DNA of 64,000 nucleotides, taken from assembly GCA_964344565.1 (NCBI GenBank), contig CAYFNT010000012.1, positions 30,648-94,647 on the forward strand, written 5' to 3'. How positions within the stretch are numbered: position 1 is the first letter of the stretch; every line of letters starts with the position of its first letter. This document shows positions 1 through 64,000 of this stretch, piece after piece. A program made the position numbers and the translations under genes. The DNA comes from an uncultured bacterium. Its GTDB lineage: Bacteria; Krumholzibacteriota; Krumholzibacteriia; JACNKJ01. The notes below the pieces were generated by a model that did not search any database, was not told where the DNA came from, and saw nothing but the letters and a program-made list of their open reading frames with translations.

Positions 1-596
1 ATCACGCCTGAGATCGACTTGAGAGGTTCCATCAGAAAACTCGGACGAAGGGTGATGCCCACCCGGCCCGGATCGAGAGCCTCGAAGAGCTTGCCCTGTC
101 CGCTCACGTGCCATCCGCAGTAGCCCGGCGAGTAGCGCAGGCATCGGTTCTCGGCATCGTGGGCCCCGCTTCCGTTCCAAACCCGCTGAGCTTCCGCCTG
201 CAGGCGCGTCGCCGCGATTTCGGCACCCTCCGACGCGGCGCTGTCCAGCATGGAGGCCAGGGGGAACTCTCGATCCTCGAAGAGTTCGTCGATCTTTCCG
301 CTCACCTCGGCGCCCAGGGTGAGTGCGAAGAGGGCCAGGTTCTTCGCTCTTGGATAGATTTCAGCGAGGGGGCTGGACTCCGCGTTGTTCCCGGTTCCGG
401 GGTAGATCTCCGCGAACTCATCTCGGGAGATTTCCTGGAAGGTCCCGCGGCCCTCGGCGCAGCTTCGCAGCAGTTCGAGGGCCTCTTCGGCCAATCCACG
501 AAAGGAGTCCGCCGACCGATGGCCGGGATCGACCCCCTGAGCCCGGAGCAAATCGTCGACGCCGGGGCAGAGCTCCTCGCCGGTCCAGTCCAGCAC
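1..596 (-). CDS. Partial (3' end of window) vitamin-B12 methionine-synthase activation-domain-like protein (Met_synt_B12 family)
   Basis: Minus-strand frame is open from GTG at 596-594 (TAGTG overlap with the stop of the upstream mttB-like gene) to the window edge. The translation ...RCLRYSPGYCGWHVSGQGKLFEALDPGRVGITLRPSFLMEPLKSISGV matches the C-terminal motif block of the MetH reactivation domain (R.APGY...ELL...G.KLTESFAM.P.ASVSG). GC3 is high, consistent with coding. I found it by hand translation; it is absent from the ORF track because it runs off the window. Confidence 0.5.
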   Translation of the reverse strand, partial: MLDWTGEELCPGVDDLLRAQGVDPGHRSADSFRGLAEEALELLRSCAEGRGTFQEISRDEFAEIYPGTGNNAESSPLAEIYPRAKNLALFALTLGAEVSGKIDELFEDREFPLASMLDSAASEGAEIAATRLQAEAQRVWNGSGAHDAENRCLRYSPGYCGWHVSGQGKLFEALDPGRVGITLRPSFLMEPLKSISGV

Positions 597-2062
597 TATC
601 GCCACGGTTCGCGCTCCGGAAGCTTATCCATGCCGTGCCGGCGCGCCTCGGCCTGCATGAGGTCGATCAGTTCATCCTTGGTATCTGCGGGCAGCTCCGT
701 GGGCTGCCAGGCCTCCACCTTGGCCTTCACCTCGGCATTGGCACGCTGGCCCAGGCTGAGCGAGCCCTCCTCCTTCCAGCGGGAGAGGTTGGCGCGCGCG
801 ATGGCGGGGCCGGGCCAGTAGTGCTCCTCGCGCATGTACTTCATGGTGTGCTCGGAAATGAGCAGGTGGCCTTCGGAGAGCATCTCCTCGAAACGCGGAA
901 GGGCGGGGAAGTCCTCTCGAGGCTCCACGCCGCGGATCATTCGCAGGGCCAATCCCGCGATCTCGTTGTCGACCACGAGCTTCTCCAGGCTCTGGCAGCT
1001 CTCGAAGTCGAGCATGCCGGGACCCGAGATGCTGTTCACGCCCGACAAGGCGGCCAGGGTCACGCCCATGGAGCTTTCCAGTCCGGCCTGGGCATCCAGA
1101 TCCTTGGCGTCGCTCAGTCCGATGTAGGCCTGGGTGGGCAGGCCCAGATGCTTGCCGATCTCCGAGTAGGCGCAGTCAATCATCTGGGTCTCCACGGCTC
1201 CCATGGGCGTGGTCTCGTATCGGATATCGAAGGCCGCCGGCGATCCTCCATAGAGCGCGGGACAGCCCGGCGCGGCCAGCTGGCTGATGACGATGCCGCT
1301 GAGGGTTTCGGCGGTGTGCTGCACGATGGAGCCCACCAGGGTGATGGGGGCCATGAATCCCGAGAGCGGCATGGAGATGTACTCCACGGGGATTCCCGCC
1401 CGCGCGCAGTCGATGAGGTTCTGCGAGGTGACCTCGCTCCACTTCAGGGGCGCCGTGGGACAGCAGGAGAAGACCGTCAGGGGCTTCGCGGTCAGCGCCG
1501 CTTCGGATCCGCGCACGGCCAGCTGCAGATTCTTCATCAATTCGAAGGACCCGATGGTGAAGGCGCCGGTGACCACGGGTTTCTCGCCGTAGAGCAGACT
1601 GAGGAAGAGGCGGTAGCTGTCCGAGATTCCTTCCTGAACGTCGGCGGGGATGAAGGCCGTGCTCTGGGCGGCGATGTTGTCCAGGCCCTCCACGAGTTTC
1701 ACGTGACGCACGTAGTCGGCGCTGTCTGGCTTGCGGATCTTCCCGCTCTCGAAATCGAGCAGGTTGATGGCGGCCGAGCCCGGCGTGAAGTGCACATTGT
1801 CCCCGGACATGTCATGGCTGCGCCGTCCGCGGGTATCGAATAACTCGAAAGAGGAGGGGGCGGTGCTCAGCGCCTTGTCGATGAGCTCGCCGGGGAAACG
1901 AACGCGTCCGGCCGCCTCCTCCACCTGGGCGCCGTGGTCGCCCAGGAGCGCTTTGACCTCGTCGTTGTGGATGGCCATTCCCAGCTTCGCGAGGATGTCC
2001 CTCGCCTCGCCGAGAATGCGTTCGATCATGGCCTCGTCGAGAAATCGCAGCTTCGGTCTCAC
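596..2062 (-). CDS. mttB: MttB-superfamily methyltransferase (trimethylamine/glycine-betaine:corrinoid methyltransferase family), non-pyrrolysine type
   Basis: 488-aa ORF with a GTG start at 2062 and an SD GGAAGGAG 7 nt upstream. Full-length similarity to the MttB/MtgB family (e.g. ...CCPTAPLKWSEVTSQNLIDCARAGIPVEYISMPLSGFMAPITLVGSIVQHTAETLSGIV...). There is no in-frame UAG, so it is a Pyl-independent member. Stop TAG at 598-596. Confidence 0.8.
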   Translation of the reverse strand: MRPKLRFLDEAMIERILGEARDILAKLGMAIHNDEVKALLGDHGAQVEEAAGRVRFPGELIDKALSTAPSSFELFDTRGRRSHDMSGDNVHFTPGSAAINLLDFESGKIRKPDSADYVRHVKLVEGLDNIAAQSTAFIPADVQEGISDSYRLFLSLLYGEKPVVTGAFTIGSFELMKNLQLAVRGSEAALTAKPLTVFSCCPTAPLKWSEVTSQNLIDCARAGIPVEYISMPLSGFMAPITLVGSIVQHTAETLSGIVISQLAAPGCPALYGGSPAAFDIRYETTPMGAVETQMIDCAYSEIGKHLGLPTQAYIGLSDAKDLDAQAGLESSMGVTLAALSGVNSISGPGMLDFESCQSLEKLVVDNEIAGLALRMIRGVEPREDFPALPRFEEMLSEGHLLISEHTMKYMREEHYWPGPAIARANLSRWKEEGSLSLGQRANAEVKAKVEAWQPTELPADTKDELIDLMQAEARRHGMDKLPEREPWR

Positions 2063-2113
2063 ACCGGCTCCTTCCGCGTCGGGAAGCGAGCATAGGGGAG
2101 TGGATCCTTTGGA

Positions 2114-3061
2114 TCAATAGAAGCGGCGCTTCAGTTCACCCCAGGGGAGGTTCTCGCGGACCTCGGGCGCGGAAGTGGGGCCCAGACAACTGACCGGCCA
2201 GGCGCCGATGAGGTCGCAATCCGGGTTCGGCGGCGTATGGGGGCCGCAGGGCGAGCCTTCCCACAGGCCGAAATCGCCCGATTCGGGATAGCAGAACAGG
2301 GGATCCAGTCCGATGTTGCCGTCCACGCCCAGGAGTTCGGCCAGGGGACCGATCCAATTGCCGTCGGGATTGCCAAAGAGATCGCAGCACTCCATCTGCG
2401 GAGCGCTCTCGCAGAGGATCGCTTCACTGCCCGTATTGTGCATGAAGATGCAATTCTCGAAGGTGTAGTCATCTCCCTCGTGCAGATTCACCGCGGCTCC
2501 GAGATTGCTGCTGTTGCCGTAGAAGCTGCAGTTCCGGAAATCCGCGGAACCGTTGATGTCGGCCACCGCGCCGCCGAGCTCCGCCGCGTTGCTCCAGAAA
2601 GTGCAGCCCTCGAAGCGTGCATGGGAGTCGTCGATGGCGACGGCGCCGCCCAGAAGGGCTGAGTTCTCTTCGAAGACGCAATCGCGGAAGACCAGGTCTT
2701 CGCATCTCCAGATGGTCGCTCCGCCGCCGTCGTTGGCCACGCCGCCCTTGATGGTGATGCCCTCGATGATCGTGGGGGCGCCCGACAGCTCGTAGCAGAT
2801 CAGGGCGTTTCCCTGATTCCAGGCATCGACGATCACGCAGGACGGATCGCCGGTCTCGCTGCGCAGGGTGATGCCCGAGTCCATGTTGATCATCCAGGTC
2901 TGGTAGTAGCCGCAGGCGATGAGCACGGTGTCGCCGGGCTCGGCCACCATGATGCCGGCCTGGATGCTGGGAATCTCCCCGGGTACGTGAATGGTGTCGG
3001 ATGTAGCCGGAAGGATGATGAGCAGGGCCGCGAGGGCCGTGATGCATGCGCGCTGGGACAT
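2114..3061 (-). CDS. Secreted right-handed parallel beta-helix repeat protein, paralog 1, with Cys-rich C-terminal module
   Basis: The real start is ATG at 3061 (MSQRACITALAALLIILPATS signal peptide; SD AGGAGGA). The upstream extension of ORF 2114..4174 has no protein-like features. PbH1-like repeats (GGA[VI]..D...[FS]..C.F..N). The C-terminal block CCDLFGNPDGNW...DPLFC...SPC...DC.LIG...C...W..LKRRFY is shared with paralogs 2 and 3. Confidence 0.6.
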   Translation of the reverse strand: MSQRACITALAALLIILPATSDTIHVPGEIPSIQAGIMVAEPGDTVLIACGYYQTWMINMDSGITLRSETGDPSCVIVDAWNQGNALICYELSGAPTIIEGITIKGGVANDGGGATIWRCEDLVFRDCVFEENSALLGGAVAIDDSHARFEGCTFWSNAAELGGAVADINGSADFRNCSFYGNSSNLGAAVNLHEGDDYTFENCIFMHNTGSEAILCESAPQMECCDLFGNPDGNWIGPLAELLGVDGNIGLDPLFCYPESGDFGLWEGSPCGPHTPPNPDCDLIGAWPVSCLGPTSAPEVRENLPWGELKRRFY

Positions 3062-3226
3062 CCCAATCCTCCTGAGGTATCGCTCCCAATTCCCACTAAA
3101 CATGGATTTTACATGATCGTGCCAGATAATACTAGACCCCTTGGTGTTGATCATGGAGGATTCTCGAAGAGAAGATTTCGAAGGATCGTGGTGTCCGCTC
3201 AGGGAACTCATCCCAGGAGGTGGAGG

Positions 3227-4888
3227 ATGGAAAGTCGCAGAAACGAGATGGTATTCGGACCTCTGGCGTTTTTCATCGGGGTCGTTCTCTTCCTGCTTCA
3301 ATTCCCTTCCGAGGCTTGGGGCGATCGATTCGACTTCGAGTACAACACCTCCGGAGTCCTGGACCAGAAGCACGATAGCTGGATGGGTGGCGATTACATC
3401 GTCGCGACCATCGAAAACAAGTCGGGTCAATGGCTCAGACTGCGTGAGCTTTCGCTGCCCCTGGGCGTCGATACGCGACTCGATTCCGAGTGGATCGTGT
3501 TCCTGAACGTGCCTTCCGGAGATCCCCCCGGAAATCCCGAGTTCGCGGACTACTCCGGTACCTTCGATCCGGACACGCCACCGCCAGCCTACACCGACAT
3601 CGATCTCTATCCCCATGGCATCCTGGTGGAGCCCGGCACTGCCTTCTCCGTCGGCATCCGAAGCGCCTACATTCCCTACGATCTCTATGTAGGCACCGTC
3701 AAAGCGACCTTTTCCGCCTATACCTTCCGCTGGATCCCGAGGGGCTGGGAATCTCTGGAAGGGGTGCACGCAGTCACGGCCCTGATCCAGGTCTATGCGG
3801 ACTACGTGGACATGTCCGACATCCTCGTCTTTCCGGACGGCAGCGGTCTTTTCCCGACCATCCAGCACGCCATCGCGGCGGTGGATTTTGGCGGCACCGT
3901 ACGACTGGCCGACGGTGTTTTCAAAGGCGAAGGCAACAGCAAGCTGACCTTCTTCGGCAAGGACCTGACCCTGAAATCGGTCTCGGAAGATCCGAAGACC
4001 TGCATCATCGACTGCGAAGGGGATCTGCCCCTTTCGGGGCCATCTACCGGCACGGGCATCATCTTCAACGAGGGCGAAGGTCCCGGTGCGGTGGTGAGCG
4101 GCATCACCATTCGCAATGGAGTCTTCGAAGTGGGGGCCGGCATCCTGGTGGACAACTCCTCCCCGGTCATCCACAACTGCGTCTTCGAGAACGGATTCTC
4201 CGCCGCCGGCGCGGGAGTCTACGTCTACAAGGGATCGCCTGAGATCGTCGCTTGCGTGTTCCGCGACAACTACGCGGAGTGGTCGGGCGGCGGTCTGCAG
4301 ATGGAGTTATCCGACGGCGTGGTCTCGCACTGCCGATTCGAGAGGAACCACGCCGGCAATTACGGGGGCGGCGCGCTCTTCGGCGATTGCGACGGCACGA
4401 GCCTCGAGCACTCCGTGTTCTACGCGAATTGGTCGGATATCTACGGAGGAGCGCTGCTTCTCGGAGGCACCGCCATTTCCATGAGCCAGTGCACTCTGTC
4501 GGAGAATTCGGCGCCCAAGGGAAGCGCCATCTACTTGGAAGGCCAGGGCCCTGACATCTGGATGAGCATCCTCAGCTTCGGAGACTCTCCGCCCCTCTTC
4601 ATCGACGGGCCCCGATCCGTTCCGGATTTCGTCTGCTGCGACATTTTCGGCAACACCGGCGGAGATTGGGTAGGAGAGATCGCAGATCAGCTGGGCACCG
4701 ACGGCAACTTCAATCTCGATCCCCAGTACTGCGGCGAACTGGGCACGGGGGATCTGACCCTCCAGGACGATTCGCCTTGCGGGCCCGGCGGCAACGACTG
4801 CGGTCTTCTCATCGGCGGCGAAACCGTGGAATGCGACGACACCGTTGCGGCCCCGACCACATGGAGCAGATTGAAACAGCTTTATTGA
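3227..4888 (+). CDS. Secreted right-handed parallel beta-helix repeat protein, paralog 2, with Cys-rich C-terminal module ending WSRLKQLY
   Basis: Start ATG 3227 (MESRRNEMVFGPLAFFIGVVLFLLQFPSEAWG signal peptide, SD AGGAGG). ORF 2987 is an upstream extension. Beta-helix repeats (NCVFENG.SAAGAGVYVY.GSPEI..C.F..N...). The C-terminal 85 aa align with paralog 3 at about 80% identity. Confidence 0.7.
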   Translation: MESRRNEMVFGPLAFFIGVVLFLLQFPSEAWGDRFDFEYNTSGVLDQKHDSWMGGDYIVATIENKSGQWLRLRELSLPLGVDTRLDSEWIVFLNVPSGDPPGNPEFADYSGTFDPDTPPPAYTDIDLYPHGILVEPGTAFSVGIRSAYIPYDLYVGTVKATFSAYTFRWIPRGWESLEGVHAVTALIQVYADYVDMSDILVFPDGSGLFPTIQHAIAAVDFGGTVRLADGVFKGEGNSKLTFFGKDLTLKSVSEDPKTCIIDCEGDLPLSGPSTGTGIIFNEGEGPGAVVSGITIRNGVFEVGAGILVDNSSPVIHNCVFENGFSAAGAGVYVYKGSPEIVACVFRDNYAEWSGGGLQMELSDGVVSHCRFERNHAGNYGGGALFGDCDGTSLEHSVFYANWSDIYGGALLLGGTAISMSQCTLSENSAPKGSAIYLEGQGPDIWMSILSFGDSPPLFIDGPRSVPDFVCCDIFGNTGGDWVGEIADQLGTDGNFNLDPQYCGELGTGDLTLQDDSPCGPGGNDCGLLIGGETVECDDTVAAPTTWSRLKQLY

Positions 4889-4923
4889 GATCGGGATGAA
4901 GTCACTCGACCCGGGAGGTGGTC

Positions 4924-6615
4924 ATGGAGGATCGCTCTCGCCCTAGTCTTCCCCTTTGTATGCTGTCCTTGTTGATTCTGCTCGTTCTCATCCCATCCCT
5001 CTCCTGGGGCGAGGTCGTGCAGCTTTCCTCCGGGTCGCCCGAATCGGCGGATGCTCCGCGTGAGCTCCGCTGGGATTTCGAGCACAACACCTCCGGCGTG
5101 CTCGACATGGACGCCACCCACGTCGGAAATGGAAGCAGCTGGCAGGAAGTCACGGCCACCATTCACAACGATTCGGGTCATTGGCTGAGGCTGAGGGAAC
5201 TGTCCTTCCCGGCCATGATCATGGATTGGAAGGGCGAATGGCACTGGCATATCTGGACAGGCATGTCCGGTCCCGGGCCGCCGCCCACAGAACCCGGCAG
5301 TCCTGATTTCACCGGCAGCTTTCCGCCCCCCGAGGGGATCTGGGACTACACCGTCCTGCCTCTGGATGCCTGGGAGATCTACATCGCCCCGGGCGAGTTT
5401 TTCTCCGCGGGATACGGATCCCCGGAAGGCCACCGTGGCCTACGCGACGTGGTCACCGGCGATACCTACAATTGGTGGAACGATGACTGGCAAAGATGCG
5501 AGAACAACGGCTACACGCTGCTGATTCAGATCATGGCCGAGTATGTGGACACGGGCGAGATCGTCGTCTATCCCGACGGTACGGGCCTCTACCCGACCAT
5601 CCAGAAGGCCATCGACGCAGTGCTGCCCGGCGGTACCGTGCTGCTGGCCGACGGAGTGTTCAGCGGTCCGGGCAACATCGACCTGGACTTCGGCGGGAAG
5701 CACCTGACCCTGAAGTCCGTCTCGGAAGATCCATCGACCTGCATCATCGATTGCAGCGACCCACCTCGCGGACGCGAAGCGAGAGGACTGCGTTTCGTTT
5801 CCGGGGAAGGGCCCGATGCGGTGGTCGAATACATCAGCGTGCTCAACGGATGGACCGAAGGCGGACCGGGGATCCGGATCTCGAACAGCTCGCCCACGAT
5901 CCGACACTGCGTATTCGACAACGGATACTGCATCGATGGGGGAGGAATCCTGATCAACAAGGGCTCACCCGAAATCGTCGGATGCACATTCCTGAATGGG
6001 GATGCGGGATACGGGGGAGGCATCCTTTCCCGCTTGGCCTCGCCCAGCATTCGCCATTGTCGATTCGAATCCAATCAGGCGGGTGTCGCGGGAGGCGCCA
6101 TCTACATGGTCGGCTGTCCGGATGCGCTGATCGAGCACTGCGTCTTCTACGACAATACAGCCAAGGACGGCGCGGGCATCTTCCTGGGGAACTCGCCCCT
6201 GCAGATCACCTCCTGCACCTTCGCGGAAAACGAAGCCGCGAACGGAAGCGGAATCTTCGTGGAAGGTGAGGGCCCCGAAATCTGGACGAGCCTCATCGTA
6301 TTCGGACAAGGCGATGCCCTTTACTGCGTTCCCAACGGACGAGCCCTGCCCGAACTCGTATGCTGCGACCTCTTCGGCAACACCGGAGGAGACTGGACCG
6401 GGTGCATCGCGGACCAATGGGGAGTCGACGGTAACTTCAGCGACGATCCACAGTTCTGCGGTGAACTGGGCACGGGAAACCTGACCCTGCAAGATGACTC
6501 CCCCTGCGCTCCCGGCGGCAACGGCTGCGGCCTGCTCATCGGCGGCGAAACCGTGGAGTGCGATGACACCTACGCCGCTGCGACCACATGGAGCAGATTG
6601 AAACAACTCTACTAG
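4924..6615 (+). CDS. Secreted right-handed parallel beta-helix repeat protein, paralog 3, with Cys-rich C-terminal module ending WSRLKQLY
   Basis: ATG 4924 preceded by GGGAGGTG (ORF-track start 4918 is a GTG two codons upstream). Signal peptide MLSLLILLVLIPSLSWG. Collinear with paralog 2 across the N-terminal domain (WDFEHNTSGVLD...WLRLRELSFP), the beta-helix region and the C-terminus. Confidence 0.7.
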   Translation: MEDRSRPSLPLCMLSLLILLVLIPSLSWGEVVQLSSGSPESADAPRELRWDFEHNTSGVLDMDATHVGNGSSWQEVTATIHNDSGHWLRLRELSFPAMIMDWKGEWHWHIWTGMSGPGPPPTEPGSPDFTGSFPPPEGIWDYTVLPLDAWEIYIAPGEFFSAGYGSPEGHRGLRDVVTGDTYNWWNDDWQRCENNGYTLLIQIMAEYVDTGEIVVYPDGTGLYPTIQKAIDAVLPGGTVLLADGVFSGPGNIDLDFGGKHLTLKSVSEDPSTCIIDCSDPPRGREARGLRFVSGEGPDAVVEYISVLNGWTEGGPGIRISNSSPTIRHCVFDNGYCIDGGGILINKGSPEIVGCTFLNGDAGYGGGILSRLASPSIRHCRFESNQAGVAGGAIYMVGCPDALIEHCVFYDNTAKDGAGIFLGNSPLQITSCTFAENEAANGSGIFVEGEGPEIWTSLIVFGQGDALYCVPNGRALPELVCCDLFGNTGGDWTGCIADQWGVDGNFSDDPQFCGELGTGNLTLQDDSPCAPGGNGCGLLIGGETVECDDTYAAATTWSRLKQLY

Positions 6616-6705
6616 TAGGGGAGGGATTCGGCTATAATCTGATGCGTGGGGACCCCCGCGAACCGGGGCGATGACGCCGGGTACCCGTGAACAGGGGAAA
6701 GCCGA

Positions 6706-7917
6706 ATGCGTCCTGCGCAGCTCAAATCGATCCTCGCAGTCGCCCTCCTGGCGACCTTCGCGATCCTGCCCCTCAGGATCGACGTCGAGCCCGACGCCTC
6801 CGACCCGATTCCGAAACTCCCAGCCCATCACAACTGCCGTTTCTGGGGGGGCGTCTCCACGGTGCTCGACTCGCTCATGCTCCACGACCAGATCATCGTG
6901 CAGCCCCAGTCCCTCGAGAATCTCAGTCCCAGCAATCCCAACGGATGGGCGCTCGCACATTTCCCGGGAGAGGGCGAGCATCCGGTGATCCGGCGCGGAC
7001 CCCACCCGGCCATCGAGGATCCTCTCTACGACATGGCCGTGGCGAGGGCCGGCGCCGATTCGGCGCGCATCGTCATCGGACACGTGCGCAACTGCACCAG
7101 CGGACTCTGCGACATTCCCAATCCCCATCCATTCTATCGATTGTTCGGAGGGAAGCACTGGTTCCTGGGGCACAACGGCAGCATCGACAAGGAAGTGCTC
7201 CTGGACCTGATCCGCCCCGACTTCCTGGCGGCCAATCCGCCGGTGAACGGCTCGGACTTCGAGGAGTGGGTCGACAGCGAGCTGTACTTCCTCTATATCC
7301 TCCAGACCCTCGAGGACCACGACTGGCAGATGGCGCCGGCTCTGGGCGAGGTGGTGGAGTGGCTCAGGGTTCGCATCATCGGCGACATCGAGCAGCTCAA
7401 TTTCGTCATGACCGACGGTGAGACCCTCTGGGCCTATCGCGAAGGCATCGCCCTCTTCTACCACTTCAACACCGACGGCATCGTCCACTCGGCGGTGGCC
7501 TCCAAGCATCCCCCCGAGGAGCAGGGTCCCTGGACCGAGATGGTGGACGGCCAGCTCATCACCCTGCGGCGGGGCATTCCGCCCATCCTGCAGAACGTGG
7601 AGGATTTCTTCACCCACACCCAGGCCGGCGAAACTCCCCTGCCGTCGGCGAAGCTTTCGGCCTGGCCCAATCCCTTCAATCCCAGCACCACTCTGCGCTG
7701 GACCCTGCCCGAGCGGGTCCATTGCCGGGTGAGCATCCACGAGGTGAGCGGCCGGGAAGTGGCCGAACTGGCCGAGGGCGTCATGGAGGCGGGGGAGCAC
7801 GAGCGGGGCTGGACGGCCCGGGACGAGCGGGGCCGGCCCCTCTCCAGCGGGGTCTATATCCTGCGGCTCAGGGCGGGACAGCTTTCCGCCTCCGAGAAGC
7901 TCGTTCTTCTTCAATAG
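6706..7917 (+). CDS. Secreted class-II glutamine amidotransferase-like Ntn hydrolase (YafJ/GATase_4-6 type) fused to a T9SS type-A C-terminal sorting domain
   Basis: Signal peptide MRPAQLKSILAVALLATFAILP. Candidate nucleophile Cys in HHNC|RFWGG, then WALAHFP, VIGHVRNCTSGLCDIPNPHPF and FLGHNGSI motifs collinear with E. coli YafJ. C-terminal 85 aa: WPNPFNPSTTLRWTL...SGVYILRLRAGQLSASEKLVLLQ (Por_Secre_tail / T9SS type-A CTD). Confidence 0.7.
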   Translation: MRPAQLKSILAVALLATFAILPLRIDVEPDASDPIPKLPAHHNCRFWGGVSTVLDSLMLHDQIIVQPQSLENLSPSNPNGWALAHFPGEGEHPVIRRGPHPAIEDPLYDMAVARAGADSARIVIGHVRNCTSGLCDIPNPHPFYRLFGGKHWFLGHNGSIDKEVLLDLIRPDFLAANPPVNGSDFEEWVDSELYFLYILQTLEDHDWQMAPALGEVVEWLRVRIIGDIEQLNFVMTDGETLWAYREGIALFYHFNTDGIVHSAVASKHPPEEQGPWTEMVDGQLITLRRGIPPILQNVEDFFTHTQAGETPLPSAKLSAWPNPFNPSTTLRWTLPERVHCRVSIHEVSGREVAELAEGVMEAGEHERGWTARDERGRPLSSGVYILRLRAGQLSASEKLVLLQ

Positions 7918-7995
7918 AAAGCCTTTCATTCCCGGGCCGATTGCCTATACTGCGGCCATCCGATTTCTCCCCCAAAACGCACGGAAGGAGCAGGG

Positions 7996-10356
7996 ATGGC
8001 CCTGGAATTCGGTCCTCGCCGCGCCCGAACTCTGAAGGTCCTGGACGCCATGGGCGGGATGGATCCCGCGCTGAACCCTCAGGACGCGCCTCACTGGGAG
8101 CGCTTCGATCTCATCTACCGCTCTCTCTGCGCCGTGCTCTTCAACTTCGTGCCCATGAGCGGCCATCCCGGCGGCTCGATCTCATCGGGCCGATTCGCCG
8201 CCTCCCTGCTTTTCCGCTGGATGGACTACGACCCTTCCGATCCCGAGCGGGCCGAAAACGATCTCATTTCTTACGCCGCGGGACACAAGGCCCTGGGCGT
8301 CTACGCCATGTGGGCCCTGCGCGACGAGGTGATGCGCCTGGCGGCTCCCGAACTGCTTCCCGGCGACGTCCGCCAGCGACTGCGCCTGGAGGACCTGCTC
8401 GGCTTCCGCCGCAATCCCGCCACCGATACGCCCTTGTTCAGGGAGTTCGGCAGCAAGGCCCTGGACGGACATCCCACGCCCGCCACGCCCTACCTCAAGC
8501 TGGCCACCGGCGCCTCGGGCATCGGTTTCGCCTCCAGCGTGGGCCTGGGCTTCGCCGCCCGCGACGCCTGGGGTGCGCAGGCGCCCAAGGTGCACATCGT
8601 CGAAGGCGAGGGCGGCATGACCGCCGGACGGGTGAGCGAATCCCTGGCCGCCGCCGGCACCGCGTCCCTGGACAATCTCATCCTGCATCTGGACTGGAAC
8701 CAGGCCTCCATCGATTCGGACTGGGTCTGCCGCGAGGGCGATCGTCCCGGCGACTACGTGCAGTGGGATCCTCGCGAGATGGCCTACCTCCACGACTGGA
8801 ACGTGCTCGAGGTGGCCGACGGGAGCGACCTCGCTCAGGTTCACGCCGCCCAGCGTCTTGCCCTCGACATGGACAGTGGGCAGCCCACGGCCATCGTCTA
8901 TCGTACGGTGAAGGGCTGGCGCTACGGCATCGAGGGGAAGGCCTCCCACGGCGGTGGACACAAGTTCGGATCGGAGGGCTACTACGAAGCCCTCCAGCCC
9001 CTCTCGGAGGCCGCGGGCGTGGCCTTCCCGGCCTGTCCCGACACCAAGGACCCGGCGGATGTCGAGGCCGCCTACTGGGCCACCCTCGAGAGCTTCCGCG
9101 CCCTCATCGAGTCCGAAGGCGACATGCTCGCCTTCCTGGGCGGGCAGCTCGCCGAATCGCGCCGCCGTCTGGAAGACCGGTCCCGCGACTCGGCCAAGAA
9201 CGAAATGCGCCTGGACTCGGTTTGGGAGCGGGCCGAGGCCCAGGGACTCGAGGCGCCCGAGGAGCTCAGCCTTGAAATCGGCGCTTCCGCCACCCTGCGC
9301 GGACAGCTTGGAAAGATCCTCAACTGGTACAACCACGCCTCCGGCGGAGCCATCCTCTCGGCCGCCGCGGACCTCCTGGGATCCACCAGCGTGCTCACCG
9401 CCGGCAAGGGGTTCGGCGAGGGCTTCTACCACAGCGCGAACAACGCCGGGAGCCGCATCCTCTCGGTGGGGGGCATCTGTGAGGACGGCATCAGCGGCGT
9501 CATGAGCGGCATCTCCGCCTACGGCTCCCACCTGGCCGTGGCCAGCAGCTACGGCGCCTTCATCGCGGCGCTGGGGCACGTCTCGGCCCGCCTGCATGCC
9601 ATCGGCATGCAGGCCATGACCGAGCGCATGCCCGAGGAGCCCCTGCGCCCCCTCATGCTGGTCTGCGCCCATGCGGGCATGAAGACCGGTGAGGACGGTC
9701 CCACCCACGCCGACCCGCAGGCACTGCAGCTCCTGCAGGAGAACTTTCCCGCGGGATCGGCCCTTACCCTGACGCCCTGGGATCCCCAGGAGCTCTGGCC
9801 CCTGCTCACCCGGGCCCTTCAGATCCGACCGGCGCTCATCGCGCCCTTCGTGACCCGGCCGGGCGAGAACATCCTGGATCGGGAAGCCCTCGGCCTGGCG
9901 CCGGCCGCCGAGGCGGCTCAGGGGCTCTACCGACTGCGCGCGCCCAAGGGTCGCCCCGACGCCACCCTCGTGCTGCAGGGAAGCGGAGTCACCTACGCCT
10001 TCCTGGAAGGGGCCCTGCCCCTGCTCGAGAAGGAGGGGGTGGACCTCGAGCTCTTCTACGTGGCCAGCGCCGAACTCTTCGACGCCCTGCCCGTGGAGAA
10101 GCAAAGGGAGATCTATCCGGAGGAGAAGGCCCGAGCGGCCATGGGCATCACCGGCTTCACGCCGGCGACCCTGCATCGCTGGATTCTGTCGGAAGCGGGA
10201 CGCGCCGCGACCCTGCATCCCTTCCGGGGCGGGCACTACCTGGGCAGCGGTCAGGCCGACAAGGTCATCGCCCAGGCCGGCATGGACGGGAAGAGCCAGG
10301 CTCAGGCGGTGCTGCGCTACGTGGAATCCCGGGCGGGGACGGCCTCCCGGAATTGA
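7996..10356 (+). CDS. Transketolase-family thiamine-diphosphate-dependent enzyme (786 aa, longer than canonical transketolase)
   Basis: GHPGGSISSG and AAGHKALGVYAMWAL (TPP-binding N-terminal motifs of transketolase), and GEDGPTHADPQALQ (pyrimidine-binding domain GEDGPTH motif). The 684-aa antisense ORF 8182..10236 is rejected. Confidence 0.6.
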   Translation: MALEFGPRRARTLKVLDAMGGMDPALNPQDAPHWERFDLIYRSLCAVLFNFVPMSGHPGGSISSGRFAASLLFRWMDYDPSDPERAENDLISYAAGHKALGVYAMWALRDEVMRLAAPELLPGDVRQRLRLEDLLGFRRNPATDTPLFREFGSKALDGHPTPATPYLKLATGASGIGFASSVGLGFAARDAWGAQAPKVHIVEGEGGMTAGRVSESLAAAGTASLDNLILHLDWNQASIDSDWVCREGDRPGDYVQWDPREMAYLHDWNVLEVADGSDLAQVHAAQRLALDMDSGQPTAIVYRTVKGWRYGIEGKASHGGGHKFGSEGYYEALQPLSEAAGVAFPACPDTKDPADVEAAYWATLESFRALIESEGDMLAFLGGQLAESRRRLEDRSRDSAKNEMRLDSVWERAEAQGLEAPEELSLEIGASATLRGQLGKILNWYNHASGGAILSAAADLLGSTSVLTAGKGFGEGFYHSANNAGSRILSVGGICEDGISGVMSGISAYGSHLAVASSYGAFIAALGHVSARLHAIGMQAMTERMPEEPLRPLMLVCAHAGMKTGEDGPTHADPQALQLLQENFPAGSALTLTPWDPQELWPLLTRALQIRPALIAPFVTRPGENILDREALGLAPAAEAAQGLYRLRAPKGRPDATLVLQGSGVTYAFLEGALPLLEKEGVDLELFYVASAELFDALPVEKQREIYPEEKARAAMGITGFTPATLHRWILSEAGRAATLHPFRGGHYLGSGQADKVIAQAGMDGKSQAQAVLRYVESRAGTASRN

Positions 10357-13300
10357 TCAGCTCCTCACCTTGCTGACCTCGCCGAGCTTCACCCGGACCC
10401 GGTGCTTGGCGCCGTCGTCCTCCAGGGGCAGGACGTCATCCTGCAGACTCCGGCCGTCCAACTCGATGGACTCCACCCGGCCGCTTCCCTCGACCTCGAT
10501 CTCGTAGATGGCCCGCCCGAAGCGGTAGGAAAGCTTGAAGCCCTTCCATTCGGCCGGGATGCTCGGGGACAGGCGCAGGCGCGAACCGGCCAGATCCAGT
10601 CCGAGCACGTCCTCCAGCCAGACGCGGAAGTACCAGCTGGCGGCGCCGGTGTACCAGGACCATCCGCCCATGCCCAGGTGTCCCTCGAGGCGATAGACGT
10701 CGGCGGCGATGACGTAGGGCTCCACCCGATAGCGGTGGGCGCTCTCGCCGTCGTAGGCGTGGCTGATGGGATTGAGCAGGTCGAGGATCTCCACGGCCTC
10801 CTCGCCCCGTCCCCGCAGGGCGAAGGCCTTGGCCAGCCAGGTGGCGGCGTGGGTGTACTGTCCGCCGTTCTCCCGCACGCCCGGCGGATAGCTCTTGATG
10901 TAGCCCGGGTCCATGTCCCACTTCTCGAATGGGGGCGCGAAGAGAAGCACCAGTCGGTCCTCCCGGCGCACCAGTTCCTCCCGCGCCGAATCCAGGGCGC
11001 GGTCGGTGCGTTCCGGATCGCCGAGTCCCGAGATGGCGGCCCAGGACTGGCTGAGGGAATCCAGGCGGGCCTCCTCGCTCCACTTGGAGCCGAGGGGAGT
11101 GCCGTCGTCGAAGAAGGCGCGCAGGTACCAGTCGCCGTCCCAGGCGCTCTTCTCCACGTTGGCGGCGAGCTGTTGCGCGCGACCGAGGTAACCTTCGGCC
11201 TCGTCCTCCCGGCCGAGGCGCCGGCAGATGCGCGCGAAACTCTGCAGCACGTCGCCGAGGAACCAGGCCATCCAGACGCTCTCACCCTTGCCGCCGATTC
11301 CCACGCGATTCATGCCGTCGTTCCAGTCTCCGCTGCCCATGAGGGGCAGTCCGCGCTCGCCGAGGTTCAATCCCTTCTGGATGGCCAGACGGCAATGCTC
11401 GAAGAGGGTGGCGCTCTCCACGGTCTCTGCGGGCTGCACGAAGATCTCGTGCTGCTCCTTGGTGAGAGGCGCGGCCTCCAGGAAGGGCACCTGTTCGTGG
11501 AGAATGGCCTCGTCGTCCATCATTTCCACGTAACGCGCCGTGACGTAGGGCAGCCAGAGCAGGTCGTCCGAACAGCGGGAACGGATGCCCGCGCCGCTCT
11601 GGGGATGCCACCAGTGCTGCACGTCGCCCTCCCGGAACTGGCGCGCGGCCGCACGGAGGATCTGCTCGCGCACGAGCTGGGGCGAGTTGTGCAGCAGGGC
11701 CATGGAATCCTGGAGCTGGTCGCGGAAGCCCACCGCGCCGCCGGACTGATAGAGGGCCGAGCGTCCCCAGATGCGGCAGCTCAAGGCCTGATAGGGGAGC
11801 CAACGATTCAGCATGATGTTCGCGCGATCGTCGGGGGTCTCCACCTGCACGGAGCCCAGGAGCTTGTCCCACCAATCGGTGGTGGCCTCGTAGCTCTCCG
11901 CCCGCCTCTGCGCGTCGGCGAAGCGGGCGACCAGAGCCATGACCTCTTCCCTGGACGCGCCCTGTCCGAGGAGGATGCAGAGCTCCCGGTCCTCGCCCGG
12001 ATCCAGTTCGAGGCTCAGCTGCATGGCGGCGCAGGGATCCAGGCCCGCGCCCGTGCGCCCCGAAAGTCCCTCGCCCTTCAGCGCGGCGGGGTCGGCCGGG
12101 CGACCGTTGCGGCCCAGGAACTCCACCCGGTCGCCCGTGTGATGCTCGGCCCGCGGGCTCATGGCCGCGAAGGCGAGGCGATGTCCGAAATCGGAATGGT
12201 AGCGGTTCCTCGCGAAGAGGATGCCCGCCTTCTCTTCCCACTGGGTGACCACGTGCAGCTGGGTGTCCTCGCGGTTCTCGCCGAGGGTCCACTCGGTGTA
12301 GTAGGTCACCGAGAGCTTGCGGCGACGGCCGCTGTTGTTGCGAAGCCGCAGTCGCTGCACGCGCAGGGGCAGTCCTCCGGCGTCGTCCATGGGCACGAAG
12401 GTGAGCAGGTCCTGCTCGATGGCGTGGCTGTTGTGCTCGAAGCGGGTGTAGCCCGCTCCGTGTCGGATACGGTAGGGCTCGATCTCGCGGATGGGCAGGG
12501 GAGTGGGGGACCAGAGCCGTCCCGACTCCTCGTCGCGAATGAAGATGGCGTCGGAGGGAGGATCCGAAACGGGATCGTTGGCCCAGGCGTTCAGACGATT
12601 CTGCTGGCTGTTGCCGAACCAGCAGAATCCGCCGCCCGACTCGCTCACCATGGCGCCGAACTCGGGATTCGCCATCACGTTCACCCAGGGCGCGGGGGTC
12701 TGCTCGCCCTCGTTCAGGGTGATCACGTACTCGCGCCCGTCTGGAGTGAAACCGCCCAGGCCATTCTCGTGGACGAGTTCCTGATAGGGCAACTTGAAGG
12801 AGGGTTCTTCGGGCAGGGTCTTGAAGCTGCGGGGAGCCGTCTCCGCGCTCCATTTCACGGGCAGGCCGAACTGCTGGGGCAGGGGACCGCGGGCCGCCAC
12901 CAGGTGCACGTGGGACGCGGAGAGCAGCAGGTGAAGGTCGTCCTCCGAAAGCTGATCGGCCCTGCGCAGGAAGACGCCGCCGGGGGTGTCCACGCCCGTG
13001 TACATGCTGTTGGCCTGCACCAGGCGCATGAGCTGTTCCTGGAGCGGCTTGTCGTAGCTTGCGCCCTCTTCGTTGAGGATGACCAGATCGGCGACGAGCC
13101 CGTTCTTCCTCCAGTAGTTGTGAGCGAGCAGGAGCTGGCGCACCAGGGACATGTCGCGCACCTGCCCCACGCTCACGGCCACGATGGGCAGGTCTCCCGA
13201 GATGCCGTGGGCCCAGAGGTTCCGCTGGCCCAGGCGGTTCTGCCGCAGACGATCCTCGGGGGCCCGGAACTGTCGGCTGGGATAGAGCACGTGTGCAGCC

Positions 13301-16300
13301 AGCTGCTGGAAGCGGCGGGCCTCGTCGGGCTGGATGCGCAGGTGACGGAGCTGAAGCTGGGCGTGCCGCCAGGCCAGCTCCAGTTCTCGGGCGATGGCCT
13401 TCTCGTCGCCGTAGCGATCCAGGACGGCCAGCACGCCGTCGCGGGTCTCCGAAGCCGCGAGCAGCAGATTGAATCGCACCCGCGCCTGGGGCTCGAGCAC
13501 GATGGACTTGCGCAGGCTGAAGATGGAGTCGAGTACCCGACCCTTGCCGCCGGAAAGGGGCGCGCCCAGTGCGGCAGGATCGGAGGCGTCCCGTCCGCGC
13601 CAGAGGAAGCTGCGACGGTCCGTCTCGTACTGGAGTCCGGCCTCTGTCCGGTGTTCGAAGACCAGACGGTGCCCCGCCCAGATGGCTTCGCCGTCCGCGT
13701 CCTTGGGACGCCGCTGGGCCAGCAGCGCTTCCGCTTCGGGAAGGAATTCCGTTTCCACGAAGAGCTTCGAATAGGCCTGGTGCTGACGATCCGCCCTGTG
13801 CTCGGCCAGGGCGAGTTCGTAGAAGCTCGTGATCTCCAGGCGGCGCGTTGATGCCGTACGATTGCTCAGGGTGATCTGCCGGATTTCGAGATCGTCCTCG
13901 GGCGCCACGATGATCTCGGTCTCGCAGTGGATTCCGTGATCCAGGCGCCGGAATCGCGCGCGATCCGCGGCGAAGTTCACGCTGAACTCCCCGCCCTCAT
14001 CGCCCAGCGGCTGGAAGGTATTGCTCCAGACCTCCCCGCTTTGCTCGTCCCGGAAGAAGCAGAAGCTGCCCCAGTGATCGCGGGTTCCGTCGGCCCGCCA
14101 GCGGGTGAGATTGACGCCGTTCCAGCGCGAGTACCCGCCGCCGGCCGCCGTGAGCATGATGTTCATGTTGCCGTTGCCCAGCAGCAGGGTCTGGGGCGTG
14201 CGCGTGTGGGGCGTCTCGAAGTTGCGGGTGGCCGGAGCCACGTCGGCCGGAAGCATGCGCGTGGCGGTCCACTGGCGCAGGGGAACCTTGTAGAGTGGCG
14301 GAGCCACGGGGATGCGCTCGTAGAGCAGGGGCTCGGTGGCCTCGACCCGTGGATCGGCATGGAAACGATCCTGGAGGATGCCGTCGAATAGGAAGTTGCT
14401 CAGGGCCAGGAAGCCCATGGCCTGATGATGGATCATGTAGGCGTGCACCACCACGCCGTGTTCTCCGGCCCGGCGTCGCTGGCGTCCGTAGTCGATGGAT
14501 TCGAAGAAGCCGTAGTGCCCGTAGAGGTCGTTGGCCTCCAGCTTGCGCAGGTTGGCGATGGACTCCTTGGGCTTGAAGGGCACGGCCAGCAGGGTCGAAT
14601 AGGGGGAGACCACGAGGTCATCGTCGAGACCGCGCTTGAGCCCCAGGCCGGGGGAGCCGAAGGCCTTGTACTGATAGGTGTTCTGCGCGTCCAGATCGCT
14701 GAAGGCCGATTCGGAGATTCCCCAGGGCACCTTCTGCTGGTTGCCGTAGTGGATCTGCTGGTCCACCGCGTCGCTGCAGGACTTGTCCAGGAGCGATTTC
14801 TCGAAGACCCGCTGGAAGAGCGTGGGCATGAGGTACTCGAACATGGTGCCGCCCCAGCTGAGCAGCACGCGTTTGCGATTGACCATGCCGTAGGGCCTCG
14901 AAAGGGACAGCCAGTGATCGGCGGGCACGTCGCCCCGGGCGATGGCCACGAAGCTGGTGAGGCGGGCCTCGCTGGCCAGCAGGTCGTAGTAGGAGCCGTC
15001 CAGGGTCTCGTCGCCCACCTTGTAGCCGATGGAGAAGAGGCGCCGCTCGCGATCGTAGAGGAAGCGCATGTTCATGCCCGAGGCGAGTTCCCGCGCGCGC
15101 TCGATGAGGCGCTCGGCCTGCTGCATGCGCAGGGCCGCCCTCTCGTGGCATGCGCGGAAGCTGGCTTCCAGACGTTCGATCCAGCGGCGACTGCTGTCCT
15201 GGATCTCGTCCACCGTGGCCAGGGCGAAGATGCGGTTCAGCGCGGGCACCGAGGTGCTGGCCAGTTCGGCCATGGAGGGCGCATGGTCGAGCAGGGCTTC
15301 CCAGTCCGCCTGCCCTTCCTCGCCCAGATGGGGAAGAAGTTCCTGGGGCACTTCGGCCAGCAGTTCCATCCAGGCCAGGTATCGGTCGGCGAGGATGGAC
15401 AGGCTCTCGAGGTCTTCCCGCAGCTTGCCGTTCCAGTAGGACGCCTCGGCCACCTCTCCGCGGCTGCCCATGCCGGCGCCGAGGATCAACTCGCCCGCAT
15501 GGCGCGAGGCCTCGCGGATCTGTCCGAGGCGGCTGAGCAGCTTGCCCGATGGGCGCGAGAGCAGGCGGTCCAGAGCGTCCAGCACCTGCAGGGGTTCGGC
15601 GGCCAGGCGCGAAGGATCGATGCTCTCCATGAGCAGTCGCAGGGAGTCGTTGGGTCCGCTGAAGGAGGCCTCGCGCAGGAGCGGCCGCTCGTAGATCTCG
15701 CGAATGCCGGGACCCAGGGCCCAGAGGCTGCCCAGGAGGTTTCCGCTGTCCACCGTGGACACGTAGCGTGGCTCCAGGGGATGCAGGTCGTTCAAGTCGT
15801 ACCAGTTCAGCAGGTGTCCATGGTAGCGTTCGAGCTTGTCGAGGCTGTCGAAGGTTCTCTCGATGCGATCCACCGCATCGTCGGGGCGGATGAAGCCGAA
15901 GTCCTGGGCGGCCAGGGAGGACAGCATCCAGAGTCCGATGTTGGTGGGACTGGTGCGCATGGCCAGTCCGCCGTCGTAGGAGACCTGGTAGTTGTCCGGC
16001 GGGAGCCAGTGGGTGTCCTCGCCGATGAAGTCGTCGAAGTAGCGCCAGGTGCGGCGGGCGATGCGGCGGAGGTAGAGGTGATCCTGGCGAGAGAGCTTGC
16101 CGAGGGACTCGTTGGTCCGATCGGGACGGTTGAGCCTGAGCGCCAGGACGGGCCCCGCGAACCAGAGTGCCAGGAAGGGCAGGGCGGGCCAGAGGCCGGG
16201 CGCGTCGGTCAGCAGGATTCCGATGAGGAGCAGCAGGGCCAGGGCCGCGCCCACGGCCACGCGAAGGAGGAAGCCGGCCGACTGTCCCCCCGAGTGGGCC

Positions 16301-19300
16301 TTGGCCATGGCGGCGGTGGTCCACTCGAGCATCTTCTTGCCGCTGATGAAGCGGCGGTGCATGGCGCGGAGGGTGGCGTCGAGGGTCATCCACGACTGGT
16401 GGGGGAGCAGGGCCGTGTCCGAGAGGGTCCGAACGAAATCGTAGCCCAGCTCGCGGCGGGAGAGTTTCATCCACTGGCTCGGGGTCAGAAGCCAGGTGCT
16501 CAGTCGCGTGAGCACCGGGAAGAGCAGGACCAGCGCCGCCAGGATCGCCGTGGCGGCGGCGAGGGCCGCACCGGCGAACCATGACAGGGGCAGCAGGGTG
16601 AGCAGGGCGGGCAGGGCCATGCTGCGGCGTAGATTGTCGAAGACCTTCCAGCGGGACAGGGCGTCCAGGGGGTTGGCCGTCTTCTTGCCGTCGCCGCCGG
16701 GAACCCGGGGGGCCGACCAGTCTGCGATCTGCCAGTCGCCTCGGATCCAGCGGTGCTGGCGCATGGCGAAGGAACGGTAGTCGGCGGGGAAATCGTCGTA
16801 GAGCTCGATGTCGGTGGCCAGGCCAACCCGCACGTGGGCGCCTTCGATGAGGTCGTGGCTGAGGATGGTCTGCTCGGGGAAGCGATCGGTGAGCACCTGA
16901 TGGAAGGCGCGAAGATCGTAGATGCCCTTGCCGTGGTAGGAACCCTCGCCGGCGAGATCCTGATAGACGTCCGAGACAGCGCGGGTGTAGGGATCCGTGC
17001 CCGTGGGATCCGTATAGATGCGCGAGAAAAGGCTGGTCATGGCGCTGGGCAAGCCGGTGCTCACCCGCGGCTGGATGAGCGTGTAGCCGTCGATGACACG
17101 CGTTCCGTCGTCGCTGAGCCAGGGACGATTGAGGGGGTGGGCCAGGGTCTCCACCATGCGCCGCGCGGTGTCGCGGGGCAGTTCGGTGTCGGCGTCAAGG
17201 GTGATGACGAAGCGCACGTTGTCCAATAGGCTCGGATCGCCGGCCTGGATGAGCCCATCGCCGGCCCGGGGTCTTTCACCGCTGAGCAGACGGTTCAGCT
17301 CCTCGAGCTTGCCGCGCTTGCGTTCCCAGCCGATGTATCGACCCTCCGATTCGCACCATTCCCGATCCCGGTGGAAGAAGAAGAAACGGTTCTCGCCGTG
17401 GCGGCGAGCCAGTTCATCCACGGCCTTCTTCGCGTGGGCCAGGATCTCCGCATCCCGAGGCGTGGTTTCCTCGTCGGCGTCGGTGAAATCGCCGAAGAGA
17501 CCGTAGAGCAGGTTGTCGCCGGGATTGGCGAGGTATCGGATCTCGAGCTTGCGGAGTTCCTCGTCGATGACCTGCTCGCTGATGGACAGCATGGGCACGA
17601 CCACCAGGGTGCGGAACTCGTCGGGAATGCCCGTGCGCTTGAAGGACATCTTCGGTAGGGCCCTCGGCGTGAGGCCCCGGGAGATGGCGTAGTTGAGCAG
17701 CTGCAGGGAAAGCTGACTGGCCGGGAATGCCGCCAGGATCAGGATGGGCAGGAGCCAGCCGGCCCCGACGCCGGAGGCCAGACCGACCCAGGCCAGGGCG
17801 ACCAGGAGGGACAGGGTCATGAGGCCCAGGGAACCCAGGTAGATCGGCGAGGCCCTGTGGGTGATTCGCCTGCGGGCGCGACGGCGCCAGGAATCGCGGG
17901 TGAAGAGGCTGTCGAGCAGGGCGGGACGGCCCTTGCCCACGAGCCACCAGCCCACATGGCCGAGCCGCTCCTCGTTCTCCTCGCCCTGGGCCGCGGCGGC
18001 CAGCTCGGTGGCCTTGCGCGCCACTTCCTCCTCTCCGAGCTTCGAGGCGCGGGCGACCTCTTCCACCGCGTCGCGGTAGCTGTCGCGGGTGGAGAAGTCC
18101 ATCTTGGAGAAGTGTCCGCCGGGATCCTGCACCAGTACCTTCTCTACCATGCTCTGCTGCTCGAAGATCTCGCGCCAGTCCAGCAGGGTGAGCTGCCTCA
18201 GGCTGGTGATGGCGTTGCCGATGGAGGCCCGGTCGGCGGCTTGCTCGGACTGCTCCCTCTGCAGCATCTCGGCCAGGGGAATGGCCATCTTCTGTTCCAG
18301 CCAGGTGCGCACGGGCACCAGGGCCGCGTCCTCGTCGAAGAGGTGGCTGGTGATCTGCGAGGCGAAGTGGGGGCTGGGCTCGGGATGCTGCTCGGCCATC
18401 TCGGCCAGGATTCGCAGCAGCTGATTCGGATCGCGCCGGCTCGCGGCCAGCAGGCGGTGGGCCCAGAAGTCGGCGCTCTCGCGCTCGTGGAGGCGACGGT
18501 CCACCCGCTGGGTGAGGCGGCAGAGCCCGGTGAGCAGGGCGATGCGCAGCATCATGGGGAAGGCCCAGAGCTCGCCGATGGTCAGGGGCGAGACCGATTG
18601 ATAGGCCTCGAGGAAATCGCCGATGTTGTGACGATCCAGCCAGCCGTCGGTATGCTGGATCATCTCCTTGGCCATGTTGTAGATGCGCGGCAGGCCCCGG
18701 TGGGGGTCGCTATCCAGCACGGGAAGTTCCCGGTAGAAGCCCTTGGGCAGGTTCAGGCGCACGTCGTTGATCTGGCCCTGCACGATGTAGGCGTTGTCGA
18801 GGATCCACTCGGCCGAGGTGGAGATGCGCTGGTCGAGCTTGGAGACGTCCTCCAGGCCCCGGCGGACCTCCTGGATGACCCGCTCGCAGCGATCCAGACG
18901 CTTGAGCAGCGACTCTTCCTTGCCCCGGCTCGGACGCACCTTGTGGCGGGTGGCCAGCTCTCTGGAGTGTTGCCGGAACTGATTGCTTGTCAGGGGGGTT
19001 TGGCGCGTCTCTTCATCCGGAATCTTGTGCTTTCGGTCCGGATGGAAGGTGAAGATGGAGGGCTGGACCTCGCCGATTCGGCGCAGGATGGGCAGCTCGC
19101 CGGCCAGGGAGGAGAAGCGGGCCTGGAGCATCAACATGTTCTCGCCGGTGACCAGGTAGCGGGCGTAGGTGTTCAGGGGCGCGCGGGCCAGACCGAAGGG
19201 AGCGCCCAGGCCGCGCTGGATGCGGACCTGTCCCGATCGGGATTTCCTCAGAACCGCCACCTTCCGGTAGCCCCGTCGCCTCAACTGCTCCAGCGCCCGC

Positions 19301-19365
19301 GCGGCGTCCTCCTGCTCGCGGAAGAAGCCAAGCAGCACTCCCTGCTTGTTCCTGGATAAACTCAT
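10357..19365 (-). CDS. ndvB: Cyclic beta-1,2-glucan synthase (Cgs/NdvB/ChvB-type; GT84 glycosyltransferase plus C-terminal GH94 glucan phosphorylase-like domain), about 3003 aa
   Basis: One continuous ORF. The probable start is ATG at 19365 (MSLSRNKQGVLLGFF, SD AGGTGAG); the listed 3053-aa ORF starts 50 codons further upstream. GT84 region (FFFFHRDREWCESEGRYIGWERKRGKLEELN, ITLDADTELPRDTARRMV) and GH94 region (GDWNDGMNRVGIGGKGESVWMAWFL, YFESIDYG). Multiple predicted TM helices in the N-terminal third. The size and architecture match Brucella/Agrobacterium Cgs. Confidence 0.85.
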   Translation of the reverse strand: MSLSRNKQGVLLGFFREQEDAARALEQLRRRGYRKVAVLRKSRSGQVRIQRGLGAPFGLARAPLNTYARYLVTGENMLMLQARFSSLAGELPILRRIGEVQPSIFTFHPDRKHKIPDEETRQTPLTSNQFRQHSRELATRHKVRPSRGKEESLLKRLDRCERVIQEVRRGLEDVSKLDQRISTSAEWILDNAYIVQGQINDVRLNLPKGFYRELPVLDSDPHRGLPRIYNMAKEMIQHTDGWLDRHNIGDFLEAYQSVSPLTIGELWAFPMMLRIALLTGLCRLTQRVDRRLHERESADFWAHRLLAASRRDPNQLLRILAEMAEQHPEPSPHFASQITSHLFDEDAALVPVRTWLEQKMAIPLAEMLQREQSEQAADRASIGNAITSLRQLTLLDWREIFEQQSMVEKVLVQDPGGHFSKMDFSTRDSYRDAVEEVARASKLGEEEVARKATELAAAAQGEENEERLGHVGWWLVGKGRPALLDSLFTRDSWRRRARRRITHRASPIYLGSLGLMTLSLLVALAWVGLASGVGAGWLLPILILAAFPASQLSLQLLNYAISRGLTPRALPKMSFKRTGIPDEFRTLVVVPMLSISEQVIDEELRKLEIRYLANPGDNLLYGLFGDFTDADEETTPRDAEILAHAKKAVDELARRHGENRFFFFHRDREWCESEGRYIGWERKRGKLEELNRLLSGERPRAGDGLIQAGDPSLLDNVRFVITLDADTELPRDTARRMVETLAHPLNRPWLSDDGTRVIDGYTLIQPRVSTGLPSAMTSLFSRIYTDPTGTDPYTRAVSDVYQDLAGEGSYHGKGIYDLRAFHQVLTDRFPEQTILSHDLIEGAHVRVGLATDIELYDDFPADYRSFAMRQHRWIRGDWQIADWSAPRVPGGDGKKTANPLDALSRWKVFDNLRRSMALPALLTLLPLSWFAGAALAAATAILAALVLLFPVLTRLSTWLLTPSQWMKLSRRELGYDFVRTLSDTALLPHQSWMTLDATLRAMHRRFISGKKMLEWTTAAMAKAHSGGQSAGFLLRVAVGAALALLLLIGILLTDAPGLWPALPFLALWFAGPVLALRLNRPDRTNESLGKLSRQDHLYLRRIARRTWRYFDDFIGEDTHWLPPDNYQVSYDGGLAMRTSPTNIGLWMLSSLAAQDFGFIRPDDAVDRIERTFDSLDKLERYHGHLLNWYDLNDLHPLEPRYVSTVDSGNLLGSLWALGPGIREIYERPLLREASFSGPNDSLRLLMESIDPSRLAAEPLQVLDALDRLLSRPSGKLLSRLGQIREASRHAGELILGAGMGSRGEVAEASYWNGKLREDLESLSILADRYLAWMELLAEVPQELLPHLGEEGQADWEALLDHAPSMAELASTSVPALNRIFALATVDEIQDSSRRWIERLEASFRACHERAALRMQQAERLIERARELASGMNMRFLYDRERRLFSIGYKVGDETLDGSYYDLLASEARLTSFVAIARGDVPADHWLSLSRPYGMVNRKRVLLSWGGTMFEYLMPTLFQRVFEKSLLDKSCSDAVDQQIHYGNQQKVPWGISESAFSDLDAQNTYQYKAFGSPGLGLKRGLDDDLVVSPYSTLLAVPFKPKESIANLRKLEANDLYGHYGFFESIDYGRQRRRAGEHGVVVHAYMIHHQAMGFLALSNFLFDGILQDRFHADPRVEATEPLLYERIPVAPPLYKVPLRQWTATRMLPADVAPATRNFETPHTRTPQTLLLGNGNMNIMLTAAGGGYSRWNGVNLTRWRADGTRDHWGSFCFFRDEQSGEVWSNTFQPLGDEGGEFSVNFAADRARFRRLDHGIHCETEIIVAPEDDLEIRQITLSNRTASTRRLEITSFYELALAEHRADRQHQAYSKLFVETEFLPEAEALLAQRRPKDADGEAIWAGHRLVFEHRTEAGLQYETDRRSFLWRGRDASDPAALGAPLSGGKGRVLDSIFSLRKSIVLEPQARVRFNLLLAASETRDGVLAVLDRYGDEKAIARELELAWRHAQLQLRHLRIQPDEARRFQQLAAHVLYPSRQFRAPEDRLRQNRLGQRNLWAHGISGDLPIVAVSVGQVRDMSLVRQLLLAHNYWRKNGLVADLVILNEEGASYDKPLQEQLMRLVQANSMYTGVDTPGGVFLRRADQLSEDDLHLLLSASHVHLVAARGPLPQQFGLPVKWSAETAPRSFKTLPEEPSFKLPYQELVHENGLGGFTPDGREYVITLNEGEQTPAPWVNVMANPEFGAMVSESGGGFCWFGNSQQNRLNAWANDPVSDPPSDAIFIRDEESGRLWSPTPLPIREIEPYRIRHGAGYTRFEHNSHAIEQDLLTFVPMDDAGGLPLRVQRLRLRNNSGRRRKLSVTYYTEWTLGENREDTQLHVVTQWEEKAGILFARNRYHSDFGHRLAFAAMSPRAEHHTGDRVEFLGRNGRPADPAALKGEGLSGRTGAGLDPCAAMQLSLELDPGEDRELCILLGQGASREEVMALVARFADAQRRAESYEATTDWWDKLLGSVQVETPDDRANIMLNRWLPYQALSCRIWGRSALYQSGGAVGFRDQLQDSMALLHNSPQLVREQILRAAARQFREGDVQHWWHPQSGAGIRSRCSDDLLWLPYVTARYVEMMDDEAILHEQVPFLEAAPLTKEQHEIFVQPAETVESATLFEHCRLAIQKGLNLGERGLPLMGSGDWNDGMNRVGIGGKGESVWMAWFLGDVLQSFARICRRLGREDEAEGYLGRAQQLAANVEKSAWDGDWYLRAFFDDGTPLGSKWSEEARLDSLSQSWAAISGLGDPERTDRALDSAREELVRREDRLVLLFAPPFEKWDMDPGYIKSYPPGVRENGGQYTHAATWLAKAFALRGRGEEAVEILDLLNPISHAYDGESAHRYRVEPYVIAADVYRLEGHLGMGGWSWYTGAASWYFRVWLEDVLGLDLAGSRLRLSPSIPAEWKGFKLSYRFGRAIYEIEVEGSGRVESIELDGRSLQDDVLPLEDDGAKHRVRVKLGEVSKVRS

Positions 19366-19482
19366 CTCACCTGCCAGATTGCGTGGGAATTCGACGGAAA
19401 GCACTATCGGACGCGATTTTGCGCCATGTCCCCGAAATGAACAAGCTCCAAAACGCCGGGACTCGCCAGGGGGCACGAAAAA

Positions 19483-19503
19483 GGCCCCGGCATCGCCGGG
19501 GCC
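19483..19503 (-). terminator. Rho-independent terminator downstream of tricorn-like gene
   Basis: Perfect 9-bp stem GGCCCCGGC / GCCGGGGCC with a 3-nt loop. On the minus strand it is followed by TTTTTCG. It lies 25 nt after the stop at 19528. Confidence 0.6.
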
Positions 19504-19527
19504 TTTCGCAGCGGGCAAGAATCGGTG

Positions 19528-22500
19528 CTAGTTCTCGTTCTCGTAGGCCTCCCGGCTGCGGTCGGGGGCCGGTCCGAAATCGGGCTTTTCGGGGGGATGC
19601 TTCTTGTGGAGCTTCATGACCTCCTCGATGCCCCGTTCCAGCTGGGCGTCGATGCCGCGGGCCAGATCCTGGGGAAGGTTGTCCACCTCGATGTCGGGAT
19701 CCACGCCGTGGCCCTCCAGTCCCCAGCCGTCCTTGCTGTCCCACCACGCGAACTCCGGATGCGTCACCGCGCCGCCGTCCACGAAGGGCTTCACGCCGCG
19801 GATGCCGACCACGCCGCCCCAGGAGCGCTTGCCGATGACCGGCGCCAGTCCTTCGAGCTGCACGGCCGCCGGGAAGATGTCGCCGTCGGAGCCGGCGTTC
19901 TCATTGGTGAGAACCACGAAGGGTCCGTTGAGCACCCGGTAGGGGTAGGTGCTCATGGTGCCGTAGCGCATGCGGTCCCAGCTGATGATGCTGCGTTGGA
20001 AACGCGCGAGGATGAGCTGGGACACGAAGCCGCCGCCGTTCCAGCGGGTGTCGACGATCATCCCTTCCTTTTCCAACTGCGGGTAGAACCAGGTGTCGAA
20101 CTCGACCATTCCGCGTCCGCCCATGTCGGGGATGTGGATGTAACCGATCTTGCCGTCGGTCTTCTCGAGAACGTACTCGCGGTTCTTCCTCACCCAGTCG
20201 GCGTAGACCAGCTGGAAGTTGTTGTAGATGGGACGCACGACCACGTGGCGCGTGTCCTCCGAGCCGAGGCTGTCGACCACCGTGAGCATCACCTCGCGGC
20301 CCGCCAGATTCTCGAAGGCCGCCTCGAAGGGTCGGTCCTCCGGGAAGGACAGCAGGTTCACCTCGAGGATGTAGTCGCCCTCGTCGACGTCCACTCCGGG
20401 CTCGTCCAGGGGCGAGCGCACGCGATCGGGGTGGCCGCCGCGGTAGATGTGATCCACGCGGAAGGCATCGCCCTCCCGCGCGAACTCGGCGCCGAGCAGC
20501 CCCGTGCCGCGCCATTGCGCGCCGGGCTTGTTGTCCCCGCCCCAGACGTAGGTGTGGCCAGTGGACAGTTCACCGATCATCTCGGCGATGAGATCGCGCA
20601 GGTCGGTGCGTCGGGCCAGGCGGGGCAGCATGCTCGCGTACTGGTCGCGGACGGCTTCCCAATCGAGGCCGTGCATGTTCTCGTCCCAGTAGAAGTCGCG
20701 CAGTCCGCGCCAGGCTTCGTGGAAGATCTGCTTCCACTCCTCGCGGGGATCCAGATCGATGACCGCGCCGCTGAAGTCCACGGCCGCGTCGGAGAGGTCT
20801 CCGGGAGGAGCGGCGGTGCCGACCACGAAGATCTGTCCGCGGCCCTTGCTCACGGCCATCTTGCCGGCGCCGGGCTGCAGGTCGTAGCTGAAGACGCCCG
20901 GCATGAACATGGAGGGCTCGTCCTCGCCGATGCCGTAGCTCATCAGATTCACGCCGCCTCCCGGTCCGCTATCGGCCCAGCTCGTGCCGGCCAATCCAGT
21001 CATGGGCGCGGAGTGGTAGAAGATCTTTCCGGAAACGGCGCCCAGGCCCCAGTAGCCTCCGGCGGGGATGGGAAGCTCGACGAATCGATCCGCGATTCCA
21101 TCGAAGTCGATTTCCACGGGCTCGAGTTTCTCTTCCTCATCCTCTTCATCCTCGGCCTCGTCGTCCTCGCCTTCGGCCTCTTCACCTTCCTCGTCATCGC
21201 TGTCGGCATCCTCGCCATCGGCATCATCGCCGTCGGCGTCTTCGCCCTCGCCTTCCTCGGCATCACCTTCTTCGCCTTCGGCCTCGGAGTCCTCATCCTC
21301 GGTCTCGGCGTCTTCTTCCTCCTCATCTTCTTCCACGGGAGGGATGCCGGCCTGATCCAGGAAGGGATTCTCCACGTCGGGACGAAGGAAGAGCATGTAT
21401 GCCTTGGTGGCCTGGTCGATGATGGTCTCGAAGTCGCGGTTGCCGATCAACGGATCGATACTGCGATTGCTCAGGAAATACAGGTACTTGCCGTCGGGAT
21501 CCCAGGCGGGGGAGTAGTCGTCGGTCATGTCGCCTGTGACGATGTGATCCTCCTGCTCCTGGGTGTCGTAGATATGGATCGTGCCGTTGCCGATCATGTT
21601 GTTGGTGGTGTAGGCGAGCCAGCGTCCGTCGGGACTCCACTCGTATTCGTGGATCTCCCAGCCCTCGCTGTGGGCGATCTCGATGGGATCGGATTCTTCC
21701 GCCTCGAGGTCGATGAGGAAGAGGCCGTGGGTGATGTCGCCGTAGGCCAGCCAACGATCGTCCGGCGAGATGCGGGGCATGAAGTATCCGCCCCGTTCGC
21801 CCGCCGGCTTGATGGTCTTCAGATCGCCTCGGCCCCAGGCGTCGGCGTTGACGAGGGCTTCCTCGCCGCTCTCGTCGGTCACGTAGACCACGCGCTCACC
21901 GTCGTCCATGTAGTTGAAGCGACTCTCGCGAGCGCCGCTGCCTCGGGTGACCGGCAGGGTCACCCCGTCCTCCACCGGAATGGTGAACATCTCGCCGCGA
22001 CTCACGATCATCACGCGCTCGCCGTCGGGGGAGAGTCCGTACTCGGTGAGGTAGAGGCCAGAGTTGGGGTAGCGCTTGCGCGTGAAGCTGCGCTCGCTGG
22101 GCAGGTCGATCTCTAGCGTGGTCTCCTCATCCGTGCTCGGATTGTAGAGGTGGATGTCGCCGGCCAGCCCGAAGACGATGCGGCCAGAAGGACCCATAGC
22201 GGGGAAACGGGCGTCCCAGGTGTCGTGGTCGGTCAGACGCTTGCGGCGGCTGCCGTCGGCCTTCATGGACCAGAGGTTGGCCGTGCCACCCATGTCGCTC
22301 AGGAAGTAGATCTTGCCGCCGAACCACATGGGAAAGAGGTCGATGCCGTCGAAGTCCGTGACTTCCCGGTAGTCCTGCTTTCCGGGATCGCCCACCCAGA
22401 TCTCGGGGGCGGTGCCGCCCCGGTAGCGCTTCCAGGTGCCGCCGCCCCAGGTGCGGGTGAAGGCCCAATCGCCGCTGTCCGGATCGATGGCCAGGAAGTT

Positions 22501-22977
22501 GGCGCGGCCGATGGGCACCTGCATCGCGTCCCCGCCGCGGGCGGGAATCATGTAGATCTCGGGATCGAAGTGTGCGCTGTGACGCGAAGCGCGGAAAAGG
22601 ATCTTCTCGCCGTCGGGCGACCAGCCCACGCAGGTGTCGCCTCCCGGATGCCAGGTCAGGCGTCGAGGCTCTCCGCCTTCCACGGGAATCACGTAGAGAT
22701 CCATGTTGCCGTCGTACTGGGCGGAAAAGGCGATGGTCTTGCCGTCCGGAGAGATGTGGGGGCTGAACTCCCGTCCCTCGTGGGCGGTGATGCGATGGAT
22801 GGATCCCACCCTGTCTCCGTCGATGCGACCGGTCCAGAGATCACCTTCGGCGGTGAAGACCAAGAGGTCTCCGTGGATGTCCGGATTGCCCAGGTAGCCC
22901 GGGCGCGCCCAGGCCGTCAGCGCCGTGGCGAGGATCAGAAGCAAGGCCAGATGGATCCGCATTGAGCCGCTACTCAT
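19528..22977 (-). CDS. Tricorn protease homolog (TolB-like beta-propellers plus PDZ plus S41 C-terminal-processing peptidase domains) with an about 70-aa D/E-rich insertion
   Basis: Signal peptide [20 protein letters not shown]-terminal propeller motifs ([27 protein letters not shown]), PDZ, and S41 core ([16 protein letters not shown]..., [18 protein letters not shown]). Acidic tract [37 protein letters not shown]... at about 21060-21330. The antisense 863-aa ORF is rejected. Confidence 0.8.
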
Positions 22978-23182
22978 CGTTCCTCCTTGGAGAGGCTATG
23001 GGGGCGAACACAAGATGGGGGGACGCGAAGGAGCGCCGTTCCCGGCGGGAACGGCGGAATCGCGAAATGGGATGATCCGGAACGACCGGATGCTGCGCTC
23101 CCCCGTAAGAGCGATACGATAACGCTTCCCGTGAAAAGAAGTTACCGGAATGCTGGGGTTATTCTCAAGAAGTCCGCCAATG

Positions 23183-23191
23183 TGCTATAAT
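23183..23191 (+). promoter_or_regulatory. Extended -10 promoter element TGcTATAAT upstream of the CotH/LTD/CTD gene
   Basis: TGCTATAAT at 23183-23191 in an AT-richer divergent intergenic region, about 70 nt upstream of ATG 23262. The same 9-mer recurs upstream of the GH57-CTD gene (38541) and as GGCTATAAT upstream of the GATase-CTD gene (6631). Confidence 0.4.
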
Positions 23192-23261
23192 AATGATCTC
23201 GAAATCGAGGCGGGGTCTTCGATACCGGGCATTCAATACAATCGCAACCAAAGGTCCACCA

Positions 23262-26200
23262 ATGAGTTCGGCGCGTATTCTCAAGTCGATTCTTGGGGCG
23301 CTGGCGCTTCTCCTTCTGCTGGTGCCGCAGACGGAAGCCCAGTCCGCCCCCCAGGACTATTTCATGAGCATCGATCCGGACAGCCTCGATTACATCTACG
23401 AGAACTATTGGTTCGACCACTACGTGCCCTGCACCATCACCATCGATGGACAGCTCTGGCCCGACTGCCGGGTGCGAATCCGCGGAGATTCCTCCCGCGA
23501 GCTGCCGAAGAAGTCCCTCAAGATCAAGACCGATGGCGCTCTCTTCCCCAACGGCAACGACGTGATGAATTTCAACGCCGACTGGTATGACCCTTCCTAC
23601 ATGCGGGTCGTGATGGCCTCCCGATTCTTCGAGTCGGCGGGGGTGCCTTGCTTCTCGGCGGAGCACGGGCGGCTCCACCTCAACGGGAGTTTCTGGGGTC
23701 TCTACGTAGTCATCCAGAACATGGACGAGCTCTTCCTGCTGGAGAACGGGCTCGATCCCACCGGAAACCTCTACAAGGCGACCAAGGACGGCGCCTCCCT
23801 CTTCTACGGCGAGCCCGTGGAGCTGCGATGGGAGAAGAAGTCCAACGATCTCGGACCCTGGGACGATCTCTACTCGCTCATCGACAGCCTGCACTTCGTG
23901 CCCGACGATCGCTTCGGCAGCTGGGCGGTGGACAATCTCGAGATCGACGAGATCGCCAGCATCCTGGCCTCCAACGCACTGCTGGCCAACGGGAGCACCT
24001 ACTACCACAACTACTACATGTACCACGACATCAACGGCACGGGTAAGTGGTCCATGTTCCCCTGGGATCTCGACAAGATCTTCGCCCAGTACGGCGAAAG
24101 CTATCCCTATCATCGCTCGAGCACTTCCTGGCTCCACGACAATCCCCTGGTCGAGAGGTTCTTCGTCACGGATTCCACCTTCGACCTCTTCCACGCGCGC
24201 CTGGACGAACTCGTGGACACGAGCTTCAATCCGGATTTCTTCTACCCCCTCATGGACAGCCTTCAGCTGGTGCTGGAGGAGTCGGTGTTGAACGACGACA
24301 CCGACGACATCCAGAACATCGAGGACTGGTACTGGGTCCTCAACAACGAACGGGTCGTGGGCATCGAGGGGCGCATCGTGGACACGCAGGACCAGCTGGA
24401 CCATTTCCCGCGGCCCATGCGCGTGGAGCCCACGCCCCATTCCTACCAGGATTCGATTCCCTTCAACTGGAATTCCGCCACGGATCCCGACGGGGATCCG
24501 GTGACCTACACCCTCAAGTACTCCCTGAACTACACCTTCCCCGAGGGTTCGACCTACGTGCACGAGGACATCGCCGACACCACCTACACCCTTCGCATGG
24601 CGCCGCCGGAGGGCAACTACTACTGGCGGCTCTACTCCTGCGACGGCGACTCCCTGCACAATGTCGAGGGATGGGACTCCCACGGAACCTTCCGGGTTGA
24701 CCAGGGCACCGTGCTGCCGCCGGTGATTTCCAGCAACATGACCCTCACCAGCTACGGCTCGCCCTACTTCGTCAACGAGGATCTGGTGGTGGAGTCGGGC
24801 GTGACCCTGACCATCTACCCCGCCGCGGAAATCCGGCTCGCCGAAGACGCGAAAATCACCGTTCGCGGCGTCATGGATGCCGAGGGGACCGCGATCAATC
24901 CCATCATGTTCCGCCGCGACATCTTCCAGGACGAGCGTTGGGGCGCGCTCTGCTTCGACTGGGCCGACGGACCGTCCCTCCTGAAGCACGTTAACATCGA
25001 GGGCACCTCGGTGGGGGGCGACTACGTCTGGGAAAAGTCGGCCGTCTCCAGCTATCGCACCGATCTGGTTCTGGACCACGTGACCTTCGACAACTGCCGG
25101 CAGAGCGTCTACTCGCAGGAGGCCGATCTCGTCCTTCGCGATTGCCTCTTCCTGGACACCAATCAGCTTGAGATCCTCAACGTGAAGTACGGAACCGCGG
25201 CCATCGAACGATGCGAGTTCCACAACGCCGGGGTCGACGGCGACGCCCTCGACTTCGACACCGTCGACTACGGGCTCATCAGGGACTGCCGCTTCACCGG
25301 CCTTCCCGGCAGCGACGATCTCATCGATCTGGGAGACGAGTGCGTGGAGGTCGTGCTGGAAAACAACGTGATCGTCGGCGCGCCGGACAAGGGTGTGTCG
25401 GTGGGCGAGAAGTCCCACGCGCTGCTCTTCCGCAACTTCATCGCCGATTGCGCCATCGGCGTGGCCGTGAAGGACTCGTCCGTCTGCGATCTCGATCGGA
25501 ACACCTTCCGCGAGAATCTCACGGCCCTGTCGGTCTATGAGAAGATCTTCGGATCGGGCGGAGGATTCGCCTACGCGGACAACTGCATCTTCTCGGCCAG
25601 CATCAGCGACGACGTGGCCGTGGACGCCCTCTCCACCGGAGAGGTGAACTACTCCCTATCCGATACCGAAGCCCTGGAGGGACTGGAAAATCTCTTCGAG
25701 GATCCCCTCTTCCGTGATCCGGCCGGTGGAGATTTCCGACTGCAGCCGAACTCCCCCTGCGTGGATTCGGGCGATCCGGCCAGTCCCCTCGATCCCGACC
25801 AGACCCGGGCCGACATGGGAGCCTACTTCTACGATCAGGCGCCCCTGGCCCTCGTGATCAACGAGATCAACTACCACTCGGCCCCGGACTACGACTGTCA
25901 GGACTGGGTGGAGCTCCACAATCCCCTGGACATTCCCGTGGAGGTCGGCGGCCTCAAGTTCAAGGACGCCGGACACAGCTTCGTCATTCCCGAGGGTACC
26001 CTCATCGGCGCGCACAACTACCTGGTGATCGCCGAGAACCGAAGCGCCTTCGAAAACTTCCACGGCAGCCTTCCCAACCTTGTGGGCGATCTCGGCTTCG
26101 GTTTCAGCGGAGCGGGGGAAATCCTTCTGCTCACGGGCGCCGACGACACGGTCTACGATTGGGTCATGTACGACAGCCAGCCGCCCTGGCCCCTGGAACC

Positions 26201-26627
26201 GGACGGGCAGGGGCCCACCCTGGAGCTCATCGACTACGCCAGCGACAACACGCTCCCGGAGAGCTGGGGCGCGTCCATGGGGCACGGCACGCCTGGAAGA
26301 ATCAACAGCCTCACAGATCCCACGGCGGTGGAGTCGGACCCGGTCCCAGGGGTGACGAGTCTCGCGGAGGTCTTCCCCAATCCCTTCAATCCCCATTGCA
26401 CGGTTCGCTTCAGTCTGGCCGACGATGCGAAGGTTCGCCTGAGCGTCCATGATCTGCGGGGCAGACGGGTGGTCACCCTTGCGGACGAGTCCCTGCGAGC
26501 CGGTCGGCACGAGCGGAGCTGGGACGGTCTCGACGAGCGGGGGCGGCCCAGCGCCAGCGGCATCTACTTCCTTCGTCTCCAGGCGGAAGAGCTCCGTTTG
26601 TCCAAGAAGCTGGTGTTGCTGCGATAA
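23262..26627 (+). CDS. Giant secreted multidomain protein: CotH kinase-like domain plus parallel beta-helix region plus lamin-tail domain (LTD) plus T9SS type-A CTD
   Basis: Start at MSSARILKSILGALALLLLLVPQTEA (signal peptide). ORF-track start 23193 would overlap the -10 element. CotH motifs (WYDPSYMRVVMASRFFESAGVPC, GLYVVIQNMDELFLLENGLDPTGNLYKA, YYHNYYMYHD, KWSMFPWDLDKIF). Beta-helix repeats (about 24700-25700). LTD (LVINEINYHSAP..DWVELHNP...GEILLLTGADDTVYDWVMY). C-terminus FPNPFNPHCTVRFSL...SGIYFLRLQAEELRLSKKLVLLR. Confidence 0.75.
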   Translation: MSSARILKSILGALALLLLLVPQTEAQSAPQDYFMSIDPDSLDYIYENYWFDHYVPCTITIDGQLWPDCRVRIRGDSSRELPKKSLKIKTDGALFPNGNDVMNFNADWYDPSYMRVVMASRFFESAGVPCFSAEHGRLHLNGSFWGLYVVIQNMDELFLLENGLDPTGNLYKATKDGASLFYGEPVELRWEKKSNDLGPWDDLYSLIDSLHFVPDDRFGSWAVDNLEIDEIASILASNALLANGSTYYHNYYMYHDINGTGKWSMFPWDLDKIFAQYGESYPYHRSSTSWLHDNPLVERFFVTDSTFDLFHARLDELVDTSFNPDFFYPLMDSLQLVLEESVLNDDTDDIQNIEDWYWVLNNERVVGIEGRIVDTQDQLDHFPRPMRVEPTPHSYQDSIPFNWNSATDPDGDPVTYTLKYSLNYTFPEGSTYVHEDIADTTYTLRMAPPEGNYYWRLYSCDGDSLHNVEGWDSHGTFRVDQGTVLPPVISSNMTLTSYGSPYFVNEDLVVESGVTLTIYPAAEIRLAEDAKITVRGVMDAEGTAINPIMFRRDIFQDERWGALCFDWADGPSLLKHVNIEGTSVGGDYVWEKSAVSSYRTDLVLDHVTFDNCRQSVYSQEADLVLRDCLFLDTNQLEILNVKYGTAAIERCEFHNAGVDGDALDFDTVDYGLIRDCRFTGLPGSDDLIDLGDECVEVVLENNVIVGAPDKGVSVGEKSHALLFRNFIADCAIGVAVKDSSVCDLDRNTFRENLTALSVYEKIFGSGGGFAYADNCIFSASISDDVAVDALSTGEVNYSLSDTEALEGLENLFEDPLFRDPAGGDFRLQPNSPCVDSGDPASPLDPDQTRADMGAYFYDQAPLALVINEINYHSAPDYDCQDWVELHNPLDIPVEVGGLKFKDAGHSFVIPEGTLIGAHNYLVIAENRSAFENFHGSLPNLVGDLGFGFSGAGEILLLTGADDTVYDWVMYDSQPPWPLEPDGQGPTLELIDYASDNTLPESWGASMGHGTPGRINSLTDPTAVESDPVPGVTSLAEVFPNPFNPHCTVRFSLADDAKVRLSVHDLRGRRVVTLADESLRAGRHERSWDGLDERGRPSASGIYFLRLQAEELRLSKKLVLLR

Positions 26628-26747
26628 ACCGTTGATTCTGCGGCCATTAACCGACCTATCATTCTTTTTAAGACAAATCTCTCCAGATCCGCTAGACTTC
26701 TAGTGGGGACAAGGATTTCCCCAGTGTCTCATGCGGAAAGGAGAACC

Positions 26748-27356
26748 ATGAATTCCGCGGTTCCTACGACTCCCGAACGGAAACTGATTCTCAAGGACGG
26801 CAGCGAGGTTTGCATCCGTCCCATCCTTCTGGAGGACCTTGACGCCATCTGCGAGTTCTTCGCGGCCCTCCCGGAGGGGGACCGCGCCTACCTGCGCTTC
26901 GACGTCACCGATCGTCAGGTCGTGGAGGATCGTCTGCGCGAGATCCAGAACTGGGGGCGCCTGAAGCGCCTCGTGGCCTGCGCGGGCGAGAAGATCGTCG
27001 GCACGGGAGTGCTAGAACTCAAGGATTCCGAGAAGGAGTTCGATCTGGCCGAGGTCCGTCTCATCGTGGGCCATGACTATCAACGACGGGGCCTGGGCAT
27101 GCTTCTGGCGCGCGAACTCTACTTCCTGGCGGCCCGAGAGAGGATCCGCGAGGTGCGCGCCCGCGCGCTTCGTCCTCAGGAGGCCGCGCTCTCGATCCTG
27201 AGGCGACTAGGATTCCATGAAGTCGAGGTTCTCGAAGACGCCGCCGTCGATCGATATGGCAAGAAGCAGGACGTGATCGTTCTCGCCTGCCCCCTGGAGG
27301 GTCTCTGGAACGAGATGGAGATCCTCGTCGAGGACTTCGATATCCAGCATGGATAG
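26748..27356 (+). CDS. GNAT-family N-acetyltransferase
   Basis: ATG 26748 with SD AAAGGAG. Acetyl-CoA-binding motif region RLIVGHDYQRRGLGMLLARE. Confidence 0.7.
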   Translation: MNSAVPTTPERKLILKDGSEVCIRPILLEDLDAICEFFAALPEGDRAYLRFDVTDRQVVEDRLREIQNWGRLKRLVACAGEKIVGTGVLELKDSEKEFDLAEVRLIVGHDYQRRGLGMLLARELYFLAARERIREVRARALRPQEAALSILRRLGFHEVEVLEDAAVDRYGKKQDVIVLACPLEGLWNEMEILVEDFDIQHG

Positions 27357-27449
27357 CCGCACTTGAACCGAAGGCCCTTCCCATCTAGAGTGACGTGGCC
27401 GTAACCGGCCCGGGCGCCGAAGGTCCGGGCCGTTTTCTGGGGGAAGGGC

Positions 27450-28844
27450 ATGGCGGACTCCGATACCACGAAAAGCTCCGGCACATCCGCGCCGAGAGCC
27501 GCCCAGTACACCGAGGGGAGCGTGATCCGCTCGGTGCTGAACATGGGCTTTCCCTCCATGATCGGATTCGCCGCCACCAACGTCTACGACATCGTGGACA
27601 TGTTCTGGGTGGCCAAGCTCGGCGCATCCAGCGTGGCCGCCGTGACTCTCTTCTTCTCATTCTACTGGGTGATCAGCTCGGCCAACATGATCGCCGGGGC
27701 AGGATCCGTGGCGGTGATTTCGCGCCGTTTCGGCGAGGACGACATCCCCGGCACCGAAGCGGCCATCAAGGAATCGATCCTGCTCAAGCTGGGTCTCGCC
27801 TTGATCGTGGGCTTCGTGGGATACGGATTCCTCTGGCCCGTGCTCAGGCTATTGGGCGCGGAGGGCGAGATTCTGAGGCTCTCGGCCAGCTACGGCAGCG
27901 TGCAGCTCCTGGGCCTCGGCGTGAGCTTCTCGAGCTTCACCATCTACACGGCGCTCAGGAGCGTGGGAGAGCCGCGCAAGGCCATGGTGCTCATGATCGC
28001 GGGTGTGATCCTGAACATCGCCCTGGATCCCTTCCTCATCTTCGGCTGGGGGCCCTTCCCGCGGCTGGAAGTGGCCGGCGCGGCCTGGGCCTCGATCATC
28101 TCCTACGGCTTCACCTTCATCGCCGGCCTGTTCATGTTCTACGGCGGGTTCAGTTCCGTGCGCCTGCATCTGCGCGGGGCCGACCGCGTGAGGCTGAGCC
28201 GCATGATGCACATCCTGCGCATCGGCCTGCCCGCGGGCTTCAACAGCTTCTCCTTCTCACTCGGCCGCGCGGTGATCATGCCCATGGTGGCGGCCTTCGG
28301 CGCCAACGTGGTGGCGGTCTACGGCATGTCCATGCGGGTGACGGCTCTGGGCATCATGATCATCGTGGGCATGGGCCTCGGGCTCTCGGCCCTCATCGGC
28401 CAGAACCTCGGCGCCGGCAAGCCGGAGCGGGCCTGGGACACATCCATCGCCTCGATCCGCTTCCTTGTGGGCGTGACCAGCGTATTCTCGCTGATGGTGA
28501 TCCTGCTGGCGAGGCCCATCACCGGGGCCTTCTTCCAGGATACGGACATCCTCGCCATGGGCGTTCCCACCCTTCGCATCTTCGCCCTGGCCCTGCCCTT
28601 CGCCGCCCTGGGCATCACCTTCGACATTTCATGCAGCGGCGCGGGCGAGAACCGGGCGCCCATGCTCTTCTCGATGCTCCACACCTGGGTCCTGCAGATC
28701 CCCTTCATCCTCATCGCGACGAAACTGCTCGGGCTAGGTTATCAGAGCGTCTGGTGGGCCATGCTGCTTTCGGGCGTGATCGGACCGGGCTTCTTCTGGT
28801 TCACGTATTTCCGGAGAAGGACTTGGCTGGCGAGGAAGGTTTGA
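27450..28844 (+). CDS. MATE-family multidrug/oligosaccharidyl-lipid efflux transporter
   Basis: 464 aa with 12 predicted TM helices and a typical MATE N-terminus (IRSVLNMGFPSMIGFAATNVYDIVDMFWVAKLG). Confidence 0.85.
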   Translation: MADSDTTKSSGTSAPRAAQYTEGSVIRSVLNMGFPSMIGFAATNVYDIVDMFWVAKLGASSVAAVTLFFSFYWVISSANMIAGAGSVAVISRRFGEDDIPGTEAAIKESILLKLGLALIVGFVGYGFLWPVLRLLGAEGEILRLSASYGSVQLLGLGVSFSSFTIYTALRSVGEPRKAMVLMIAGVILNIALDPFLIFGWGPFPRLEVAGAAWASIISYGFTFIAGLFMFYGGFSSVRLHLRGADRVRLSRMMHILRIGLPAGFNSFSFSLGRAVIMPMVAAFGANVVAVYGMSMRVTALGIMIIVGMGLGLSALIGQNLGAGKPERAWDTSIASIRFLVGVTSVFSLMVILLARPITGAFFQDTDILAMGVPTLRIFALALPFAALGITFDISCSGAGENRAPMLFSMLHTWVLQIPFILIATKLLGLGYQSVWWAMLLSGVIGPGFFWFTYFRRRTWLARKV

Positions 28845-28849
28845 ATTAC

Positions 28850-28901
28850 GAACTGTGAACTATGAACTGTGAACTATGAACTGTGAACTATGAACTATGA
28901 A
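28850..28901 (+). repeat. Heptamer tandem repeat (GAACTRT)x7 immediately after the MATE stop codon
   Basis: GAACTGT GAACTAT alternating, 7 full copies from 28850 to 28898. It forms the left arm of a larger imperfect palindrome around the 28906-28928 hairpin. Confidence 0.8.
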
Positions 28902-28905
28902 TAAA

Positions 28906-28928
28906 CCCTCCTCGAATCTCGAGGAGGG
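28906..28928. terminator. Bidirectional rho-independent terminator between convergent MATE gene and hdr/kor operon
   Basis: Perfect 10-bp inverted repeat CCCTCCTCGA / TCGAGGAGGG. It is followed by TGTTTCGTT on the plus strand and TTTATTCATA on the minus strand. Confidence 0.65.
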
Positions 28929-28934
28929 TGTTTC

Positions 28935-28962
28935 GTTCTCAGTTCTCAGTTCTCAGTTCTAG
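28935..28962 (+). repeat. Heptamer tandem repeat (GTTCTCA)x4, inverted relative to the GAACTRT array
   Basis: GTTCTCA GTTCTCA GTTCTCA GTTCTAG. AGTTC is the reverse complement of GAACT in the upstream array. It overlaps the stop codon of the small Zn-ribbon ORF. Confidence 0.8.
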
Positions 28963-29087
28963 TCTTTTCCTTCAGGCAACGGCCTTACGCTATTGCTATG
29001 GCACTCCGGGCAGGACCTTTCCTTGGGCACCTTGGGGTCGTAGGGACCCTGGTACTTATGCCCGCAGCTCAGGCAGTGGAAGGTCAC
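28959..29087 (-). CDS. Small Zn-ribbon protein (FmdB-like CxxC...CxxC), 42-47 aa
   Basis: Hand-translated minus-strand ORF (V/M)TFHCLSCGHKYQGPYDPKVPKERSCPECHSNSVRPLPEGKD*. GTG start at 29087, or TTG at 29102 overlapping the hdrA-mvhD stop. High GC3. Too short for the ORF track. Confidence 0.35.
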   Translation of the reverse strand: MTFHCLSCGHKYQGPYDPKVPKERSCPECHSNSVRPLPEGKD

Positions 29088-29094
29088 GGTGGAC

Positions 29095-31590
29095 TCAGCC
29101 AATGGGCACCTCCTTCCCTTCACCCTGGCGACGCTCGAGGATCTTGGCGCGCTGTTTCTCCTTGCGGGCCGAAACCTTGCCCATTTCCTCGTCCAGGATG
29201 CGCTGGGTCTCCTCGATCTCCTCGAGGGTGACGAACTTGCGCATGCGGTCCAGGTCCTTCATCACCTTGGCGAACTTGCTTCCCTGGGCCGCGCTGATCC
29301 ACTCGAGCTGCAGGCGTTCGGGCCTGATGCCGAGCTTTTCGAGGCGGTTCCAGAGCTTCTCCACGCGTTTCTGCGTCCACTGCACCGCGTTGATGTAGTG
29401 GCAATCGGAGAAGTGGCAGCCGCTGACCAGCACCATGGACGATCCCTGGCGGAAGGCTTCGAGCACGAAGTCCTCGTCCACGCGACCCGAGCACATGGTG
29501 CGGATGAGCCGCGCATGGGCCGGATACTGGGAGCGATTGGTTCCGGCAAGGTCCGCGCCCGGATAGGAGCACCAGTTGCAGGCGAAGGTGACCACCTTCT
29601 CGTGGGCCTTCTCCGCGCAGATGGCTTCGATCTGAGCGTAGATCTGGTCATCGTCGTAGTGACGCATCTTGATGACGTCGGTGGGACACTCCGAGGCGCA
29701 GGTTCCGCAGCCGGCGCAGGCTGCTTCGATGACCTCGGGGAAGATCCCGCCCTTCTTGTCGGGCTTGGTGATGGCCCCGTAGGGGCAGACCGTGGCGCAG
29801 ATTCCGCACTGGGTGCAGTAGGTGTGATCGATCACCGAGGTGATGGCCTCGATGGTCACCTTCCCCGCATTCAGCAGAATGCTGGCCCGGCTCGAGGCCG
29901 CGCTGGCCTGCGTCACCGAGTCCTTCACGTCCTTGGGGAACTCGTTGCAGCCCGCGAAATAGACGCCGCGGCTAGGAGCGTCCACCGGCTTGAGCTTCGG
30001 GTGGCTCTCCATGTAGAAGCCGTCCGAGGTGTTCGAGAGATTCAGCAGCTTCTTGATGATGCCGCCGTCCCGCCGCGGGATGAGCCCCGTGGCCAGCACG
30101 ACCATGTCCAGTTCGTGCTTCTCGAGCTTGCCGGTGGTGGTGTTCTCCACGGTGATCTTGAGGTTGTTCGTTTCCGGATCCTCCTCGATGCCGCCGGGAA
30201 GACCGCGAACGTAACGCACGCCCTCGTCCTTGCTGCGCCGGTAGAGATCCTCGAATCCCTTGCCGAAGGCCCGAATGTCCATGTAGAACACCGAGCTCTC
30301 GCTGTCGGGATAGTGATCCGCCAGAAGCAGGGTGGACTTGACCGTGTTCATGCAGCAAATGTTGCTGCAGTAGGGATTTCCCTTGGGGGACAGGTCCCGC
30401 GAGCCCACGCACTGGATGAAGCCGATACGCTTGGGACGCTCCTTGTCCGAGGGTCGCATGAAGTGACCTTCGGTGGGGCCGCCCGCGCAGATCAGCCGTT
30501 CGAATTCCATCGAGGTGATGACGTTCGGGTAGCGCGTGTATCCGTATTCGTCGTACTCGGTGGGGTCGTAGACGTCCGCGCCGGTGGCCACGATGATCGC
30601 GCCCACCTCGACGTTGATGAACTCGTCCTCCATGTCGTAGTCGATGCAGCCCTTCTCGCAGACTTCCTTGCACTTGCCGCAGGCGATGGGATTGGTGCCC
30701 AGGCAGTTGTCCATGTCGATGAGGAAGGACGAGGGCACCGACTGCGGGAAGGGGATGTAGATAGCCTTCCGGCTGGAGAGACCCTCCTGATACTCGTCGG
30801 GAACGGCCACGGGACAGACCTCGACGCAATCGCCGCAGGCGGTGCACTCGGTCTCGTCCACGTACTTGGCCTTCTTGCGCACCGTCACGTGGAAATTGCC
30901 CACGAATCCGGTGACGTTTTCAACTTCGCTGCTGGTGAGGAGCTTGATCTTGGGATGCCGACCGACATCCATCATTTTGGGCCCCAGAATTCATATAGAG
31001 CAATCCATTGTGGGATAGGTCTTGTCCAACGCGGCCATGATCCCACCGATGCTCGCCTCCTTTTCCACCAGATAGACGTAGTGTCCCGCATCGGCCAGGT
31101 CGAGCGCGGACTGTATTCCCGCGACTCCCCCTCCAACGACCAGTGCGGCTTTCGTCACCGGAACTTCGGTCTCGATCTGAGGCTCCAGGAAGCGGGCCCG
31201 GGCCACGGATGAGGCGACCAGGTCCTTGGCCTTGGCGGTGGCCTCGCCTTTCTGCCCCGAGTGCACCCAACTCACGTGTTCGCGGATGTTCGCCATCTCC
31301 AGGAGGTAGGGGTTCAGTCCCGCCTCCTTCAGGCAATTCCGGAACGTGGGCTCGTGGATCTTCGGGGTGCAGGAGGCCACGACGACGCGATTGAGCTTGT
31401 GCTCGTGCACCGCCTTGATGATCTCCATCTGCCCGGGATCCGCGCAGGTGTACTTGTTTCCCACCACCGCCACCACATCGGGCAGGGTTGCCGCGAATTT
31501 CGCGACCTCCGCCGTGTCGACCGTGCCGGCGATGTTCTTTCCGCAATCGCAGACGAACACGCCGATGCGAAGGTCCTGCGGTTTTACCAT
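29095..31590 (-). CDS. hdrA: Heterodisulfide reductase subunit A (HdrA) fused to a C-terminal MvhD/FlpD domain; candidate selenoprotein with in-frame UGA (30993-30991) decoded as Sec
   Basis: ORFs 30991..31590 and 29095..30975 are collinear. They are separated only by TGA plus 15 nt in the same frame: ...[12 protein letters not shown][UGA][18 protein letters not shown]. This aligns with the canonical HdrA ...FPT.DCSMCILAPKMV..GRHPNIKL, with the UGA exactly at the second Cys of the redox CxxC. The N-terminal 4Fe-4S domain ([12 protein letters not shown]) and FAD site ([20 protein letters not shown]) are present. The C-terminal 140 aa are an MvhD domain ([15 protein letters not shown]...[10 protein letters not shown]). 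Confidence 0.75.
30953..30970 (-). ncRNA. Candidate bacterial SECIS-like hairpin about 23 nt downstream of the hdrA UGA
   Basis: mRNA GGAUG-UCGGUCGG-CAUCC: a 5-bp stem with an 8-nt loop containing GGU, beginning 23 nt 3' of the UGA. The position is compatible with a SelB-binding SECIS, but it is weakly defined. Confidence 0.25.
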
Positions 31591-32735
31591 GAACCATTAC
31601 CTCCATCGATGGACTCGGCCACCACCGTGGCGAAGTCGCGGATTTGGAGACTGCTCAATCGATCATCCTTTTCGCTGGCCTGGGCGCAGCGCAAATGAAT
31701 CTGGCATTTGGGACAGGCCGTGACGAGGGTCTCGGCCCCCGCGTCGGCCGCCTCGCGGAGACGCTCGGTCTGGATGCGCTTGGACACCGCGTTGCAGTGC
31801 ATCCAGCCTGAGGTGCCGCAGCAGACGCTGTCCTTTCCGTGATGCTCCATCTCGTGGAAACTCTCGCCGAAGATCTCGCCGAGGGCCGCCCGGGGCGCTT
31901 CGTATTCGCCCAGGTGCCGGCTGAGACGACAGGGATCCTGGAATGTCACCTCGCCCTTCAGGCCGCCGAATTCCACCCCACCATTCTCGCCCTTCCGCGC
32001 GAGGTATTCGGAGAGGTGAAGCGCCTCGTAGGGCACCTCGCCGGCGAGTTTCGGGTAGATCTCCCGCAGCATGAAGACGCATTCGGGACAGGACGAGACC
32101 ACCGTCTTCGCGCCGGCGGCCGCGATCTTCTCCACGTTCTTACTGGCGAGCCGGGCCGCGCTCCTCTCGTCGCCGCTCCAGTACAGGTCATGGCCGCAGC
32201 AGAGCTCGTCGGGCAGCAGCACGGGCTCTTCGCCCAGGGCATTGAGCACGCGGAGGGTGTCCTTGCCGATGCGCTGGGTGTCGGTGCCCAGATGCGTGTA
32301 GTAGCTGTCGTAATAGGGGAGGCAGCCGGTGAAGTAGAGCAGCTCGCCCTCGCCGGCCGTCTTCGCCTCCTCGGGCACCCATCCCAGGCGCTTCTGCTCG
32401 CGGCCGTTCTGGCTCATGATGCGCATCATGTGCTGGAAGACCGCGCCGTGGCTGCAGGCAGGGTCCGCGCCGTCGGCGCGCAATACCTCGCGTCCCTTGC
32501 GGGTGAACTGGGAATAGTCCACTTCTGAGGGACAGACCAGGCTGCAGAGCATGCAGGTGAGGCAGAGGTTGAACTTGGCCGGGGCCTGTCCTTCCGGGGC
32601 ATGCACCGCATGGGTCACCACCATGCGCGGCGAGAACTCCTCGTCGTATCGGGAGACGGGGCAGACGCCCGTGCACTTGCCGCAGTCCTGACAGAGCGTG
32701 GCATGAGTCTCGCGGAGGGCTTCCCTGAGGATCAT
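31584..32735 (-). CDS. HdrD-like Fe-S oxidoreductase (HdrC-type 2x[4Fe-4S] plus two HdrB-type CCG domains)
   Basis: The real start is ATG 32735 ([21 protein letters not shown]); the 511-aa ORF-track version carries a spurious N-terminal extension. Motifs [12 protein letters not shown] and [12 protein letters not shown] (ferredoxin), then LCCGHDLYW and VCCGTSGW (CCG domains). The stop overlaps the hdrA start (ATGGTAA). Confidence 0.75.
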
Positions 32736-33172
32736 CACTTCACCTCCGTGAGCTGGGGGACGGCTCCGATGGGGCCGCGAGGTCCGCTGGCTTCGAGCTG
32801 ATCGCGGAACTCCTGGACCGTTTCGAGGATCCGATCCGCCTTTCCCGGAGGGAAGAAGCGCACCCTGAAACGACTGGATTCCACACCGAGCATGTCCAGC
32901 ATGGGATCCACCCGACCGATGGTGTTCTCGAGCATCGCCGTGCCCGTGCCGTAGTGGCAGTCGCCCTCCTCGCAGGCCGCGATGAAGACGCCGTCGGCGC
33001 CCGACTCGAAAGCCTGCAGCACGAAGGAGGGATGGATGCGCCCCGTGCAAAGACTGCGGAGCACCGCGCTGCCCTCGGGCAGTTCGCGCTCCTCCTCCAG
33101 ACCCAAGGGGAAGCACCACTTGCAGGAGAAGATCATGAGGCGAGGTTTCCAGTTGCCTTCGATGGTTTTCAT
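32735..33172 (-). CDS. mvhD: MvhD/FlpD-like (methyl-viologen-reducing hydrogenase delta subunit family) small Fe-S protein
   Basis: The real start is ATG 33172 (MKTIEGNWKPRLMIFSCKWCFPLG..., SD GGAGGTGA). It shows the MvhD signature with conserved Cys (CKWC...CTGRI...ACEEGDCHY). ATGA overlap with the downstream gene. Confidence 0.7.
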   Translation of the reverse strand: MKTIEGNWKPRLMIFSCKWCFPLGLEEERELPEGSAVLRSLCTGRIHPSFVLQAFESGADGVFIAACEEGDCHYGTGTAMLENTIGRVDPMLDMLGVESSRFRVRFFPPGKADRILETVQEFRDQLEASGPRGPIGAVPQLTEVK

Positions 33173-35169
33173 GAGCTCACCTCCACGCTCTCCCTGAGAA
33201 GGGCGTCGATCTCCCGGCGGACGAAGTCGTTCCGGAAGTATCCCGGAACCATGGCCTGGGTGGGACAGAGGGGCACGCAGTTTCCGCATCCCTTGCAGCG
33301 GTCCGCGAGCACCCTCGCCACCTGGACGTCCTCGCCCCGGTGCTCCATGATGATGGCCTCGTAGTCGCAGCCCTTTAGGCAGTCCTCGCAGCCGCGGCAG
33401 AGCTTCTCGTTCACCTGGCAGACCAGGCTCGAGAGCTTCATGCCCAGGCGTTCGACCACCTTCTTGCCTTCGCGCCGGCTCTTCCATTCCAGAGCCACCG
33501 GTTCGGGAAGGAGGGGGAGCGGGAACTGCTCGTCGTTGTCGGGAATGCGCAGGAAGAGCGGCACGCTGTGCTCGCTCTCATCGAAGGAGAGCAGGCCGAT
33601 GCGGTAGCGGCAATCGCCCGCGCAGGTCTGGCACTCGTCGCAGGGCCCGCAGCGGAGGCAGCGTCCGGCTTCGGCCACCGCCATGTCCTGGGCGAAACCG
33701 AGTTCGACCTCGTCGAAACCGCCTCGCTTCTCCACCGGCAGTTCGGGTTGCACGGCCCGCCTGCGCTCGGAGGGCAGGGGAGGCTGCACGCCCACCTCGA
33801 TGGGACGGGAGGATTCGTCGCCGAAGGCGCGCCCCTCCAGCCAGGCGTGGGCGGCCTTGGCGGCGCGGTGCCCCTGGGCGATGGCGCCGATGACCGTGTC
33901 GGGTCCCAGCACCAGGTCGCCCGCGGCGAAGACGCCTTCCACGTCGGTCATGAGGCTCGCGGAATCGGCCTCGAGGGTGCCCCAGCCGCTTTTCTTGAAG
34001 GGCAGGTCCTCGGGCAGCAGGTCGAGGTTGGCTTCCTGGCTGATGGCCGGAACGATGAGGTCGGCCTCCACCGTGAAGGTGTCGTCCTTGATGGGCACGG
34101 GACGGCGGCGTCCGCTCTCGTCGGGCTCGCCCAGTTCCATGCGCTGGCAGAGAAGCCCCGTGACCTTGCCCTTCTTGCCGACCACTTCCAGCGGTCCGGC
34201 CAGGAAGGTGAAGGTGACGCCCTCGTTCTCGGCCTCGACCACCTCCTCGGGCACGGCGGGCATCTCATCCTTGGTGCGCCGGTAGACCACCTCGACCTTC
34301 TCGAAGCCGAGGCGGCGGGCGGTGCGGGCCGCGTCCATGGCGCTCATGCCGCCGCCCACGACGATCAGGCTCTTCCCCTTTGGAATGGCCTTGCCGCGGC
34401 TGGCCATACGCAGGAAGGTGAGGCAGTCGAAGACGCCCGAGTTCTCCCGCTCGCCGGGCACGTTCATCTTCTTGCCCAGGGCGGCGCCCAGGGCGAGGAT
34501 GACGGCGGCGTAGCCTTCGTCGCGGATTTCTTCCAGGGTGATGTCCTTGCCCACGCGCAGGCCGGTCTTGATCTCCACGCCCAGGGATTCGATGTGGGCG
34601 ACTTCGCCCGCCACGATCTCGCGGGGCAGGCGGAAGGAGGGGATGCACTGAACGAGCATGCCGCCGGCGGTCTCGTCGGACTCGTAGACCGTGACGCCGT
34701 AGCCCAGGTGAGCCAGGTCGAAGGCCGCGGCCAGTCCGGCCGGACCCGCGCCGATGACGGCCACCTTCTCCGGTCTGCTACCGGCCACGCGCGCCGGCGC
34801 CGGACCCGGATTGTCCAGCTCCCAGTCGGCCACGAAGCGCTTGAGCAGCCGGATGGCCAGGGGGTCGTCCAGGTCGCTGCGTCGGCAGTTCAGTTCGCAG
34901 GGATGGGTGCAGACGCGTCCGCAGATGCCGGGCAGGGGACAGTCCTTGCGCACGAGTTCCACCGCCTCGCGGAACTTGCCGTCGGCGATGAGGCCCACGT
35001 AGCCCTTCACGTTCACGCCGGCCGGACAGGCCGCGTGGCAGGGGGAGGCGTCGATGCGCTGGAGCAGGCGGGGACCGTAGCGTCCTCCCAGATCCATTTG
35101 GATACCGCCCGTTTCCAGGGCCTGCCAGAAACTCTCCGGGAATCCCGATTTCCAGAGGGGCTTGACCAA
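33169..35169 (-). CDS. GltD/NfnB/SudA-like NAD(P)H:acceptor oxidoreductase (FAD/NAD binding, N-terminal 2x[4Fe-4S]) with C-terminal ferredoxin-like extension
   Basis: TTG start 35169 with SD GGAGGA 6 nt upstream. N-terminal CHAACPAGVN...CPLPGICGRVCTHPCELNC. Two Rossmann motifs (VAVIGAGPAGLAAA, LIVVGGGMSAMDAA). C-terminal CLRCGPCDECQTCAGDC and CRGCEDC...CKGCGNCVPLCP. Confidence 0.75.
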   Translation of the reverse strand: MVKPLWKSGFPESFWQALETGGIQMDLGGRYGPRLLQRIDASPCHAACPAGVNVKGYVGLIADGKFREAVELVRKDCPLPGICGRVCTHPCELNCRRSDLDDPLAIRLLKRFVADWELDNPGPAPARVAGSRPEKVAVIGAGPAGLAAAFDLAHLGYGVTVYESDETAGGMLVQCIPSFRLPREIVAGEVAHIESLGVEIKTGLRVGKDITLEEIRDEGYAAVILALGAALGKKMNVPGERENSGVFDCLTFLRMASRGKAIPKGKSLIVVGGGMSAMDAARTARRLGFEKVEVVYRRTKDEMPAVPEEVVEAENEGVTFTFLAGPLEVVGKKGKVTGLLCQRMELGEPDESGRRRPVPIKDDTFTVEADLIVPAISQEANLDLLPEDLPFKKSGWGTLEADSASLMTDVEGVFAAGDLVLGPDTVIGAIAQGHRAAKAAHAWLEGRAFGDESSRPIEVGVQPPLPSERRRAVQPELPVEKRGGFDEVELGFAQDMAVAEAGRCLRCGPCDECQTCAGDCRYRIGLLSFDESEHSVPLFLRIPDNDEQFPLPLLPEPVALEWKSRREGKKVVERLGMKLSSLVCQVNEKLCRGCEDCLKGCDYEAIIMEHRGEDVQVARVLADRCKGCGNCVPLCPTQAMVPGYFRNDFVRREIDALLRESVEVSS

Positions 35170-35206
35170 GCTTCCTCCTCAGGCGGCCGGCCGGGCCGGC
35201 GCGATT

Positions 35207-35758
35207 CTAGCCCACGGGGGCCAGGAGTTTTTGTCCTTCCTCGAAGCCCGTCGCGAAGGCCTTGAGGTTGAGTTCGATGGTGCTTCCGGGCACCGAGCTC
35301 TCCACCGCTTTCTCCACCGCTTCCCGGTCGACGATGCCCGTCACGGCCGTGGTGAATCCCACCACGACGATGTTCTGGACGATGCGGTTGCCCAGTTCCT
35401 CGGCCAGTCGCGCCGCCTGAATGCCGTAGGCGTTCACTTCCGGACGATCGTGGGGGCTCACCAGGTCGCTGTCGTAGACGAGGATCGCGCCGTCCTTGAG
35501 CTCGTCGGCGTACTTTTCGTAACCCTCGCGACTCAGCGCGATGAGCACGTCGGTGCCGGTGAGATAGGGATAGGCGATGAACTCGTCGTCGACGACCAGG
35601 GCCGAGGCGCAGGCGCTGCCTCGAGCTTCGGGGCCGAAACTCTGCGTCATGGTCGAGTGGATGTTGCCGAAGATGGCCGCCGCCTTGCCGAAGATGTATC
35701 CGGTCAGAATGACGCCCTGGCCGCCGTAGCCGGTGATGCGAATCTCCGTCCTAGGCAT
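35207..35758 (-). CDS. 2-oxoacid:ferredoxin oxidoreductase gamma subunit
   Basis: Start ATG 35758 (MPRTEIRITGYGGQGVILTGYIFG, SD AAGGAGGA); the listed 205-aa ORF has a spurious extension. POR/KOR gamma family. Confidence 0.8.
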   Translation of the reverse strand: MPRTEIRITGYGGQGVILTGYIFGKAAAIFGNIHSTMTQSFGPEARGSACASALVVDDEFIAYPYLTGTDVLIALSREGYEKYADELKDGAILVYDSDLVSPHDRPEVNAYGIQAARLAEELGNRIVQNIVVVGFTTAVTGIVDREAVEKAVESSVPGSTIELNLKAFATGFEEGQKLLAPVG

Positions 35759-36668
35759 GGAGCTCCTCCTTGCACATTTCGCAGGCTTCCTCGTGGAGGT
35801 AGTACTTCTCGCCGAGCGTGGCATCGTGCTGCTCCATGCTCTTCATCCTCCAGGTGGGACGATCCCGGTCGACGAATCTGCCCACCGTGATCTTGTTCTG
35901 ATAGCCGATGTCGATCTCCCGCGGATCGGCTCCGTGCTGGATCTCGGCGTTGTCGTGGTAGAAACGCATGAGATCGTAGCCGCTGCCCAGCTTGTTGCGT
36001 CGCGCGTAGAGCGTGGAGCAGGGCGCGATGGCCTCCACGAAGCTGAAGCCCGGCTTGAGCAGGGCCTCCTTCAGGGAGTCGGTCAGTCGCCGCACGTGCA
36101 GGGAGGTCCAGCGCGCCACGTAGGTGGCGCCGCAGGCTTCCATGAGGTGGGGAAGGTTGAAGGGCTGCTCGTAGGCTCCGTGGGGAGTCGTCGAGGTGTT
36201 GGCCGTATGGGGCGTGGTGGGGGCCACCTGCCCGCCGGTCATGCCGTAGATGAAGTTGTTCACGCAGACCACGGTGATGTCCATGTTCCGCCGGGCGGCG
36301 TGGATGATGTGATTGCCGCCGATGGCGAAGAGGTCGCCGTCGCCGCTGAAGACCACGACCTTGAGCTTGGGGTTGGCCAGCTTCAGGCCCGTGGCGAAGG
36401 GGATGGCCCTGCCGTGGGTGGTGTGATAGCTGTCCAGCTTCACGTAGCCCGCCACGCGGCCCGTGCAGCCGATGCCCGAGACGATGGCCACGTCGTCGTA
36501 GTCGATGCCGGCCTTGTCGATGGCCTCGGCGAAGCACTTCACCACGGTGCCGATGCCGCAGGTGGCGCACCAGATGTGCGGCAGCCGGTCGGCCCTCAGC
36601 AGGTGATCCATGGGGTGGCGATCTTCCTCCACCGCGTCGTAGCAGGCGTCAATCGTCTTCTCGCTCAT
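35751..36668 (-). CDS. 2-oxoacid:ferredoxin oxidoreductase beta subunit (TPP-binding)
   Basis: Start ATG 36668 ([13 protein letters not shown]). The 661-aa ORF-track version is an extension through the alpha gene in another frame. Motifs WCATCGIG, GIGCTGRV and FSGDGDLFAIGGNH (TPP-binding). Confidence 0.85.
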   Translation of the reverse strand: MSEKTIDACYDAVEEDRHPMDHLLRADRLPHIWCATCGIGTVVKCFAEAIDKAGIDYDDVAIVSGIGCTGRVAGYVKLDSYHTTHGRAIPFATGLKLANPKLKVVVFSGDGDLFAIGGNHIIHAARRNMDITVVCVNNFIYGMTGGQVAPTTPHTANTSTTPHGAYEQPFNLPHLMEACGATYVARWTSLHVRRLTDSLKEALLKPGFSFVEAIAPCSTLYARRNKLGSGYDLMRFYHDNAEIQHGADPREIDIGYQNKITVGRFVDRDRPTWRMKSMEQHDATLGEKYYLHEEACEMCKEELHA

Positions 36669-37825
36669 TTCGCCGCCTCCTCGATGGCCCGGAGAATGTC
36701 CTCCGGGTTGTGCACGGTGCCTCCCATGTGGGGGACCAGTATGGTTTCGGCCTTGCCCTCGGCGCAGCGTTCCACCTCGAGGCTGATCTGGCCGTAGTTG
36801 ATCTCGGGGACCACGATGGCCTTCACCTGTTCGGCGAGTTCCTTCACCCGCCAGTCGGGGAAGGGCCAGACGGTGAGCAGACGAACCGTGCCCACCTTGA
36901 TGCCCTTGGCCCGCGCCGCGTCGATGGCCGCGCGGGAGACCCGCGAGGTGATGCCGTAGGAGAGCAGGATGACCTCGGCTCCCTCGACCTCTTCCTCCTC
37001 GAGCATCACGATGTCCCGGGCATTGTCGCGGATCTTGTCGCAGAGCCGCCGGACCAGGGTGTCCTGCACATTGGCGTCCATGGCGGGATAGCCGCGATCG
37101 TCGTGGGTCAGGCCCGTGATGTGGTAGCGGTGCCCCTCGCCGGCGTGGGCCATGGCGGGGATCTGATCCTCTCCGACCTCGTAGGGCAGGTACTCGCCCT
37201 TGGGCTTGTCGGTCATCTTCCGGGGGAGGATCTTGATCTGGTCCGCCTCGGGAATGACCACCCTCTCGGTCATGTGGCCGATGCACTCGTCGAGCATCAC
37301 GAAGACCGGCGTGCGGTACTTCTCGGCGAGGTTGAAAGCCTTGATGGTCAGGGTGAAGGCTTCCTGGGGACTCTGCGGCGCGAGGGCGATGATCTCGTAG
37401 TCGCCGTGGCTGCCCCAGCGGGCCTGCATGATGTCCTGCTGGCCGACCATGGTGGGCAGACCGGTGGAGGGACCGGCGCGCTGCACGTTCACGATGACGC
37501 AGGGCGTCTCGGTCATGGCCGCCAGGCCGATGTTCTCCATCATCAGGCTGAAGCCCGGTCCGCTGGTCACGGTCATGGACTTCGCGCCGCCCCAGGTCGC
37601 GCCCAGGATGGCGGTGACCGAGGCGATCTCGTCCTCCATCTGGATGAAGGTTCCGCCGAGGGTCGGAATGCGGCGGGCGTAGCGCTCGACCACTTCCGTG
37701 GAGGGCGTGATCGGATAGCCCGCGACGAAATCGCAACCGGCGGCCAGGGCGCCTTCGGTGCAGGCGTGGTCGCCGTCGAGGTAGTGACTGCCCGTGAGCA
37801 CTCGCTTCGGATCAGCTAGCTTCAC
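36665..37825 (-). CDS. 2-oxoacid:ferredoxin oxidoreductase alpha subunit
   Basis: GTG start 37825 with SD GGGGAGGTG. POR/KOR alpha family ([29 protein letters not shown]). ATGA overlap with the beta gene. Confidence 0.85.
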
Positions 37826-38102
37826 TTCGCACCTCCCCTTCCTTCTTCTCCGGCAGGACGAAGATGGCGAAGTCGGGGCAGATCACTTCGCAGAGGTCGC
37901 AGTCGACGCATCGATCGGCCTGCTTCACTTCCGGATAGTGATAACCCTTGGCATTGAACTCGGCGGACATGACGAGCACGTCCCGCGGACAGAACTCCGC
38001 GCAGAACTCGCAGCCTTTGCAACGTTCGATGATGATGTGGATGTCGCCACGCGGGACTTTGATATCGTGGACATCGAGGGGCTCGCGCCAATACCGCGGC
38101 AT
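37812..38102 (-). CDS. 2-oxoacid:ferredoxin oxidoreductase delta subunit (2x[4Fe-4S] ferredoxin)
   Basis: 96 aa with [12 protein letters not shown] and [12 protein letters not shown]. First gene of the delta-alpha-beta-gamma cluster. Overlaps the alpha-subunit start. Confidence 0.8.
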
Positions 38103-38254
38103 CTTGTCCTCTTCCCGGTGAGGGTGGAAGAGCGAGGTTAGTAACCGCTTACTCCGACCCTTACCCTGAGCTGGAAGTGATGCTTCCCCACAAGTCGAAC
38201 CGAGGAGAAGCCGGGCCGACAGAACGATCCAAGGACCGTCTTTATTTAGAGTTA

Positions 38255-38283
38255 AAGATACACGGGTCTTGAGATCTTGTAAA
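38255..38283 (-). promoter_or_regulatory. Candidate sigma70-type promoter for the kor-hdr operon (TTTACA-N17-TATCTT on minus strand)
   Basis: Found in the AT-rich stretch of the 470-nt divergent intergenic region. -35 TTTACA (38283-38278) and -10 TATCTT (38260-38255) with a 17-nt spacer. Confidence 0.3.
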
Positions 38284-38492
38284 CATCAAAATGGCGCCAG
38301 GAATACGAGTTTTCCCCAATTTTCAGAGAAAGGGAAACTCGACGATGGCCCTTCGAGCGCTCCGTTTCGGTAGGACGAGATCTCTCACGATGGCAGCGTC
38401 TGGGGCCTGCCTCAGAGTCGGCAGGAAGGGCCCTCGGCAAGTTTCCAATTGGACCGTGGACGGTTCCTCAGCTCAGGCAGCGATGGCAGGTT

Positions 38493-38506
38493 TGTACACG
38501 TGTACA
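38493..38506. promoter_or_regulatory. 14-bp perfect palindrome TGTACACGTGTACA (LacI/GalR-type operator architecture) upstream of GH57-CTD gene
   Basis: TG..CG..CA spacing identical to the cre/LacI-family 14-mer. It lies 68-81 nt upstream of ATG 38574 and about 35 nt upstream of the TGCTATAAT element. The same sequence recurs at 54934 and 62221. Confidence 0.5.
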
Positions 38507-38540
38507 CATCTGGCCGGTAGCGGGCAGCGGGCCGTGGATT

Positions 38541-38549
38541 TGCTATAAT
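38541..38549 (+). promoter_or_regulatory. Extended -10 element TGcTATAAT for the GH57-CTD gene
   Basis: TGCTATAAT at 38541-38549, 25 nt upstream of the ATG. SD AAAGGA. Confidence 0.45.
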
Positions 38550-38573
38550 CGAATCCCAGCCCGAAAGGACACC

Positions 38574-41500
38574 ATGCGCAAGGCACTGCTTCTCCTGTTC
38601 CTCGCCGGGGCGAGTCTGGCTTCCACCGGCGTCCACACGACCTACCTCTGGCACATGCATCAGCCCATCTACTGGCCGGACGAGAGCGTTTGGACACCCG
38701 GACGTTACCAAACCGCCTACGAAACCCTCCTTGGCGGCTATTGCCAGAACGACCTGGCCGAGATCTTCGGCAAGGACGACCGCATCGGCGACTACCAATG
38801 GTATCCCCGGGATGCGGTGGCCAGCATGCTGGACCTGCCCGAGGCGGGAGCGCAGGTGTCCTTCGCGGGGGCGCTGGTCGAGAACATCGAGAGCCTGGCC
38901 GAGGCAGGCTGGGACGGTGGGGTCTACGCGAGCGACTGGACCTCGCACTACCGCGAGGCGAGGGGCTGGACCACGAGCGCCGGCGAGCCCAGGCTGGAGC
39001 CGCTGGTGGTGGGATTCCATCACGCCATCGCGCCGCTCATGGACGATGTGGCTTTCCGCATGGAGCTCGCCTGCGCCAAGGCCATCTACGACGAGGCCTG
39101 GGGCGACTCGAATTTCTCGCGAGGTTTCTTCCCCGCCGAGATGTGCTTCAGCGAGCGCCTCATTCCCGCCCTGGTCGACGCGGGCCTCGACTGGTCGGTG
39201 GTGGGGGATCTGCATATCGCGCGGGCCTGCGAGAACTATCCCTATCAGGCGAATCTGGACAACTGCGACCCGCCCAACCGGGCCGACCAGGTGAATCCGC
39301 CCCAGAGCGACTGGACCAACCACAGCATTCCACGGGGCGTGACGCTCAAAGTGCCCTACCCTTACGGCTTCACGCCGCACCGGGCCGAGTACGTGGACCC
39401 GTCCACTGGCGAGGTTTCGAACCTGGTGGTGGTGCCGGCCGCCAACGCCATGAGTTGGGACGAGGGTTACGGCATGTTCGGCACGGGTTCCATCGACGCC
39501 ATCGCCGGGAGCAACGATCCTGCGCATCCCATGCTGATTCTGCTGGCCCATGACGGCGACAACGCCTGGAGCGGCGGACACAGCTACTACTACGAATCGG
39601 TGCCCAACTTCTCCCACGCCGCCGCGGACGCGGGCTACACGCCGAGCACGGTGGCGACCTATCTCGAACATCATCCGGTTCCGCTCGACGACGTGGTGCA
39701 TGTGGAGGACGGCGGATGGGTGAACGCCGACGGCGACTTCGGCAGCCCGCAATTCATCAACTGGAACTGGCCGCCGGTGGACGCGGCGGGGAACTTCGAC
39801 ATACCCGGCGGATGGGCGGAGGACGAGCGCAACTGGGCCGTGCTCACGGCGGCGCAGAACGTGGTGGAATCCGCCGAGGCCGTGGGCGGCGCGCCCGATC
39901 CCGAGCGCGTGGTCTTCCCCTTGAGCGGGGCCAGCGCCGTGGAGCGGGCCTGGCATTTCCTGCTGGCGGGCTACGAGAGCGGCTACATGTACTACGGCTC
40001 GTCGCTGGACATGGAAGTGAAGGCCACCCTCGCCTGCAATGCGGCCCTCGAGGCGGCCCTGCCCCTGGCCGAGAGCGGTGCCGATATCGTAGCGCCCAGT
40101 ATCTGGCTGCCCCAACGCCTGCCATGGAATCCGGGCGGCAAGGGCGGCGGCAGCCTCTGGGGATATCCCGGCGGCGCGGGCGCGGACATGAGCCGCGACT
40201 TCTTCGTCTGGACCTTCATCCACGACATCTCGGGACTCTCGCGTGTCGAGATCATGGTCCGCGAGGATCTGGACGGCCACAACGATCCCGGCAGCCACGA
40301 CAACGAAATCTACGCGGGGGGGCCTGAGGTGGGCGCCTGGTCGGCCCTGCCCATGAACCATCGCGCGATGCCCCTGGGCGAGCCCTGGGACATCCCGGGC
40401 ATCGATTTCACGGTGCTGCCCGAGCGCATCGCCGACGAGTACTGGATCGAATTGACGGGCTACGGCGATGTGCTGCTGGACTACTACGTGGAGGCCGAGG
40501 ATTCTCTGGGCAACGTGAAGAGGAGTCCCATCCAGCACGTCTACGTGGGCACGGGCGACGCGGGCGGCGACGGTTCGGCATGGTGGGAGCCCGAACTTCC
40601 GGAAGCCGGCGATTGGATCACCGTCTACTACGATCCTGCCGGTGGACCCCTGGACGGCGCGGCGGAGATCATCCTGCACCACGGCATCAACGGCTGGCAG
40701 GAAGTAGGTGATACGCCCATGGACTGGAACCTCGTCGACGAGCACTGGCATAAGGGCATCCAGCTGCCTGAGCACGCGTCGAGTTTCGAGTTCGTCTTCC
40801 ACGACGGCCTCGGCAACTGGGACAACAACGGCGGCGCCGATTGGATCGTGCCCGTGAGCGGCGGAGGCGGCGGCTTCGTCATGGACGGCCTTCTCGATGA
40901 GGGCGTATTGCAGATCTCCGGCGACGGGATGAACCTCTGGGTCGCCCGCGAAGGCGACCAGCTCTATCTCGCGACCGAGGGTACCGGCGCGACGGGGCTC
41001 GATCACTTCCTCTTCCTGCTCGACGAACCGGGCGCTCCAGTTTCCGCACCCTGGGCCAAGGCGGGACAGGTTCTGCCCTGGGCCTACTATCTCGGGGCCG
41101 AGAGCTCCAACGGCTGGTTCGCTTGGTTCGATGCTGGCAGCAATGTGCAGATCGGTCCCGAGTTCTCATCGGCCCAGGGCGAGGTGCTCGAAGGATTGCT
41201 CGATCTCGACTCGCTCTTTGCATCCGTTCCGCCGGAAAGCCTCTGGGTGGCCGCCGCGGGATACGACGATCCCGACGCAGGTTCCCTGATTGCCCAGGCG
41301 CCCTTCGGCGACGGCGACGGCGACATGGAAGCGCACGAGTACTATCTACTCCTGGACCTGTCCACCCGGGTGGACGAGTCGCCCGAGGCGCCGCTCGCGG
41401 TCTCGCTTTATCCGAATCCCTTCAACCCGGATGTCCGCCTGAGTTTGGACAGCCCGGATGGTGACCTGACAATACGCATCTATGACCTGGAAGGCCGCTA

Positions 41501-41660
41501 CGTCGCGACCCTCCACGAGGGGCTTGCTGCGGAGGGTCGCCACATTTTGGGTTGGAACGGACAGAATGCGCGCGGGTACCCCTGCCCTAGCGGGATCTAC
41601 CTGTTCCAGATCAGCTGTGGAACGGAGGCTCGAAGCTTGAAGGGTCTGCTCCTGAAATAA
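38574..41660 (+). CDS. Secreted GH57-family alpha-glucan hydrolase (amylase/pullulanase-like) with starch-binding module(s) and T9SS type-A CTD
   Basis: Signal peptide MRKALLLLFLAGASLAS. GH57 motif TTYLWHMHQPIYWP. CBM25/26-like module (GDWITVYYDPAGGPLDGAAEIILHHGINGWQ). C-terminus YPNPFNPDVRLSL...IRIYDLEGRYVATL...SGIYLFQISCGTEARSLKGLLLK. The antisense 864-aa ORF is rejected. Confidence 0.8.
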   Translation: MRKALLLLFLAGASLASTGVHTTYLWHMHQPIYWPDESVWTPGRYQTAYETLLGGYCQNDLAEIFGKDDRIGDYQWYPRDAVASMLDLPEAGAQVSFAGALVENIESLAEAGWDGGVYASDWTSHYREARGWTTSAGEPRLEPLVVGFHHAIAPLMDDVAFRMELACAKAIYDEAWGDSNFSRGFFPAEMCFSERLIPALVDAGLDWSVVGDLHIARACENYPYQANLDNCDPPNRADQVNPPQSDWTNHSIPRGVTLKVPYPYGFTPHRAEYVDPSTGEVSNLVVVPAANAMSWDEGYGMFGTGSIDAIAGSNDPAHPMLILLAHDGDNAWSGGHSYYYESVPNFSHAAADAGYTPSTVATYLEHHPVPLDDVVHVEDGGWVNADGDFGSPQFINWNWPPVDAAGNFDIPGGWAEDERNWAVLTAAQNVVESAEAVGGAPDPERVVFPLSGASAVERAWHFLLAGYESGYMYYGSSLDMEVKATLACNAALEAALPLAESGADIVAPSIWLPQRLPWNPGGKGGGSLWGYPGGAGADMSRDFFVWTFIHDISGLSRVEIMVREDLDGHNDPGSHDNEIYAGGPEVGAWSALPMNHRAMPLGEPWDIPGIDFTVLPERIADEYWIELTGYGDVLLDYYVEAEDSLGNVKRSPIQHVYVGTGDAGGDGSAWWEPELPEAGDWITVYYDPAGGPLDGAAEIILHHGINGWQEVGDTPMDWNLVDEHWHKGIQLPEHASSFEFVFHDGLGNWDNNGGADWIVPVSGGGGGFVMDGLLDEGVLQISGDGMNLWVAREGDQLYLATEGTGATGLDHFLFLLDEPGAPVSAPWAKAGQVLPWAYYLGAESSNGWFAWFDAGSNVQIGPEFSSAQGEVLEGLLDLDSLFASVPPESLWVAAAGYDDPDAGSLIAQAPFGDGDGDMEAHEYYLLLDLSTRVDESPEAPLAVSLYPNPFNPDVRLSLDSPDGDLTIRIYDLEGRYVATLHEGLAAEGRHILGWNGQNARGYPCPSGIYLFQISCGTEARSLKGLLLK

Positions 41661-41710
41661 GGACTCGGGATGAAAGTGGCCACCTGGGTGATTCGATCCT
41701 GGAAGAGAGA

Positions 41711-43171
41711 GTGGTTTTGCGGATTCTGATCCTGATAATATCAATGATGACAAGCGGATCTGTATACGCACTAACTCTCGATGCAGCGAGGGAGTTTCTG
41801 CAGTGCCTTCGATCATCCCCTGATTCAGCTGAGCAGTTTGTGCATCCCGACGACTTGAAGATTTCTCGTCGATTGGGAATCACCTATCCCGAATCGCAAT
41901 CGAAGGCACTGATCTCCTGGGGATTGACCGAAGAAGAGAGGCGGCGATTGTCCCAGACGACAATCGAGCAGCAGATCCGAATCGATCAGCTGGAAGACGG
42001 CTACTCCAGACTCATCCTCTTTCCAGACGATACCATCGCGTCGCGCTCATGGATCTTCAAGGATGGCAAGCAGGTATCGTCCATCCTCTACAAGGTGAAG
42101 GATTGGGTGCTTCGCGAGTCGAAACATTTCAGGTTTTATCTGAGTGATCCGTCGCGATTCCATGATAAGAATGTCGAGGTGCTCGAGGCATTTCTGGTGG
42201 AGACGGCTGAGTTGCTTGGAATCACGGAATCCCGACTGGAGCGGCTCGAGGACGAGAAGATCATCTATTGCTTCTGCCAGAATCAGGAAGAGATCCGTGA
42301 TCTGACGGGCTTCTTCGCGAGGGGGATGTACATTCTCTCCCATGATCTAATCGTGTCGACCTACAGTTCACACGCCCATGAACTCGCTCATCTCTTGATC
42401 AACTACAGACTTGGCACTCCGCACCTGTTCACTCATCCCATGCTCCTGGAAGGCTTCGCCGTCGCAAGGGGAGGGAGAGGGGGCAGGGCTCCGCGGATTC
42501 AGCATCAATTGGGTGCTTTCTTGCATCGATCCGGTTGGGTGACTCCGGATGATCTGCTGGATGCTGCCTCCTTCTTCCGGCTCAACGCATCCATTTCCTA
42601 TCCGGGGAGCGCCCTGTACAACGAGTTCCTCATCGAATGTCTGGGCATCGAGAAGTACCTGAAGCTCTACCTGGAGTCGGGCGGCGATGCCGAACGAGTC
42701 TCATATCTACGGATCTCTTCAAAGGATTTGCCGGATGAATCCCGCTGGCTGGCCTATCTAGATTCTCAACCCACGATAGGGGCTGTCGCACCGTCGGCTG
42801 GTGCGTTTCCTTCAACTTCGGATCCAGTACTGTTCGAGAACGATCCCGATGCTGATCGCTATAGGTTCGTCCTGCCCGAAGTCGCGGTTCTGGTCGATGG
42901 CTCTGAAGTATCCGACTACAGGAGCTTCCTGTTCAAAGAACTGGTCCCGGACAGGCCCTACTCCGGAGGCCGGTACCTGTTGACCTGTTCACGTGCGGAA
43001 GTCGGGCTGTACGACCTATACACGAATACCATGATCGCCCACTATGCGGCTGCGTTCGCGGAGAATTCTATCGAGATACCCGAGAACGATGGTCGGTACA
43101 GCTTCACAATCGAGGCGGACTTGTTCGATCTGGACATCGATCCACCCCGTTTCGAGTTGGCGAGAGAGTAG
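41711..43171 (+). CDS. Secreted hypothetical protein with HExxH motif (possible zinc metallopeptidase-like); low-GC island
   Basis: GTG start 41711 gives the signal-peptide-like MVLRILILIISMMTSGSVYA. Motif SSHAHELAHLLINYRLG. GC is about 52% versus about 66% for its neighbours. No recognisable family. Confidence 0.5.
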   Translation: MVLRILILIISMMTSGSVYALTLDAAREFLQCLRSSPDSAEQFVHPDDLKISRRLGITYPESQSKALISWGLTEEERRRLSQTTIEQQIRIDQLEDGYSRLILFPDDTIASRSWIFKDGKQVSSILYKVKDWVLRESKHFRFYLSDPSRFHDKNVEVLEAFLVETAELLGITESRLERLEDEKIIYCFCQNQEEIRDLTGFFARGMYILSHDLIVSTYSSHAHELAHLLINYRLGTPHLFTHPMLLEGFAVARGGRGGRAPRIQHQLGAFLHRSGWVTPDDLLDAASFFRLNASISYPGSALYNEFLIECLGIEKYLKLYLESGGDAERVSYLRISSKDLPDESRWLAYLDSQPTIGAVAPSAGAFPSTSDPVLFENDPDADRYRFVLPEVAVLVDGSEVSDYRSFLFKELVPDRPYSGGRYLLTCSRAEVGLYDLYTNTMIAHYAAAFAENSIEIPENDGRYSFTIEADLFDLDIDPPRFELARE

Positions 43172-43203
43172 GCCGCGCTACGTCGATTCAGTGAACCTGG
43201 CCT

Positions 43204-45273
43204 TCAGAGTTTTTCCAATCGCAGCCGATAGCCGAAGACCGCCGGCTTGCCCTTGCCGAGGGTCACGGGAACGCAGACGGCGATCCAGGAACCCTGGTAG
43301 ACGCGCTCGAAGCCGTCCTCGGACATGCTCACCGTTTCGATGGGCTCGCGCCAGATTCTCAAGCCCTCACCCTCGATGATCACCGACAGGCCCGACCACT
43401 CGTCGCGCAATTCGAAGGTCGAGGACGGCGACTCCCAGCCGCGACTGCGAAGCTGCGGCTCGTCGGCCTTCGCGCCGTCCACGAGGAAGTAGCGATCGTG
43501 GGCCTCCGGCGCCAGGAAGTTGAAGTTCCATCCCGAGGCGAAGGTGAGGTTCTTCTCGGTCTCGCCGATGTATTTGAGCTGGTAATCCACTTTCAGGGCG
43601 CGGCCCTCGTCGTCCCAGCGCAGGCTCTTTCGGATCTTCAGGCTGGCATCGTCCAGCTCGCCGGATGACCTCAGCCGCAATTCTCCCTGGGGATCCTCCG
43701 GAACTTCGGCCGAGAAACACCAGGATCGCAGATCGAGCAGGCTCGTCTCGTAGGGGGCCGAATCCGCGCCCGCCTCGTAGATTCGATCCTCGAGACCGGC
43801 TCGGGTGTGCGGATCGTAGACGAGCAGCTTCTCGAGGCCGCGCTCCTTGGCGGCCTTGACCTCGTGGATGGAGAGGGAACTGTCTTCGTCCGGCGAGAGC
43901 GCGTCGGCGACATCGCGATGATAGAATTCGCGGCGCCTGGAGAGCGTGTTGGTCACGGGAAAGGGTTTCTCGAGGAAATCGAGTTCCCTGACCGTACCGC
44001 CGTCGTCGGGCTTCAGGAAGAGCTGGGCATGGGGGCTCGTCCAGTGGATCTCCTCGCGGCCGTCCATGTCGAGGTCGCGCCGAGCCATCGAATAGCCGTT
44101 CGCGGCCAGCATGGCCTCGGCGCGCACGATGCGCTCGAAGACGGCTTGCCGGAGGTGGGGCAGGTAGAGTCCGCCGAAGAGACCGTGCCAGTAGGCGCAG
44201 TTGCACTGGGACTGTAGAACCTGGTCGCGAGCCTGCTCGCGCAGGGCATTGGGAATGCCCTCGGCCGTCTCGCAGCGTTCGCTGGCCAGGAGCATTCGCT
44301 TGTGCATCCAGTGGCTTTCCGGGTACTTCACGAAGAAGTTGCGCCAGAAACCGCCGCGCAGGAATGGGGCGTCATCGGGACGGTCGCCGAGGCTCAGGCC
44401 CAGATTGTGGAAGCGCTCGGCCGCCTTTTCCGGCAGGGACCACTCGCCCATCTCCTGATAACTTCCCGTGGGAAGGTAGGCGCTGCCGCGGGGCTTCCGT
44501 TCGTCGAGCCATTGGGAATAGAGCACCGTGCGCGCGAGTTCGCTCTCCTCGAGGTAGGCGAAGAGCTCGTCGAGGTAGCCTTGCTCGTAGCAGTGTTCAT
44601 GGGTGCCGCGCCAGAGTCCGAACTTCTCGCCGTCGTCGAAGAGCACGCCGAGACCGTTTTCCGGCAGGGCCGCGAGATGCTCGTTCAGCTCCGGGATAGG
44701 GCGGAAAGGGATGAGATAGCGCAGGGCCATGGAAACGGGAAAGATCGCTACGGCGCGGCCGCCTTCCTCGCTGAGGAAGTGTCCGTGCAGGGCCTCGGGC
44801 GCGAACCCCGCTCCGAGGAAATGACTGTCGTCGAGCAGGACATAGTCCACGCCCTCCTCGGCCAACACCCGAGGCAGGTGAGGTTCCCATATCCGCTCGG
44901 CCAGCCAGAAACCGCGGGGGCGAACGCCGAAGAGCTTCTCGACCTCGCCCTGCATGCGGCGGATCTGAGCGCGTTGATCCCGCTCGGGCAGCACGCTGAG
45001 GATGGGCTCCCAGTAGGCTCCGCCGACGACCTCGGCCTGTCCGGCCTCGACCAGAGCGCGCAGTCGTTTCAGATACTCGGGGCGCGCGTTCTTCATCCAC
45101 TCCAGCAGGGGGCCGCTGGTGTGGAAGCTCATCTTCACCGAAGGATGCTTCTCGAGTACGTCGAAGAAGGGCCCGTAGGCGCGCTGAAAAGCGTCTTCGA
45201 TCACATGACCGAAGTTGCCGACGGGCTGGTGGTTGTGCACGCCGAGGGCGAGAGAGGCGCGCGCCGGCATCAT
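43204..45273 (-). CDS. GH57-family 4-alpha-glucanotransferase/alpha-amylase-like enzyme (cytoplasmic)
   Basis: LALGVHNHQPVGNF (GH57 region I), no signal peptide, 689 aa. Last gene of a 7-gene minus-strand operon (43204-52694) with overlapping stop/start codons. Confidence 0.8.
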   Translation of the reverse strand: MMPARASLALGVHNHQPVGNFGHVIEDAFQRAYGPFFDVLEKHPSVKMSFHTSGPLLEWMKNARPEYLKRLRALVEAGQAEVVGGAYWEPILSVLPERDQRAQIRRMQGEVEKLFGVRPRGFWLAERIWEPHLPRVLAEEGVDYVLLDDSHFLGAGFAPEALHGHFLSEEGGRAVAIFPVSMALRYLIPFRPIPELNEHLAALPENGLGVLFDDGEKFGLWRGTHEHCYEQGYLDELFAYLEESELARTVLYSQWLDERKPRGSAYLPTGSYQEMGEWSLPEKAAERFHNLGLSLGDRPDDAPFLRGGFWRNFFVKYPESHWMHKRMLLASERCETAEGIPNALREQARDQVLQSQCNCAYWHGLFGGLYLPHLRQAVFERIVRAEAMLAANGYSMARRDLDMDGREEIHWTSPHAQLFLKPDDGGTVRELDFLEKPFPVTNTLSRRREFYHRDVADALSPDEDSSLSIHEVKAAKERGLEKLLVYDPHTRAGLEDRIYEAGADSAPYETSLLDLRSWCFSAEVPEDPQGELRLRSSGELDDASLKIRKSLRWDDEGRALKVDYQLKYIGETEKNLTFASGWNFNFLAPEAHDRYFLVDGAKADEPQLRSRGWESPSSTFELRDEWSGLSVIIEGEGLRIWREPIETVSMSEDGFERVYQGSWIAVCVPVTLGKGKPAVFGYRLRLEKL

Positions 45274-46661
45274 TCCCCGTCCTGGTCGATGGGGATGACG
45301 ACGACTGAGCCGGGACTCTCGATAGTGCCGGCGGGAATCGGATCTTCCATGGCAGTTTCATTGGCGGCCGCGAGAATTGCGTAAACACCCAATCTAGAAA
45401 GCACCGGCACACTTCCTTCTCCGCCAAGTTCCGGGTAGAGCAGACTCCAGGGGATGGCAAGCTCAAAGGCATCAGTGGAGCGGTTCATGTTTACCACTTC
45501 CACAGGCGTGGCGTACCCAGTACTCGGATCAACTACTGCCATGGTCGGTGGACTATCTCCGTATGCACAGGCGATGAACTCGATGCCGAAATCCGGAACG
45601 GATGAGAAATCGATGTTCTTGTTCATGTATGAGAGTGGGGCCGTGTAGTCCTCTTCCCCGTTTAGCAAACCAAGATCATTCAGGCCAGTCTGGGCACCAT
45701 AGTCTACGTCTAGATAGAAGAGGACGGCATTCGTCCAGGCGGTATTGAACTCACCTGAGAGACCCAAGTATAAAGTATCGCCAGTCCAACTGGTATGAAG
45801 GGAATCAAGCTCCCATCCCACTATCCACCAAGGGCTATCGACGTTGTTGCCGTCGAAGGCTTCCCAGCCCTCGTCGATGATTCCGTCGATAGTTCTCTCG
45901 TTCCAGGGTTGGTCGGGGTTGGCGCTCTCCAAGGGCTCGCCGAAAGCGAAATCGAAACTCGCAACCTGCCCGCCGGACACGCGCACCTGTTCGGTGAGGC
46001 TGCCGTATCCGTTGGCCGTGGCGATGAGCGTGTAGAGGCTGTCGGCGAGGTTGGCGAACTCGTAGTCGCCACCGTCGGCCTGGACCGTCCAGAGCTGGGC
46101 GTCGCCGTGTTCGTTCTCCGCCCAGATCTCGACGGTCGCCGCCGGCGGATCGGGACCCTCGAAGCTCATGCCGCCGGCGATGCCGCCGGTGGCCAGATCG
46201 AGTTCGTGGGAATAGCGCAGGGACTGGTCGTTCATCCAGATCTTGTAGAATCCCGGAGGACCTTCTGTGGAGATCACACAATGGGCGGGATCACCGCTCT
46301 GGAAGACCAGCAGGCCCTCTTCATCGGGGCTGGAGCCGAAATTCTCTGGTTCCCAACTCGCTCCCGTCGTGAACTTGAAACGGATCTCGGTGTCGCTCCC
46401 ATAATCCGATTCCAGTACCGAAACCCAGATCGACCAGACATAGTCTGCCTCAAGGCTCAGATAGTGTCTCGGATCCGTCGGATCCCAGTTCACGCCTGAG
46501 AAATCGCCATTGATTTGAATGTCGGGGAACTCGGATACGTACTCCGAAGGCGGCGCGCCCGGGGCCTCCAGGACGGGACCCTCCGGATTGGGCAGGCAGG
46601 CAGCCATGAGAACCAGCACGATGAAAGCGGGTGCGATGCGTTGCATGCTCACTCCGATCAC
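45270..46661 (-). CDS. Lipoprotein of unknown function (candidate surface glucan-binding protein)
   Basis: Signal peptide plus lipobox (AFIVLVLMAAC). 463 aa with no recognisable catalytic motifs. Operon context with CBM48 proteins. Confidence 0.55.
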   Translation of the reverse strand: MIGVSMQRIAPAFIVLVLMAACLPNPEGPVLEAPGAPPSEYVSEFPDIQINGDFSGVNWDPTDPRHYLSLEADYVWSIWVSVLESDYGSDTEIRFKFTTGASWEPENFGSSPDEEGLLVFQSGDPAHCVISTEGPPGFYKIWMNDQSLRYSHELDLATGGIAGGMSFEGPDPPAATVEIWAENEHGDAQLWTVQADGGDYEFANLADSLYTLIATANGYGSLTEQVRVSGGQVASFDFAFGEPLESANPDQPWNERTIDGIIDEGWEAFDGNNVDSPWWIVGWELDSLHTSWTGDTLYLGLSGEFNTAWTNAVLFYLDVDYGAQTGLNDLGLLNGEEDYTAPLSYMNKNIDFSSVPDFGIEFIACAYGDSPPTMAVVDPSTGYATPVEVVNMNRSTDAFELAIPWSLLYPELGGEGSVPVLSRLGVYAILAAANETAMEDPIPAGTIESPGSVVVIPIDQDGE

Positions 46662-47059
46662 TTCACCACGAGCAGTGAGTTGGTGAAGCCGCCCTCAGAG
46701 GCGGTGGATGGATTGTTGGGATCGGTGTTCCAGGTGTTGTTGTCGATGACGAACTTGTACTGGTAGCGACCGGGGGGAAGGTCCACAACGATGGTCCAGA
46801 TACCGTCCCCGTCGGCATCCTCCATGCGACCGATTGTATTGTCGTAGCGAGCGCTGGGGCTGGCCGTGCCACCCCACCAATTGCCCTCCCAGTTCCCCGC
46901 CAAGGTTACGATGGTCGCGGCGGGAGCCTCATAGGAGAACAATACGCCTCCGTCCACTGGATGGGGAGGTGGCAGGCGCTTCTTGACGATGTTCATGCTG
47001 CAGCCGGATGCCAGGACTAGCATCGGCAGAAGCAGGGGAAAGACTCTCTTAGAAATCAA
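46658..47059 (-). CDS. Small lipoprotein consisting of a CBM48/AMPK-beta-like glycogen-binding module
   Basis: Lipobox LVLASGC. Motif GRYQYKFVIDNNTWNTDPNNP (CBM48/CBM20-like YKF.VDG.W..DP). Confidence 0.65.
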   Translation of the reverse strand: MISKRVFPLLLPMLVLASGCSMNIVKKRLPPPHPVDGGVLFSYEAPAATIVTLAGNWEGNWWGGTASPSARYDNTIGRMEDADGDGIWTIVVDLPPGRYQYKFVIDNNTWNTDPNNPSTASEGGFTNSLLVVK

Positions 47060-49106
47060 AACGCGCCTCCAGGGTCAGCAACCTGGCCTCGCTGAGCGCC
47101 GTTTCAGCTCGATCGACCACGCGGCCGAGGCCCAGATAGGACTCCTTCATGGCCGTATCGTTCAGGCCGTTCTCGGCCAGAAACTCGCGTCTGCCATGGG
47201 GGAGGAACTGCTTGCTCAGGCCGTCGAGCCAGTAAGGATCGACACCCCAGCCCAGCGCGAGATAGCTGCGCTTGTTCAGGTGGTAGCTGATTTCCAGGAA
47301 GCTGGATCCGTAGCCGTGGGAGATGTCCAGGAAGTCCTGATCGTAGCGGGCCATCCTCTGATTGAACAGGAAGGACCATTCCTTGTGGAAACGCCAATCG
47401 AGCTCGACGATCACTTCCCAGTAGAGCGGTTTGCGATCGAGCCGAGTGGAGGCCACGGTGTGGGACAGGTTCAAGAGCATGTCGCCGGCGCTGCCCTCGT
47501 CCAGCAGCATCGCGATTCGCTGATTCAGCCGCGAGGTGCTTCCGTATCCCAAGGTGGTGTAGGCGTCCAGGGGAAGCTTGTCACCCGTGATCCAGCTGTT
47601 GCCGTATCCCACTTCGCCCGCGGCGAAGATGAACTGGTCACCCCAGCCAAGTCCCTCATCGTAGTAGTACTCCGACTGTTCGAGATCGATGCTGTAGTCC
47701 AGTCGTTTCGACTTCCAGGCGATCTCGCCTCCGTAGTGCAGCGCTCTCGCCGATAGCTCCTCGCCGCTTTCGACGAGGATGTTCCGATTCTCCTGGAAAC
47801 TGTGCTTGGCGGAGACGTGGATTCCGAAGGGGAGGAGCGTGTGGCCGGCGAACACGAGGCCGCGGGTCTCCTGGATCTTCCAACTCACTTCGGCCTGCTC
47901 GTTCCAGTTGAATTCCTCCCCCGCCCTGGCTTCCCACTGACGGTCCTTGGCCTGAAGCTTCGACTCGCCCTGGATTCCCTCGATCTCCAGGTTCGACTCG
48001 CCCAGTTCAACTCGATAGCTGAGCGCGTGGAGAAAGTTGTTCTGGACCGTGCGGTAGTAGTAGTAATCGGCAAGGCCGACCATTTCCCCGTCCCAATCCT
48101 GGTACCAGAGGTTGCCCGGCGTGAGGCCGCGGGTCGCATGCCCGAGATAGAGCACTCGGCCGGGACCCAGGCCCCGTGAGAGCTGAAGAACCCAATCGTC
48201 CCGGAAGCCATCGTCCTCGTTGCGATTGTAGTTGATCACATTGTCGAGTTCCTCGCCCTCCTCGACGGTCCGGTCAGGATCTCCCGGACGCCAGGGATTG
48301 GCCACGCTCGCATCGGCCACCATCGCCTTCAGGTCGAGGCCGAGGGGCAGGGTGGCGCGCAGGAGTCCGCCTCTCGCCCCGTAGCCATAGTCATAGCCGT
48401 ATGTGCTCACATCCCCGATCAGGGCGGCGGCTTCGTCGCTGAGGAATGTGGCTTCATTGTCGAATAGCGTGAAGGTGAAGGCCGGTCTCGTCAATACGAG
48501 GCGCGCGCGTTGGAAATTCAGGGCCGTCCGCCACATCTCCGACGGATTGGCGATGTTGTCGGCCGAAAGCTCGACGCGTCCCGCAAGGGATGGGTTGAGT
48601 TCCACGTCGAAAGCCATATTGAGGCTGTGAGTCGGTTTCTCGATGAGAACCCGATCGTTCTCGCTATCGAGAGCCTCGGCCTCGAGCCGGGCATAGTAGA
48701 ATCCGTCGACGTAGAGTTTGCTGTTGAGGGGCGAAGGCTGAGGCCCGCCGCCCGCTTCGACGACTTCGCCCTGAGCATCGACCTTGATCATCGAGTTGCC
48801 GTAGTCTCCGCCAGTCTGGGTGTTCGAAGGGTCGGTGATCCAGTTGCCGTCGACCACGAACTTGTACTGGTGTTCTCCCGGTCCGAGGGGAAGCACGAGA
48901 GTGAAAACGCCATCGCCATCGTTTCCAAAGATGTTGGCGTTGGTGTTCCAGCCGTTGTACTCACCCGCCCAGGCCACGTTGCTCGCGCCGTCATCCCGGT
49001 AGGTGAAGAGGATGCCGTCATCGACCTTCCTGGGGAAATCGGAAGCCAGGGAAGGCAAGGCCAATAGGAGCAGGGCCAGTGACAGTAGTTTGCTCAGTCT
49101 GTTCAT
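47049..49106 (-). CDS. Outer-membrane beta-barrel protein with N-terminal CBM48 glycogen-binding module (candidate alpha-glucan porin)
   Basis: Real start ATG 49106 (MNRLSKLLSLALLLLALPSLASD signal peptide); the 762-aa ORF-track version has a spurious extension. CBM48 motif GPGEHQYKFVVDGNWITDPSNT. About 580 aa with alternating amphipathic segments ending ...ARLLTLEARFDF, a C-terminal Phe as in OMPs. Confidence 0.6.
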   Translation of the reverse strand: MNRLSKLLSLALLLLALPSLASDFPRKVDDGILFTYRDDGASNVAWAGEYNGWNTNANIFGNDGDGVFTLVLPLGPGEHQYKFVVDGNWITDPSNTQTGGDYGNSMIKVDAQGEVVEAGGGPQPSPLNSKLYVDGFYYARLEAEALDSENDRVLIEKPTHSLNMAFDVELNPSLAGRVELSADNIANPSEMWRTALNFQRARLVLTRPAFTFTLFDNEATFLSDEAAALIGDVSTYGYDYGYGARGGLLRATLPLGLDLKAMVADASVANPWRPGDPDRTVEEGEELDNVINYNRNEDDGFRDDWVLQLSRGLGPGRVLYLGHATRGLTPGNLWYQDWDGEMVGLADYYYYRTVQNNFLHALSYRVELGESNLEIEGIQGESKLQAKDRQWEARAGEEFNWNEQAEVSWKIQETRGLVFAGHTLLPFGIHVSAKHSFQENRNILVESGEELSARALHYGGEIAWKSKRLDYSIDLEQSEYYYDEGLGWGDQFIFAAGEVGYGNSWITGDKLPLDAYTTLGYGSTSRLNQRIAMLLDEGSAGDMLLNLSHTVASTRLDRKPLYWEVIVELDWRFHKEWSFLFNQRMARYDQDFLDISHGYGSSFLEISYHLNKRSYLALGWGVDPYWLDGLSKQFLPHGRREFLAENGLNDTAMKESYLGLGRVVDRAETALSEARLLTLEARFDF

Positions 49107-49114
49107 GTCGGACC

Positions 49115-50650
49115 TCAGAACCATGTCTTGAGGGTGAGCTTGAATTCGTCGCGCATCCGTCCACCCGACTCGAAATCGCTGTCGTTCACCAATTCGCCCC
49201 AGTCCCCGTAGTTTTCGGGACCATAGGAGAGGAAGAATTCGAGATTGTCGTGAGGACGGTATTGAATCTGTGTGTAGAGCATCGAACGCGCCTCGATGGC
49301 GTCGCTGGCCACCATGAACCTGTTGTACCATTTCCACTGCGTGGTGAGGTTCAGAGTGGTTTCGAGTCCATAGATGCGTTTCTCGCTGCGGGTGTCCCAG
49401 TCCTTGATCTTGAACTGGGTTTTCAGCCAGGCCAGGCGATTCTCCACGATGAGTTCCACGAGCCAGTCGTAGTGCTTATAGTGGACGCCCTGCCAGGTAT
49501 CGTCGAAACGCTGGTGGCTGAGGTTCACCTTGAAGCCGTTGATGAACTCGACGTAGACGTTCTGGTTCATCCAGCGTTTCGGATCATTGGTCAAGAGCAG
49601 CGTGCGACCATCATCGATGGAATCGTAGATGTAACGATCCACGCGCCGCTTGGCGCCCCATTCGAGTGTGTAGGTGATCGCCCTCTGAGGCAGGATGTAG
49701 TAGCTGTGAAGGTTGTAGCCGACCTCGTTGGTGGCGTCGCCGCCCTGATAGTTCTTGTAGTCGGGCCCCAGGCGCCAGTAGCTGAGATTGACAGTGTAGT
49801 GGCCGAGTGCGTGATTGCCCATCTGGAAGTTGCGCATCTCGGCTTTGATCGCCGCGTCCCTTGGGACGGCGGCCTCCAGCCATGCGAAGGGCTTGCCGCC
49901 GTGCCAATCGGGTAGGTCCCAATGATCGTCGCCGATGGTCTCGGAGGGCACCCGGCTGGCAGCGTACTGGGCCGAAAAATCGGCCACGGGGCTGACCCAT
50001 AGGAAGTCGCCGCTGATCACGCTGTTGTACTGCTTTGTGAAGTCGGTGTCGACGTCGGCGTAGTTCTTCCGAACATAGGACATGCCGAGGTAGGATCCCG
50101 AATCACCCAAACGCCGGGTTCCCCGGAGGAGATGGACGTCATCGGTGACTTCGATGGCATCGGTTCCGTAGTCATCCTGCGAGGAAAAATCGCTGAAGAC
50201 GTAGACACCGTACCAGGGATCGGCCCACCCCTCCATGCGCAGGCCTTGGGCGTTGTCGCCGTCCTTGACGTTGTCTTCCTTGACCAACTCCAGCAGATGG
50301 TTTCCGATCCAGAAGCGCTTTTCGCGGGTGAAGAGGAAGGCTTCGGCGGCCTTGGGCCCGTCCTCGACGCGATACTTGAGATGCCCCTCGTAGAGGAAGA
50401 AGGCCGGTTGTGGCGCTGAGTTGTTCCAGCGGTCCCAGCGCGAACCCAGCTTTGCCCAGAGTTCGCCGCGATGGGACAGGTTCGCCCGCAGCTTCATTTC
50501 GAAGTAATTGCTGGGGCGCCAGAGGTCCCAGCTCTGGTCGTCGTTGACCCGCGTGCCGCCCACATTGCTTTCCCAGTAGCCCTCGAGCACCGTGGCTGCC
50601 TGCGCTGAGACCGAGCCGAGAAGAAGGATCAGAAGGAGCGCTCGCTTCAT
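49115..50650 (-). CDS. Outer-membrane beta-barrel protein (C-terminal ...FKLTLKTWF), unknown specificity
   Basis: Signal peptide MKRALLLILLLGSVSAQA. Tyr/Trp/Asn-rich alternating pattern and a terminal aromatic residue. Confidence 0.55.
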   Translation of the reverse strand: MKRALLLILLLGSVSAQAATVLEGYWESNVGGTRVNDDQSWDLWRPSNYFEMKLRANLSHRGELWAKLGSRWDRWNNSAPQPAFFLYEGHLKYRVEDGPKAAEAFLFTREKRFWIGNHLLELVKEDNVKDGDNAQGLRMEGWADPWYGVYVFSDFSSQDDYGTDAIEVTDDVHLLRGTRRLGDSGSYLGMSYVRKNYADVDTDFTKQYNSVISGDFLWVSPVADFSAQYAASRVPSETIGDDHWDLPDWHGGKPFAWLEAAVPRDAAIKAEMRNFQMGNHALGHYTVNLSYWRLGPDYKNYQGGDATNEVGYNLHSYYILPQRAITYTLEWGAKRRVDRYIYDSIDDGRTLLLTNDPKRWMNQNVYVEFINGFKVNLSHQRFDDTWQGVHYKHYDWLVELIVENRLAWLKTQFKIKDWDTRSEKRIYGLETTLNLTTQWKWYNRFMVASDAIEARSMLYTQIQYRPHDNLEFFLSYGPENYGDWGELVNDSDFESGGRMRDEFKLTLKTWF

Positions 50651-51516
50651 CTCGCTACCTCCCGGCTACCGAAGATGGGTGAGAGCGAGAAGGTTAGGGT
50701 GTTGCCCAGGCGCCCACGGCTCTGGAATGCGAAGTCCATGTTCCAGCGTGCTGCCCTCAGGCCGAAGCCGGCGGTGGCGTAGCGCCCGGTGGTGCCGCCG
50801 CGAATGTGGAAGGCGTCGAAGAAGCGAAGCTCGGAGCCGAAGATGAGTTCGGCTTCCCGTCCGGGGATCGACCTGTACTCGAAGAGCAAGGCGAGATTGC
50901 TCCTCCAGAGGTAGGTGGCGGCCAGGCGGCTCTCGCTTCTCGCCATGCCCCAGGATTCCCCTCCATCGAGCATCTCGATCTCGCTGGCTGCAAGACTCTT
51001 CGCCAGGATCGCGAAGGACAGGTTCCTGCTGTAGGGAAGCAGGACAGAGGCGTCGAAGGTGAAGCCGCGCATGGAATCGATGAGGTCGCTGCCGTCGTAG
51101 CCGGGTACGTCGAGGATCAGACCCCGGAACCGCATGCCAATGCCCAGGTTCCGTCCTAGGAACTTGATACTCCAACCCGCCCCCAGGCTGATCTCGTCTT
51201 CCACCCAGAGATCGCTCAGTCCGTATCGATGCCAGGCGACCGAGAGTCCTCCCGAGCGATAGGGCTGCAGCCAGGCCGCCGTCGATGAACGCACGCCACT
51301 GCCGTACCAGTCGTGCAGCAGGAAGTGTGCGCCTGCTCCCTGCAGATAGGGGAGCCGCGCCGGATTCGCGAGGGATGAGGCCGCATCGGTCTCGATACCC
51401 GTGGCGTTGCCTCCCAGGGCCTCCGAACGTCCGTCCAGTACGATCTGCGAGAAGAGCTCGGCTTGAGTCGATGAAGCGAGGGCCAGTACCCCGAGAAGGA
51501 GCAAGAGTCTCTTCAT
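50647..51516 (-). CDS. Putative PorP/SprF-family T9SS outer-membrane protein (cognate partner of the adjacent type-B CTD cargo)
   Basis: Real start ATG 51516 (MKRLLLLLGVLALASSTQA). N-terminus ELFSQIVLDG...SLANPARLPYLQGAG resembles the PorP/SprF FSQY...NPAyaG signature. Size (about 290 aa) and beta-rich composition fit. It lies immediately downstream of a type-B CTD protein. Confidence 0.45.
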   Translation of the reverse strand: MKRLLLLLGVLALASSTQAELFSQIVLDGRSEALGGNATGIETDAASSLANPARLPYLQGAGAHFLLHDWYGSGVRSSTAAWLQPYRSGGLSVAWHRYGLSDLWVEDEISLGAGWSIKFLGRNLGIGMRFRGLILDVPGYDGSDLIDSMRGFTFDASVLLPYSRNLSFAILAKSLAASEIEMLDGGESWGMARSESRLAATYLWRSNLALLFEYRSIPGREAELIFGSELRFFDAFHIRGGTTGRYATAGFGLRAARWNMDFAFQSRGRLGNTLTFSLSPIFGSREVAR

Positions 51517-52694
51517 CGCAGAACCGCCATGGGAAGGAGGAAACGGTCCACGCCCTCGATCTCCACTCGCGCGTAGTAGAGGCCGGGTTCCTGCAATTCG
51601 CGCTCCTTGTTGCGCCCCTCCCAATAGAAGTCCAGCTGAACATCCGAATCGCCCAGAACGACGAACTCTCGCGTGAGGAAATGGATGCGTCGACCCGTGC
51701 CGTCGTAGACGTCTCCGAAGATTCGATCATGCACCAGTTCGAGAATCGACTCGGTAGTGAGGTTGTGGGAGATGAACATTCGGAAGTGGGCTATATCATG
51801 CAGCCCGTCGCCGTTGGGGCTTATGGCATCGACGAGGCTTTCGGGCTCGGTGGCGCCGATGCTCGAATTGCCCGGATTGAAGAAGAACTCCATGGGTGGG
51901 ATATCGCTGATGACGTCCGCGCTGCGCCACGAGGGTGCCACTCCGATGTCGGGCAACCCATCCAGGTCGCGGTCGGGTCGGAGGATGATGAAATTGTCAA
52001 GGAAGGCGATCTCCCCGGAGTTCTCTGGCATTCCGGGCAGATCGAAGAAACTCGAATTGTCGGGTGCGCAGTCCGGGCCTGACTGTCCGTCGGAACCCGA
52101 AACCACGACCGCGACCAGCCCGATCTCGCGTCCGGCGGGGATGAGCCCGTCGTGGCCGGGGAAGACCTCGGCCCAGGGGATCGCCGCCTCCATCGAGGCG
52201 AAGGGTCGCCCTTGGTTGAAACTTGCAGAAGCGATGAATTGGCTGTTCACCACCAATTGCTCTGCGCTGGTCTGGTCGCCGGTCTGCACTCGCCACATCT
52301 GCGGATCGGTATTCGTGTCCCAGGTCGCGAGGAAGAGGTCTGGAGCCTGGTTCAGGAAGCGCAGCTTTCGTCGCCAGCCCGTGGTGACCAGGTCCATGTC
52401 GGGGATGCCGCTGGAAGGCGTGGTGTCGAAGAACAACATGATGTTGTTGCCCCAGCATCGACCGTCGACGGCGACGAAAAGGGAGTCGGTGTTCCAGGTG
52501 GCACGAATCTGATTGATGTCGTTGTTTTCGCCCCAGCGGGAATCGAAGGCGAGTTCTTCCCCGGGGTTGAAGAACACTTCCTCGGACTGGAAGTCCGAAC
52601 TGTCGCCGTCGATGACTATGCTGCGATCGGTAGCCGTGTAAGCCTGGGCCGAAATCGCAAGTCCGATCAAGAGGCAGGTGGACAATCGCCGCAT
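51513..52694 (-). CDS. Secreted protein with T9SS type-B C-terminal sorting domain (gliding-motility-type CTD); N-terminal putative carbohydrate-binding domain
   Basis: Signal peptide MRRLSTCLLIGLAISAQA. C-terminus ISPNGDGLHDIAHFRMF...DRIFGDVYDGTGRRIHF...FYWEGRNKERELQEPGLYYARVEIEG matches the type-B CTD pattern (SPNGDG.ND.F.I...I.....G..V...........W.G.......PG.Y.Y...). First gene of the operon. Confidence 0.6.
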   Translation of the reverse strand: MRRLSTCLLIGLAISAQAYTATDRSIVIDGDSSDFQSEEVFFNPGEELAFDSRWGENNDINQIRATWNTDSLFVAVDGRCWGNNIMLFFDTTPSSGIPDMDLVTTGWRRKLRFLNQAPDLFLATWDTNTDPQMWRVQTGDQTSAEQLVVNSQFIASASFNQGRPFASMEAAIPWAEVFPGHDGLIPAGREIGLVAVVVSGSDGQSGPDCAPDNSSFFDLPGMPENSGEIAFLDNFIILRPDRDLDGLPDIGVAPSWRSADVISDIPPMEFFFNPGNSSIGATEPESLVDAISPNGDGLHDIAHFRMFISHNLTTESILELVHDRIFGDVYDGTGRRIHFLTREFVVLGDSDVQLDFYWEGRNKERELQEPGLYYARVEIEGVDRFLLPMAVLR

Positions 52695-52801
52695 GATCCC
52701 TCCCAGGAAAGCGAATCGACAAGCTAACAGATCGCCTATCCATCATCAAGGGTGGTCGACACGGGCCTGGGAACTTGGTAGGAATAGGGGCGGGAGGCCC
52801 C

Positions 52802-55078
52802 ATGAGAACCACCCTGATCGCTCTGATCTCGATACTGTCGGCGGTCCACGCCGAGACTCCGCTGGAAGGCGGCGTGCCCTTCGCGCCCCTGGCGCCCGGT
52901 GAGCTGAGCCGCGAGGTCATCCTGTCCGGCGGCGGGGCCACGCACTTCGCCTGCGAGAGCCACGACGAGCACCGCCGCGCCTACCACGGTCTCTACAATC
53001 GCATGCACGAGTTCCTAGACGGCTGGCGATTCCGCGTGGGGGAGCGGATCCTTCATCCCGCTGACGGTTCCCTCGAACTCTGGCCCTGGACCTTCCATCG
53101 CAGCTACGAAGGCGGGCCGATCGAATCGCTCTTCATGCCGAGGGGTATTCCCGGCGTGATCGTCTCGCTCTCCGGCGCGGCCGGAAACTGCGAGTTCGAA
53201 CCCCACATCGACATGCGTTTCATATGGGACGTTCCCCGCCCCGACTACGAGGTCGAATGGAACGAACGGCTGGGCGCGCTCTTCATCCGCCGAGTCGAAT
53301 TCGAACCGCCGGCGGAAGTGCCACGAGTCGTCGCCATCGTGCCGGGATTCTGGTCCACCTGGCGCTACGCCGACGCCTGGCTTCCCAACGACTACACCCG
53401 CGACAAGGCGCGCCGGGCCATGGAGAAGGCGAACCCATGGATCCCGGGCAGCTTTCACCTGGAGCTTTACGAGGGCGACGTGGCCGATTTCGCCGTGGGC
53501 CTCGGCGCCGATGAACGCGAGGCCTTCGCCGTGGCCCGCGATCTGCTCGACAGGCAGGATCTGCTGCGCGCCGAAGCCCGCGACCACTTCACGGAGCTCT
53601 CGACACGCGTCCCCCGCACCAGTGATGAACGCCTGAACAAGGCTCTCACCTGGGCGCGCTACTCCATGGACCAGCTCATCATGAACTCGCGGGGACCGGG
53701 CATCTACGCGGGCTACCACTGGTTCACCAACTACTGGGGACGCGACACCTTCATCTCGCTGCCGGGCGCCTGCCTGGTCAGCGGCGACTTCGAGCGGGCG
53801 CGCGCCATCCTGGCGAGTTTCGCAGACTATCAGCTCACCGATCCGTCGAATCCGCGCGAAGGGCGCCTGCCCAACATCGTGAATCCCGACAATCTGCAGT
53901 ACGCGGGCGTGGACGGTACCTGGTGGTGGGTGAGGGCCCTGCGCATCTATCTGGACTACACCCGCGACCTGGACTTCATGCGCGAGATGCGTCCGGTGGT
54001 GGACCGGGCGATTGCGGGCGCGCTGCGTCACGCGGTCGACGAACACGGCCTGCTCACCCACGGCGATGGCGAGACCTGGATGGACGCCGGCGGCGAGGTC
54101 AATCCGCGCTCGCCCCGCGGCAACCGCGCCGTGGAAGTCGAGGCCCTGTGGATCGACGGCCTAGATTCGGCCGCCCTTTTCGCCCGTGTGGACGGTGACT
54201 CGGCCGCGATGCGCCGCTACCAGACCCTCGCCGACAAGGCGCGGGCATCATTTCTCGAGTTGTACACCCGGGTGGACGGATTGGGACTCGCCGACCATCT
54301 GAATGTTGACGGAAGTCAGGATCTGCAGATCCGGCCGAATCAGCTGCTTGCGATTACGATTCCAAGAGGCTCTCCACGGAAGAACAGGATCTGGGGAGCG
54401 GAATGGATTCCCGAGGCGATCGAACTCGATGTCGTGAAAACGGTGATGCAGCATCTCGTCAGGGAAAACGGAGTCACTAGTTTGAGCCCATCGGATGATT
54501 CGTGGATTCCTCGACATGTGGATTGGACCAGAAGTCATTTCGATGACGCATACCATAACGGTGACGTGTGGCTATGGCTTTCTGGCGCTGCGATGGAAGC
54601 TAGAGAGGTGGCGAATTGGAGTTTCTATCATCGCACGAGGGAGCAAATGAATGTCCTGATAGAGGACACCATTGAGCATGGGGCCCTAGGTAGCCTCCGG
54701 GAAATCCGTGATGGAGAGCTTTCCCTGAAGGAGGACTATGGGGGCGCTACCAGCCAGGCCTGGTCACTCGCGGAGTTGCTTCGGGTTCAGTTCGAGTCGG
54801 TTCTAGGAATCAAACCTCTCCTCCTGGACAGGTTAGTCCTGTGGGATCCGGCTTCGGTCGGTCTGCATGCCCGAGTATTCTTGGGTGGTCAGGAATGGAG
54901 TGTTTCGCTGGAGGAAGAGAAGCCTTCGAATATTGTACACGTGTACAATGGGTGGAAGTACGTAGGTGGAACATGGCCCGACGGAATCAATGGCTGGGAA
55001 GTACAATCTCCCAATCGTAGCCCAGAGACATTGACCGAGCAGGGGCTGCCCTACAGGGAGTCCGGTGAGGTTTGGTAG
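52802..55078 (+). CDS. Secreted amylo-alpha-1,6-glucosidase / glycogen-debranching enzyme (GDE_C family)
   Basis: Start ATG 52802 (MRTTLIALISILSAVHA signal peptide, SD GGGAGG). GDE_C motifs GYHWFTNYWGRDTFISLPG and YHNGDVWLWLSG. The 3' 830 nt have markedly lower GC (about 52%). Contains the ATTGTACACGTGTACAAT palindrome at 54932-54949. Confidence 0.8.
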   Translation: MRTTLIALISILSAVHAETPLEGGVPFAPLAPGELSREVILSGGGATHFACESHDEHRRAYHGLYNRMHEFLDGWRFRVGERILHPADGSLELWPWTFHRSYEGGPIESLFMPRGIPGVIVSLSGAAGNCEFEPHIDMRFIWDVPRPDYEVEWNERLGALFIRRVEFEPPAEVPRVVAIVPGFWSTWRYADAWLPNDYTRDKARRAMEKANPWIPGSFHLELYEGDVADFAVGLGADEREAFAVARDLLDRQDLLRAEARDHFTELSTRVPRTSDERLNKALTWARYSMDQLIMNSRGPGIYAGYHWFTNYWGRDTFISLPGACLVSGDFERARAILASFADYQLTDPSNPREGRLPNIVNPDNLQYAGVDGTWWWVRALRIYLDYTRDLDFMREMRPVVDRAIAGALRHAVDEHGLLTHGDGETWMDAGGEVNPRSPRGNRAVEVEALWIDGLDSAALFARVDGDSAAMRRYQTLADKARASFLELYTRVDGLGLADHLNVDGSQDLQIRPNQLLAITIPRGSPRKNRIWGAEWIPEAIELDVVKTVMQHLVRENGVTSLSPSDDSWIPRHVDWTRSHFDDAYHNGDVWLWLSGAAMEAREVANWSFYHRTREQMNVLIEDTIEHGALGSLREIRDGELSLKEDYGGATSQAWSLAELLRVQFESVLGIKPLLLDRLVLWDPASVGLHARVFLGGQEWSVSLEEEKPSNIVHVYNGWKYVGGTWPDGINGWEVQSPNRSPETLTEQGLPYRESGEVW
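54932..54949. promoter_or_regulatory. 18-bp perfect palindrome ATTGTACACGTGTACAAT (candidate LacI-family operator) about 150 nt upstream of the malE-like gene
   Basis: Perfect palindrome with the TG-N4-CG-N4-CA core. It also contains a TACAAT -10-like hexamer. It lies inside the 3' end of the GDE gene and upstream of the ABC transporter genes. Confidence 0.5.
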
Positions 55079-55097
55079 ATTCGCAAGGAGAGTTACT

Positions 55098-56342
55098 ATG
55101 AAGAGAGTTCTCGCAATGCTGCCTTCAGTGGCTGTTCTTCTACTTCTCGCCTGCGGCGGCGGAGGGTCCGACGGCAAGCTCTTCATCTGGGAGCAGATGG
55201 ATCCCAGCGAACAGGAACTGCTCGATGAACACCTGGCGCGTTTCATGGAGATGCATCCGGACATCGTCGTCGAGCGCGTGCACTACGAAACCGAGCAGTT
55301 ACGCACCCAGTTCCAGAACGCGGCCCTCGCCGGCGCGGGCCCCGAACTTGTCTACGGACCCGCCGACCAGGTGGGGCCCTTCTCGACCATGGGGCTCATC
55401 GAACCCCTGGACCAGCACTTCAGCCAGGCCAAGCTCGACTCCTTCTACACCGACGCACTGCCTCGCCTCGCCCGCCGGGGCGACGATACGGCCAAGCTCT
55501 GGTGCCTGCCCGACCAGCTGGGGAATCACCTCACGCTATGCTTTAACAAGGCGATGGTACCCCATGCGCCCCAATCGTTTAAGCACTTGGTTGAGATGGG
55601 AAAATACTGGACCAAGGACGAGGACGGCGACGGCCGCCCCGAGACTTACGGCCTGGTCTTCAACCAGAAGGAGCCCTTCTGGCTGGTGCCCTTCCTGGGC
55701 GGATTCGGAGGTTGGGTGGTGGACGAGCAGGGCAACCCGACCCTCGACAGCCGGGCCATGGCCAGCGCCCTCTCCTATGTGCAGTTCCTCAAGTTCGACG
55801 AGGGCATCATGCCGCGCGAGGCCGACTACGAGGTGGCCGACGCGCTTTTCAAGGAGGGCAAGGCGGCCTTCATCATCAACGGACCCTGGTCCTGGCAGCA
55901 GTATCTCGACGCGGGAATCGACCTGGGCCTGACGCCCATCCCGACGCTATTCGGCGGGGGATGGCCCGTACCCATGGTCAGCGCCAAGGGCTACAGCCTC
56001 AACGCCAACCTGCGGGGCGAGAAGCGCGAGCAGGCCCTGGCCCTGCTCGACTACCTCACCAGCGAAGCGGTGCAGGTGGAGAAATCCGCGGCCATGGGCA
56101 TGATCCCCAGCCGCAAGAGCGCGGCCGAAAAGGCCGAGGGCAGCCATCCACTGGTGGGGCCCAGTCGCGCGCAGATCGAGAAGGGGCGGGCCATGCCGGT
56201 CATCCCCGAGATGCGGGCCATCTGGGACGTCATGCGTCCGGCATACCAGGAGGTTCTGGGCAATCGGCTGGAACCTCGCGAGGCGGCCGTCCAGATGCAG
56301 GAGCAGGTAATCAAGAAGATCGAGGAAATGGGCGGAAACTAG
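55098..56342 (+). CDS. ABC transporter substrate-binding lipoprotein, MalE-like (maltose/maltodextrin family 1 SBP)
   Basis: ATG 55098 with SD AAGGAGAG. Lipobox LLLLACGGGGS. SBP_bac_1-type sequence. Confidence 0.8.
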   Translation: MKRVLAMLPSVAVLLLLACGGGGSDGKLFIWEQMDPSEQELLDEHLARFMEMHPDIVVERVHYETEQLRTQFQNAALAGAGPELVYGPADQVGPFSTMGLIEPLDQHFSQAKLDSFYTDALPRLARRGDDTAKLWCLPDQLGNHLTLCFNKAMVPHAPQSFKHLVEMGKYWTKDEDGDGRPETYGLVFNQKEPFWLVPFLGGFGGWVVDEQGNPTLDSRAMASALSYVQFLKFDEGIMPREADYEVADALFKEGKAAFIINGPWSWQQYLDAGIDLGLTPIPTLFGGGWPVPMVSAKGYSLNANLRGEKREQALALLDYLTSEAVQVEKSAAMGMIPSRKSAAEKAEGSHPLVGPSRAQIEKGRAMPVIPEMRAIWDVMRPAYQEVLGNRLEPREAAVQMQEQVIKKIEEMGGN

Positions 56343-56349
56343 CCGCCGT

Positions 56350-56378
56350 TTGACAGGGGCAATGCGGGACCCTACTCT
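56350..56378 (+). promoter_or_regulatory. Candidate sigma70 promoter TTGACA-N17-TACTCT upstream of GH13 amylase gene
   Basis: TTGACA at 56350-56355 and TACTCT at 56373-56378 with a 17-nt spacer, about 35 nt upstream of ATG 56414. Confidence 0.45.
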
Positions 56379-56413
56379 GTTCGGATTCCCGAAGCCCATT
56401 CCATGGAGGCCTC

Positions 56414-59311
56414 ATGCGAAGCGCTATCCTGATTCTCGCCACGGCAATCATATGTCTGGCTCCCGCCGCGATGGCGACCACCGTCACCTTCCACATGGCG
56501 GCCCCGGCAGCGGGTCAGGTCTACCTGGCCGGCACCTTCAACAACTGGAGCGCCAACACCGACATGCTGAGCGACGAGGATGGCGACGGCGTCTTCAGCA
56601 TCACGGTGGAACTCGATCCGGGCGAGTACCAGTACAAGTTCGTCATCGACGGCACCTGGAAGGAAGATCCCCATGCCGCCGACTACGTGGACGACGGTCA
56701 TGGCGGGCGCAACGGCATCGTCGCGGTCGAGGGTGAGGCCATGGAGGTCGGCAACCAGGACGCTCCGGAGAAGAAGCCCGCGGTGAAGAAGCGCGCGCCG
56801 GCCGGATCCCGCGATGTGACATTCAAGCTCGAGCCCAAGATCGGTGGCGTCAGCGAGGTCTACGTCGCCGGCTCCTTCAACGACTGGAACGCCTCGGCCG
56901 ATCGCATGACCGACGAGGACGGCGACGGCGTCTACGAGGTCACGATCTCGCTGCCCAAGGGCGAGCATCCCTACAAGTTCGTGGTGGACGGCAACTGGAT
57001 GGCCGACGAGAACGCCGAGGACTTCATCGACGACGGATTCGGCGGACAGAACTCCATCGTTCTCGTGGGCCTGAGTTCGGAGGACGGCATGAAGCTGCGC
57101 CGAGTACCCTTCATCTTCACGACCGCCGACGAGTACGGAGCGGTCTATCTGGCCGGAACCTTCAATGACTGGAATCCCGGCAAGACCCTCATGGAAAAGG
57201 GAGAAGGCGAGTGGCGCCTGGACCTGCTGCTTCCTCCTGGCGAACATCTCTACAAGTTCGTGGCCGACGGCAAGTGGATCACCGATCGCGATCGCGGCGA
57301 TGCCTTCGTCGATGACGGTCACGGCGGCGAGAACAGCGTGGTGATGGTGGACGACCGCTTCGAGGCCATCGACCGCAAGGTGGGCGACGGCAAGATCGAA
57401 GAGGGCTCCCTGCGCTTCACCCCCGACTTCCCCGATCTGAACCGGTCGGATCCCTCCATCATCGAGGTGAATTTCCGCACTGCGGCCGGCGACGTGGAGA
57501 AGGTGGAGATCGTGGTGGACGGCAAGGTCAAGGCCATGCGGAAGGCAGCCTCCGACGCCGCCGAAGATCTCTGGCGCGCCGACGTGCCCGTGCTCGACGA
57601 CAACGTGTCCCTCGCCATGAGTTTTCTCATCCACGACGGAGGGGAAAAGGTGAAGTTCGGCTACGGCGGTCTGGGCGGCGGGCCCATCCGCGTGCGTCCC
57701 GGCCAGCTCGAGACATTCTACACCCCGGCCTGGGTCGCCGACGGCGTCTTCTACCAGATCTTCCCCGACCGCTTCTTCAACGGCGACAAAGCCAATGATC
57801 CGGACTTCAGCGAGGAATTCTACAAGGGTCTCAACAAGCTTCCGGCCAGCGGTAAGACCAACGACGAGTACTTCCACCTGGAAGAGAACTGGAACGACTA
57901 CCGCGGTCTGACGCGCAGTGCCTATCGCACCGACGGCAAGCCCGATTACTACAGCTTCTACGGCGGCGACATCGAAGGCGTGCGCCAGAAGCTGGACTAC
58001 CTGGTCGATCTCGGCGTGAGCATCATCTACTTCAACCCGGTCACCCTGGGCAAGAGCAACCACAAGTACGACGCCGGCGACTACATGACATTGGATCCCC
58101 ACTTCGGATCGAAGGCGGACTGGAAACGCTTCATCGCCGAGGCCCACGACAAGGGAATCCGCGTGGTGGTGGAGGCCGTCTACAACCATTGCGGCGACAC
58201 CCACTGGGCATTCCAGGACTGCGTGAAAAAGGGGCCCGACAGCGAATACTGGCAGTGGTACGAATGGAAGAACTGGCCTCTGCCCGAGCAGGGCAGCTAC
58301 GAGGCCATCCAGTACTACGATTGCTGGTGGGGCTTCGGGCTTCACCCGAATCTGAACTTCGACAAAACCCGCATTGCCGAGCAGGAGAACGGCGTGCGGG
58401 ACATCGCCGAGGGCGATCCCAACTGGCCGGTGGTGAACCACCTGCTCGACGCCACGGAGTTCTGGCTCACCGAGATGGACGTGGACGGCTTCCGCATGGA
58501 CGTGCCCAACGAGGTGCCCTTCTGGTTCTGGAAGCTCTTCCGCGAGCGCGTTCGCTCCATCAAACCCGACGCCTACCTCGTGGGCGAGCTCTGGAGCACA
58601 GCTCCCGAGTGGGTGGGCAACGACACCTTCGACGCCGTGATGAACTATCGCCATTTCAAGGATCCGGTGAACAACTGGATCGGCCACGGCCGCGGCAACG
58701 CCCAGAGCTTCGAGGCCGGGCTAGCGCCGGGCCGCACCGCCTATCCCAGCCAGGCCGTGCGGGTGATGATGAACCTCATCGACAGCCACGACACCGTGCG
58801 CTTCATCACCACAGCCGGCGGCGACCGCCGGCGCCTGAAGCTCGCCGCGCTGTTCCAGATGAGCTACATGGGCGCGCCCCACATCTGGTATGGCGACGAG
58901 ATCGGCATGGAGGGTCAGCGCGATCCGGACTGTCGACGTCCCTTCTACTGGACCTACGAGGAGGATCCCGGCCGGGTGGAGATGCGCGATTTCTACAAGA
59001 GCGTCACCCATCTGCGTCGCGACAACTCGGCCCTGCGCCGCGGCGACTTCCGTCTGGCCCTGGCCAAGGGCAAGGACTACGCCTTCATGCGCGAGGACTC
59101 AGCCGGCGCTTTCCTGGTGGTGCTGCACAATGACGCGACGCCCGGCTCGGTGGTCGTGGACCTCGGCGCCCTGGGATACTCGGACGGCATCCGGTTCGGT
59201 TCGGCCGCCGGCACCAAGCGCGCACCGGTCTCGCAGCGGTACAAGGTCGAGGGGGGTAAGATCAGCATCCAGATGGAGGCCCTCGAGGGCATCATCCTCC
59301 GGAAGCTCTAG
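56414..59311 (+). CDS. Secreted GH13 alpha-amylase/neopullulanase-type enzyme with three N-terminal CBM48/E-set glycogen-binding modules
   Basis: Signal peptide MRSAILILATAIICLAPAAMA. Three repeats of ..GEYQYKFV(I/V)DG.W..D... GH13 regions YQIFPDRFFNGD, GGDIEGVRQKLDYLVDLGVSIIYFNPV, DGFRMDVPNEV, YLVGELWS and LIDSHDTVRF. Confidence 0.85.
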   Translation: MRSAILILATAIICLAPAAMATTVTFHMAAPAAGQVYLAGTFNNWSANTDMLSDEDGDGVFSITVELDPGEYQYKFVIDGTWKEDPHAADYVDDGHGGRNGIVAVEGEAMEVGNQDAPEKKPAVKKRAPAGSRDVTFKLEPKIGGVSEVYVAGSFNDWNASADRMTDEDGDGVYEVTISLPKGEHPYKFVVDGNWMADENAEDFIDDGFGGQNSIVLVGLSSEDGMKLRRVPFIFTTADEYGAVYLAGTFNDWNPGKTLMEKGEGEWRLDLLLPPGEHLYKFVADGKWITDRDRGDAFVDDGHGGENSVVMVDDRFEAIDRKVGDGKIEEGSLRFTPDFPDLNRSDPSIIEVNFRTAAGDVEKVEIVVDGKVKAMRKAASDAAEDLWRADVPVLDDNVSLAMSFLIHDGGEKVKFGYGGLGGGPIRVRPGQLETFYTPAWVADGVFYQIFPDRFFNGDKANDPDFSEEFYKGLNKLPASGKTNDEYFHLEENWNDYRGLTRSAYRTDGKPDYYSFYGGDIEGVRQKLDYLVDLGVSIIYFNPVTLGKSNHKYDAGDYMTLDPHFGSKADWKRFIAEAHDKGIRVVVEAVYNHCGDTHWAFQDCVKKGPDSEYWQWYEWKNWPLPEQGSYEAIQYYDCWWGFGLHPNLNFDKTRIAEQENGVRDIAEGDPNWPVVNHLLDATEFWLTEMDVDGFRMDVPNEVPFWFWKLFRERVRSIKPDAYLVGELWSTAPEWVGNDTFDAVMNYRHFKDPVNNWIGHGRGNAQSFEAGLAPGRTAYPSQAVRVMMNLIDSHDTVRFITTAGGDRRRLKLAALFQMSYMGAPHIWYGDEIGMEGQRDPDCRRPFYWTYEEDPGRVEMRDFYKSVTHLRRDNSALRRGDFRLALAKGKDYAFMREDSAGAFLVVLHNDATPGSVVVDLGALGYSDGIRFGSAAGTKRAPVSQRYKVEGGKISIQMEALEGIILRKL

Positions 59312-59320
59312 GGGGCTCCC

Positions 59321-60226
59321 TTGGCCGGCACGAGCATGAGCGGAAAAGGGCGGGAGGCGCGGCTGGCCGCGGCCTTCGCCCTGCCCGCCCTCGTGGCCAT
59401 GATGACCGTGGTGCTCTATCCCTTCCTCTACAACGTCTATCTGTCGATCACGGACATGGGCCTCTACACCTGGCGGGATCCGAGCATCCAGAGCCCCATC
59501 TGGAAGAACTACACCGAGGTGTTGCTCAATCCGGAACTCTACGGCGTCTTCCTCAAGACCGTGCTCTGGACGGGCATTAACGTGTTCTTCCACGTGGCGA
59601 TCGGCATCTTCCTGGCGCTCATCCTGAACCAGGCCCTGCCGGGAAAGACGCTTTTCAGGGTGCTGTTGATCCTTCCTTGGGCCATGCCCCAATACATCAG
59701 CGCGCTCACCTGGAAGGGCATGCTCAACTACGAGTGGGGGGCGATCAACGCGCTACTCGGCAAGATCGGTCTACCGGCCATCGCCTGGTCCAGCGATCCC
59801 TTCTGGGCCTTCATGGGCCCGCTCATCACGAACATCTGGTTGGGCTTTCCCTTCATGATGATCATCGCCCTGGGCGGCCTGCAGGCGATTCCTCCCTCGG
59901 TCTACGAGAGCGCCGAGGTGGACGGCGCGGGGCCGGTGCGCAGGTTTTTCAGCGTGACCCTGCCCATGCTCAAGCCCGTGCTGGCGCCGGCGGTGATGCT
60001 CGGCACCATCTGGACCTTCAACAACCTGAACGTGATCTGGCTGGTGAGTAACGGAGGCGAACCGGGGGATCGCACGCATATCCTGGTGAGCTATGTCTAC
60101 AAGGCCGCCTTCACCTACTACCGCTACGGCTATGCGGCGGCTTTCAGCATGCTGATCTTCCTGGTGCTCTTCGGATTCGTCTGGGCGCAGAACCGCCTGG
60201 GCAAGGCCTCGGAGGTGAGCTGGTGA
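59321..60226 (+). CDS. Sugar ABC transporter permease (MalF-like)
   Basis: Six TM helices and EAA-loop region (binding-protein-dependent transport system inner membrane component). ATGA overlap with the next permease. Confidence 0.8.
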   Translation: MAGTSMSGKGREARLAAAFALPALVAMMTVVLYPFLYNVYLSITDMGLYTWRDPSIQSPIWKNYTEVLLNPELYGVFLKTVLWTGINVFFHVAIGIFLALILNQALPGKTLFRVLLILPWAMPQYISALTWKGMLNYEWGAINALLGKIGLPAIAWSSDPFWAFMGPLITNIWLGFPFMMIIALGGLQAIPPSVYESAEVDGAGPVRRFFSVTLPMLKPVLAPAVMLGTIWTFNNLNVIWLVSNGGEPGDRTHILVSYVYKAAFTYYRYGYAAAFSMLIFLVLFGFVWAQNRLGKASEVSW

Positions 60227-61062
60227 TGCGCGGGCGCGGACGAATCGTGAAGCTCTTCCTCAGCTATGCCGTGCTGATCCCCGCGGCGCTGGTGAGCGTG
60301 TTTCCGATTCTGCAGATCCTGAACATCTCGCTGAGGCCCTCGGACCAGTTCGCGAGCACCAGCCTGGGCTTGATTCCCGATGGGGCCACCCTGCGCGCCT
60401 ACGCGGTGATGCTCTTCGAGAAGGACTTTCCCCTGTGGATGATGAACAGCCTCATCGTGTCCCTGGCCACGACCATCATCGGCATCGCCCTGGCCAGCAC
60501 CGCGGGCTACGCCTTCAGCCGTTTCCGCTTCCCGGGGCGACGGGCCGGCCTCATGATCTTCATGGTGAGCCAGATGTTTCCCGCCACCATGCTGCTGCTG
60601 CCCCTGTTCATCCTGATGCGTCGTCTCGGCCTGGTGGACAGTTTCATCGGCGTGACCATCGCCTACGTGGTCACGGCCCTGCCATTCTGCGTGTGGACCA
60701 TGAAGGGCTACTACGACACGATTCCCCGCGAGCTGGAAGAGGCGGCCTGGGTGGACGGCACCAGCGAACTCGGTGCCTTCTTCCGCGTGTCCCTGCCGCT
60801 GGCGAGTCCCGCACTCGTGATCACCGCGCTCTTCAGCTTCATGACCGGCTGGAACGAGTTCATGGTGGCGCGGGTGCTGCTGTCATCGAAACGACTCTTC
60901 ACCCTGCCTCTCGGACTCGAAAACCTCACCGGCACCTTCTCCACCGAATGGGCGAACTACGCCGCCGGCAGCCTCATGGTCTGCATTCCTGTGGTTGTTC
61001 TGTTCGTGGTGCTCAGCAAGTATCTTGTGGGAGGGTTGACCCTGGGAGGAGTGAAGGGGTAG
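60223..61062 (+). CDS. Sugar ABC transporter permease (MalG-like)
   Basis: 279 aa with an EAA motif region (EAAWVDGTSELGAFFRVSLPLASPALV). Confidence 0.8.
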   Translation: MMRGRGRIVKLFLSYAVLIPAALVSVFPILQILNISLRPSDQFASTSLGLIPDGATLRAYAVMLFEKDFPLWMMNSLIVSLATTIIGIALASTAGYAFSRFRFPGRRAGLMIFMVSQMFPATMLLLPLFILMRRLGLVDSFIGVTIAYVVTALPFCVWTMKGYYDTIPRELEEAAWVDGTSELGAFFRVSLPLASPALVITALFSFMTGWNEFMVARVLLSSKRLFTLPLGLENLTGTFSTEWANYAAGSLMVCIPVVVLFVVLSKYLVGGLTLGGVKG

Positions 61063-61125
61063 TCGTCAGTCTCCAGTCTCCAGTCGCCAGTCTCCAGTCT
61101 CCAGTCGCCAGTCTCCAGTCTCCAG
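61063..61125 (+). repeat. Heptamer tandem repeat (TCKCCAG)x9, equivalently a 21-mer x3, filling the gap between convergent malG-like and phosphorylase genes
   Basis: TCGTCAG TCTCCAG TCTCCAG TCGCCAG TCTCCAG TCTCCAG TCGCCAG TCTCCAG TCTCCAG, running from immediately after the TAG stop (61062) to 5 nt before the TGA stop of the minus-strand gene (61131-61133). The core CAGTCTC is related to CAGTTCT of the 28935 array. Confidence 0.8.
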
Positions 61126-61130
61126 CAAGA

Positions 61131-62804
61131 TCAGTAGTATAGGTCGCGATACTCCCGGACCATGCGATCGGCGCTGAAGCGCTCGGGCAGGGTTGCGAGG
61201 GAGCGGCGGATGCGCGCGACCCATGCGAGCGGGACGCCGCTCTCATCGCGGTCGTAGAATTCTGGCAGGACCTGTTCTTCCAGTACGCGGAACAGGGCTT
61301 CGCGGTCGCGGCGATCCTGTTCGTCGGCGTCACCGGGCTCCTCCCGATCGCTGATGGCGAAGCCGTTCTCGCCGTCATAGGCCTCGTCCCACCAACCGTC
61401 CAGAATCGACAGGTTCAGCCCACCGTTCAGCGCGGCCTTCATGCCGCTGGTGCCGCTGGCTTCCAGGGGGCGGCGGGGCGTGTTCATCCAGACATCGACG
61501 CCGGCCACGAGCTTGGCGGCGAGCTCCATGTCATAGTTTTCCAGGAAGAGGATCTTGCCGCGGAAAGGGGCCTCGCCGCAGAGGGCGATGAGCCGCGCCA
61601 TGATGTCCTTGCCCGGCTCGTTGTGGGGGTGGGCCTTGCCCGCGAAGAGGAACTGCAGGGGGCGTTCGGTCGATTCGAGCAGGGCGGACAGGCGCTCGGG
61701 ATCGTCCATGAGCAGCATGGCACGCTTGTAGGGAGCGAAGCGGCGGGCGAATCCGAGGGTGAGGGCGTCAGGATCGAGTCCTTCTTCCGCGCCTTTCAGT
61801 ACAGCGGGCACTCGCGCAGGCAACCAGTCGATGAGTTCGCGACGCAGTTCACAACGCCGATTCCAAAGGGCGGCATCGTCAAGGTCGGCTAGGTCTGCGG
61901 CCTTCGGGGAGGTCCAGGTGCTGCCGTGTACACCATTGGTCACGTGTCCTATTTCGGTCGATCCCTCAAGGCCGTCCCACATGCCGCGTGCCACTTCGCC
62001 GTGTAGCTTCGACACGCCGTTGGAACTGCCGGACATGCGCAATGCCAGCGTGGTCATGCAGAACTGGGAATCGTCGCCATGACGGCCGAGAGCCAGGAAC
62101 TCATCCACGTCTGTCTCGCAGGATTCGATGAAAGGAGCGAGTAGCTCGGCGACCATCGTGGCCTCGAAGCGGTCGTGTCCCGCATCCACTGGAGTGTGGG
62201 TGGTGAAGTGCAGGCGCGATTGTACACGTGTACGGTTTTCGGCGAAGTCGCCGTCGAACTGCTGGGCGAGGGCCAGGGCGGCGAAGGCCACGTGTCCTTC
62301 GTTCAGGTGAATCTCGCAAGGCTCGATGCCGAGAGCCCCGAGAGTGTAGACGCCGCCGACTCCGAGCAGGTATTCCTGCAGCAGTCGCATGCGGCGGTCG
62401 CCGCCGTAGAGGTGATCGGTGAGTGCGCGCAGTTCATCCGAGTTCTGGGGATGATCCGCGTCGAGCAGGTAGAGCTCGCCGCCATGGCGCGTCTCTTCCC
62501 AGACTTTGAAGTGAAGGGTGCCCGCACCCGACTCGAGAGAACCCTCCATGATGAAGCGAAGTCCCAAATCCTCCGGGCTACGACGGTCGTATTCTTCCCG
62601 CTGACGTCCGCCTTCGCCAATGACCTGGCGAAAGTACCCCTCGTGATAGAAGAGCCCCACGCCGACCAGGGGCAGATCGAGGTCGGCCGCGGCCTTCAGG
62701 TGGTCGCCGGCCAGGATGCCCAGGCCGCCGGAGTAGGTGGGCAGGTCGGCCCGCAGGCCGAACTCCATGCTGAAGTAGGCGACGAGGTTCTCAGGATTCG
62801 ACAC
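61131..62804 (-). CDS. Alpha-glucan (glycogen/maltodextrin) phosphorylase, GT35 family, short form (557 aa)
   Basis: [45 protein letters not shown] (phosphorylase N-terminal signature) and the pyridoxal-phosphate region (…[25 protein letters not shown]). Confidence 0.8.
62219..62235. promoter_or_regulatory. Partial copy (15/18) of the ATTGTACACGTGTACAAT palindrome inside the phosphorylase coding region
   Basis: gATTGTACACGTGTACgg. The 14-mer core matches 13/14. It lies about 570 nt into the minus-strand gene. Confidence 0.3.
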
Positions 62805-62908
62805 GCTATGACTCCTCAGGGAAGAAGCGCTTTCTAGCGTAGATCATGCCGGCCGTCAAGGTCCTCGATGAGTCTGAGGGCTGCAGCTTTCCCGAGCATT
62901 TGATTCAG

Positions 62909-62916
62909 TGTATAAT
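62909..62916 (+). promoter_or_regulatory. -10 element TGTATAAT upstream of low-GC secreted beta-helix gene
   Basis: TATAAT at 62911-62916 preceded by TG. SD GAGGAGGA at 62930-62937, then ATG 62946. Confidence 0.45.
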
Positions 62917-62945
62917 TCTAGGGTGCTGCCGAGGAGGATTGCGGT

Positions 62946-64000
62946 ATGAACAAGTTTCTTTCAACTATAGCAATGATGCTGATTTTGGCATCACTAACCA
63001 TGGCCGCTGATCGCATGGCCGTGGTCGATGGATACTGTTTCCTACAGGACCAGAGTGACCATAGCGGGAGCAAGGTGGTTTTTCTGGCAGATTCACCTTC
63101 GGCAGAATCAGATAGCGTATACACCGACCAGGAAGGTTTCTTCGAACTCGGTCTTGAGGAGGGGCTCTATTGGGTGTCTTACTCTCACGATGGATTCTCT
63201 TCCTATAGTATCCCAAACCATGTCGTCATCACCTCTCATGTGACCCTTCCAGATGTAACCCTTGCGAACATGGTAGAGGAGGTCTCAGGTGATGTCAGCG
63301 GCTATTGGGGAATGGAACACCAAACCTACTACGTCATCGGTGATGTGATAGTACCGGAGGGTGATTCGCTGTTCATTCTTCCCGGTACCGATGTTCTGTT
63401 CTTAGATGATACTGAGCTATGGATCGATGGATACCTTGAGGCTTGCGGGACACAAACAGATAGTATCGTGTTTTCTTCATCCTCAGAGAGTCCAGGGCCT
63501 GGGATATGGGAGGGGCTGAAGTTCAACCGCGAATCAAGTCTTGGGGGTGGCGGCAAGATTTCCTACTGCCTTTTCGAGTACGCGAGTTTGCATACTGCGA
63601 CTAACTACGGTGGAAACTACGACTCACTCCTGGTGGAAAACTCAGCTTCTCGTTTTTGCGTCTATGGCTTGATCGTTGGCGGCGACAATCTGCTCGTACA
63701 GAGATTTCAAAGCAGGTATTGCACATACGGGGCCTACCTCAACCTATGGGGATGTGAGGTATCTGATTGTGAGTTCAGCTTCAATTCGACTGGCATGTTT
63801 TTAGAGGAAGGCCTGGCCACCCATAACTTGATCGCATCTAACAGCGGTCCCGGAGTAACGAAAATCGGCGGAGATCTTGTCGGCAATTCAATTGTCAATA
63901 ATGGTGGACTAGGGGTTAGCGTTTCCTACGCATTCGGATCTATTCAGGGCAACAGGATCTCGAGTAATCAGGGAGGTGTCGGGCTATACAATCAGTGGGG
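62946..64000 (+). CDS. Partial (continues beyond window) secreted protein with carboxypeptidase-regulatory-like / beta-sandwich N-domain and parallel beta-helix repeats; low-GC (about 48%)
   Basis: Hand-translated: MNKFLSTIAMMLILASLTMAADRMAVVDGYCFLQDQSDHSGSKVVFLADSP...LYWVSYSHDGFSS..., then repeats such as GNSIVNNGGLGVSVSY and GNRISSNQGGVGLY. There is no stop through position 64000. It is absent from the ORF track because it is open-ended. Confidence 0.6.
   Translation, partial: MNKFLSTIAMMLILASLTMAADRMAVVDGYCFLQDQSDHSGSKVVFLADSPSAESDSVYTDQEGFFELGLEEGLYWVSYSHDGFSSYSIPNHVVITSHVTLPDVTLANMVEEVSGDVSGYWGMEHQTYYVIGDVIVPEGDSLFILPGTDVLFLDDTELWIDGYLEACGTQTDSIVFSSSSESPGPGIWEGLKFNRESSLGGGGKISYCLFEYASLHTATNYGGNYDSLLVENSASRFCVYGLIVGGDNLLVQRFQSRYCTYGAYLNLWGCEVSDCEFSFNSTGMFLEEGLATHNLIASNSGPGVTKIGGDLVGNSIVNNGGLGVSVSYAFGSIQGNRISSNQGGVGLYNQW

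What the first reader, a model, noticed from the sequence alone, without database searches (positions are those of the whole stretch)
2114..6615. Three tandem paralogous secreted beta-helix proteins share a previously unrecognised Cys-rich C-terminal module ending W-x-x-L-K-x-x-[FY]
All three proteins have a signal peptide and a beta-helix body, one on the minus strand and two on the plus strand. They end with an aligned block of about 85 aa: CCD[IL]FGN..G.W.G..A...G.DGN...DP.[FY]C.E.G.G.L.L...SPC.P.....C.LIG...V.C......W..LK..[FY]-COOH. Eight Cys are conserved and the tail is invariant (TTWSRLKQLY in two, LPWGELKRRFY in the third). This is unlike the T9SS type-A or type-B CTDs found elsewhere in this window. 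It is also unlike PEP-CTERM, LPXTG or GlyGly-CTERM sorting signals. It could be a disulfide-knotted anchoring or sorting module. The genes sit next to a T9SS-tagged secreted amidotransferase-like hydrolase. That suggests a shared extracellular function, possibly polymer degradation or surface decoration.
Basis: seen in the sequence. Interest (0 to 1): 0.7.

Follow-up and report, generated by a model that had tools for sequence, protein, structure and literature searches.

The report
Beta-helix cap plus portable tail tag
The 85-residue block is really two things: a cysteine-rich end cap found on thousands of beta-helix proteins, then a ten-residue C-terminal tag (consensus TWGxIKxxYR) that also ends dozens of unrelated exported proteins in Eisenbacteria and allied uncultured phyla and is probably an undescribed sorting or anchoring signal.

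Summary
The three genes and their aligned C-terminal block are real: A 2114-3061 (-), B 3227-4888 (+), C 4918-6615 (+). Six Cys are invariant, not eight. The block splits into two parts.

(1) The ~73-aa Cys-rich part (CCDxFGN...DPxFC...SPC...CxLIG...C) is the folded C-terminal cap of a right-handed beta-helix unit. A profile of it hits 9,313 representative proteins. Most copies are internal and repeated, up to 17 per protein. It is not a sorting signal. No Pfam or NCBIfam model covers it; the only match is sub-threshold DUF5123.

(2) The last 17-23 aa are a flexible linker plus the core [ST]-W-[GS]-x-[ILV]-K-x-x-[YF]-[RK]-COOH. About 13 matches were expected by chance, and a viral control gave 1. 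Nearly all hits were Eisenbacteria, Latescibacterota or Krumholzibacteria MAGs. Only 11 of 123 tail-bearing ORFs carry the beta-helix cap, and 107 bodies fall into 67 unrelated clusters (CHRD, NHL, LamG and others). Most have Sec signal peptides. The motif is almost always exactly terminal and its Lys is invariant. Among beta-helix homologs it alternates with the T9SS CTD and never co-occurs with it.

Best reading: a new, portable C-terminal sorting or retention tag. The function is inferred, and the component that reads the tag is unknown.

The parts
2114..3061 (-). Gene A: 315-aa exported right-handed beta-helix protein (signal peptide, helix, cap, tail). It has no extra N-terminal domain.
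   Evidence: ORF. Pfam Beta_helix E 3.7e-10. AF2 pLDDT 91.6. Orthologs of 314-315 aa with the same start.
2186..2407 (-). A: Cys-rich C-terminal cap of the beta-helix (aa 219-292; C225, C226, C257, C272, C282, C292).
   Evidence: Alignment. AF2 block pLDDT 88-98 through about residue 290. Profile hits. Sub-threshold DUF5123 over aa 175-266.
2117..2185 (-). A: flexible linker plus C-terminal tag (aa 293-315, ...PEVRENLPWGELKRRFY-COOH). Core W307-Y315 = nt 2117-2143.
   Evidence: AF2 pLDDT about 58-60, with 296-302 below 50 and a short helix at 307-312. Tail kept in orthologs as WGDLKSRFY and WGDLKRRFY while the linker varies.
3062..3226 (.). Divergent intergenic region between A and B. Presumably holds both promoters; not analysed.
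   Evidence: Gene coordinates. Inference only.
3227..4888 (+). Gene B: 553-aa exported protein (signal peptide, ~150-aa N-terminal beta-sandwich, beta-helix, cap, tail).
   Evidence: Pfam Beta_helix E 1.3e-12 and Chlam_PMP. Same as P0155, 553 aa.
3323..3796 (+). B: N-terminal domain of unknown family. It aligns with the N-terminal domain of C and is absent from A. Boundaries are approximate.
   Evidence: Alignment. No Pfam or NCBIfam hit.
4616..4834 (+). B: Cys-rich beta-helix cap (aa 464-536).
   Evidence: module 464-553 in P0155.
4835..4885 (+). B: linker plus C-terminal tag (aa 537-553, DDTVAAPTTWSRLKQLY-COOH). Core = nt 4862-4885.
4918..6615 (+). Gene C: 565-aa tandem paralog of B with the same architecture (563 aa from ATG 4924 in public gene calls).
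   Evidence: Pfam Beta_helix E 2.5e-17. P0152 100% identical. AF2.
5011..5562 (+). C: N-terminal region with a beta-sandwich-like domain (strands at aa ~62-217). No family assignment.
   Evidence: AF2 strands E62-E217, pLDDT 55-78. No Pfam or NCBIfam hit. Only 4 homologs cover it.
6343..6561 (+). C: Cys-rich beta-helix cap (aa 476-548).
   Evidence: AF2 block pLDDT 81-97.
6562..6612 (+). C: linker plus C-terminal tag (aa 549-565, DDTYAAATTWSRLKQLY-COOH). Core = nt 6589-6612.
   Evidence: AF2 pLDDT about 59-60, helix 558-563..
6706..7917 (+). Neighbour, not part of the module: exported class-II glutamine-amidotransferase-like (Ntn) protein with a FlgD_ig / T9SS type-A-like C-terminal domain. 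It shows that both C-terminal signal types occur in one genome.
   Evidence: Pfam GATase_4 E 1.9e-20, FlgD_ig 6.1e-06, Por_Secre_tail 0.0075. TIGR04183 1.6e-4. Syntenic in L123 and L124.

Best explanation
The block is a composite of two independent elements.

(i) Residues from CCDxFGN to the last Cys (~73 aa) are the folded, probably disulfide-stabilised C-terminal cap of a right-handed beta-helix unit. The unit runs from an N-cap (V-x-PDG-x-G-x-F-PTIQ-x-AI) through PbH1-type coils to the Cys cap. The cap is structural. It occurs wherever such a unit ends, including in the middle of proteins with many units.

(ii) The final 17-23 residues are a flexible linker plus a decapeptide, [ST]-W-[GS]-x-[ILV]-K-x-x-[YF]-[RK]-COOH. 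The window carries the variants TTWSRLKQLY and LPWGELKRRFY. This is a portable C-terminal tag of Eisenbacteria and related FCB-group candidate phyla.

Proposed mechanism. The proteins are exported by Sec, and the body folds in the periplasm. The unstructured linker then presents the free C-terminal decapeptide to an as yet unidentified envelope component. That component either moves the cargo onto or across the outer membrane or keeps it at the cell surface. On this view the tag is an alternative to the ~90-aa T9SS C-terminal domain that homologous proteins carry instead.

Shown: the composite anatomy, portability, strict terminal position, taxonomic restriction, purifying selection, presence of Sec signals, and mutual exclusivity with the T9SS CTD. 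Inferred: that the tag's function is sorting or retention, and that a dedicated reader exists. The confidence of 0.45 is for the full statement including the inferred function; the composite anatomy alone I hold at about 0.9.
For: Cap.
- The profile of the block hits 9,313 representative proteins at E<=1e-3 and 5,482 at E<=1e-10. The match usually covers profile positions 1-75.
- In the top 150 hits plus the query-set member P0001 there are 510 copies, of which only 5 lie within 40 aa of a C-terminus, with up to 17 copies per protein.
- Cys conservation over 457 copies: C7 96%, C39 95%, C54 98%, C61 96%, C71 93%. The tail columns are absent from about 99% of copies.
- In multi-unit proteins the next helix N-cap starts a few residues after the last Cys.
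- AF2 of A and C places the cap in the confident part of the helix (block pLDDT about 81-98). The tail scores about 58-60.

Tail.
- Of 87 homologs with a near-complete cap, 39 end in the tail, 25 carry a Pfam-flagged FlgD_ig/Por_Secre_tail CTD, and none has both.
My arithmetic gives about 13 matches by chance. The same scan of 2.9 million viral contigs gave 1 match.
- Taxa of the 120 loci: 45 Eisenbacteria, 8 Latescibacterota, 7 Krumholzibacteria, 4 Fibrobacteraceae MAGs and 48 unclassified MAGs.
- Positions not fixed by the pattern are also conserved: P at -15 in 66/120, P at -17 in 46/120, L at -3 in 72/120.
- Only 11 of 123 tail-bearing ORFs have the cap next to the tail.
- With the last 25 aa removed, 107 bodies fall into 67 BLASTP-unlinked clusters. 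Pfam bodies include CHRD, NHL and Laminin_G_3.
- 86 of 105 have a signal-peptide-like N-terminus, and only 6 of those 86 have a lipobox-like motif.
- The motif is exactly terminal in 137 occurrences, lies 1-13 aa from the end in 5, and is internal once, in a doubtful ORF.
- Lys is invariant in 39/39 homologs and in 31/31 non-seed tails.
- Orthologs keep the tail while the linker diverges. B versus C tail codons differ at 3 synonymous and 0 non-synonymous sites.
- 21 loci carry two to four tail genes.
- An NHL-repeat tail protein has as its best NCBIfam match ScyF, a PEP-CTERM protein. The same kind of body carries a different sorting tag in another phylum.
Against: - There is no experimental or genomic evidence for a reader. 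No conserved non-cargo neighbour family was found in 120 loci; the recurrent neighbours are T9SS-CTD proteins, Ser/Thr kinases and ABC transporters.
- Nothing suggestive lies in the 64-kb window.
- The tag lacks every architectural feature of established C-terminal sorting signals: no TM helix and no folded domain.
- Ten residues is short for a self-sufficient signal.
- The window's three tails lack the terminal Arg/Lys of the consensus, so they could be a functionally different subclass.
- Signal peptides were judged with a crude rule, not with a trained predictor.
- Per-genome counts and co-occurrence with T9SS genes could not be measured.
Confidence: 0.45

Rival explanations
1. One reading: the whole ~85-aa block is one disulfide-knotted C-terminal anchoring or sorting module.
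For: The block is contiguous and well conserved in the three window proteins and their orthologs. The Cys are conserved.
Against: The Cys-rich part is overwhelmingly internal and repeated, and it lacks the tail in about 99% of copies. The tail occurs without the Cys-rich part on 112 of 123 ORFs. AF2 folds the Cys part into the helix and leaves the tail flexible.
Confidence: 0.03
2. The tag is a covalent-attachment handle. The invariant Lys supplies an epsilon-amino nucleophile, or a recognition point, for a periplasmic transpeptidase. That enzyme would link the cargo to peptidoglycan or another envelope polymer, much as L,D-transpeptidases attach Braun's lipoprotein through its C-terminal ...Y-R-K.
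For: Lys is invariant in 39/39 and 31/31 tails. The aromatic-basic ending (Y-R, Y-K) recalls the Lpp C-terminus YRK; this resemblance is from my own knowledge, not a test. The motif sits strictly at the terminus. The cargo are exported and are not lipoproteins.
Against: In Lpp the attached Lys is the last residue. Here Lys is five residues from the end and the last residue is usually Arg, or Tyr in the window. No L,D-transpeptidase gene is associated in the loci or the window. The resemblance is a four-residue recollection.
Confidence: 0.15
3. The tag is a docking peptide for non-covalent assembly. It would bind a receptor domain on a scaffold or surface protein (cohesin-dockerin-like, or a PDZ-type reader of free C-termini), or it would act as a donor strand to assemble extracellular complexes.
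For: Some beta-helix homologs carry dockerin-like C-termini in the same position. The terminus is free and follows a flexible Pro/Thr linker. Sequence conservation is strong, which points to a specific protein partner. Tagged genes occur in tandem arrays.
Against: No candidate receptor family was found nearby. AF2 predicts a short helix, at low confidence, rather than a strand.
Confidence: 0.12
4. The tag is an in-plane amphipathic membrane anchor, like the C-terminal membrane-targeting sequences of MinD and FtsA. It would hold exported proteins on a membrane leaflet.
For: AF2 predicts a two-turn helix over W..LK..Y. The composition (Trp, Tyr, Lys, Arg) is typical of interfacial peptides (my knowledge).
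Against: The helical hydrophobic moment is not above shuffled controls; 16-34% of shuffles reach it. The near-invariant sequence, with G/S after W and a fixed K, goes beyond what amphipathicity alone requires. Nine residues make a weak anchor.
Confidence: 0.08
5. The tag is a recognition site for an envelope protease (a C-terminal degron or maturation site). It would control turnover rather than location.
For: Envelope PDZ-proteases read free C-termini (my knowledge). A Tricorn-like S41 + PDZ protease gene lies at 19528-22977 in the window.
Against: A degron kept under purifying selection on at least 67 unrelated families of exported proteins is hard to rationalise. The protease gene is not linked to tail genes in the other loci.
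Confidence: 0.05
6. The tail is only a local structural element of each protein (a helix stopper), with no shared function.
For: It directly follows the last Cys of the cap in the window proteins.
Against: The same decapeptide with the same linker ends 67 unrelated body clusters. AF2 gives it low confidence and leaves it detached. T9SS-tagged homologs do without it.
Confidence: 0.04

Closest known systems
T9SS type-A C-terminal domain (TIGR04183 / PF18962 Por_Secre_tail; FlgD_ig-like PF13860)
   Same: It sits at the extreme C-terminus of Sec-exported, otherwise unrelated cargo in FCB-group bacteria. It occupies the same place after the beta-helix cap in homologs. It is present in the same genome (window genes 6706-7917, 23193-26627 and 38574-41660).
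   Different: The T9SS CTD is a folded beta-sandwich of about 70-100 aa. The tag is a linear peptide of 10-20 aa. There is no HMM hit and profile-profile probability is 0.8%. The two never occur together.
Tripartite C-terminal sorting signals: PEP-CTERM/exosortase, LPXTG/sortase, GlyGly-CTERM/rhombosortase
   Same: A short signature motif, portable across many unrelated exported proteins, lineage-restricted and present in several copies per genome. An NHL-repeat tail protein resembles the PEP-CTERM protein ScyF.
   Different: Those signals are a motif plus a hydrophobic TM helix plus a basic cluster. Here nothing follows the motif (0-2 residues in 33 of 39) and there is no TM segment. No NCBIfam CTERM model hits. 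No sortase-like partner has been identified.
Right-handed parallel beta-helix proteins: Pfam Beta_helix PF13229, Pel9A-like PF22842, DUF5123 PF17161; PL6/PL9 lyases and pectin methylesterases as structural neighbours
   Same: The bodies of A, B and C pass the PF13229 threshold. The AF2 models are beta-helices. Foldseek finds PL6 alginate lyase 7dmk (TM 0.54), Pel9A 1ru4 and pectin methylesterases. The DPxF...L...SP part of the cap resembles the C-terminal region modelled by DUF5123 (sub-threshold).
   Different: The Cys-rich cap has no above-threshold curated model and no solved-structure relative by sequence. No catalytic assignment is possible, because fold matches have E about 1e-3 and identity of 15% or less.
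Chlamydial polymorphic membrane protein / 'predicted outer membrane repeat protein' repeats (PF02415, TIGR01376)
   Same: B and C score above threshold for the short GGA/FxxN-type repeat. JGI names many homologs this way.
   Different: Pmp proteins are autotransporters with a C-terminal beta-barrel. These proteins end 17-23 residues after the helix cap and have no barrel domain.
Braun's lipoprotein C-terminus (...YRK) attached to peptidoglycan by L,D-transpeptidases
   Same: A short aromatic-basic C-terminal motif with an essential Lys on an envelope protein (my knowledge).
   Different: The Lys is not terminal, the cargo are not lipoproteins, and nothing has been tested. This is a lead only.

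Membership tests
Right-handed parallel beta-helix (Pfam PF13229) | Sequence match above the Pfam gathering score | tested here: met
   A 40.1, B 48.1 and C 63.4 bits against a 25.9-bit cut-off.
Right-handed parallel beta-helix (Pfam PF13229) | Three-stranded coil fold | tested here: met
   AF2 models show regular short strands, with pLDDT 91.6 for A and above 90 across the helix of C. Foldseek top hits are beta-helix lyases and esterases.
DUF5123 (PF17161) | Match above the 35.1-bit gathering score | tested here: not met
   A scores 25.0 bits over aa 175-266. Isolated caps from other proteins score 15-17 bits or nothing.
T9SS type-A CTD (TIGR04183 / PF18962 / FlgD_ig-like) | C-terminal domain of about 70-100 aa that matches the HMM | tested here: not met
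   No hit at E<=1 in A, B or C. The proteins end 17-23 aa after the cap. hhalign of the tail profile against the CTD profile gives probability 0.8%.
T9SS type-A CTD (TIGR04183 / PF18962 / FlgD_ig-like) | Dependence on T9SS machinery (PorU/PorV/SprA) for export and cleavage | not testable with these tools
   No whole-genome access and no experiments.
PEP-CTERM / LPXTG / GlyGly-CTERM type signals | Signature motif followed by a hydrophobic transmembrane helix and a basic cluster | tested here: not met
   By inspection, 0-2 residues follow the motif in 33 of 39 homologs. No NCBIfam CTERM model hits at E<=1.
PEP-CTERM / LPXTG / GlyGly-CTERM type signals | Co-occurring dedicated processing enzyme (exosortase, sortase or rhombosortase) | tested here: inconclusive
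   No such family recurs in 120 8-kb loci or in the window. Such enzymes need not be adjacent, and whole-genome profiling was not possible.
Autotransporter / chlamydial Pmp | C-terminal beta-barrel translocator domain | tested here: not met
   No barrel domain appears in Pfam or NCBIfam. The sequences end right after the cap.
Outer-membrane-protein beta-signal | Terminal aromatic residue with alternating hydrophobic residues at -3, -5 and -7 | tested here: not met
   By inspection. The consensus ends Y-R, not in an aromatic residue. In TTWSRLKQLY, positions -3, -5 and -7 are Q, L and S. The beta-periodicity moment (160-180 degrees) is not above shuffles.
Portable C-terminal sorting tag (generic operational definition) | The same short motif ends many unrelated exported proteins, is strictly terminal, and is lineage-restricted | tested here: met
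   67 unlinked body clusters. 137 exactly terminal occurrences against 1 internal. 86 of 105 have a signal-peptide-like N-terminus. Taxa.
Portable C-terminal sorting tag (generic operational definition) | The tag is necessary or sufficient for localisation | not testable with these tools
   This needs experiments or metaproteomics.

The most novel reading that the evidence does not exclude
The decapeptide [ST]-W-[GS]-x-[ILV]-K-x-x-[YF]-[RK]-COOH is the signal of a protein-sorting or attachment pathway not yet described in Eisenbacteria, Latescibacterota, Krumholzibacteria and their relatives. The pathway would be distinct from T9SS and from the sortase, exosortase and rhombosortase systems. 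It would work with a linear, TM-less peptide, and its invariant Lys would be the recognition or covalent-attachment residue read by a dedicated envelope enzyme.
Probability: 0.3. Interest if true: 0.85.

Novelty: new variant of a known kind. Interest (0 to 1): 0.6.

Why it matters
Portable C-terminal tags have repeatedly led to the discovery of envelope machineries: LPXTG to sortases, PEP-CTERM to exosortases, and the CTD to T9SS.

This tag marks a large and diverse set of exported proteins. They include lectin-like, NHL, CHRD and beta-helix bodies in abundant but uncultured soil and sediment phyla. No Pfam or NCBIfam model covers the tag, and I found no mention of it in the searchable literature.

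Defining the tag gives three things:
- An immediate annotation rule for the secreted or surface proteome of these phyla.
- A handle for phylogenetic profiling to find the component that reads it.
- A case of a sorting-type signal with neither a TM helix nor a folded domain.

Separately, the Cys-rich beta-helix cap is a very common module (more than 9,000 representative clusters) that curated domain databases do not model. A model of it would help delimit the units of giant multi-helix proteins.

Tried and rejected
1. Word-indexed search with the 90-aa block alone found only one protein. The exhaustive profile search was needed.
2. A search of the 5.8-billion-protein database with a tail-only profile failed. 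A 40-aa profile returned only 9 tiny fragments out of 29 candidates, which is uninformative.
3. The PDB sequence search with the block profile gave no hit at E<=10.
4. Foldseek of model A against the PDB returned only generic beta-helix enzymes at E about 1e-3, so no specific enzyme assignment is possible.
5. The tail as a truncated or minimal T9SS CTD: rejected. hhalign gives probability 0.8%, and T9SS-tagged homologs lack the motif.
6. The tail as an amphipathic helix or beta-strand: the hydrophobic moment is not above shuffles.
7. The high B/C similarity as gene conversion: rejected, because there are 28 synonymous differences in 90 codons.
8. Search for a conserved partner gene next to tail genes: none found beyond T9SS-CTD cargo, kinases and ABC transporters. 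None is in the window either.
9. Literature searches for the motif, or for sorting signals in these phyla, found nothing relevant.
10. Origin look-up gave only run accessions (ERR2281802, ERR2281799) and no taxon name. Taxonomy is inferred from the names of homologs and loci.

Full report
**What is in the window.**
The region holds three genes for exported right-handed beta-helix proteins.
- A = 2114-3061 (-), 315 aa.
- B = 3227-4888 (+), 553 aa.
- C = 4918-6615 (+), 565 aa. The public gene call is 563 aa from ATG 4924 (P0152).

A and B are divergent neighbours. B and C are tandem paralogs, about 47-50% identical. A is only about 27-31% identical to them. All three exceed the Pfam Beta_helix threshold, and B and C also match the short Chlam_PMP/POMP repeat. 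Each starts with a Sec-type signal peptide by inspection. B and C have an extra N-terminal region of about 150 aa with no family match, which AF2 models as beta strands at moderate confidence. Six Cys are invariant, not eight. No other ORF in the 64-kb window ends in this motif.

**The Cys-rich part is a beta-helix end cap, not a terminal signal.**
I built a profile from the three window blocks plus one database relative and searched it exhaustively against 1.84 billion representative proteins. It found 9,313 proteins at E<=1e-3 and 5,482 at E<=1e-10.
- The matched stretch normally covers profile positions 1-75, that is up to the last Cys and not the tail.
- In the 150 best proteins plus P0001 I counted 510 copies. 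There are up to 17 per protein at a period of about 270-360 aa, and only 5 copies lie within 40 aa of a C-terminus.
- Over 457 near-complete copies the Cys are conserved at 93-98% (C7, C39, C54, C61, C71), with two further partially conserved Cys. The tail columns are gaps in about 99% of copies.
- In multi-unit proteins the N-cap of the next helix ('...PDGTGDFPTI...') starts a few residues after the last Cys.
- AlphaFold2 of A (pLDDT 91.6) and C (80.6) folds this segment at high confidence with the helix. The residues after the last Cys drop to pLDDT about 58-60, and residues 296-302 of A are below 50.
- Pfam and NCBIfam have no model that reaches threshold on the cap. The only signal is sub-threshold DUF5123. 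No PDB chain matches by sequence.
- Structure search returns generic beta-helix enzymes only: PL6 alginate lyases, pectin methylesterases and Pel9A, at E about 1e-3.

**The tail is an independent, portable C-terminal tag.**
Among 121 proteins examined (the homologs of C listed, plus P0001), 100 have the cap. Among the 87 homologs with a near-complete cap, the sequence after the last cap falls into these classes:
- 39 have a short tail.
- 25 have a Pfam-flagged FlgD_ig/Por_Secre_tail (T9SS type-A-like) domain.
- Most of the rest have an unflagged CTD-like or dockerin-like ending.
- None combines the tail and the CTD.

The tails read [ST]-W-[GS]-x-[ILV]-K-x-x-[YF]-[RK], most often TWGAIKAMYR. 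In 33 of 39, 0-2 residues follow the aromatic residue. The window's WSRLKQLY and WGELKRRFY lie within this continuum.

I then scanned 596 Gb of species-representative genomes for DNA encoding T-W-G-x-I-K-x-x-Y-R followed by a stop codon.
- The scan stopped at its 120-locus limit. My arithmetic for the pattern gives about 13 chance matches in the whole collection.
- The same scan of 2.9 million viral contigs gave a single match, and that one looks genuine.
- The 120 loci are 45 Eisenbacteria, 8 Latescibacterota, 7 Krumholzibacteria, 4 'Fibrobacteraceae' MAGs, 2 Poribacteria, a few singletons and 48 unclassified MAGs.
- Positions the pattern left free are conserved too: Pro at -15 and -17, [TV] at -16 and -14, Leu at -3. 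The consensus is P-[TV]-P-[VT]-x-x-[ST]-T-W-G-x-I-K-[AS]-L-Y-R.
- Only 11 of the 123 ORFs ending in the tag carry the beta-helix cap.
- With the last 25 residues removed, 107 bodies form 67 BLASTP-unlinked clusters.
- Sampled bodies are CHRD, NHL-repeat and Laminin_G_3 domains, and several have no Pfam match.
- 86 of 105 have a signal-peptide-like N-terminus, and only 6 of those 86 have a lipobox-like motif.
- Across all ORFs of the loci the motif is exactly terminal 137 times, lies 1-13 residues from the end five times, and is internal once, in a doubtful ORF.
- The Lys is invariant wherever it was left free: 39/39 and 31/31.
- Twenty-one loci carry two to four tagged genes.

**Selection on the tail.**
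Two related assemblies keep the same gene order: MttB, A-like, one or two B/C-like genes, GATase_4+CTD, a transketolase-like gene and a GH94 giant. They keep the tails (WGDLKSRFY, WGDLKRRFY, WSSLKQLY) while the preceding linkers change. Between B and C the 90-codon block has 28 synonymous and 17 non-synonymous differences. The last nine codons have three synonymous and none non-synonymous. The similarity therefore reflects purifying selection, not gene conversion.

**How it most likely works.**
The shown facts are:
- A Sec signal at one end.
- A folded body.
- A flexible Pro/Thr linker.
- A strictly terminal, strongly conserved decapeptide.
- Portability over unrelated bodies.
- Restriction to one group of phyla.
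- Substitution for the T9SS CTD in homologs.

These are the hallmarks of a C-terminal sorting or retention tag. I infer that an unidentified envelope component reads the free C-terminal peptide and directs or holds the cargo at the cell surface. I put this at about 0.45.

More specific variants are rivals:
- Covalent attachment through the invariant Lys (0.15).
- A docking peptide for a scaffold or receptor (0.12).
- An in-plane membrane anchor (0.08); the hydrophobic moment is not above shuffles.
- A protease recognition site (0.05).

No reader gene emerged from the 120 loci or the window.

**Comparison with known systems.**
- The tag works like the T9SS CTD or PEP-CTERM in its distribution but is a member of neither. 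There is no HMM hit. Profile-profile probability against the CTD is 0.8%. There is no TM helix.
- An NHL-repeat tagged protein has as its best NCBIfam match the PEP-CTERM protein ScyF, which shows the same kind of body carrying a different tag elsewhere.
- I found no mention of the motif in 8 million full texts.

**Verdict.**
The Cys-rich block is a common but uncurated structural cap. The last ten residues are the interesting part: a probable new C-terminal tag of uncultured FCB-group phyla, with function and reader still unknown.

Noticed in passing
window 2114-6615 versus its neighbours: The three beta-helix genes have lower third-position GC (0.70-0.75) than the flanking genes (0.83-0.90) and sit in the lowest-GC stretch of the first 40 kb. 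This could mean different codon usage or expression, or a more recent acquisition.
   Followed up: no
window 3323-3796 and 5011-5562: B and C carry an N-terminal beta-strand domain of about 150 aa with no Pfam or NCBIfam match (AF2 pLDDT 55-78). Only four database homologs share it, and A lacks it.
   Followed up: partly
window 10357-19518 (-): A giant 3,053-aa ORF with Glycoamylase, GH94 supersandwich and GH94 catalytic domains. This is a cyclic beta-1,2-glucan synthase / glucan phosphorylase-like architecture. It is syntenic in related assemblies.
   Followed up: no
window 23193-26627 (+): A 1,144-aa protein that combines a CotH kinase domain, a beta-helix, a lamin-tail domain and a FlgD_ig/T9SS-type C-terminal domain. 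A similar CotH-LTD-CTD protein lies on the other side of the cluster in relatives.
   Followed up: no
window 19528-22977 (-): A Tricorn-like protease (PD40 beta-propellers, Tricorn C1, PDZ, peptidase S41), 1,149 aa. I considered it as a possible reader of C-termini, but it is not linked to tagged genes elsewhere.
   Followed up: partly
window 29095-37825: A cluster of heterodisulfide-reductase-like and MvhD (FlpD) genes, an NAD(P)H-dependent oxidoreductase with Fe-S domains, and pyruvate/2-oxoacid:ferredoxin oxidoreductase subunits.
   Followed up: no
window 38574-62804: A large alpha-glucan utilisation cluster. It includes GH57 enzymes (one with CBM53 and a T9SS-type CTD), a GH13 amylase/pullulanase with CBM48/CBM53, a debranching enzyme (GDE_C), a phosphorylase and an ABC sugar transporter.
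   Followed up: no
L001-L120 (tails of tagged ORFs): About half of the tagged proteins have a Cys 18-20 residues before the C-terminus, just ahead of the Pro/Thr linker (for example ...C-P-T-P-V-E-x-x-T-W-G...), whatever the body type. In the beta-helix proteins this Cys is the last Cys of the cap.
   Followed up: no
L102 (4 genes), L022, L057: Tandem arrays of NHL-repeat proteins that each end in the tag. Their best NCBIfam match is ScyF, annotated as a PEP-CTERM protein, which suggests sorting tags are swapped on the same kind of body between phyla.
   Followed up: partly
L126 (IMG/VR contig IMGVR_UViG_3300045965_000132), 12449-12481 (-): The only match in the viral collection is a genuine-looking tag (...AVPVGATTWGRIKTMYR) on a concanavalin/LamG-like ORF. 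This is either a misclassified bacterial contig or a phage of these phyla carrying a tagged protein.
   Followed up: partly
window 596-2062 (-), L123 and L124 upstream: An MttB-family methyltransferase lies next to gene A. In relatives it is followed by B12-binding, Met_synt_B12 and S-methyltransferase genes, forming a corrinoid methyl-transfer cluster next to the secreted-protein genes.
   Followed up: no

What the first reader, a model, noticed from the sequence alone, without database searches (positions are those of the whole stretch)
6706..7917. Class-II glutamine amidotransferase-like Ntn hydrolase exported with a T9SS type-A C-terminal domain
YafJ/GATase-type Ntn hydrolases are normally cytoplasmic with Cys at position 1-2. 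Here the conserved Cys-containing CRFWGG motif follows a signal peptide and a propeptide of about 20 aa. The fold motifs (HVRNCTSG..NPHPF, GHNGSI) are intact. The protein ends in a canonical Por_Secre_tail. A secreted, T9SS-sorted Ntn hydrolase implies an extracellular amidase or peptidase-type role after autoproteolytic activation. An upstream GGCTATAAT -10 element is shared with other CTD cargo genes.
Basis: partly seen in the sequence, partly recalled or inferred. Interest (0 to 1): 0.6.

Follow-up and report, generated by a model that had tools for sequence, protein, structure and literature searches.

The report
Exported glutamine-amidotransferase-type Ntn hydrolase
This gene encodes an enzyme of a normally intracellular family (class-II glutamine amidotransferase-type hydrolases) that has been refitted for export with a leader, a removable pro-segment and a type IX secretion tail; it belongs to a large, unstudied family in uncultured sediment microbes that probably cleaves gamma-glutamyl/glutamine amide bonds outside the cell.

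Summary
ORF 6706-7917(+) encodes 403 aa: a hydrophobic leader (1-23), a disordered 20-aa linker ending His42-Asn43, Cys44, a GATase_4 core, and an 88-aa C-terminal beta-sandwich.

Cys44 aligns with Cys1 of E. coli PurF/YafJ. The glutamine-site residues are kept and invariant (R128=Arg73, N157/G158=Asn101/Gly102, D190=Asp127).

"Canonical" is overstated for the tail: TIGR04183 scores 21.6 vs cutoff 23. But 6 of 8 orthologues and the window's two other cargo tails pass, and the fold matches solved T9SS tails.

GCTATAAT occurs 3 times (0.22 expected), each upstream of one of the three tail-bearing genes.

New findings:
- The protein belongs to a clade of at least 116 cluster representatives (E<=1e-30), all from uncultured bacteria and archaea.
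- His at -2 occurs in 93/104 members with a linker, but in 4/25 where signal peptidase could expose Cys directly (p=1.5e-12). This supports self-cleavage at His-Asn|Cys.
- Eleven large relatives carry the domain more than 100 residues in (up to residue 2080).

Substrate (gamma-glutamyl or glutamine amide), self-cleavage and actual T9SS use are inferred, not shown. It is a new variant of a known kind, of moderate interest.

The parts
6590..6705 (+). Conserved upstream non-coding block: TTGAAACAACTCTAyTAG, the -10 box, and a leader of about 60 nt containing invariant GATGACGCCGGG
   Evidence: 84% identity over 128 nt among the window, L007, L008 and L009, although the proteins are only 68-84% identical. 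The internal ATG is in frame in L007 and out of frame in the window, so conservation is at the nucleic-acid level. No Rfam match and no structure signal.
6631..6638 (+). GCTATAAT, a -10-like promoter box 68 nt upstream of the ATG
   Evidence: 3 exact copies in the window against 0.22 expected. CGGCTATAAT is conserved in three orthologous loci. No -35 consensus was found.
6706..7917 (+). Complete ORF, 403 aa plus stop codon
   Evidence: An identical protein (P0001) is found on metagenome contigs of PRJEB17505.
6706..6774 (+). Residues 1-23: export leader, with positively charged MRPAQLK followed by a 16-residue hydrophobic core
   Evidence: Modelled as helix 4-23. Of 162 relatives in which the Cys could be located, 140 have a clear hydrophobic N-terminal leader; the other 22 have none, many being short or truncated gene calls. 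The signal-peptidase site was not determined because no predictor was available.
6775..6834 (+). Residues 24-43: disordered linker/propeptide ending His42-Asn43
   Evidence: pLDDT below 50 for residues 26-38. Linker length and sequence vary in the family (median 22 aa), but His at -2 is kept in 93 of 104 members and Asn at -1 in 68 of 104.
6835..6837 (+). Cys44 codon (TGC): predicted N-terminal nucleophile of the mature enzyme
   Evidence: Aligns with Cys2 of the E. coli YafJ and PurF precursors, which is the mature Cys1. The first beta-strand starts at residue 45. The Cys is present in all 162 members in which this position could be located by the C-[RKQ] motif and is nearly invariant in alignment A1.
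6835..7620 (+). Residues 44-305: class-II glutamine amidotransferase (GATase_4) Ntn-hydrolase domain
7087..7089 (+). Arg128, equivalent to PurF Arg73 (binds the substrate alpha-carboxylate)
   Evidence: MAFFT alignment with genuine E. coli PurF. Invariant in the family.
7174..7179 (+). Asn157-Gly158, equivalent to PurF Asn101-Gly102 (oxyanion hole)
   Evidence: Invariant in the family.
7183..7269 (+). Residues 160-188: clade-specific insertion (LIRPxYLAANPP...) between the HNG and DSE motifs
   Evidence: The His-to-Asp spacing has a median of 34 residues in 177 exported members against 22 in 62 cytoplasmic YafJ-like proteins. Visible in the alignment.
7273..7275 (+). Asp190, equivalent to PurF Asp127 (binds the substrate alpha-amino group)
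   Evidence: Invariant in the family.
7651..7914 (+). Residues 316-403: C-terminal beta-sandwich, a T9SS type-A-like sorting domain (PNPFNP ... GVYILRL ... KLVLLQ)
23184..26627 (+). Second cargo gene carrying the same -10 box (23184-23191) and the same kind of tail: CotH / beta-helix / LTD protein, ATG at 23262
   Evidence: TIGR04183 35.6.
38542..41660 (+). Third cargo gene carrying the same -10 box (38542-38549) and the same kind of tail: GH57-CBM53 protein, ATG at 38574
   Evidence: TIGR04183 31.3.

Best explanation
The gene encodes an exported zymogen of a class-II glutamine-amidotransferase-type (GATase_4) N-terminal-nucleophile hydrolase. Each step below is marked as shown or inferred.

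1. Transcription from its own promoter, using the conserved GCTATAAT -10 box. Sequence shown; function inferred.
2. Sec-dependent export through the inner membrane, directed by the hydrophobic leader (residues 1-23). Inferred from sequence and from conservation across the family.
3. Removal of everything before Cys44, most likely by intramolecular cleavage of the Asn43-Cys44 bond assisted by His42, as in other Ntn hydrolases and in propeptide-bearing PurF enzymes. This frees the alpha-amino group that the mechanism needs. Inferred, with comparative support.
4. Delivery of the folded enzyme across the outer membrane by a type IX secretion system that recognises the 88-aa C-terminal domain. The tail would then be cut off and the enzyme released or attached to the surface. 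Inferred from homology of the tail.
5. Outside the cell, Cys44 attacks the amide carbonyl of a substrate that has a free alpha-amino group and alpha-carboxylate, i.e. L-glutamine or a gamma-glutamyl-X compound such as gamma-glutamyl peptides, glutathione or the amino end of poly-gamma-glutamate. Glutamate is released plus ammonia or X. There is no synthase partner, so the protein acts as a hydrolase and not as an amidotransferase. It is functionally comparable to periplasmic gamma-glutamyltranspeptidase, probably in nitrogen or amino-acid scavenging. Inferred from conserved binding residues.
For: Fold and catalytic residues:
- Fold assignment.
- Residue mapping to genuine E. coli PurF and YafJ: C44=Cys1, R128=Arg73, N157/G158=Asn101/Gly102, D190=Asp127. 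R128, N157, G158 and D190 are invariant and C44 nearly invariant (>=90%) in a 39-sequence alignment; Cys is present in all 162 relatives in which the position could be located.

Export:
- ATG 6706 is the only possible start, so the leader is obligatory.
- 140 of 162 relatives have a clear hydrophobic leader.
- The catalytic core is combined with different extracellular modules in different lineages: T9SS-type tail in 74 of 196, plus dockerin, fn3, MG2, PKD, FG-GAP, LamG and DUF2341.
- Ordinary family members start MCQLLG with no leader.

Self-cleavage:
- His at -2 in 93 of 104 members with a linker longer than 7 aa. It occurs in only 4 of 25 members whose Cys directly follows the hydrophobic core; in 21 of those 25 the -1 residue is Ala, Ser or Gly, as at a signal-peptidase site (Fisher p 1.5e-12).
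- Eleven members have the domain more than 100 residues from the N-terminus (Cys at 105-2080). There only internal cleavage could expose the Cys.
- Precedent for autocatalytic propeptide removal in class-II GATases: PMC7056826.

T9SS tail:
-.
- Three tail-bearing, signal-peptide-bearing genes with unrelated enzyme domains occur in one 64-kb window.
- NCBI names orthologues 'T9SS type A sorting domain-containing protein'.
- The T9SS route is described in PMC12398890.

Hydrolase role:
- The closest structure, EgtC, is a gamma-glutamyl amide hydrolase.
- DUG3, another stand-alone class-II GATase-like protein, degrades glutathione (PMC12653102).
Against: - No biochemical data exist for any member of the clade.
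- The protein's own tail falls 1.4 bits below the TIGR04183 cutoff and 10 bits below the Pfam cutoff.
- No T9SS machinery gene lies in the 64-kb window, and the organism's phylum is unknown; NCBI labels its relatives simply 'bacterium'.
- The leader has no obvious AxA signal-peptidase site, so it could be a membrane anchor.
- The clade differs from YafJ and EgtC by an insertion of about 12 residues near the active site and by Arg45/Trp47, so specificity may differ from any known member.
- No conserved operon partner points to a substrate.
Confidence: 0.6

Rival explanations
1. The enzyme is the same, but the leader and linker are removed by other proteases (signal peptidase I followed by an aminopeptidase or a dedicated maturation protease), not by self-cleavage at Asn43|Cys44.
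For: In 25 relatives the Cys sits at a signal-peptidase-like AxA|C site, so the family can use an external protease. A possible weak site, A-T-F-A19|I, exists in the leader (read directly from the sequence).
Against: The conserved -2 His is specific to the linker-bearing members (93 of 104 vs 4 of 25). The linker is otherwise variable in length and sequence, which is not what a protease recognition site looks like. Internal domains in giant proteins share the H-[NE]|C junction. Autocatalytic processing is the rule for this superfamily (PMC9140057; PMC7056826).
Confidence: 0.15
2. The domain has changed substrate. It hydrolyses some other amide, for example a peptide, an acyl-amide, or an amino-acid decoration on a polysaccharide, possibly working with the secreted beta-helix proteins encoded next to it.
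For: - A clade-specific insertion lies next to the active site, and Arg45/Trp47 are conserved.
- Beta_helix genes lie next to the gene in about 4 independent lineages: the window with L007 and L008; L016 (= L089); L095 on both sides within a tight operon; and weakly L013. None occurs in 63 cytoplasmic YafJ control loci.
- Three giant relatives also carry an M14 carboxypeptidase domain.
Against: The Arg and Asp that bind the alpha-carboxylate and alpha-amino group of glutamine or glutamate are invariant, which is hard to explain for a substrate lacking a free glutamyl head group. Beta-helix adjacency is absent in most lineages. M14 co-occurs in only 3 of 196 members.
Confidence: 0.2
3. The C-terminal domain is only an Ig-like/FlgD-like binding module and not a secretion signal, so the enzyme stays in the periplasm or on the inner membrane.
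For: Scores are below the curated cutoffs of both Por_Secre_tail models, and the FlgD_ig score is slightly better. No T9SS genes are in the window.
Against: The same domain ends three unrelated secreted enzymes in the window, and two of those pass TIGR04183. It always lies at the extreme C-terminus. Structurally it matches proven T9SS tails: mirolase 8qb1, NucA 8glk_D, PorU and PorZ. Six of eight orthologues pass the cutoff.
Confidence: 0.12
4. It is an ordinary cytoplasmic amidotransferase-like protein with a mis-called start codon.
For: None beyond the family's usual location.
Against: No ATG, GTG or TTG lies in frame between codon 2 and Cys44, and the codon before Cys is AAC. The leader and the H-N-C junction are conserved in orthologues. 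A C-terminal sorting domain is present.
Confidence: 0.01

Closest known systems
EgtC (gamma-glutamyl hercynylcysteine sulfoxide hydrolase of ergothioneine synthesis; PDB 4zfj, 4zfk, 4zfl)
   Different: EgtC is cytoplasmic, its Cys is at position 2, and it has no leader and no tail. The TIGR03442 equivalog score is 49 against a cutoff of 218.65. There are no ergothioneine genes nearby. EgtC lacks the clade-specific insertion.
YafJ / PA1307 (1te5) / SPO2029 (3mdn): orphan GATase_4 proteins
   Same: Same Pfam family PF13230, with the same catalytic constellation.
   Different: They start MC(Q/E)LLG, are cytoplasmic, share 23-31% identity, and have an HNG-to-DSE spacing of 22 residues against 34 here. 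Their function is unknown.
Propeptide-bearing PurF (B. subtilis 1gph/1ao0; plant GPRAT2)
   Same: A class-II GATase domain made as a precursor whose N-terminal propeptide is autocatalytically removed to expose Cys (PMC7056826). Structural matches.
   Different: PurF is an intracellular two-domain amidotransferase that passes ammonia to a PRTase domain. The propeptide is short and is not preceded by a Sec leader, and the junction sequence differs.
Gamma-glutamyltranspeptidase (GGT) and CapD
   Same: The closest functional analogue: an exported Ntn hydrolase that activates itself by autoproteolysis and cleaves gamma-glutamyl amides outside the cytoplasm (PMC9140057).
   Different: A different Ntn family with a Thr nucleophile and an internal cleavage that yields two subunits. 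It is periplasmic, exported by Sec only, and is not homologous at the sequence level.
T9SS type-A cargo proteins of Bacteroidota (e.g. gingipains, mirolase, NucA)
   Same: N-terminal leader, then an enzyme domain, then a C-terminal beta-sandwich of about 80 aa with PNPF, GxY and a Lys near the C-terminus. Structural matches to the mirolase and NucA tails.
   Different: The host is an uncultured lineage, not a Bacteroidota member. The tail variant scores as well on FlgD_ig as on Por_Secre_tail. No class-II GATase cargo has been reported.

Membership tests
Class-II (Ntn) glutamine amidotransferase domain, Pfam GATase_4 PF13230 | Profile score at or above the curated gathering threshold | tested here: met
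   73.3 bits against 23.
Class-II (Ntn) glutamine amidotransferase domain, Pfam GATase_4 PF13230 | [quoted passage not shown] | tested here: met
Class-II (Ntn) glutamine amidotransferase domain, Pfam GATase_4 PF13230 | Nucleophile Cys at the position of Cys1, at the start of the first beta-strand | tested here: met
   Cys44 aligns with Cys2 of the E. coli YafJ and PurF precursors. The first strand is 45-51.
Class-II (Ntn) glutamine amidotransferase domain, Pfam GATase_4 PF13230 | Glutamine-site residues: Arg (PurF 73), Asn-Gly oxyanion hole (101-102), Asp (127) | tested here: met
   R128, N157-G158 and D190 align with them and are invariant in 39 relatives. The PurF residue roles come from established knowledge of the E. 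coli enzyme.
Class-II (Ntn) glutamine amidotransferase domain, Pfam GATase_4 PF13230 | Free alpha-amino group on the Cys in the mature protein (processing to an N-terminal Cys) | not testable with these tools
   Needs N-terminal sequencing or intact mass of the protein. Only indirect support is available: the -2 His statistics.
Class-II (Ntn) glutamine amidotransferase domain, Pfam GATase_4 PF13230 | Glutaminase or gamma-glutamyl amidase activity | not testable with these tools
   An enzyme assay is required.
EgtC (NCBIfam TIGR03442 equivalog) | Score at or above the equivalog cutoff | tested here: not met
   49 against 218.65; orthologues score 44-68.
EgtC (NCBIfam TIGR03442 equivalog) | Genomic association with other ergothioneine synthesis genes (egtA, B, D, E) | tested here: not met
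   The neighbours are beta-helix, transketolase-like, GH94 and MttB-family genes.
T9SS type-A C-terminal sorting domain (TIGR04183 / PF18962) | Profile score at or above the curated cutoff | tested here: not met
   This protein scores 21.6 vs 23 (TIGR04183) and 17 vs 27 (PF18962). Six of eight orthologues (26.6-37.7) and both other window cargo tails (35.6, 31.3) do pass, so homology is clear but this copy is borderline.
T9SS type-A C-terminal sorting domain (TIGR04183 / PF18962) | Located at the extreme C-terminus of a protein that also has an N-terminal Sec leader | tested here: met
   The domain ends at the last residue. Hydrophobic leader at residues 1-23. No dedicated signal-peptide predictor was available.
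T9SS type-A C-terminal sorting domain (TIGR04183 / PF18962) | Beta-sandwich fold like experimentally proven T9SS tails | tested here: met
T9SS type-A C-terminal sorting domain (TIGR04183 / PF18962) | T9SS machinery (SprA/Sov, PorV, PorU, GldK-N) encoded in the same genome | not testable with these tools
   None was found in the 64-kb window or in the flanks read.
T9SS type-A C-terminal sorting domain (TIGR04183 / PF18962) | Host belongs to the FCB superphylum | tested here: inconclusive
   The closest relatives are labelled only 'bacterium'. More distant tail-bearing relatives come from Fibrobacteraceae, Zixibacteria and WOR-3 MAGs.

The most novel reading that the evidence does not exclude
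The H-[N/E]|C-R-[F/L/M]-W junction may be a self-cleaving switch that defines a previously unrecognised, widespread clade of extracytoplasmic class-II GATase-type hydrolases in uncultured bacteria and archaea. In small members such as this one, cleavage would both release the enzyme from its membrane-inserted leader and activate it before T9SS export. In giant surface proteins (DUF2341 / LamG / FG-GAP / InlB-repeat architectures of up to 3,754 aa), the same domain would cut the polypeptide internally. The clade would then be an extracellular gamma-glutamyl-cleaving system analogous to GGT, relevant to nitrogen and peptide turnover in sediments.
Probability: 0.3. Interest if true: 0.65.

Novelty: new variant of a known kind. 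Interest (0 to 1): 0.45.

Why it matters
Class-II glutamine amidotransferase domains are textbook intracellular enzymes. This work shows a large clade of them that is exported, recognisable by a leader, an H-N|C junction and an insertion of about 12 residues.

- The clade has at least 116 cluster representatives (clusters at 50% identity) at E <= 1e-30.
- It is found in Zixibacteria, Fibrobacteraceae, WOR-3, Hydrogenedentota, Anaerolineae, Omnitrophota, Desulfatiglandaceae and Bathyarchaeia.
- The same catalytic core is combined with each lineage's own surface-anchoring module.

If the predicted activity is right, these proteins are an unrecognised route for extracellular breakdown of glutamine or gamma-glutamyl compounds in anoxic sediments, and a new class of T9SS cargo. 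The contrast between the two ways of exposing the nucleophile (direct signal-peptidase cut versus His-assisted self-cleavage) gives a simple, testable model of how an Ntn enzyme is adapted to secretion. No member has been studied and none comes from a cultured organism, so the practical impact is uncertain for now.

Tried and rejected
- **Conserved operon partner as a substrate clue.** Neighbourhoods of 12 family members were read. Synteny holds only among the closest relatives. Beta_helix adjacency recurs in about 4 lineages but is not general.
- **M14 'deglutamylase-type' carboxypeptidase fusion as a substrate clue.** Present in only 3 of 196 members, so it is kept only as a weak lead.
- **Regulatory RNA in the conserved 5' leader.** No Rfam match, no compensatory base pairs, folding z-score -0.42. 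Rejected as a structured RNA; the conservation remains unexplained.
- **T9SS machinery genes in the window.** None found.
- **Organism identity.** No tRNA or rRNA genes in the window. MAG titles say only 'bacterium'. A literature search for NIOZ-UU57 found nothing.
- **Prior literature.** Nothing on T9SS plus a glutamine amidotransferase, or on GATase_4 with a signal peptide.
- **Technical failures.** Alignment A1 was too diverse for the locus scan, solved with A2. The AlphaFold database fold library was unavailable. Two look-ups failed because of my frame errors and were repeated correctly.
- **Sigma-70 -35 element.** None found. The TTGAAA 29 nt upstream of the -10 box is too far away to serve as one.
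Full report

The ORF 6706..7917 (+) exists and encodes 403 aa. ATG 6706 is the only in-frame start codon upstream of Cys44. The codons just before the Cys are CAT-CAC-AAC (His-His-Asn), so the protein cannot begin Met-Cys as ordinary family members do.

Pfam gives GATase_4 at 73.3 bits against a cutoff of 23. That match starts at profile position 31, so on its own it says nothing about the Cys.

The C-terminal domain is sub-threshold on every curated model:
- PF18962: 17 vs 27.
- TIGR04183: 21.6 vs 23.
- FlgD_ig: 26.6 vs 27.

So 'canonical' is too strong a word for the tail.

**2. Fold and catalytic residues**

An AlphaFold2 model built on 39 relatives has mean pLDDT 87. Residues 4-23 form a helix, residues 26-38 are disordered, and the first beta-strand (45-51) begins right after Cys44. 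A separate beta-sandwich spans residues 316-401.

- Then asparagine synthetase and glutamate synthase.

No penicillin-V-acylase-type structure is among the listed matches.

To test the Cys directly, I fetched the genuine E. coli yafJ and purF genes and aligned them with the family. The mapping is:
- Cys44 = Cys2 of both precursors, i.e. the mature Cys1.
- Arg128 = PurF Arg73.
- Asn157-Gly158 = Asn101-Gly102.
- Asp190 = Asp127.

From established knowledge of PurF, these are the nucleophile, the alpha-carboxylate binder, the oxyanion hole and the alpha-amino binder of glutamine. R128, N157, G158 and D190 are invariant and C44 nearly invariant in the 39-sequence family alignment. Ordinary GATase_4 genes in proteobacterial loci all begin MCQLLGMN.

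**3. The family**

A word-indexed search found about 58 proteins with this core plus varied C-terminal modules. An exhaustive HMMER search with the core alone found 1,058 cluster representatives at E <= 1e-3, 299 at <= 1e-10 and 116 at <= 1e-30.

Among 162 members in which the Cys could be located:
- Position +2 is Arg in 160.
- Position +4 is Trp in 133 and Tyr in 24.
- 140 have a clear hydrophobic N-terminal leader; the other 22 have none, many being short or truncated gene calls.

The clade also has a longer spacer between the HNG and DSE motifs: median 34 residues in 177 members against 22 in 62 cytoplasmic YafJ-like proteins. This insertion carries the LIRPxYLAANPP motif.

The closer relatives share a Cys130/Cys135 pair, found in 77 of 196 members, which could form a disulfide. 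That is an inference only.

Source names are all uncultured lineages: Zixibacteria, WOR-3, Fibrobacteraceae, Hydrogenedentota, Anaerolineae, Omnitrophota, Desulfatiglandaceae, Bathyarchaeia and unclassified 'bacterium'.

Of 196 members, 74 end in the T9SS-like tail. Others carry dockerin, fn3, MG2, PKD, FG-GAP, LamG, InlB-repeat or DUF2341 modules, and 25 are at least 1,000 aa long.

The same catalytic core paired with each lineage's own extracellular module is strong comparative evidence that the clade works outside the cytoplasm.

**4. How the nucleophile is exposed**

Two classes emerge.

- **Linker class.** In 104 members a linker of 8-47 aa (median 22) separates the hydrophobic core from the Cys. 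His occupies -2 in 93 of them, and -1 is Asn (68), Ala (16) or Glu (11). The window protein, with H42-N43|C44, belongs to this class.
- **Direct class.** In 25 members the Cys lies within 7 residues of the hydrophobic core. His at -2 is rare (4 of 25), and -1 is Ala, Ser or Gly in 21 of 25. This is the pattern of a signal-peptidase I site (AQA|C, ASA|C, LSA|C and similar).

The contrast has Fisher p = 1.5e-12. The simplest reading is that signal peptidase exposes the Cys directly when it can, and that otherwise the conserved His helps an intramolecular cleavage.

Eleven members have the Cys 105-2080 residues into the protein, and 7 of the 11 keep His at -2. Several of these giant proteins carry the domain directly after a DUF2341 module, with the junction LHLSExHE|C. 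There only internal self-cleavage could create an N-terminal Cys.

[quoted passage not shown] It is the general rule for Ntn hydrolases (PMC9140057). The propeptide itself is therefore not new. Its combination with export is.

Whether the window protein's leader is also cut by signal peptidase could not be decided. It has no clear AxA site, and no predictor was available.

**5. The C-terminal tail and T9SS**

A profile built from the family's tails finds three strong hits among the window's ORFs: this gene, a CotH / beta-helix / LTD protein (23262-26627) and a GH57-CBM53 protein (38574-41660). All three have signal peptides.

The tails of those two proteins pass the defining TIGR04183 model (35.6 and 31.3 vs 23). 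So do 6 of 8 orthologues of the hydrolase (26.6-37.7). The window protein (21.6) and its nearest orthologue (21.9) miss narrowly, although they align over the whole profile.

The window tail is 51% identical to the CotH protein's tail and 37% identical to the GH57 protein's tail.

NCBI already names two relatives 'T9SS type A sorting domain-containing protein'.

The published route is Sec export, recognition of the tail, the SprA/Sov translocon, the PorV shuttle, and PorU cleavage followed by release or attachment. It is described as restricted to the FCB superphylum (PMC12398890).

Two things could not be tested. No T9SS machinery gene lies in the window, and the organism's phylum is not given by any record.

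**6. Promoter claim**

GCTATAAT occurs exactly three times in 64 kb against 0.22 expected; no shuffle of 100 reaches three. The sites are at 6631, 23184 and 38542, lying 68, 71 and 25 nt before the start codons of the three tail-bearing genes.

There are only four TATAAT hexamers in the whole window. The fourth, at 62911, lies 29 nt before another gene with a clear signal peptide that runs off the window end.

CGGCTATAAT is conserved upstream of the orthologues in L007, L008 and L009. It sits inside a 128-nt block that is 84% identical, while the proteins are 68-84% identical.

The element is a perfect sigma-70-type -10 box, in two cases in the extended TGn form, with no -35 box. I read it as a strong promoter shared by highly expressed secreted-enzyme genes. 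With only four sites, a dedicated regulon cannot be claimed.

**7. Genomic context**

The window matches metagenome contigs of PRJEB17505. The local gene order is: MttB-family methyltransferase with corrinoid proteins, three secreted beta-helix proteins, the hydrolase, a transketolase-like protein, a 3,002-aa GH94 protein, and a tricorn protease. Farther on lies an alpha-glucan utilisation cluster.

Gene order is kept only in close relatives (L007, and L009 without the beta-helix genes).

A Beta_helix gene is adjacent in about four independent lineages. In L095 the hydrolase gene sits in a tight operon with Beta_helix, FG-GAP and InlB-repeat genes, the same modules that are fused to the domain in giant proteins. 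This hints at a shared extracellular task, but it is not general.

**8. What it most likely does**

*Shown:*
- The fold.
- The full catalytic and glutamine-binding constellation.
- An obligatory leader.
- Homology of the tail to T9SS sorting domains.
- Clade-wide extracytoplasmic architecture.

*Inferred:*
- Sec export.
- Self-cleavage at Asn43|Cys44.
- T9SS passage.
- Hydrolysis of a glutamine or gamma-glutamyl amide, releasing glutamate.

There is no synthase domain or partner, so the protein should act as a hydrolase. This is like its closest structural relative EgtC and like DUG3 (PMC12653102). It would be a functional analogue of periplasmic GGT.

It is not EgtC: TIGR03442 scores 49 against 218.65, and there are no egt genes nearby.

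The exact substrate is open, because the clade-specific insertion and Arg45/Trp47 may shape the leaving-group site.

**9. Novelty and verdict**

Databases already label relatives automatically as 'class II glutamine amidotransferase' or 'T9SS type A sorting domain-containing protein'. No paper in the searched library links these two annotations or describes an exported GATase_4, and no member comes from a cultured organism.

I rate the finding as a new variant of a known kind.
- The tail is borderline rather than canonical.
- Propeptides in this superfamily have precedent.
- The penicillin V acylase comparison is not apt.
- The substrate is probably a gamma-glutamyl or glutamine amide rather than a general peptide.

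Interest is moderate (0.45). It would be higher if the self-cleaving junction and an extracellular gamma-glutamyl-cleaving role were shown experimentally.

Noticed in passing
window 6590-6705 (and L007 9884-10010, L008 1452-1579, L009 7835-7962): The non-coding block upstream of the hydrolase gene is 84% identical across four genomes whose proteins are only 68-84% identical. It includes TTGAAACAACTCTAyTAG, which is the 3' end of the beta-helix gene in the window but is retained in L009, where no beta-helix gene exists. It also includes an invariant GATGACGCCGGG in the leader. There is no Rfam match and no structure signal. The conservation is unexplained.
   Followed up: partly
window 6633, 23186, 38544, 62911 (+ strand): There are only four TATAAT hexamers in the 64-kb window. 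All are intergenic, on the + strand, and 25-71 nt upstream of genes encoding signal-peptide proteins. The fourth gene (ATG 62946, MNKFLSTIAMMLILASLTMAA...) runs off the window end, so whether it has a sorting tail is unknown.
   Followed up: partly
window about 38484-38497: A perfect 14-nt palindrome, TGTACACGTGTACA, lies about 45 nt upstream of the -10 box of the GH57-CBM53 cargo gene. It is a possible operator site.
   Followed up: no
window 1018-1117 (-): Rfam PYLIS_3 (pyrrolysine insertion sequence of mttB) matches at 38.3 bits against a gathering score of 38, inside an uninterrupted MttB-family ORF (596-2062, -). This is probably coding-sequence similarity in a non-pyrrolysine family member and not a functional element.
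   Followed up: no
P0137, P0143, P0176, P0178 and others (proteins from the representative search); L095 272-12882: Giant surface proteins of up to 3,754 aa, from Bathyarchaeia, Desulfatiglandaceae and other lineages, carry the same GATase_4 domain internally, directly after a DUF2341 module, with junction LHLSExHE|C. Three of them also carry an M14 'cytosolic carboxypeptidase'-type domain. In L095 the same modules (Beta_helix, FG-GAP, InlB-repeat, GATase_4) are separate genes in one tight operon.
   Followed up: partly
window 2114-6615: Three paralogous secreted right-handed beta-helix proteins (315, 553 and 563 aa) lie directly upstream of the hydrolase gene. Beta_helix genes also flank relatives of the hydrolase in about four independent lineages, but in none of 63 control loci with cytoplasmic YafJ-like genes.
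   Followed up: partly
window 7996-10356 (+) and 10356-19365 (-): There is an unusually long (786 aa) transketolase-like protein, scoring far below the transketolase equivalog cutoffs, and a 3,002-aa GH94/glycoamylase protein. Both are conserved next to the hydrolase in L007 and L009.
   Followed up: no
window 51513-52694 (-): A 393-aa ORF with no Pfam match gives a weak hit (E 2.7e-5) to the family's C-terminal tail profile. It may be a fourth cargo gene with a diverged tail.
   Followed up: no

What the first reader, a model, noticed from the sequence alone, without database searches (positions are those of the whole stretch)
10357..19365. Full-length cyclic beta-1,2-glucan synthase (about 3003 aa) outside its usual alphaproteobacterial context
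A single 9-kb ORF with the GT84 and GH94 two-domain architecture of Cgs/NdvB. These enzymes are best known from Rhizobiales, where they make periplasmic cyclic glucans used for osmoadaptation and host interaction. Its presence here suggests cyclic beta-glucan production in this lineage, in a genome that also carries a T9SS and Hdr. It lies immediately downstream of a transketolase-like gene.
Basis: partly seen in the sequence, partly recalled or inferred. Interest (0 to 1): 0.5.

Follow-up and report, generated by a model that had tools for sequence, protein, structure and literature searches.

The report
This 9-kb gene is an intact relative of the giant bacterial enzyme that makes ring-shaped beta-1,2-glucans; such genes are common in many bacterial phyla, so finding one in this uncultured bacterium is ordinary apart from a small extra domain at its start.

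Summary
One uninterrupted ORF lies on the minus strand at 10357..19365 (3002 aa). It aligns end to end with the cryo-EM-solved Agrobacterium tumefaciens Cgs (E=0, 1886 bits).

Every catalytic or mechanistic residue I could map is present, and each is invariant or nearly so in 132 full-length relatives. These cover the GT84 synthase, the primer tyrosine, the GH189 cyclase and the GH94 phosphorylase. Hydropathy shows the expected three hairpins (six helices). [quoted passage not shown]

The "unusual context" argument is weak. More than 1600 homologues were found, and over 100 are about 3050 aa. Named ones come from Phycisphaerae, Desulfarculus, Terriglobia, Aminicenantales and Anaerolineaceae. 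A further 130 plasmid records come from Gamma-, Beta- and Alphaproteobacteria and Gemmatimonadota.

The transketolase-like gene is convergent with cgs, not upstream. A terminator hairpin separates cgs from the upstream Tricorn-like protease gene. No Cgt/NdvA-type exporter lies in the window.

The one non-canonical feature is an N-terminal ferredoxin-fold module of about 112 aa. It is shared by the long clade and not detectable in Agrobacterium Cgs. Here it lacks the two-helix membrane hairpin that most clade members carry.

Verdict: a new member of a known kind, of low to moderate interest.

The parts
10357..19365 (-). [quoted passage not shown]
   Evidence: ORF and translation. Full-length alignment to A. 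tumefaciens Cgs 8rf0/8rf9, E=0, 1886 bits. The identical protein is in public collections as P0001.
19030..19365 (-). N-terminal extra module, aa 1-112: ferredoxin-like alpha/beta fold. It is specific to the ~3050-aa Cgs clade and here lacks the 2-TM hairpin insert.
17851..19029 (-). Helical linker plus the NTD scaffold, aa 113-505. Recognisable homology to AtuCgs starts at aa 176 (Atu residue 81).
   Evidence: phmmer alignment of query 176-1249 to Atu 81-1148. Predicted helices 127-140 and 153-183.
17698..17832 (-). Membrane hairpin TM1-TM2, aa about 512-556
   Evidence: Kyte-Doolittle peaks at 515-556; corresponds to the AtuCgs TM region in the alignment.
16651..17643 (-). GT84 glycosyltransferase domain, aa about 575-905, with D626, D724-A-D726, primer Tyr Y793, catalytic base D838 and R872-W873
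   Evidence: Residue mapping to AtuCgs D527, D624/D626, Y694, D739 and R773 (paper PMC10901819). 43% identity to Atu over the core. All are invariant in 132 relatives.
16510..16617 (-). Membrane hairpin TM3-TM4, aa about 917-952
   Evidence: Hydropathy peaks.
16138..16269 (-). Membrane hairpin TM5-TM6, aa about 1033-1076
   Evidence: Hydropathy peaks.
14296..16092 (-). GH189 cyclization (beta-1,2-glucanotransferase) domain, aa about 1092-1690, with D1206, acid/base E1466, E1510, nucleophile E1552 and H1646-H1647. The stretch between the two blocks that align to AtuCgs (query 1250-1412, Atu 1149-1247) is about 64 aa longer here.
   Evidence: Alignments to 8rf0 and to the TiCGS cyclization domain 8wy1, E=3.7e-123. 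Catalytic residues taken from PMC10834661 and PMC10901819. Invariant in 132 relatives except H1646, which is 128 H and 4 N.
10486..14268 (-). GH94 phosphorylase module, aa about 1700-2960, with R2548-D2549, catalytic acid D2683 (DWND) and H2839
   Evidence: Pfam GH94 supersandwich and catalytic domains. Alignment to Atu D2393 and D2528 and to cellobiose phosphorylases. 49% identity to Atu over the catalytic part. R2548, D2549 and D2683 are invariant in 132 relatives; H2839 is His in 131 of 132.
19475..19509 (-). GC-rich hairpin followed by a U-run: a probable intrinsic terminator of the upstream Tricorn-like gene, which would leave cgs with its own promoter
   Evidence: Sequence. RNA fold -30.5 kcal/mol, z=-3.8, with 0 of 200 shuffles folding as well. 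The consensus scan did not flag it.
19528..22977 (-). Context only: Tricorn-like S41 protease gene upstream on the same strand. The adjacency is kept in relatives down to about 72-75% identity.
   Evidence: Pfam. Synteny in L001-L003. P0003 and P0140 both have a 29,248-base longest contig from JGI, apparently the same contig.
7996..10356 (+). Context only: divergent transketolase-superfamily gene, convergent with cgs, with stop codons abutting at 10356/10357
   Evidence: Pfam. NCBIfam transketolase score is 133 bits against a cut-off of 488. Sequence.

Best explanation

Inferred cycle, taken from the characterised enzymes:
1. The GT84 domain uses UDP-glucose to glucosylate its own Tyr793 and extends a beta-1,2-glucan on it.
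2. The C-terminal GH94 domain trims over-long chains by phosphorolysis, which controls length.
3. The central GH189 domain (nucleophile E1552, acid/base E1466) transfers the chain onto its own end. This releases a cyclic beta-1,2-glucan of roughly 17-25 glucoses on the cytoplasmic side.
4. An unlinked exporter would then move the glucan to the periplasm, where it would serve as an osmoprotectant or envelope solute in this free-living, uncultured FCB-group (Eisenbacteria-like) bacterium.

The extra N-terminal ferredoxin-fold module is most likely a clade-specific regulatory or oligomerisation add-on.

Shown here: homology, domain order, conservation of all mapped catalytic residues, membrane topology pattern, and stable residence in the lineage. 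Inferred: product, export and physiological role.
For: - End-to-end homology to the structurally solved AtuCgs: E=0, 1886 bits, with 43% identity over the GT84 core and 49% over the GH94 catalytic part.
- GT84: D626, D724/D726, D838 and R872-W873 match Atu D527, D624/D626, D739 and R773. The glucan-primer Tyr (Atu Y694) is Y793 (PMC10901819).
- GH189: E1466, E1510, E1552 and H1646/H1647 match TiCGS E1356, E1400, E1442 and H1536/H1537. D1206 matches Atu D1104.
- GH94: D2549 and D2683 match Atu D2393 and D2528.
- These positions are invariant or nearly so across 132 full-length relatives at 50-100% identity, which indicates purifying selection on all three activities.
- Three hydrophobic hairpins lie at the expected places.
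- The gene and its neighbours are syntenic in MAGs at 94% and 85% identity, and codon composition matches the neighbouring genes. It is therefore a resident gene, not an assembly artefact or a recent insertion.
Against: - No biochemical data exist for any member of this ~3050-aa clade.
- No Cgt/NdvA/ChvA-type ABC exporter (ABC_membrane plus ABC_tran) was found among 30 ORFs of the window or about 10 kb further left.
- No such exporter was found beside four other clade members either.
- No glucan-modifying genes were seen.
- The N-terminal module and the longer insert in the cyclase have unknown effects.
- Ring size, and even cyclic versus linear output, cannot be read from sequence.
Confidence: 0.8

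Rival explanations
1. Same enzyme chemistry but a different biological use. The glucan stays in the cytoplasm, as a compatible solute or carbon reserve, or leaves by a non-Cgt route. This lineage has no dedicated Cgt/NdvA-type exporter.
For: No ABC_membrane-type exporter was found in the window, in the extra flank or next to four other clade members. The window is rich in alpha-glucan storage and turnover genes.
Against: cgs and cgt are unlinked in Brucella (my own knowledge of the Brucella genome, not checked here), so absence nearby says little. Only about 75 kb of this genome was inspected. All soluble domains of AtuCgs face the cytoplasm, and export is needed for the known functions (PMC10901819).
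Confidence: 0.12
2. The protein mainly degrades or remodels beta-1,2-glucans through phosphorolysis by GH94 and transglycosylation by GH189, rather than synthesising them.
For: GH94 and GH189 catalytic residues are intact. Some database records name relatives 'chitobiose phosphorylase' or 'glucoamylase family protein'.
Against: The GT84 UDP-binding and catalytic residues and the primer tyrosine are invariant across 132 relatives, which a purely catabolic enzyme would not need. Those database names reflect single-domain matches. No beta-1,2-glucan uptake or SGL genes lie nearby.
Confidence: 0.05
3. The gene is a decaying or non-functional relic, or a recently acquired foreign gene of no consequence to the host.
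For: The nearest relatives outside its own small clade are only 50-55% identical and come from unrelated phyla. That is compatible with old horizontal transfer.
Against: The 9-kb frame is intact. All catalytic positions are conserved. GC3 of 0.87 falls within the range of the window's other genes, 0.69-0.90. Synteny is conserved at 94%, 85% and about 72% identity.
Confidence: 0.03

Closest known systems
Agrobacterium tumefaciens Cgs/ChvB (PDB 8rf0, 8rf9; PMC10901819), with its orthologues Brucella abortus Cgs and Sinorhizobium meliloti NdvB
   Same: Same domain order: NTD, TM1-2, GT84, TM3-6, cyclase, GH94. Alignment covers query 176-2957. The UDP-binding and catalytic Asp residues, the RW motif, the primer Tyr, the cyclase acidic residues and the GH94 catalytic Asp are all identical. 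Identity is 43% over the GT84 core and 49% over the GH94 part.
   Different: About 95 extra residues at the N-terminus form a ferredoxin-like module that is not detectable in AtuCgs. The stretch between the two aligned cyclase blocks is about 64 residues longer. There is no adjacent chvA/ndvA-type exporter gene. The host is an uncultured, apparently free-living FCB-group bacterium rather than a plant- or animal-associated alphaproteobacterium.
Thermoanaerobacter italicus CGS cyclization domain (TiCGS-Cy, PDB 8wy1; founding member of GH189; PMC10834661)
   Same: E=3.7e-123 over the cyclase. The nucleophile E1442, acid/base E1356, E1400 and H1536/H1537 are all conserved here as E1552, E1466, E1510 and H1646/H1647.
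   Different: Only the isolated domain of TiCGS has been characterised. Its residue numbering is offset by about 110 from the query, so TiCGS does not share all of the query's extra segments. This follows from numbering only and was not tested on the full sequence.
The ~3050-aa 'long Cgs' clade from metagenomes (P0004-P0120; named members include Phycisphaerae, Desulfarculus, Terriglobia, Aminicenantales and bacterium BMS3Abin14)
   Same: 50-55% identity over 97-100% of the length, including the N-terminal module.
   Different: Most members carry a two-helix membrane hairpin of about 59 residues inserted in the N-terminal module, which would give eight helices. The query and its 72-94% relatives (3002 aa) have precisely lost or never had it.
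Stand-alone GH94 phosphorylases (cellobiose, chitobiose and beta-1,2-oligoglucan phosphorylases; e.g. 3qde, 1v7v)
   Same: The C-terminal ~800 aa align along the full length of these enzymes (E about 1e-98), with the DWND catalytic acid conserved.
   Different: Here the GH94 part is the C-terminal quarter of a membrane-bound synthase, not a soluble catabolic enzyme.

Membership tests
[quoted passage not shown] | End-to-end sequence homology and the same domain order as an experimentally characterised Cgs | tested here: met
   phmmer against 8rf0/8rf9: E=0, 1886 bits, query 176-1249 and 1413-2957 aligned.
[quoted passage not shown] | GT84 active site: UDP-coordinating Asp residues (Atu D527, D624/D626), catalytic base (D739) and the RW motif (R773) | tested here: met
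   D626, D724/D726, D838 and R872-W873. Invariant in 132 relatives. Residue roles from PMC10901819.
[quoted passage not shown] | Autoglucosylated primer tyrosine in the IF1-homology loop (Atu Y694) | tested here: met
   Y793 in 'GTDPYTRAVSDVYQDL' aligns with Atu 'GIDPYVFTVSDVYQDL'. Tyr in 132 of 132. Role.
[quoted passage not shown] | Six transmembrane helices in three hairpins around the GT domain | tested here: met
   Hydropathy peaks at 515-556, 917-952 and 1033-1076. This is a coarse method and no dedicated topology predictor was available.
[quoted passage not shown] | GH189 cyclization domain with nucleophile Glu, acid/base Glu, the supporting Glu and the His-His pair | tested here: met
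   E1552, E1466, E1510 and H1646/H1647 align with TiCGS E1442, E1356, E1400 and H1536/H1537. Conserved in 128-132 of 132.
[quoted passage not shown] | C-terminal GH94 phosphorylase domain with the catalytic acid (Atu D2528) and substrate-binding Asp (D2393) | tested here: met
   D2683 (DWND) and D2549 (FRDQ). Pfam GH94 domains at E=1e-115 to 1e-152. Invariant in 132.
[quoted passage not shown] | Product is a cyclic beta-1,2-glucan made from UDP-glucose | not testable with these tools
   Needs expression and glycan analysis.
[quoted passage not shown] | Partner ABC exporter (Cgt/NdvA/ChvA) in the genome. This is a feature of the system, not of the enzyme family. | tested here: inconclusive
   None among 30 window ORFs, about 10 kb of extra flank, or the neighbourhoods of four other clade members. 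The rest of the genome was not available.
PII / CutA1 / ACT-like ferredoxin-fold small domains (for the N-terminal module only) | Beta-alpha-beta-beta-alpha-beta fold similarity to solved members | tested here: met
PII / CutA1 / ACT-like ferredoxin-fold small domains (for the N-terminal module only) | Sequence-level family membership (Pfam/NCBIfam/PDB profile match) or conserved ligand-binding residues | tested here: not met

The most novel reading that the evidence does not exclude
The N-terminal ferredoxin-fold module defines a distinct, very widespread but unstudied 'long' Cgs clade in uncultured anaerobic and sediment bacteria. Most members carry a two-helix membrane hairpin in the module; this lineage has secondarily lost it. 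The module would act as a sensor or regulatory switch, for example for osmotic or membrane state or for a metabolite, that gates cyclic-glucan synthesis. That form of control is absent from the Agrobacterium and Brucella paradigm. It would imply that cyclic beta-1,2-glucans are a general envelope osmolyte of free-living bacteria rather than a host-interaction speciality.
Probability: 0.25. Interest if true: 0.45.

Novelty: new member of a known kind. Interest (0 to 1): 0.25.

Why it matters
If the enzyme is active, cyclic beta-1,2-glucan production extends to an uncultured FCB-group lineage, and by implication to the many phyla that carry the same long form. That supports the view that these glucans are general envelope solutes, not only symbiosis or virulence factors.

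On the practical side, the long clade offers hundreds of diverse, intact Cgs sequences for producing cyclic glucans. It also offers a natural pair of variants, with and without the N-terminal membrane hairpin, for asking what the extra module does.

None of this overturns current understanding. The enzyme family, its mechanism and its presence outside Alphaproteobacteria are already documented.

Tried and rejected
- NCBIfam has no model that recognises the protein.
- Pfam and NCBIfam on the N-terminal module gave nothing significant.
- A profile of the module against the PDB gave only chance hits to membrane proteins.
- The profile search of 1.84 billion representatives was meant to find the module in other protein contexts. 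Most hits turned out to be Cgs N-termini or truncated or frameshifted fragments. One protein with repeated YflT-like units (P0364) and one possibly chimeric protein (P0273) were the only clear exceptions, so no independent context was established.
- A paper search for MAG NIOZ-UU57 found nothing.
- There are no tRNA genes in the window for taxonomy. The genome-collection records are titled only 'uncultured bacterium'.
- The consensus promoter/terminator scan found nothing upstream of cgs, although folding shows a strong hairpin.
- I looked at the Gemmatirosa kalamazoonensis plasmid homologue to see whether a cultured relative has the N-terminal module. The upstream reading frame was unclear and I drew no conclusion.
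- I considered a second structure prediction of residues 1-1100 to see where the module docks. I rejected it because only a shallow alignment could be supplied.
- A loose regex count of motifs was replaced by a column-wise check on a full alignment.
Full report
**Observation**

The window has one uninterrupted reading frame on the minus strand. Its stop codon is at 10357 and its ATG at 19365, giving 3002 aa. The open frame continues to a TTG at 19518. Relatives at 85% and 72% identity start at the same methionine, and public gene calls give exactly 3002 aa. Third-position GC is 0.87, which fits real coding sequence in this 62-69% GC window. The strand is minus.

**What it is**

Pfam finds two GH94 supersandwich stretches, the GH94 catalytic domain, a 'Glycoamylase' domain and a weak GT2-like stretch. 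Against solved structures the protein aligns along nearly its whole length with Agrobacterium tumefaciens Cgs: 8rf0/8rf9, E=0, 1886 bits, query 176-1249 and 1413-2957. Its middle part matches the crystallised cyclization domain of Thermoanaerobacter italicus CGS (8wy1, E about 1e-121 to 1e-123). Identity to the Agrobacterium enzyme is 43% over the GT84 core and 49% over the GH94 catalytic part.

**Catalytic residues**

I took residue roles from the cryo-EM paper (PMC10901819) and the GH189 paper (PMC10834661), then mapped each one through the printed alignments.

| Domain | Reference residue | Residue here |
|---|---|---|
| GT84 | Atu D527 | D626 |
| GT84 | Atu D624/D626 | D724/D726 |
| GT84 | Atu D739 (catalytic base) | D838 |
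| GT84 | Atu R773 (RW motif) | R872-W873 |
| GT84 | Atu Y694 (autoglucosylated primer Tyr) | Y793 |
| GH189 cyclase | Atu D1104 | D1206 |
| GH189 cyclase | Atu E1300 / TiCGS E1356 (acid/base) | E1466 |
| GH189 cyclase | TiCGS E1400 | E1510 |
| GH189 cyclase | TiCGS E1442 (nucleophile) | E1552 |
| GH189 cyclase | TiCGS H1536/H1537 | H1646/H1647 |
| GH94 | Atu D2393 | D2549 |
| GH94 | Atu D2528 (catalytic acid) | D2683 |

The mapping rests. In a MAFFT alignment of 132 full-length relatives at 50-100% identity, every one of these columns is invariant except H1646, which is 128 His and 4 Asn. A further conserved His, H2839 in the 'QYTH' motif, is His in 131 of 132; I take it to be the phosphate-binding His of GH94 enzymes, from my own knowledge rather than a check here. 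Hydropathy shows three hydrophobic hairpins at 515-556, 917-952 and 1033-1076, matching the six-helix topology of the Agrobacterium enzyme.

**What is different**

Recognisable homology to the Agrobacterium protein starts at query residue 176, which is Atu residue 81. The query therefore has about 95 extra N-terminal residues. The stretch between the two aligned cyclase blocks is also about 64 residues longer.

In most clade members a two-helix membrane hairpin of about 59 residues is inserted in the loop after the third strand. The query and its 72-94% relatives lack exactly this insert, which explains 3002 aa against about 3055 aa.

A profile of the module found 605 cluster representatives among 1.84 billion proteins. 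Most of those inspected are N-termini or fragments of Cgs-like proteins, so the module looks largely specific to this Cgs clade.

**How unusual is the context?**

The protein search returned 1601 proteins at E<=1e-10 among the 8000 candidates scored. The best 120 are almost all 2,900-3,130 aa and cover 94-100% of the query at 50-55% identity. Named ones come from Phycisphaerae, Desulfarculus, Terriglobia, Aminicenantales, Anaerolineaceae and unclassified bacteria, and many JGI records are already labelled 'cyclic beta-1,2-glucan synthetase'.

A tblastn of the N-terminal 700 aa against plasmids hit 130 records. These come from Pantoea, Klebsiella, Escherichia, Salmonella, Enterobacter, Burkholderia, Paracoccus, Sinorhizobium, Rhizobium, Acidiphilium and Gemmatirosa. 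In nearly all the listed rows the alignment starts after query residue 90-130 (earliest 40 and 80), that is after most or all of the extra module.

The literature already describes a Thermoanaerobacter CGS, and it describes GH189 as one of the largest groups of its clan (PMC10834661; PMC12102758). GT84 turns up routinely in CAZyme surveys. The enzyme's occurrence outside Alphaproteobacteria is thus established. This is one more member.

**Host and neighbourhood**

The window is part of a 96.9-kb ENA metagenome contig from PRJEB17505. Close MAG copies are titled only 'uncultured bacterium'. The neighbouring Tricorn-like protease has Candidatus Eisenbacteria as its best named relatives (53-67%), followed by Fermentibacteria, Gemmatimonadota and Acidobacteriota. 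Several window proteins carry FlgD_ig or Por_Secre_tail sorting domains. I infer an Eisenbacteria-like FCB-group bacterium, with modest confidence.

The order CotH protein, Tricorn-like protease, cgs, transketolase-like gene is kept in MAGs at 94% and 85% identity and apparently at about 72%. The gene's composition matches its neighbours. It is therefore a resident gene.

The transketolase-like gene (7996..10356, plus strand) is convergent with cgs, with abutting stop codons. It scores far below the transketolase equivalog cut-off, 133 bits against 488. It is not an upstream operon partner.

Between the Tricorn-like gene and cgs lies a strong GC hairpin followed by a U-run (19475..19509; -30.5 kcal/mol; z=-3.8). 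This suggests cgs is transcribed on its own.

No ABC_membrane-type exporter was found among 30 window ORFs, in about 10 kb further left, or beside four other clade members. Neighbourhoods across the clade share nothing. Because cgs and cgt can be unlinked, this says little either way. It leaves the export step untested.

**Mechanism and verdict**

The best-supported reading (confidence about 0.8) is a working Cgs. It would prime itself on Tyr793 from UDP-glucose and elongate a beta-1,2-glucan. The GH94 domain would trim the chain and the GH189 domain would cyclise it. The ring would be released in the cytoplasm for export by an unidentified transporter. The likely role is osmoadaptation or envelope homeostasis in a free-living bacterium.

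The chemistry is inferred from homology and from residue conservation. Product, export and physiology are not shown.

Rivals are the same chemistry without export (0.12), a mainly remodelling or degradative role (0.05) and a relic or passenger gene (0.03).

Novelty: a new member of a known kind. The only feature that might deserve follow-up is the clade-specific N-terminal ferredoxin-fold module and its presence or absence of a membrane hairpin. Interest: 0.25.

Noticed in passing
window 29095..31590, minus strand (in-frame TGA at 30991-30993): Two adjacent ORFs are in the same frame and separated by a single TGA. One has an FAD-binding N-terminal part; the other has Fer4 and FlpD/MvhD domains. 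The read-through translation is ...[19 protein letters not shown]..., which resembles the HdrA Cys motif (recalled as DCSxCI, not checked against a reference) with a Cys position occupied by TGA. This looks like a selenocysteine-containing HdrA-MvhD fusion that ORF lists and gene callers would split. I did not search for a SECIS element.
   Followed up: partly
window 19475..19509, minus strand: A perfect 9-bp GC stem (GGCCCCGGC/GCCGGGGCC) with a 3-nt loop and a following U-run lies directly after the Tricorn-like gene. It is a probable intrinsic terminator that the consensus scan missed.
   Followed up: yes
window 38574..62804: A dense alpha-glucan (starch/glycogen) cluster. It holds a 1028-aa GH57/CBM53 protein with a T9SS-type C-terminal sorting domain, a GH57 4-alpha-glucanotransferase-like gene, an amylo-alpha-1,6-glucosidase (GDE_C) gene, a solute-binding protein followed by two untested ORFs, a GH13 enzyme with CBM48/X25 modules, and a glycogen-phosphorylase-like gene. 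Several large ORFs in between (45270..46661, 47049..49337, 49115..50650, 50666..51730) have little or no Pfam match.
   Followed up: no
window 3..2062, continuing left on the contig (L012): An MttB-superfamily methyltransferase without an in-frame TAG sits next to corrinoid-binding and methyltransferase genes (Met_synt_B12, B12-binding, S-methyl_trans). This is the arrangement of a non-pyrrolysine quaternary-amine (e.g. glycine betaine) demethylation system. It may bear on osmolyte turnover, but I did not examine it.
   Followed up: no
window 2987..7917 and 23193..26627: A run of large secreted-looking proteins. Two beta-helix/Chlam_PMP-repeat proteins are followed by a GATase_4 protein ending in a FlgD_ig domain. 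Further along is a 1144-aa CotH-kinase-domain protein with Lamin-tail, beta-helix and Por_Secre_tail domains. These are T9SS-type cargo signals attached to unusual catalytic domains.
   Followed up: no
window 7996..10356, plus strand: The 'transketolase-like' gene encodes a 786-aa protein with all three transketolase-superfamily domains. It scores far below the NCBIfam transketolase cut-offs (133 bits against 488), so it is a divergent ThDP enzyme of unknown specificity. Its stop codon abuts the cgs stop codon with no intergenic base.
   Followed up: partly
window 29095..37825, minus strand: The Hdr/Mvh-like genes sit next to a CCG-domain (HdrB/D-like) protein, a GltD/NfnB-like Fer4_20 plus Pyr_redox_2 protein, and 2-oxoacid:ferredoxin oxidoreductase subunits. 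This suggests a flavin-based electron-bifurcating module.
   Followed up: no
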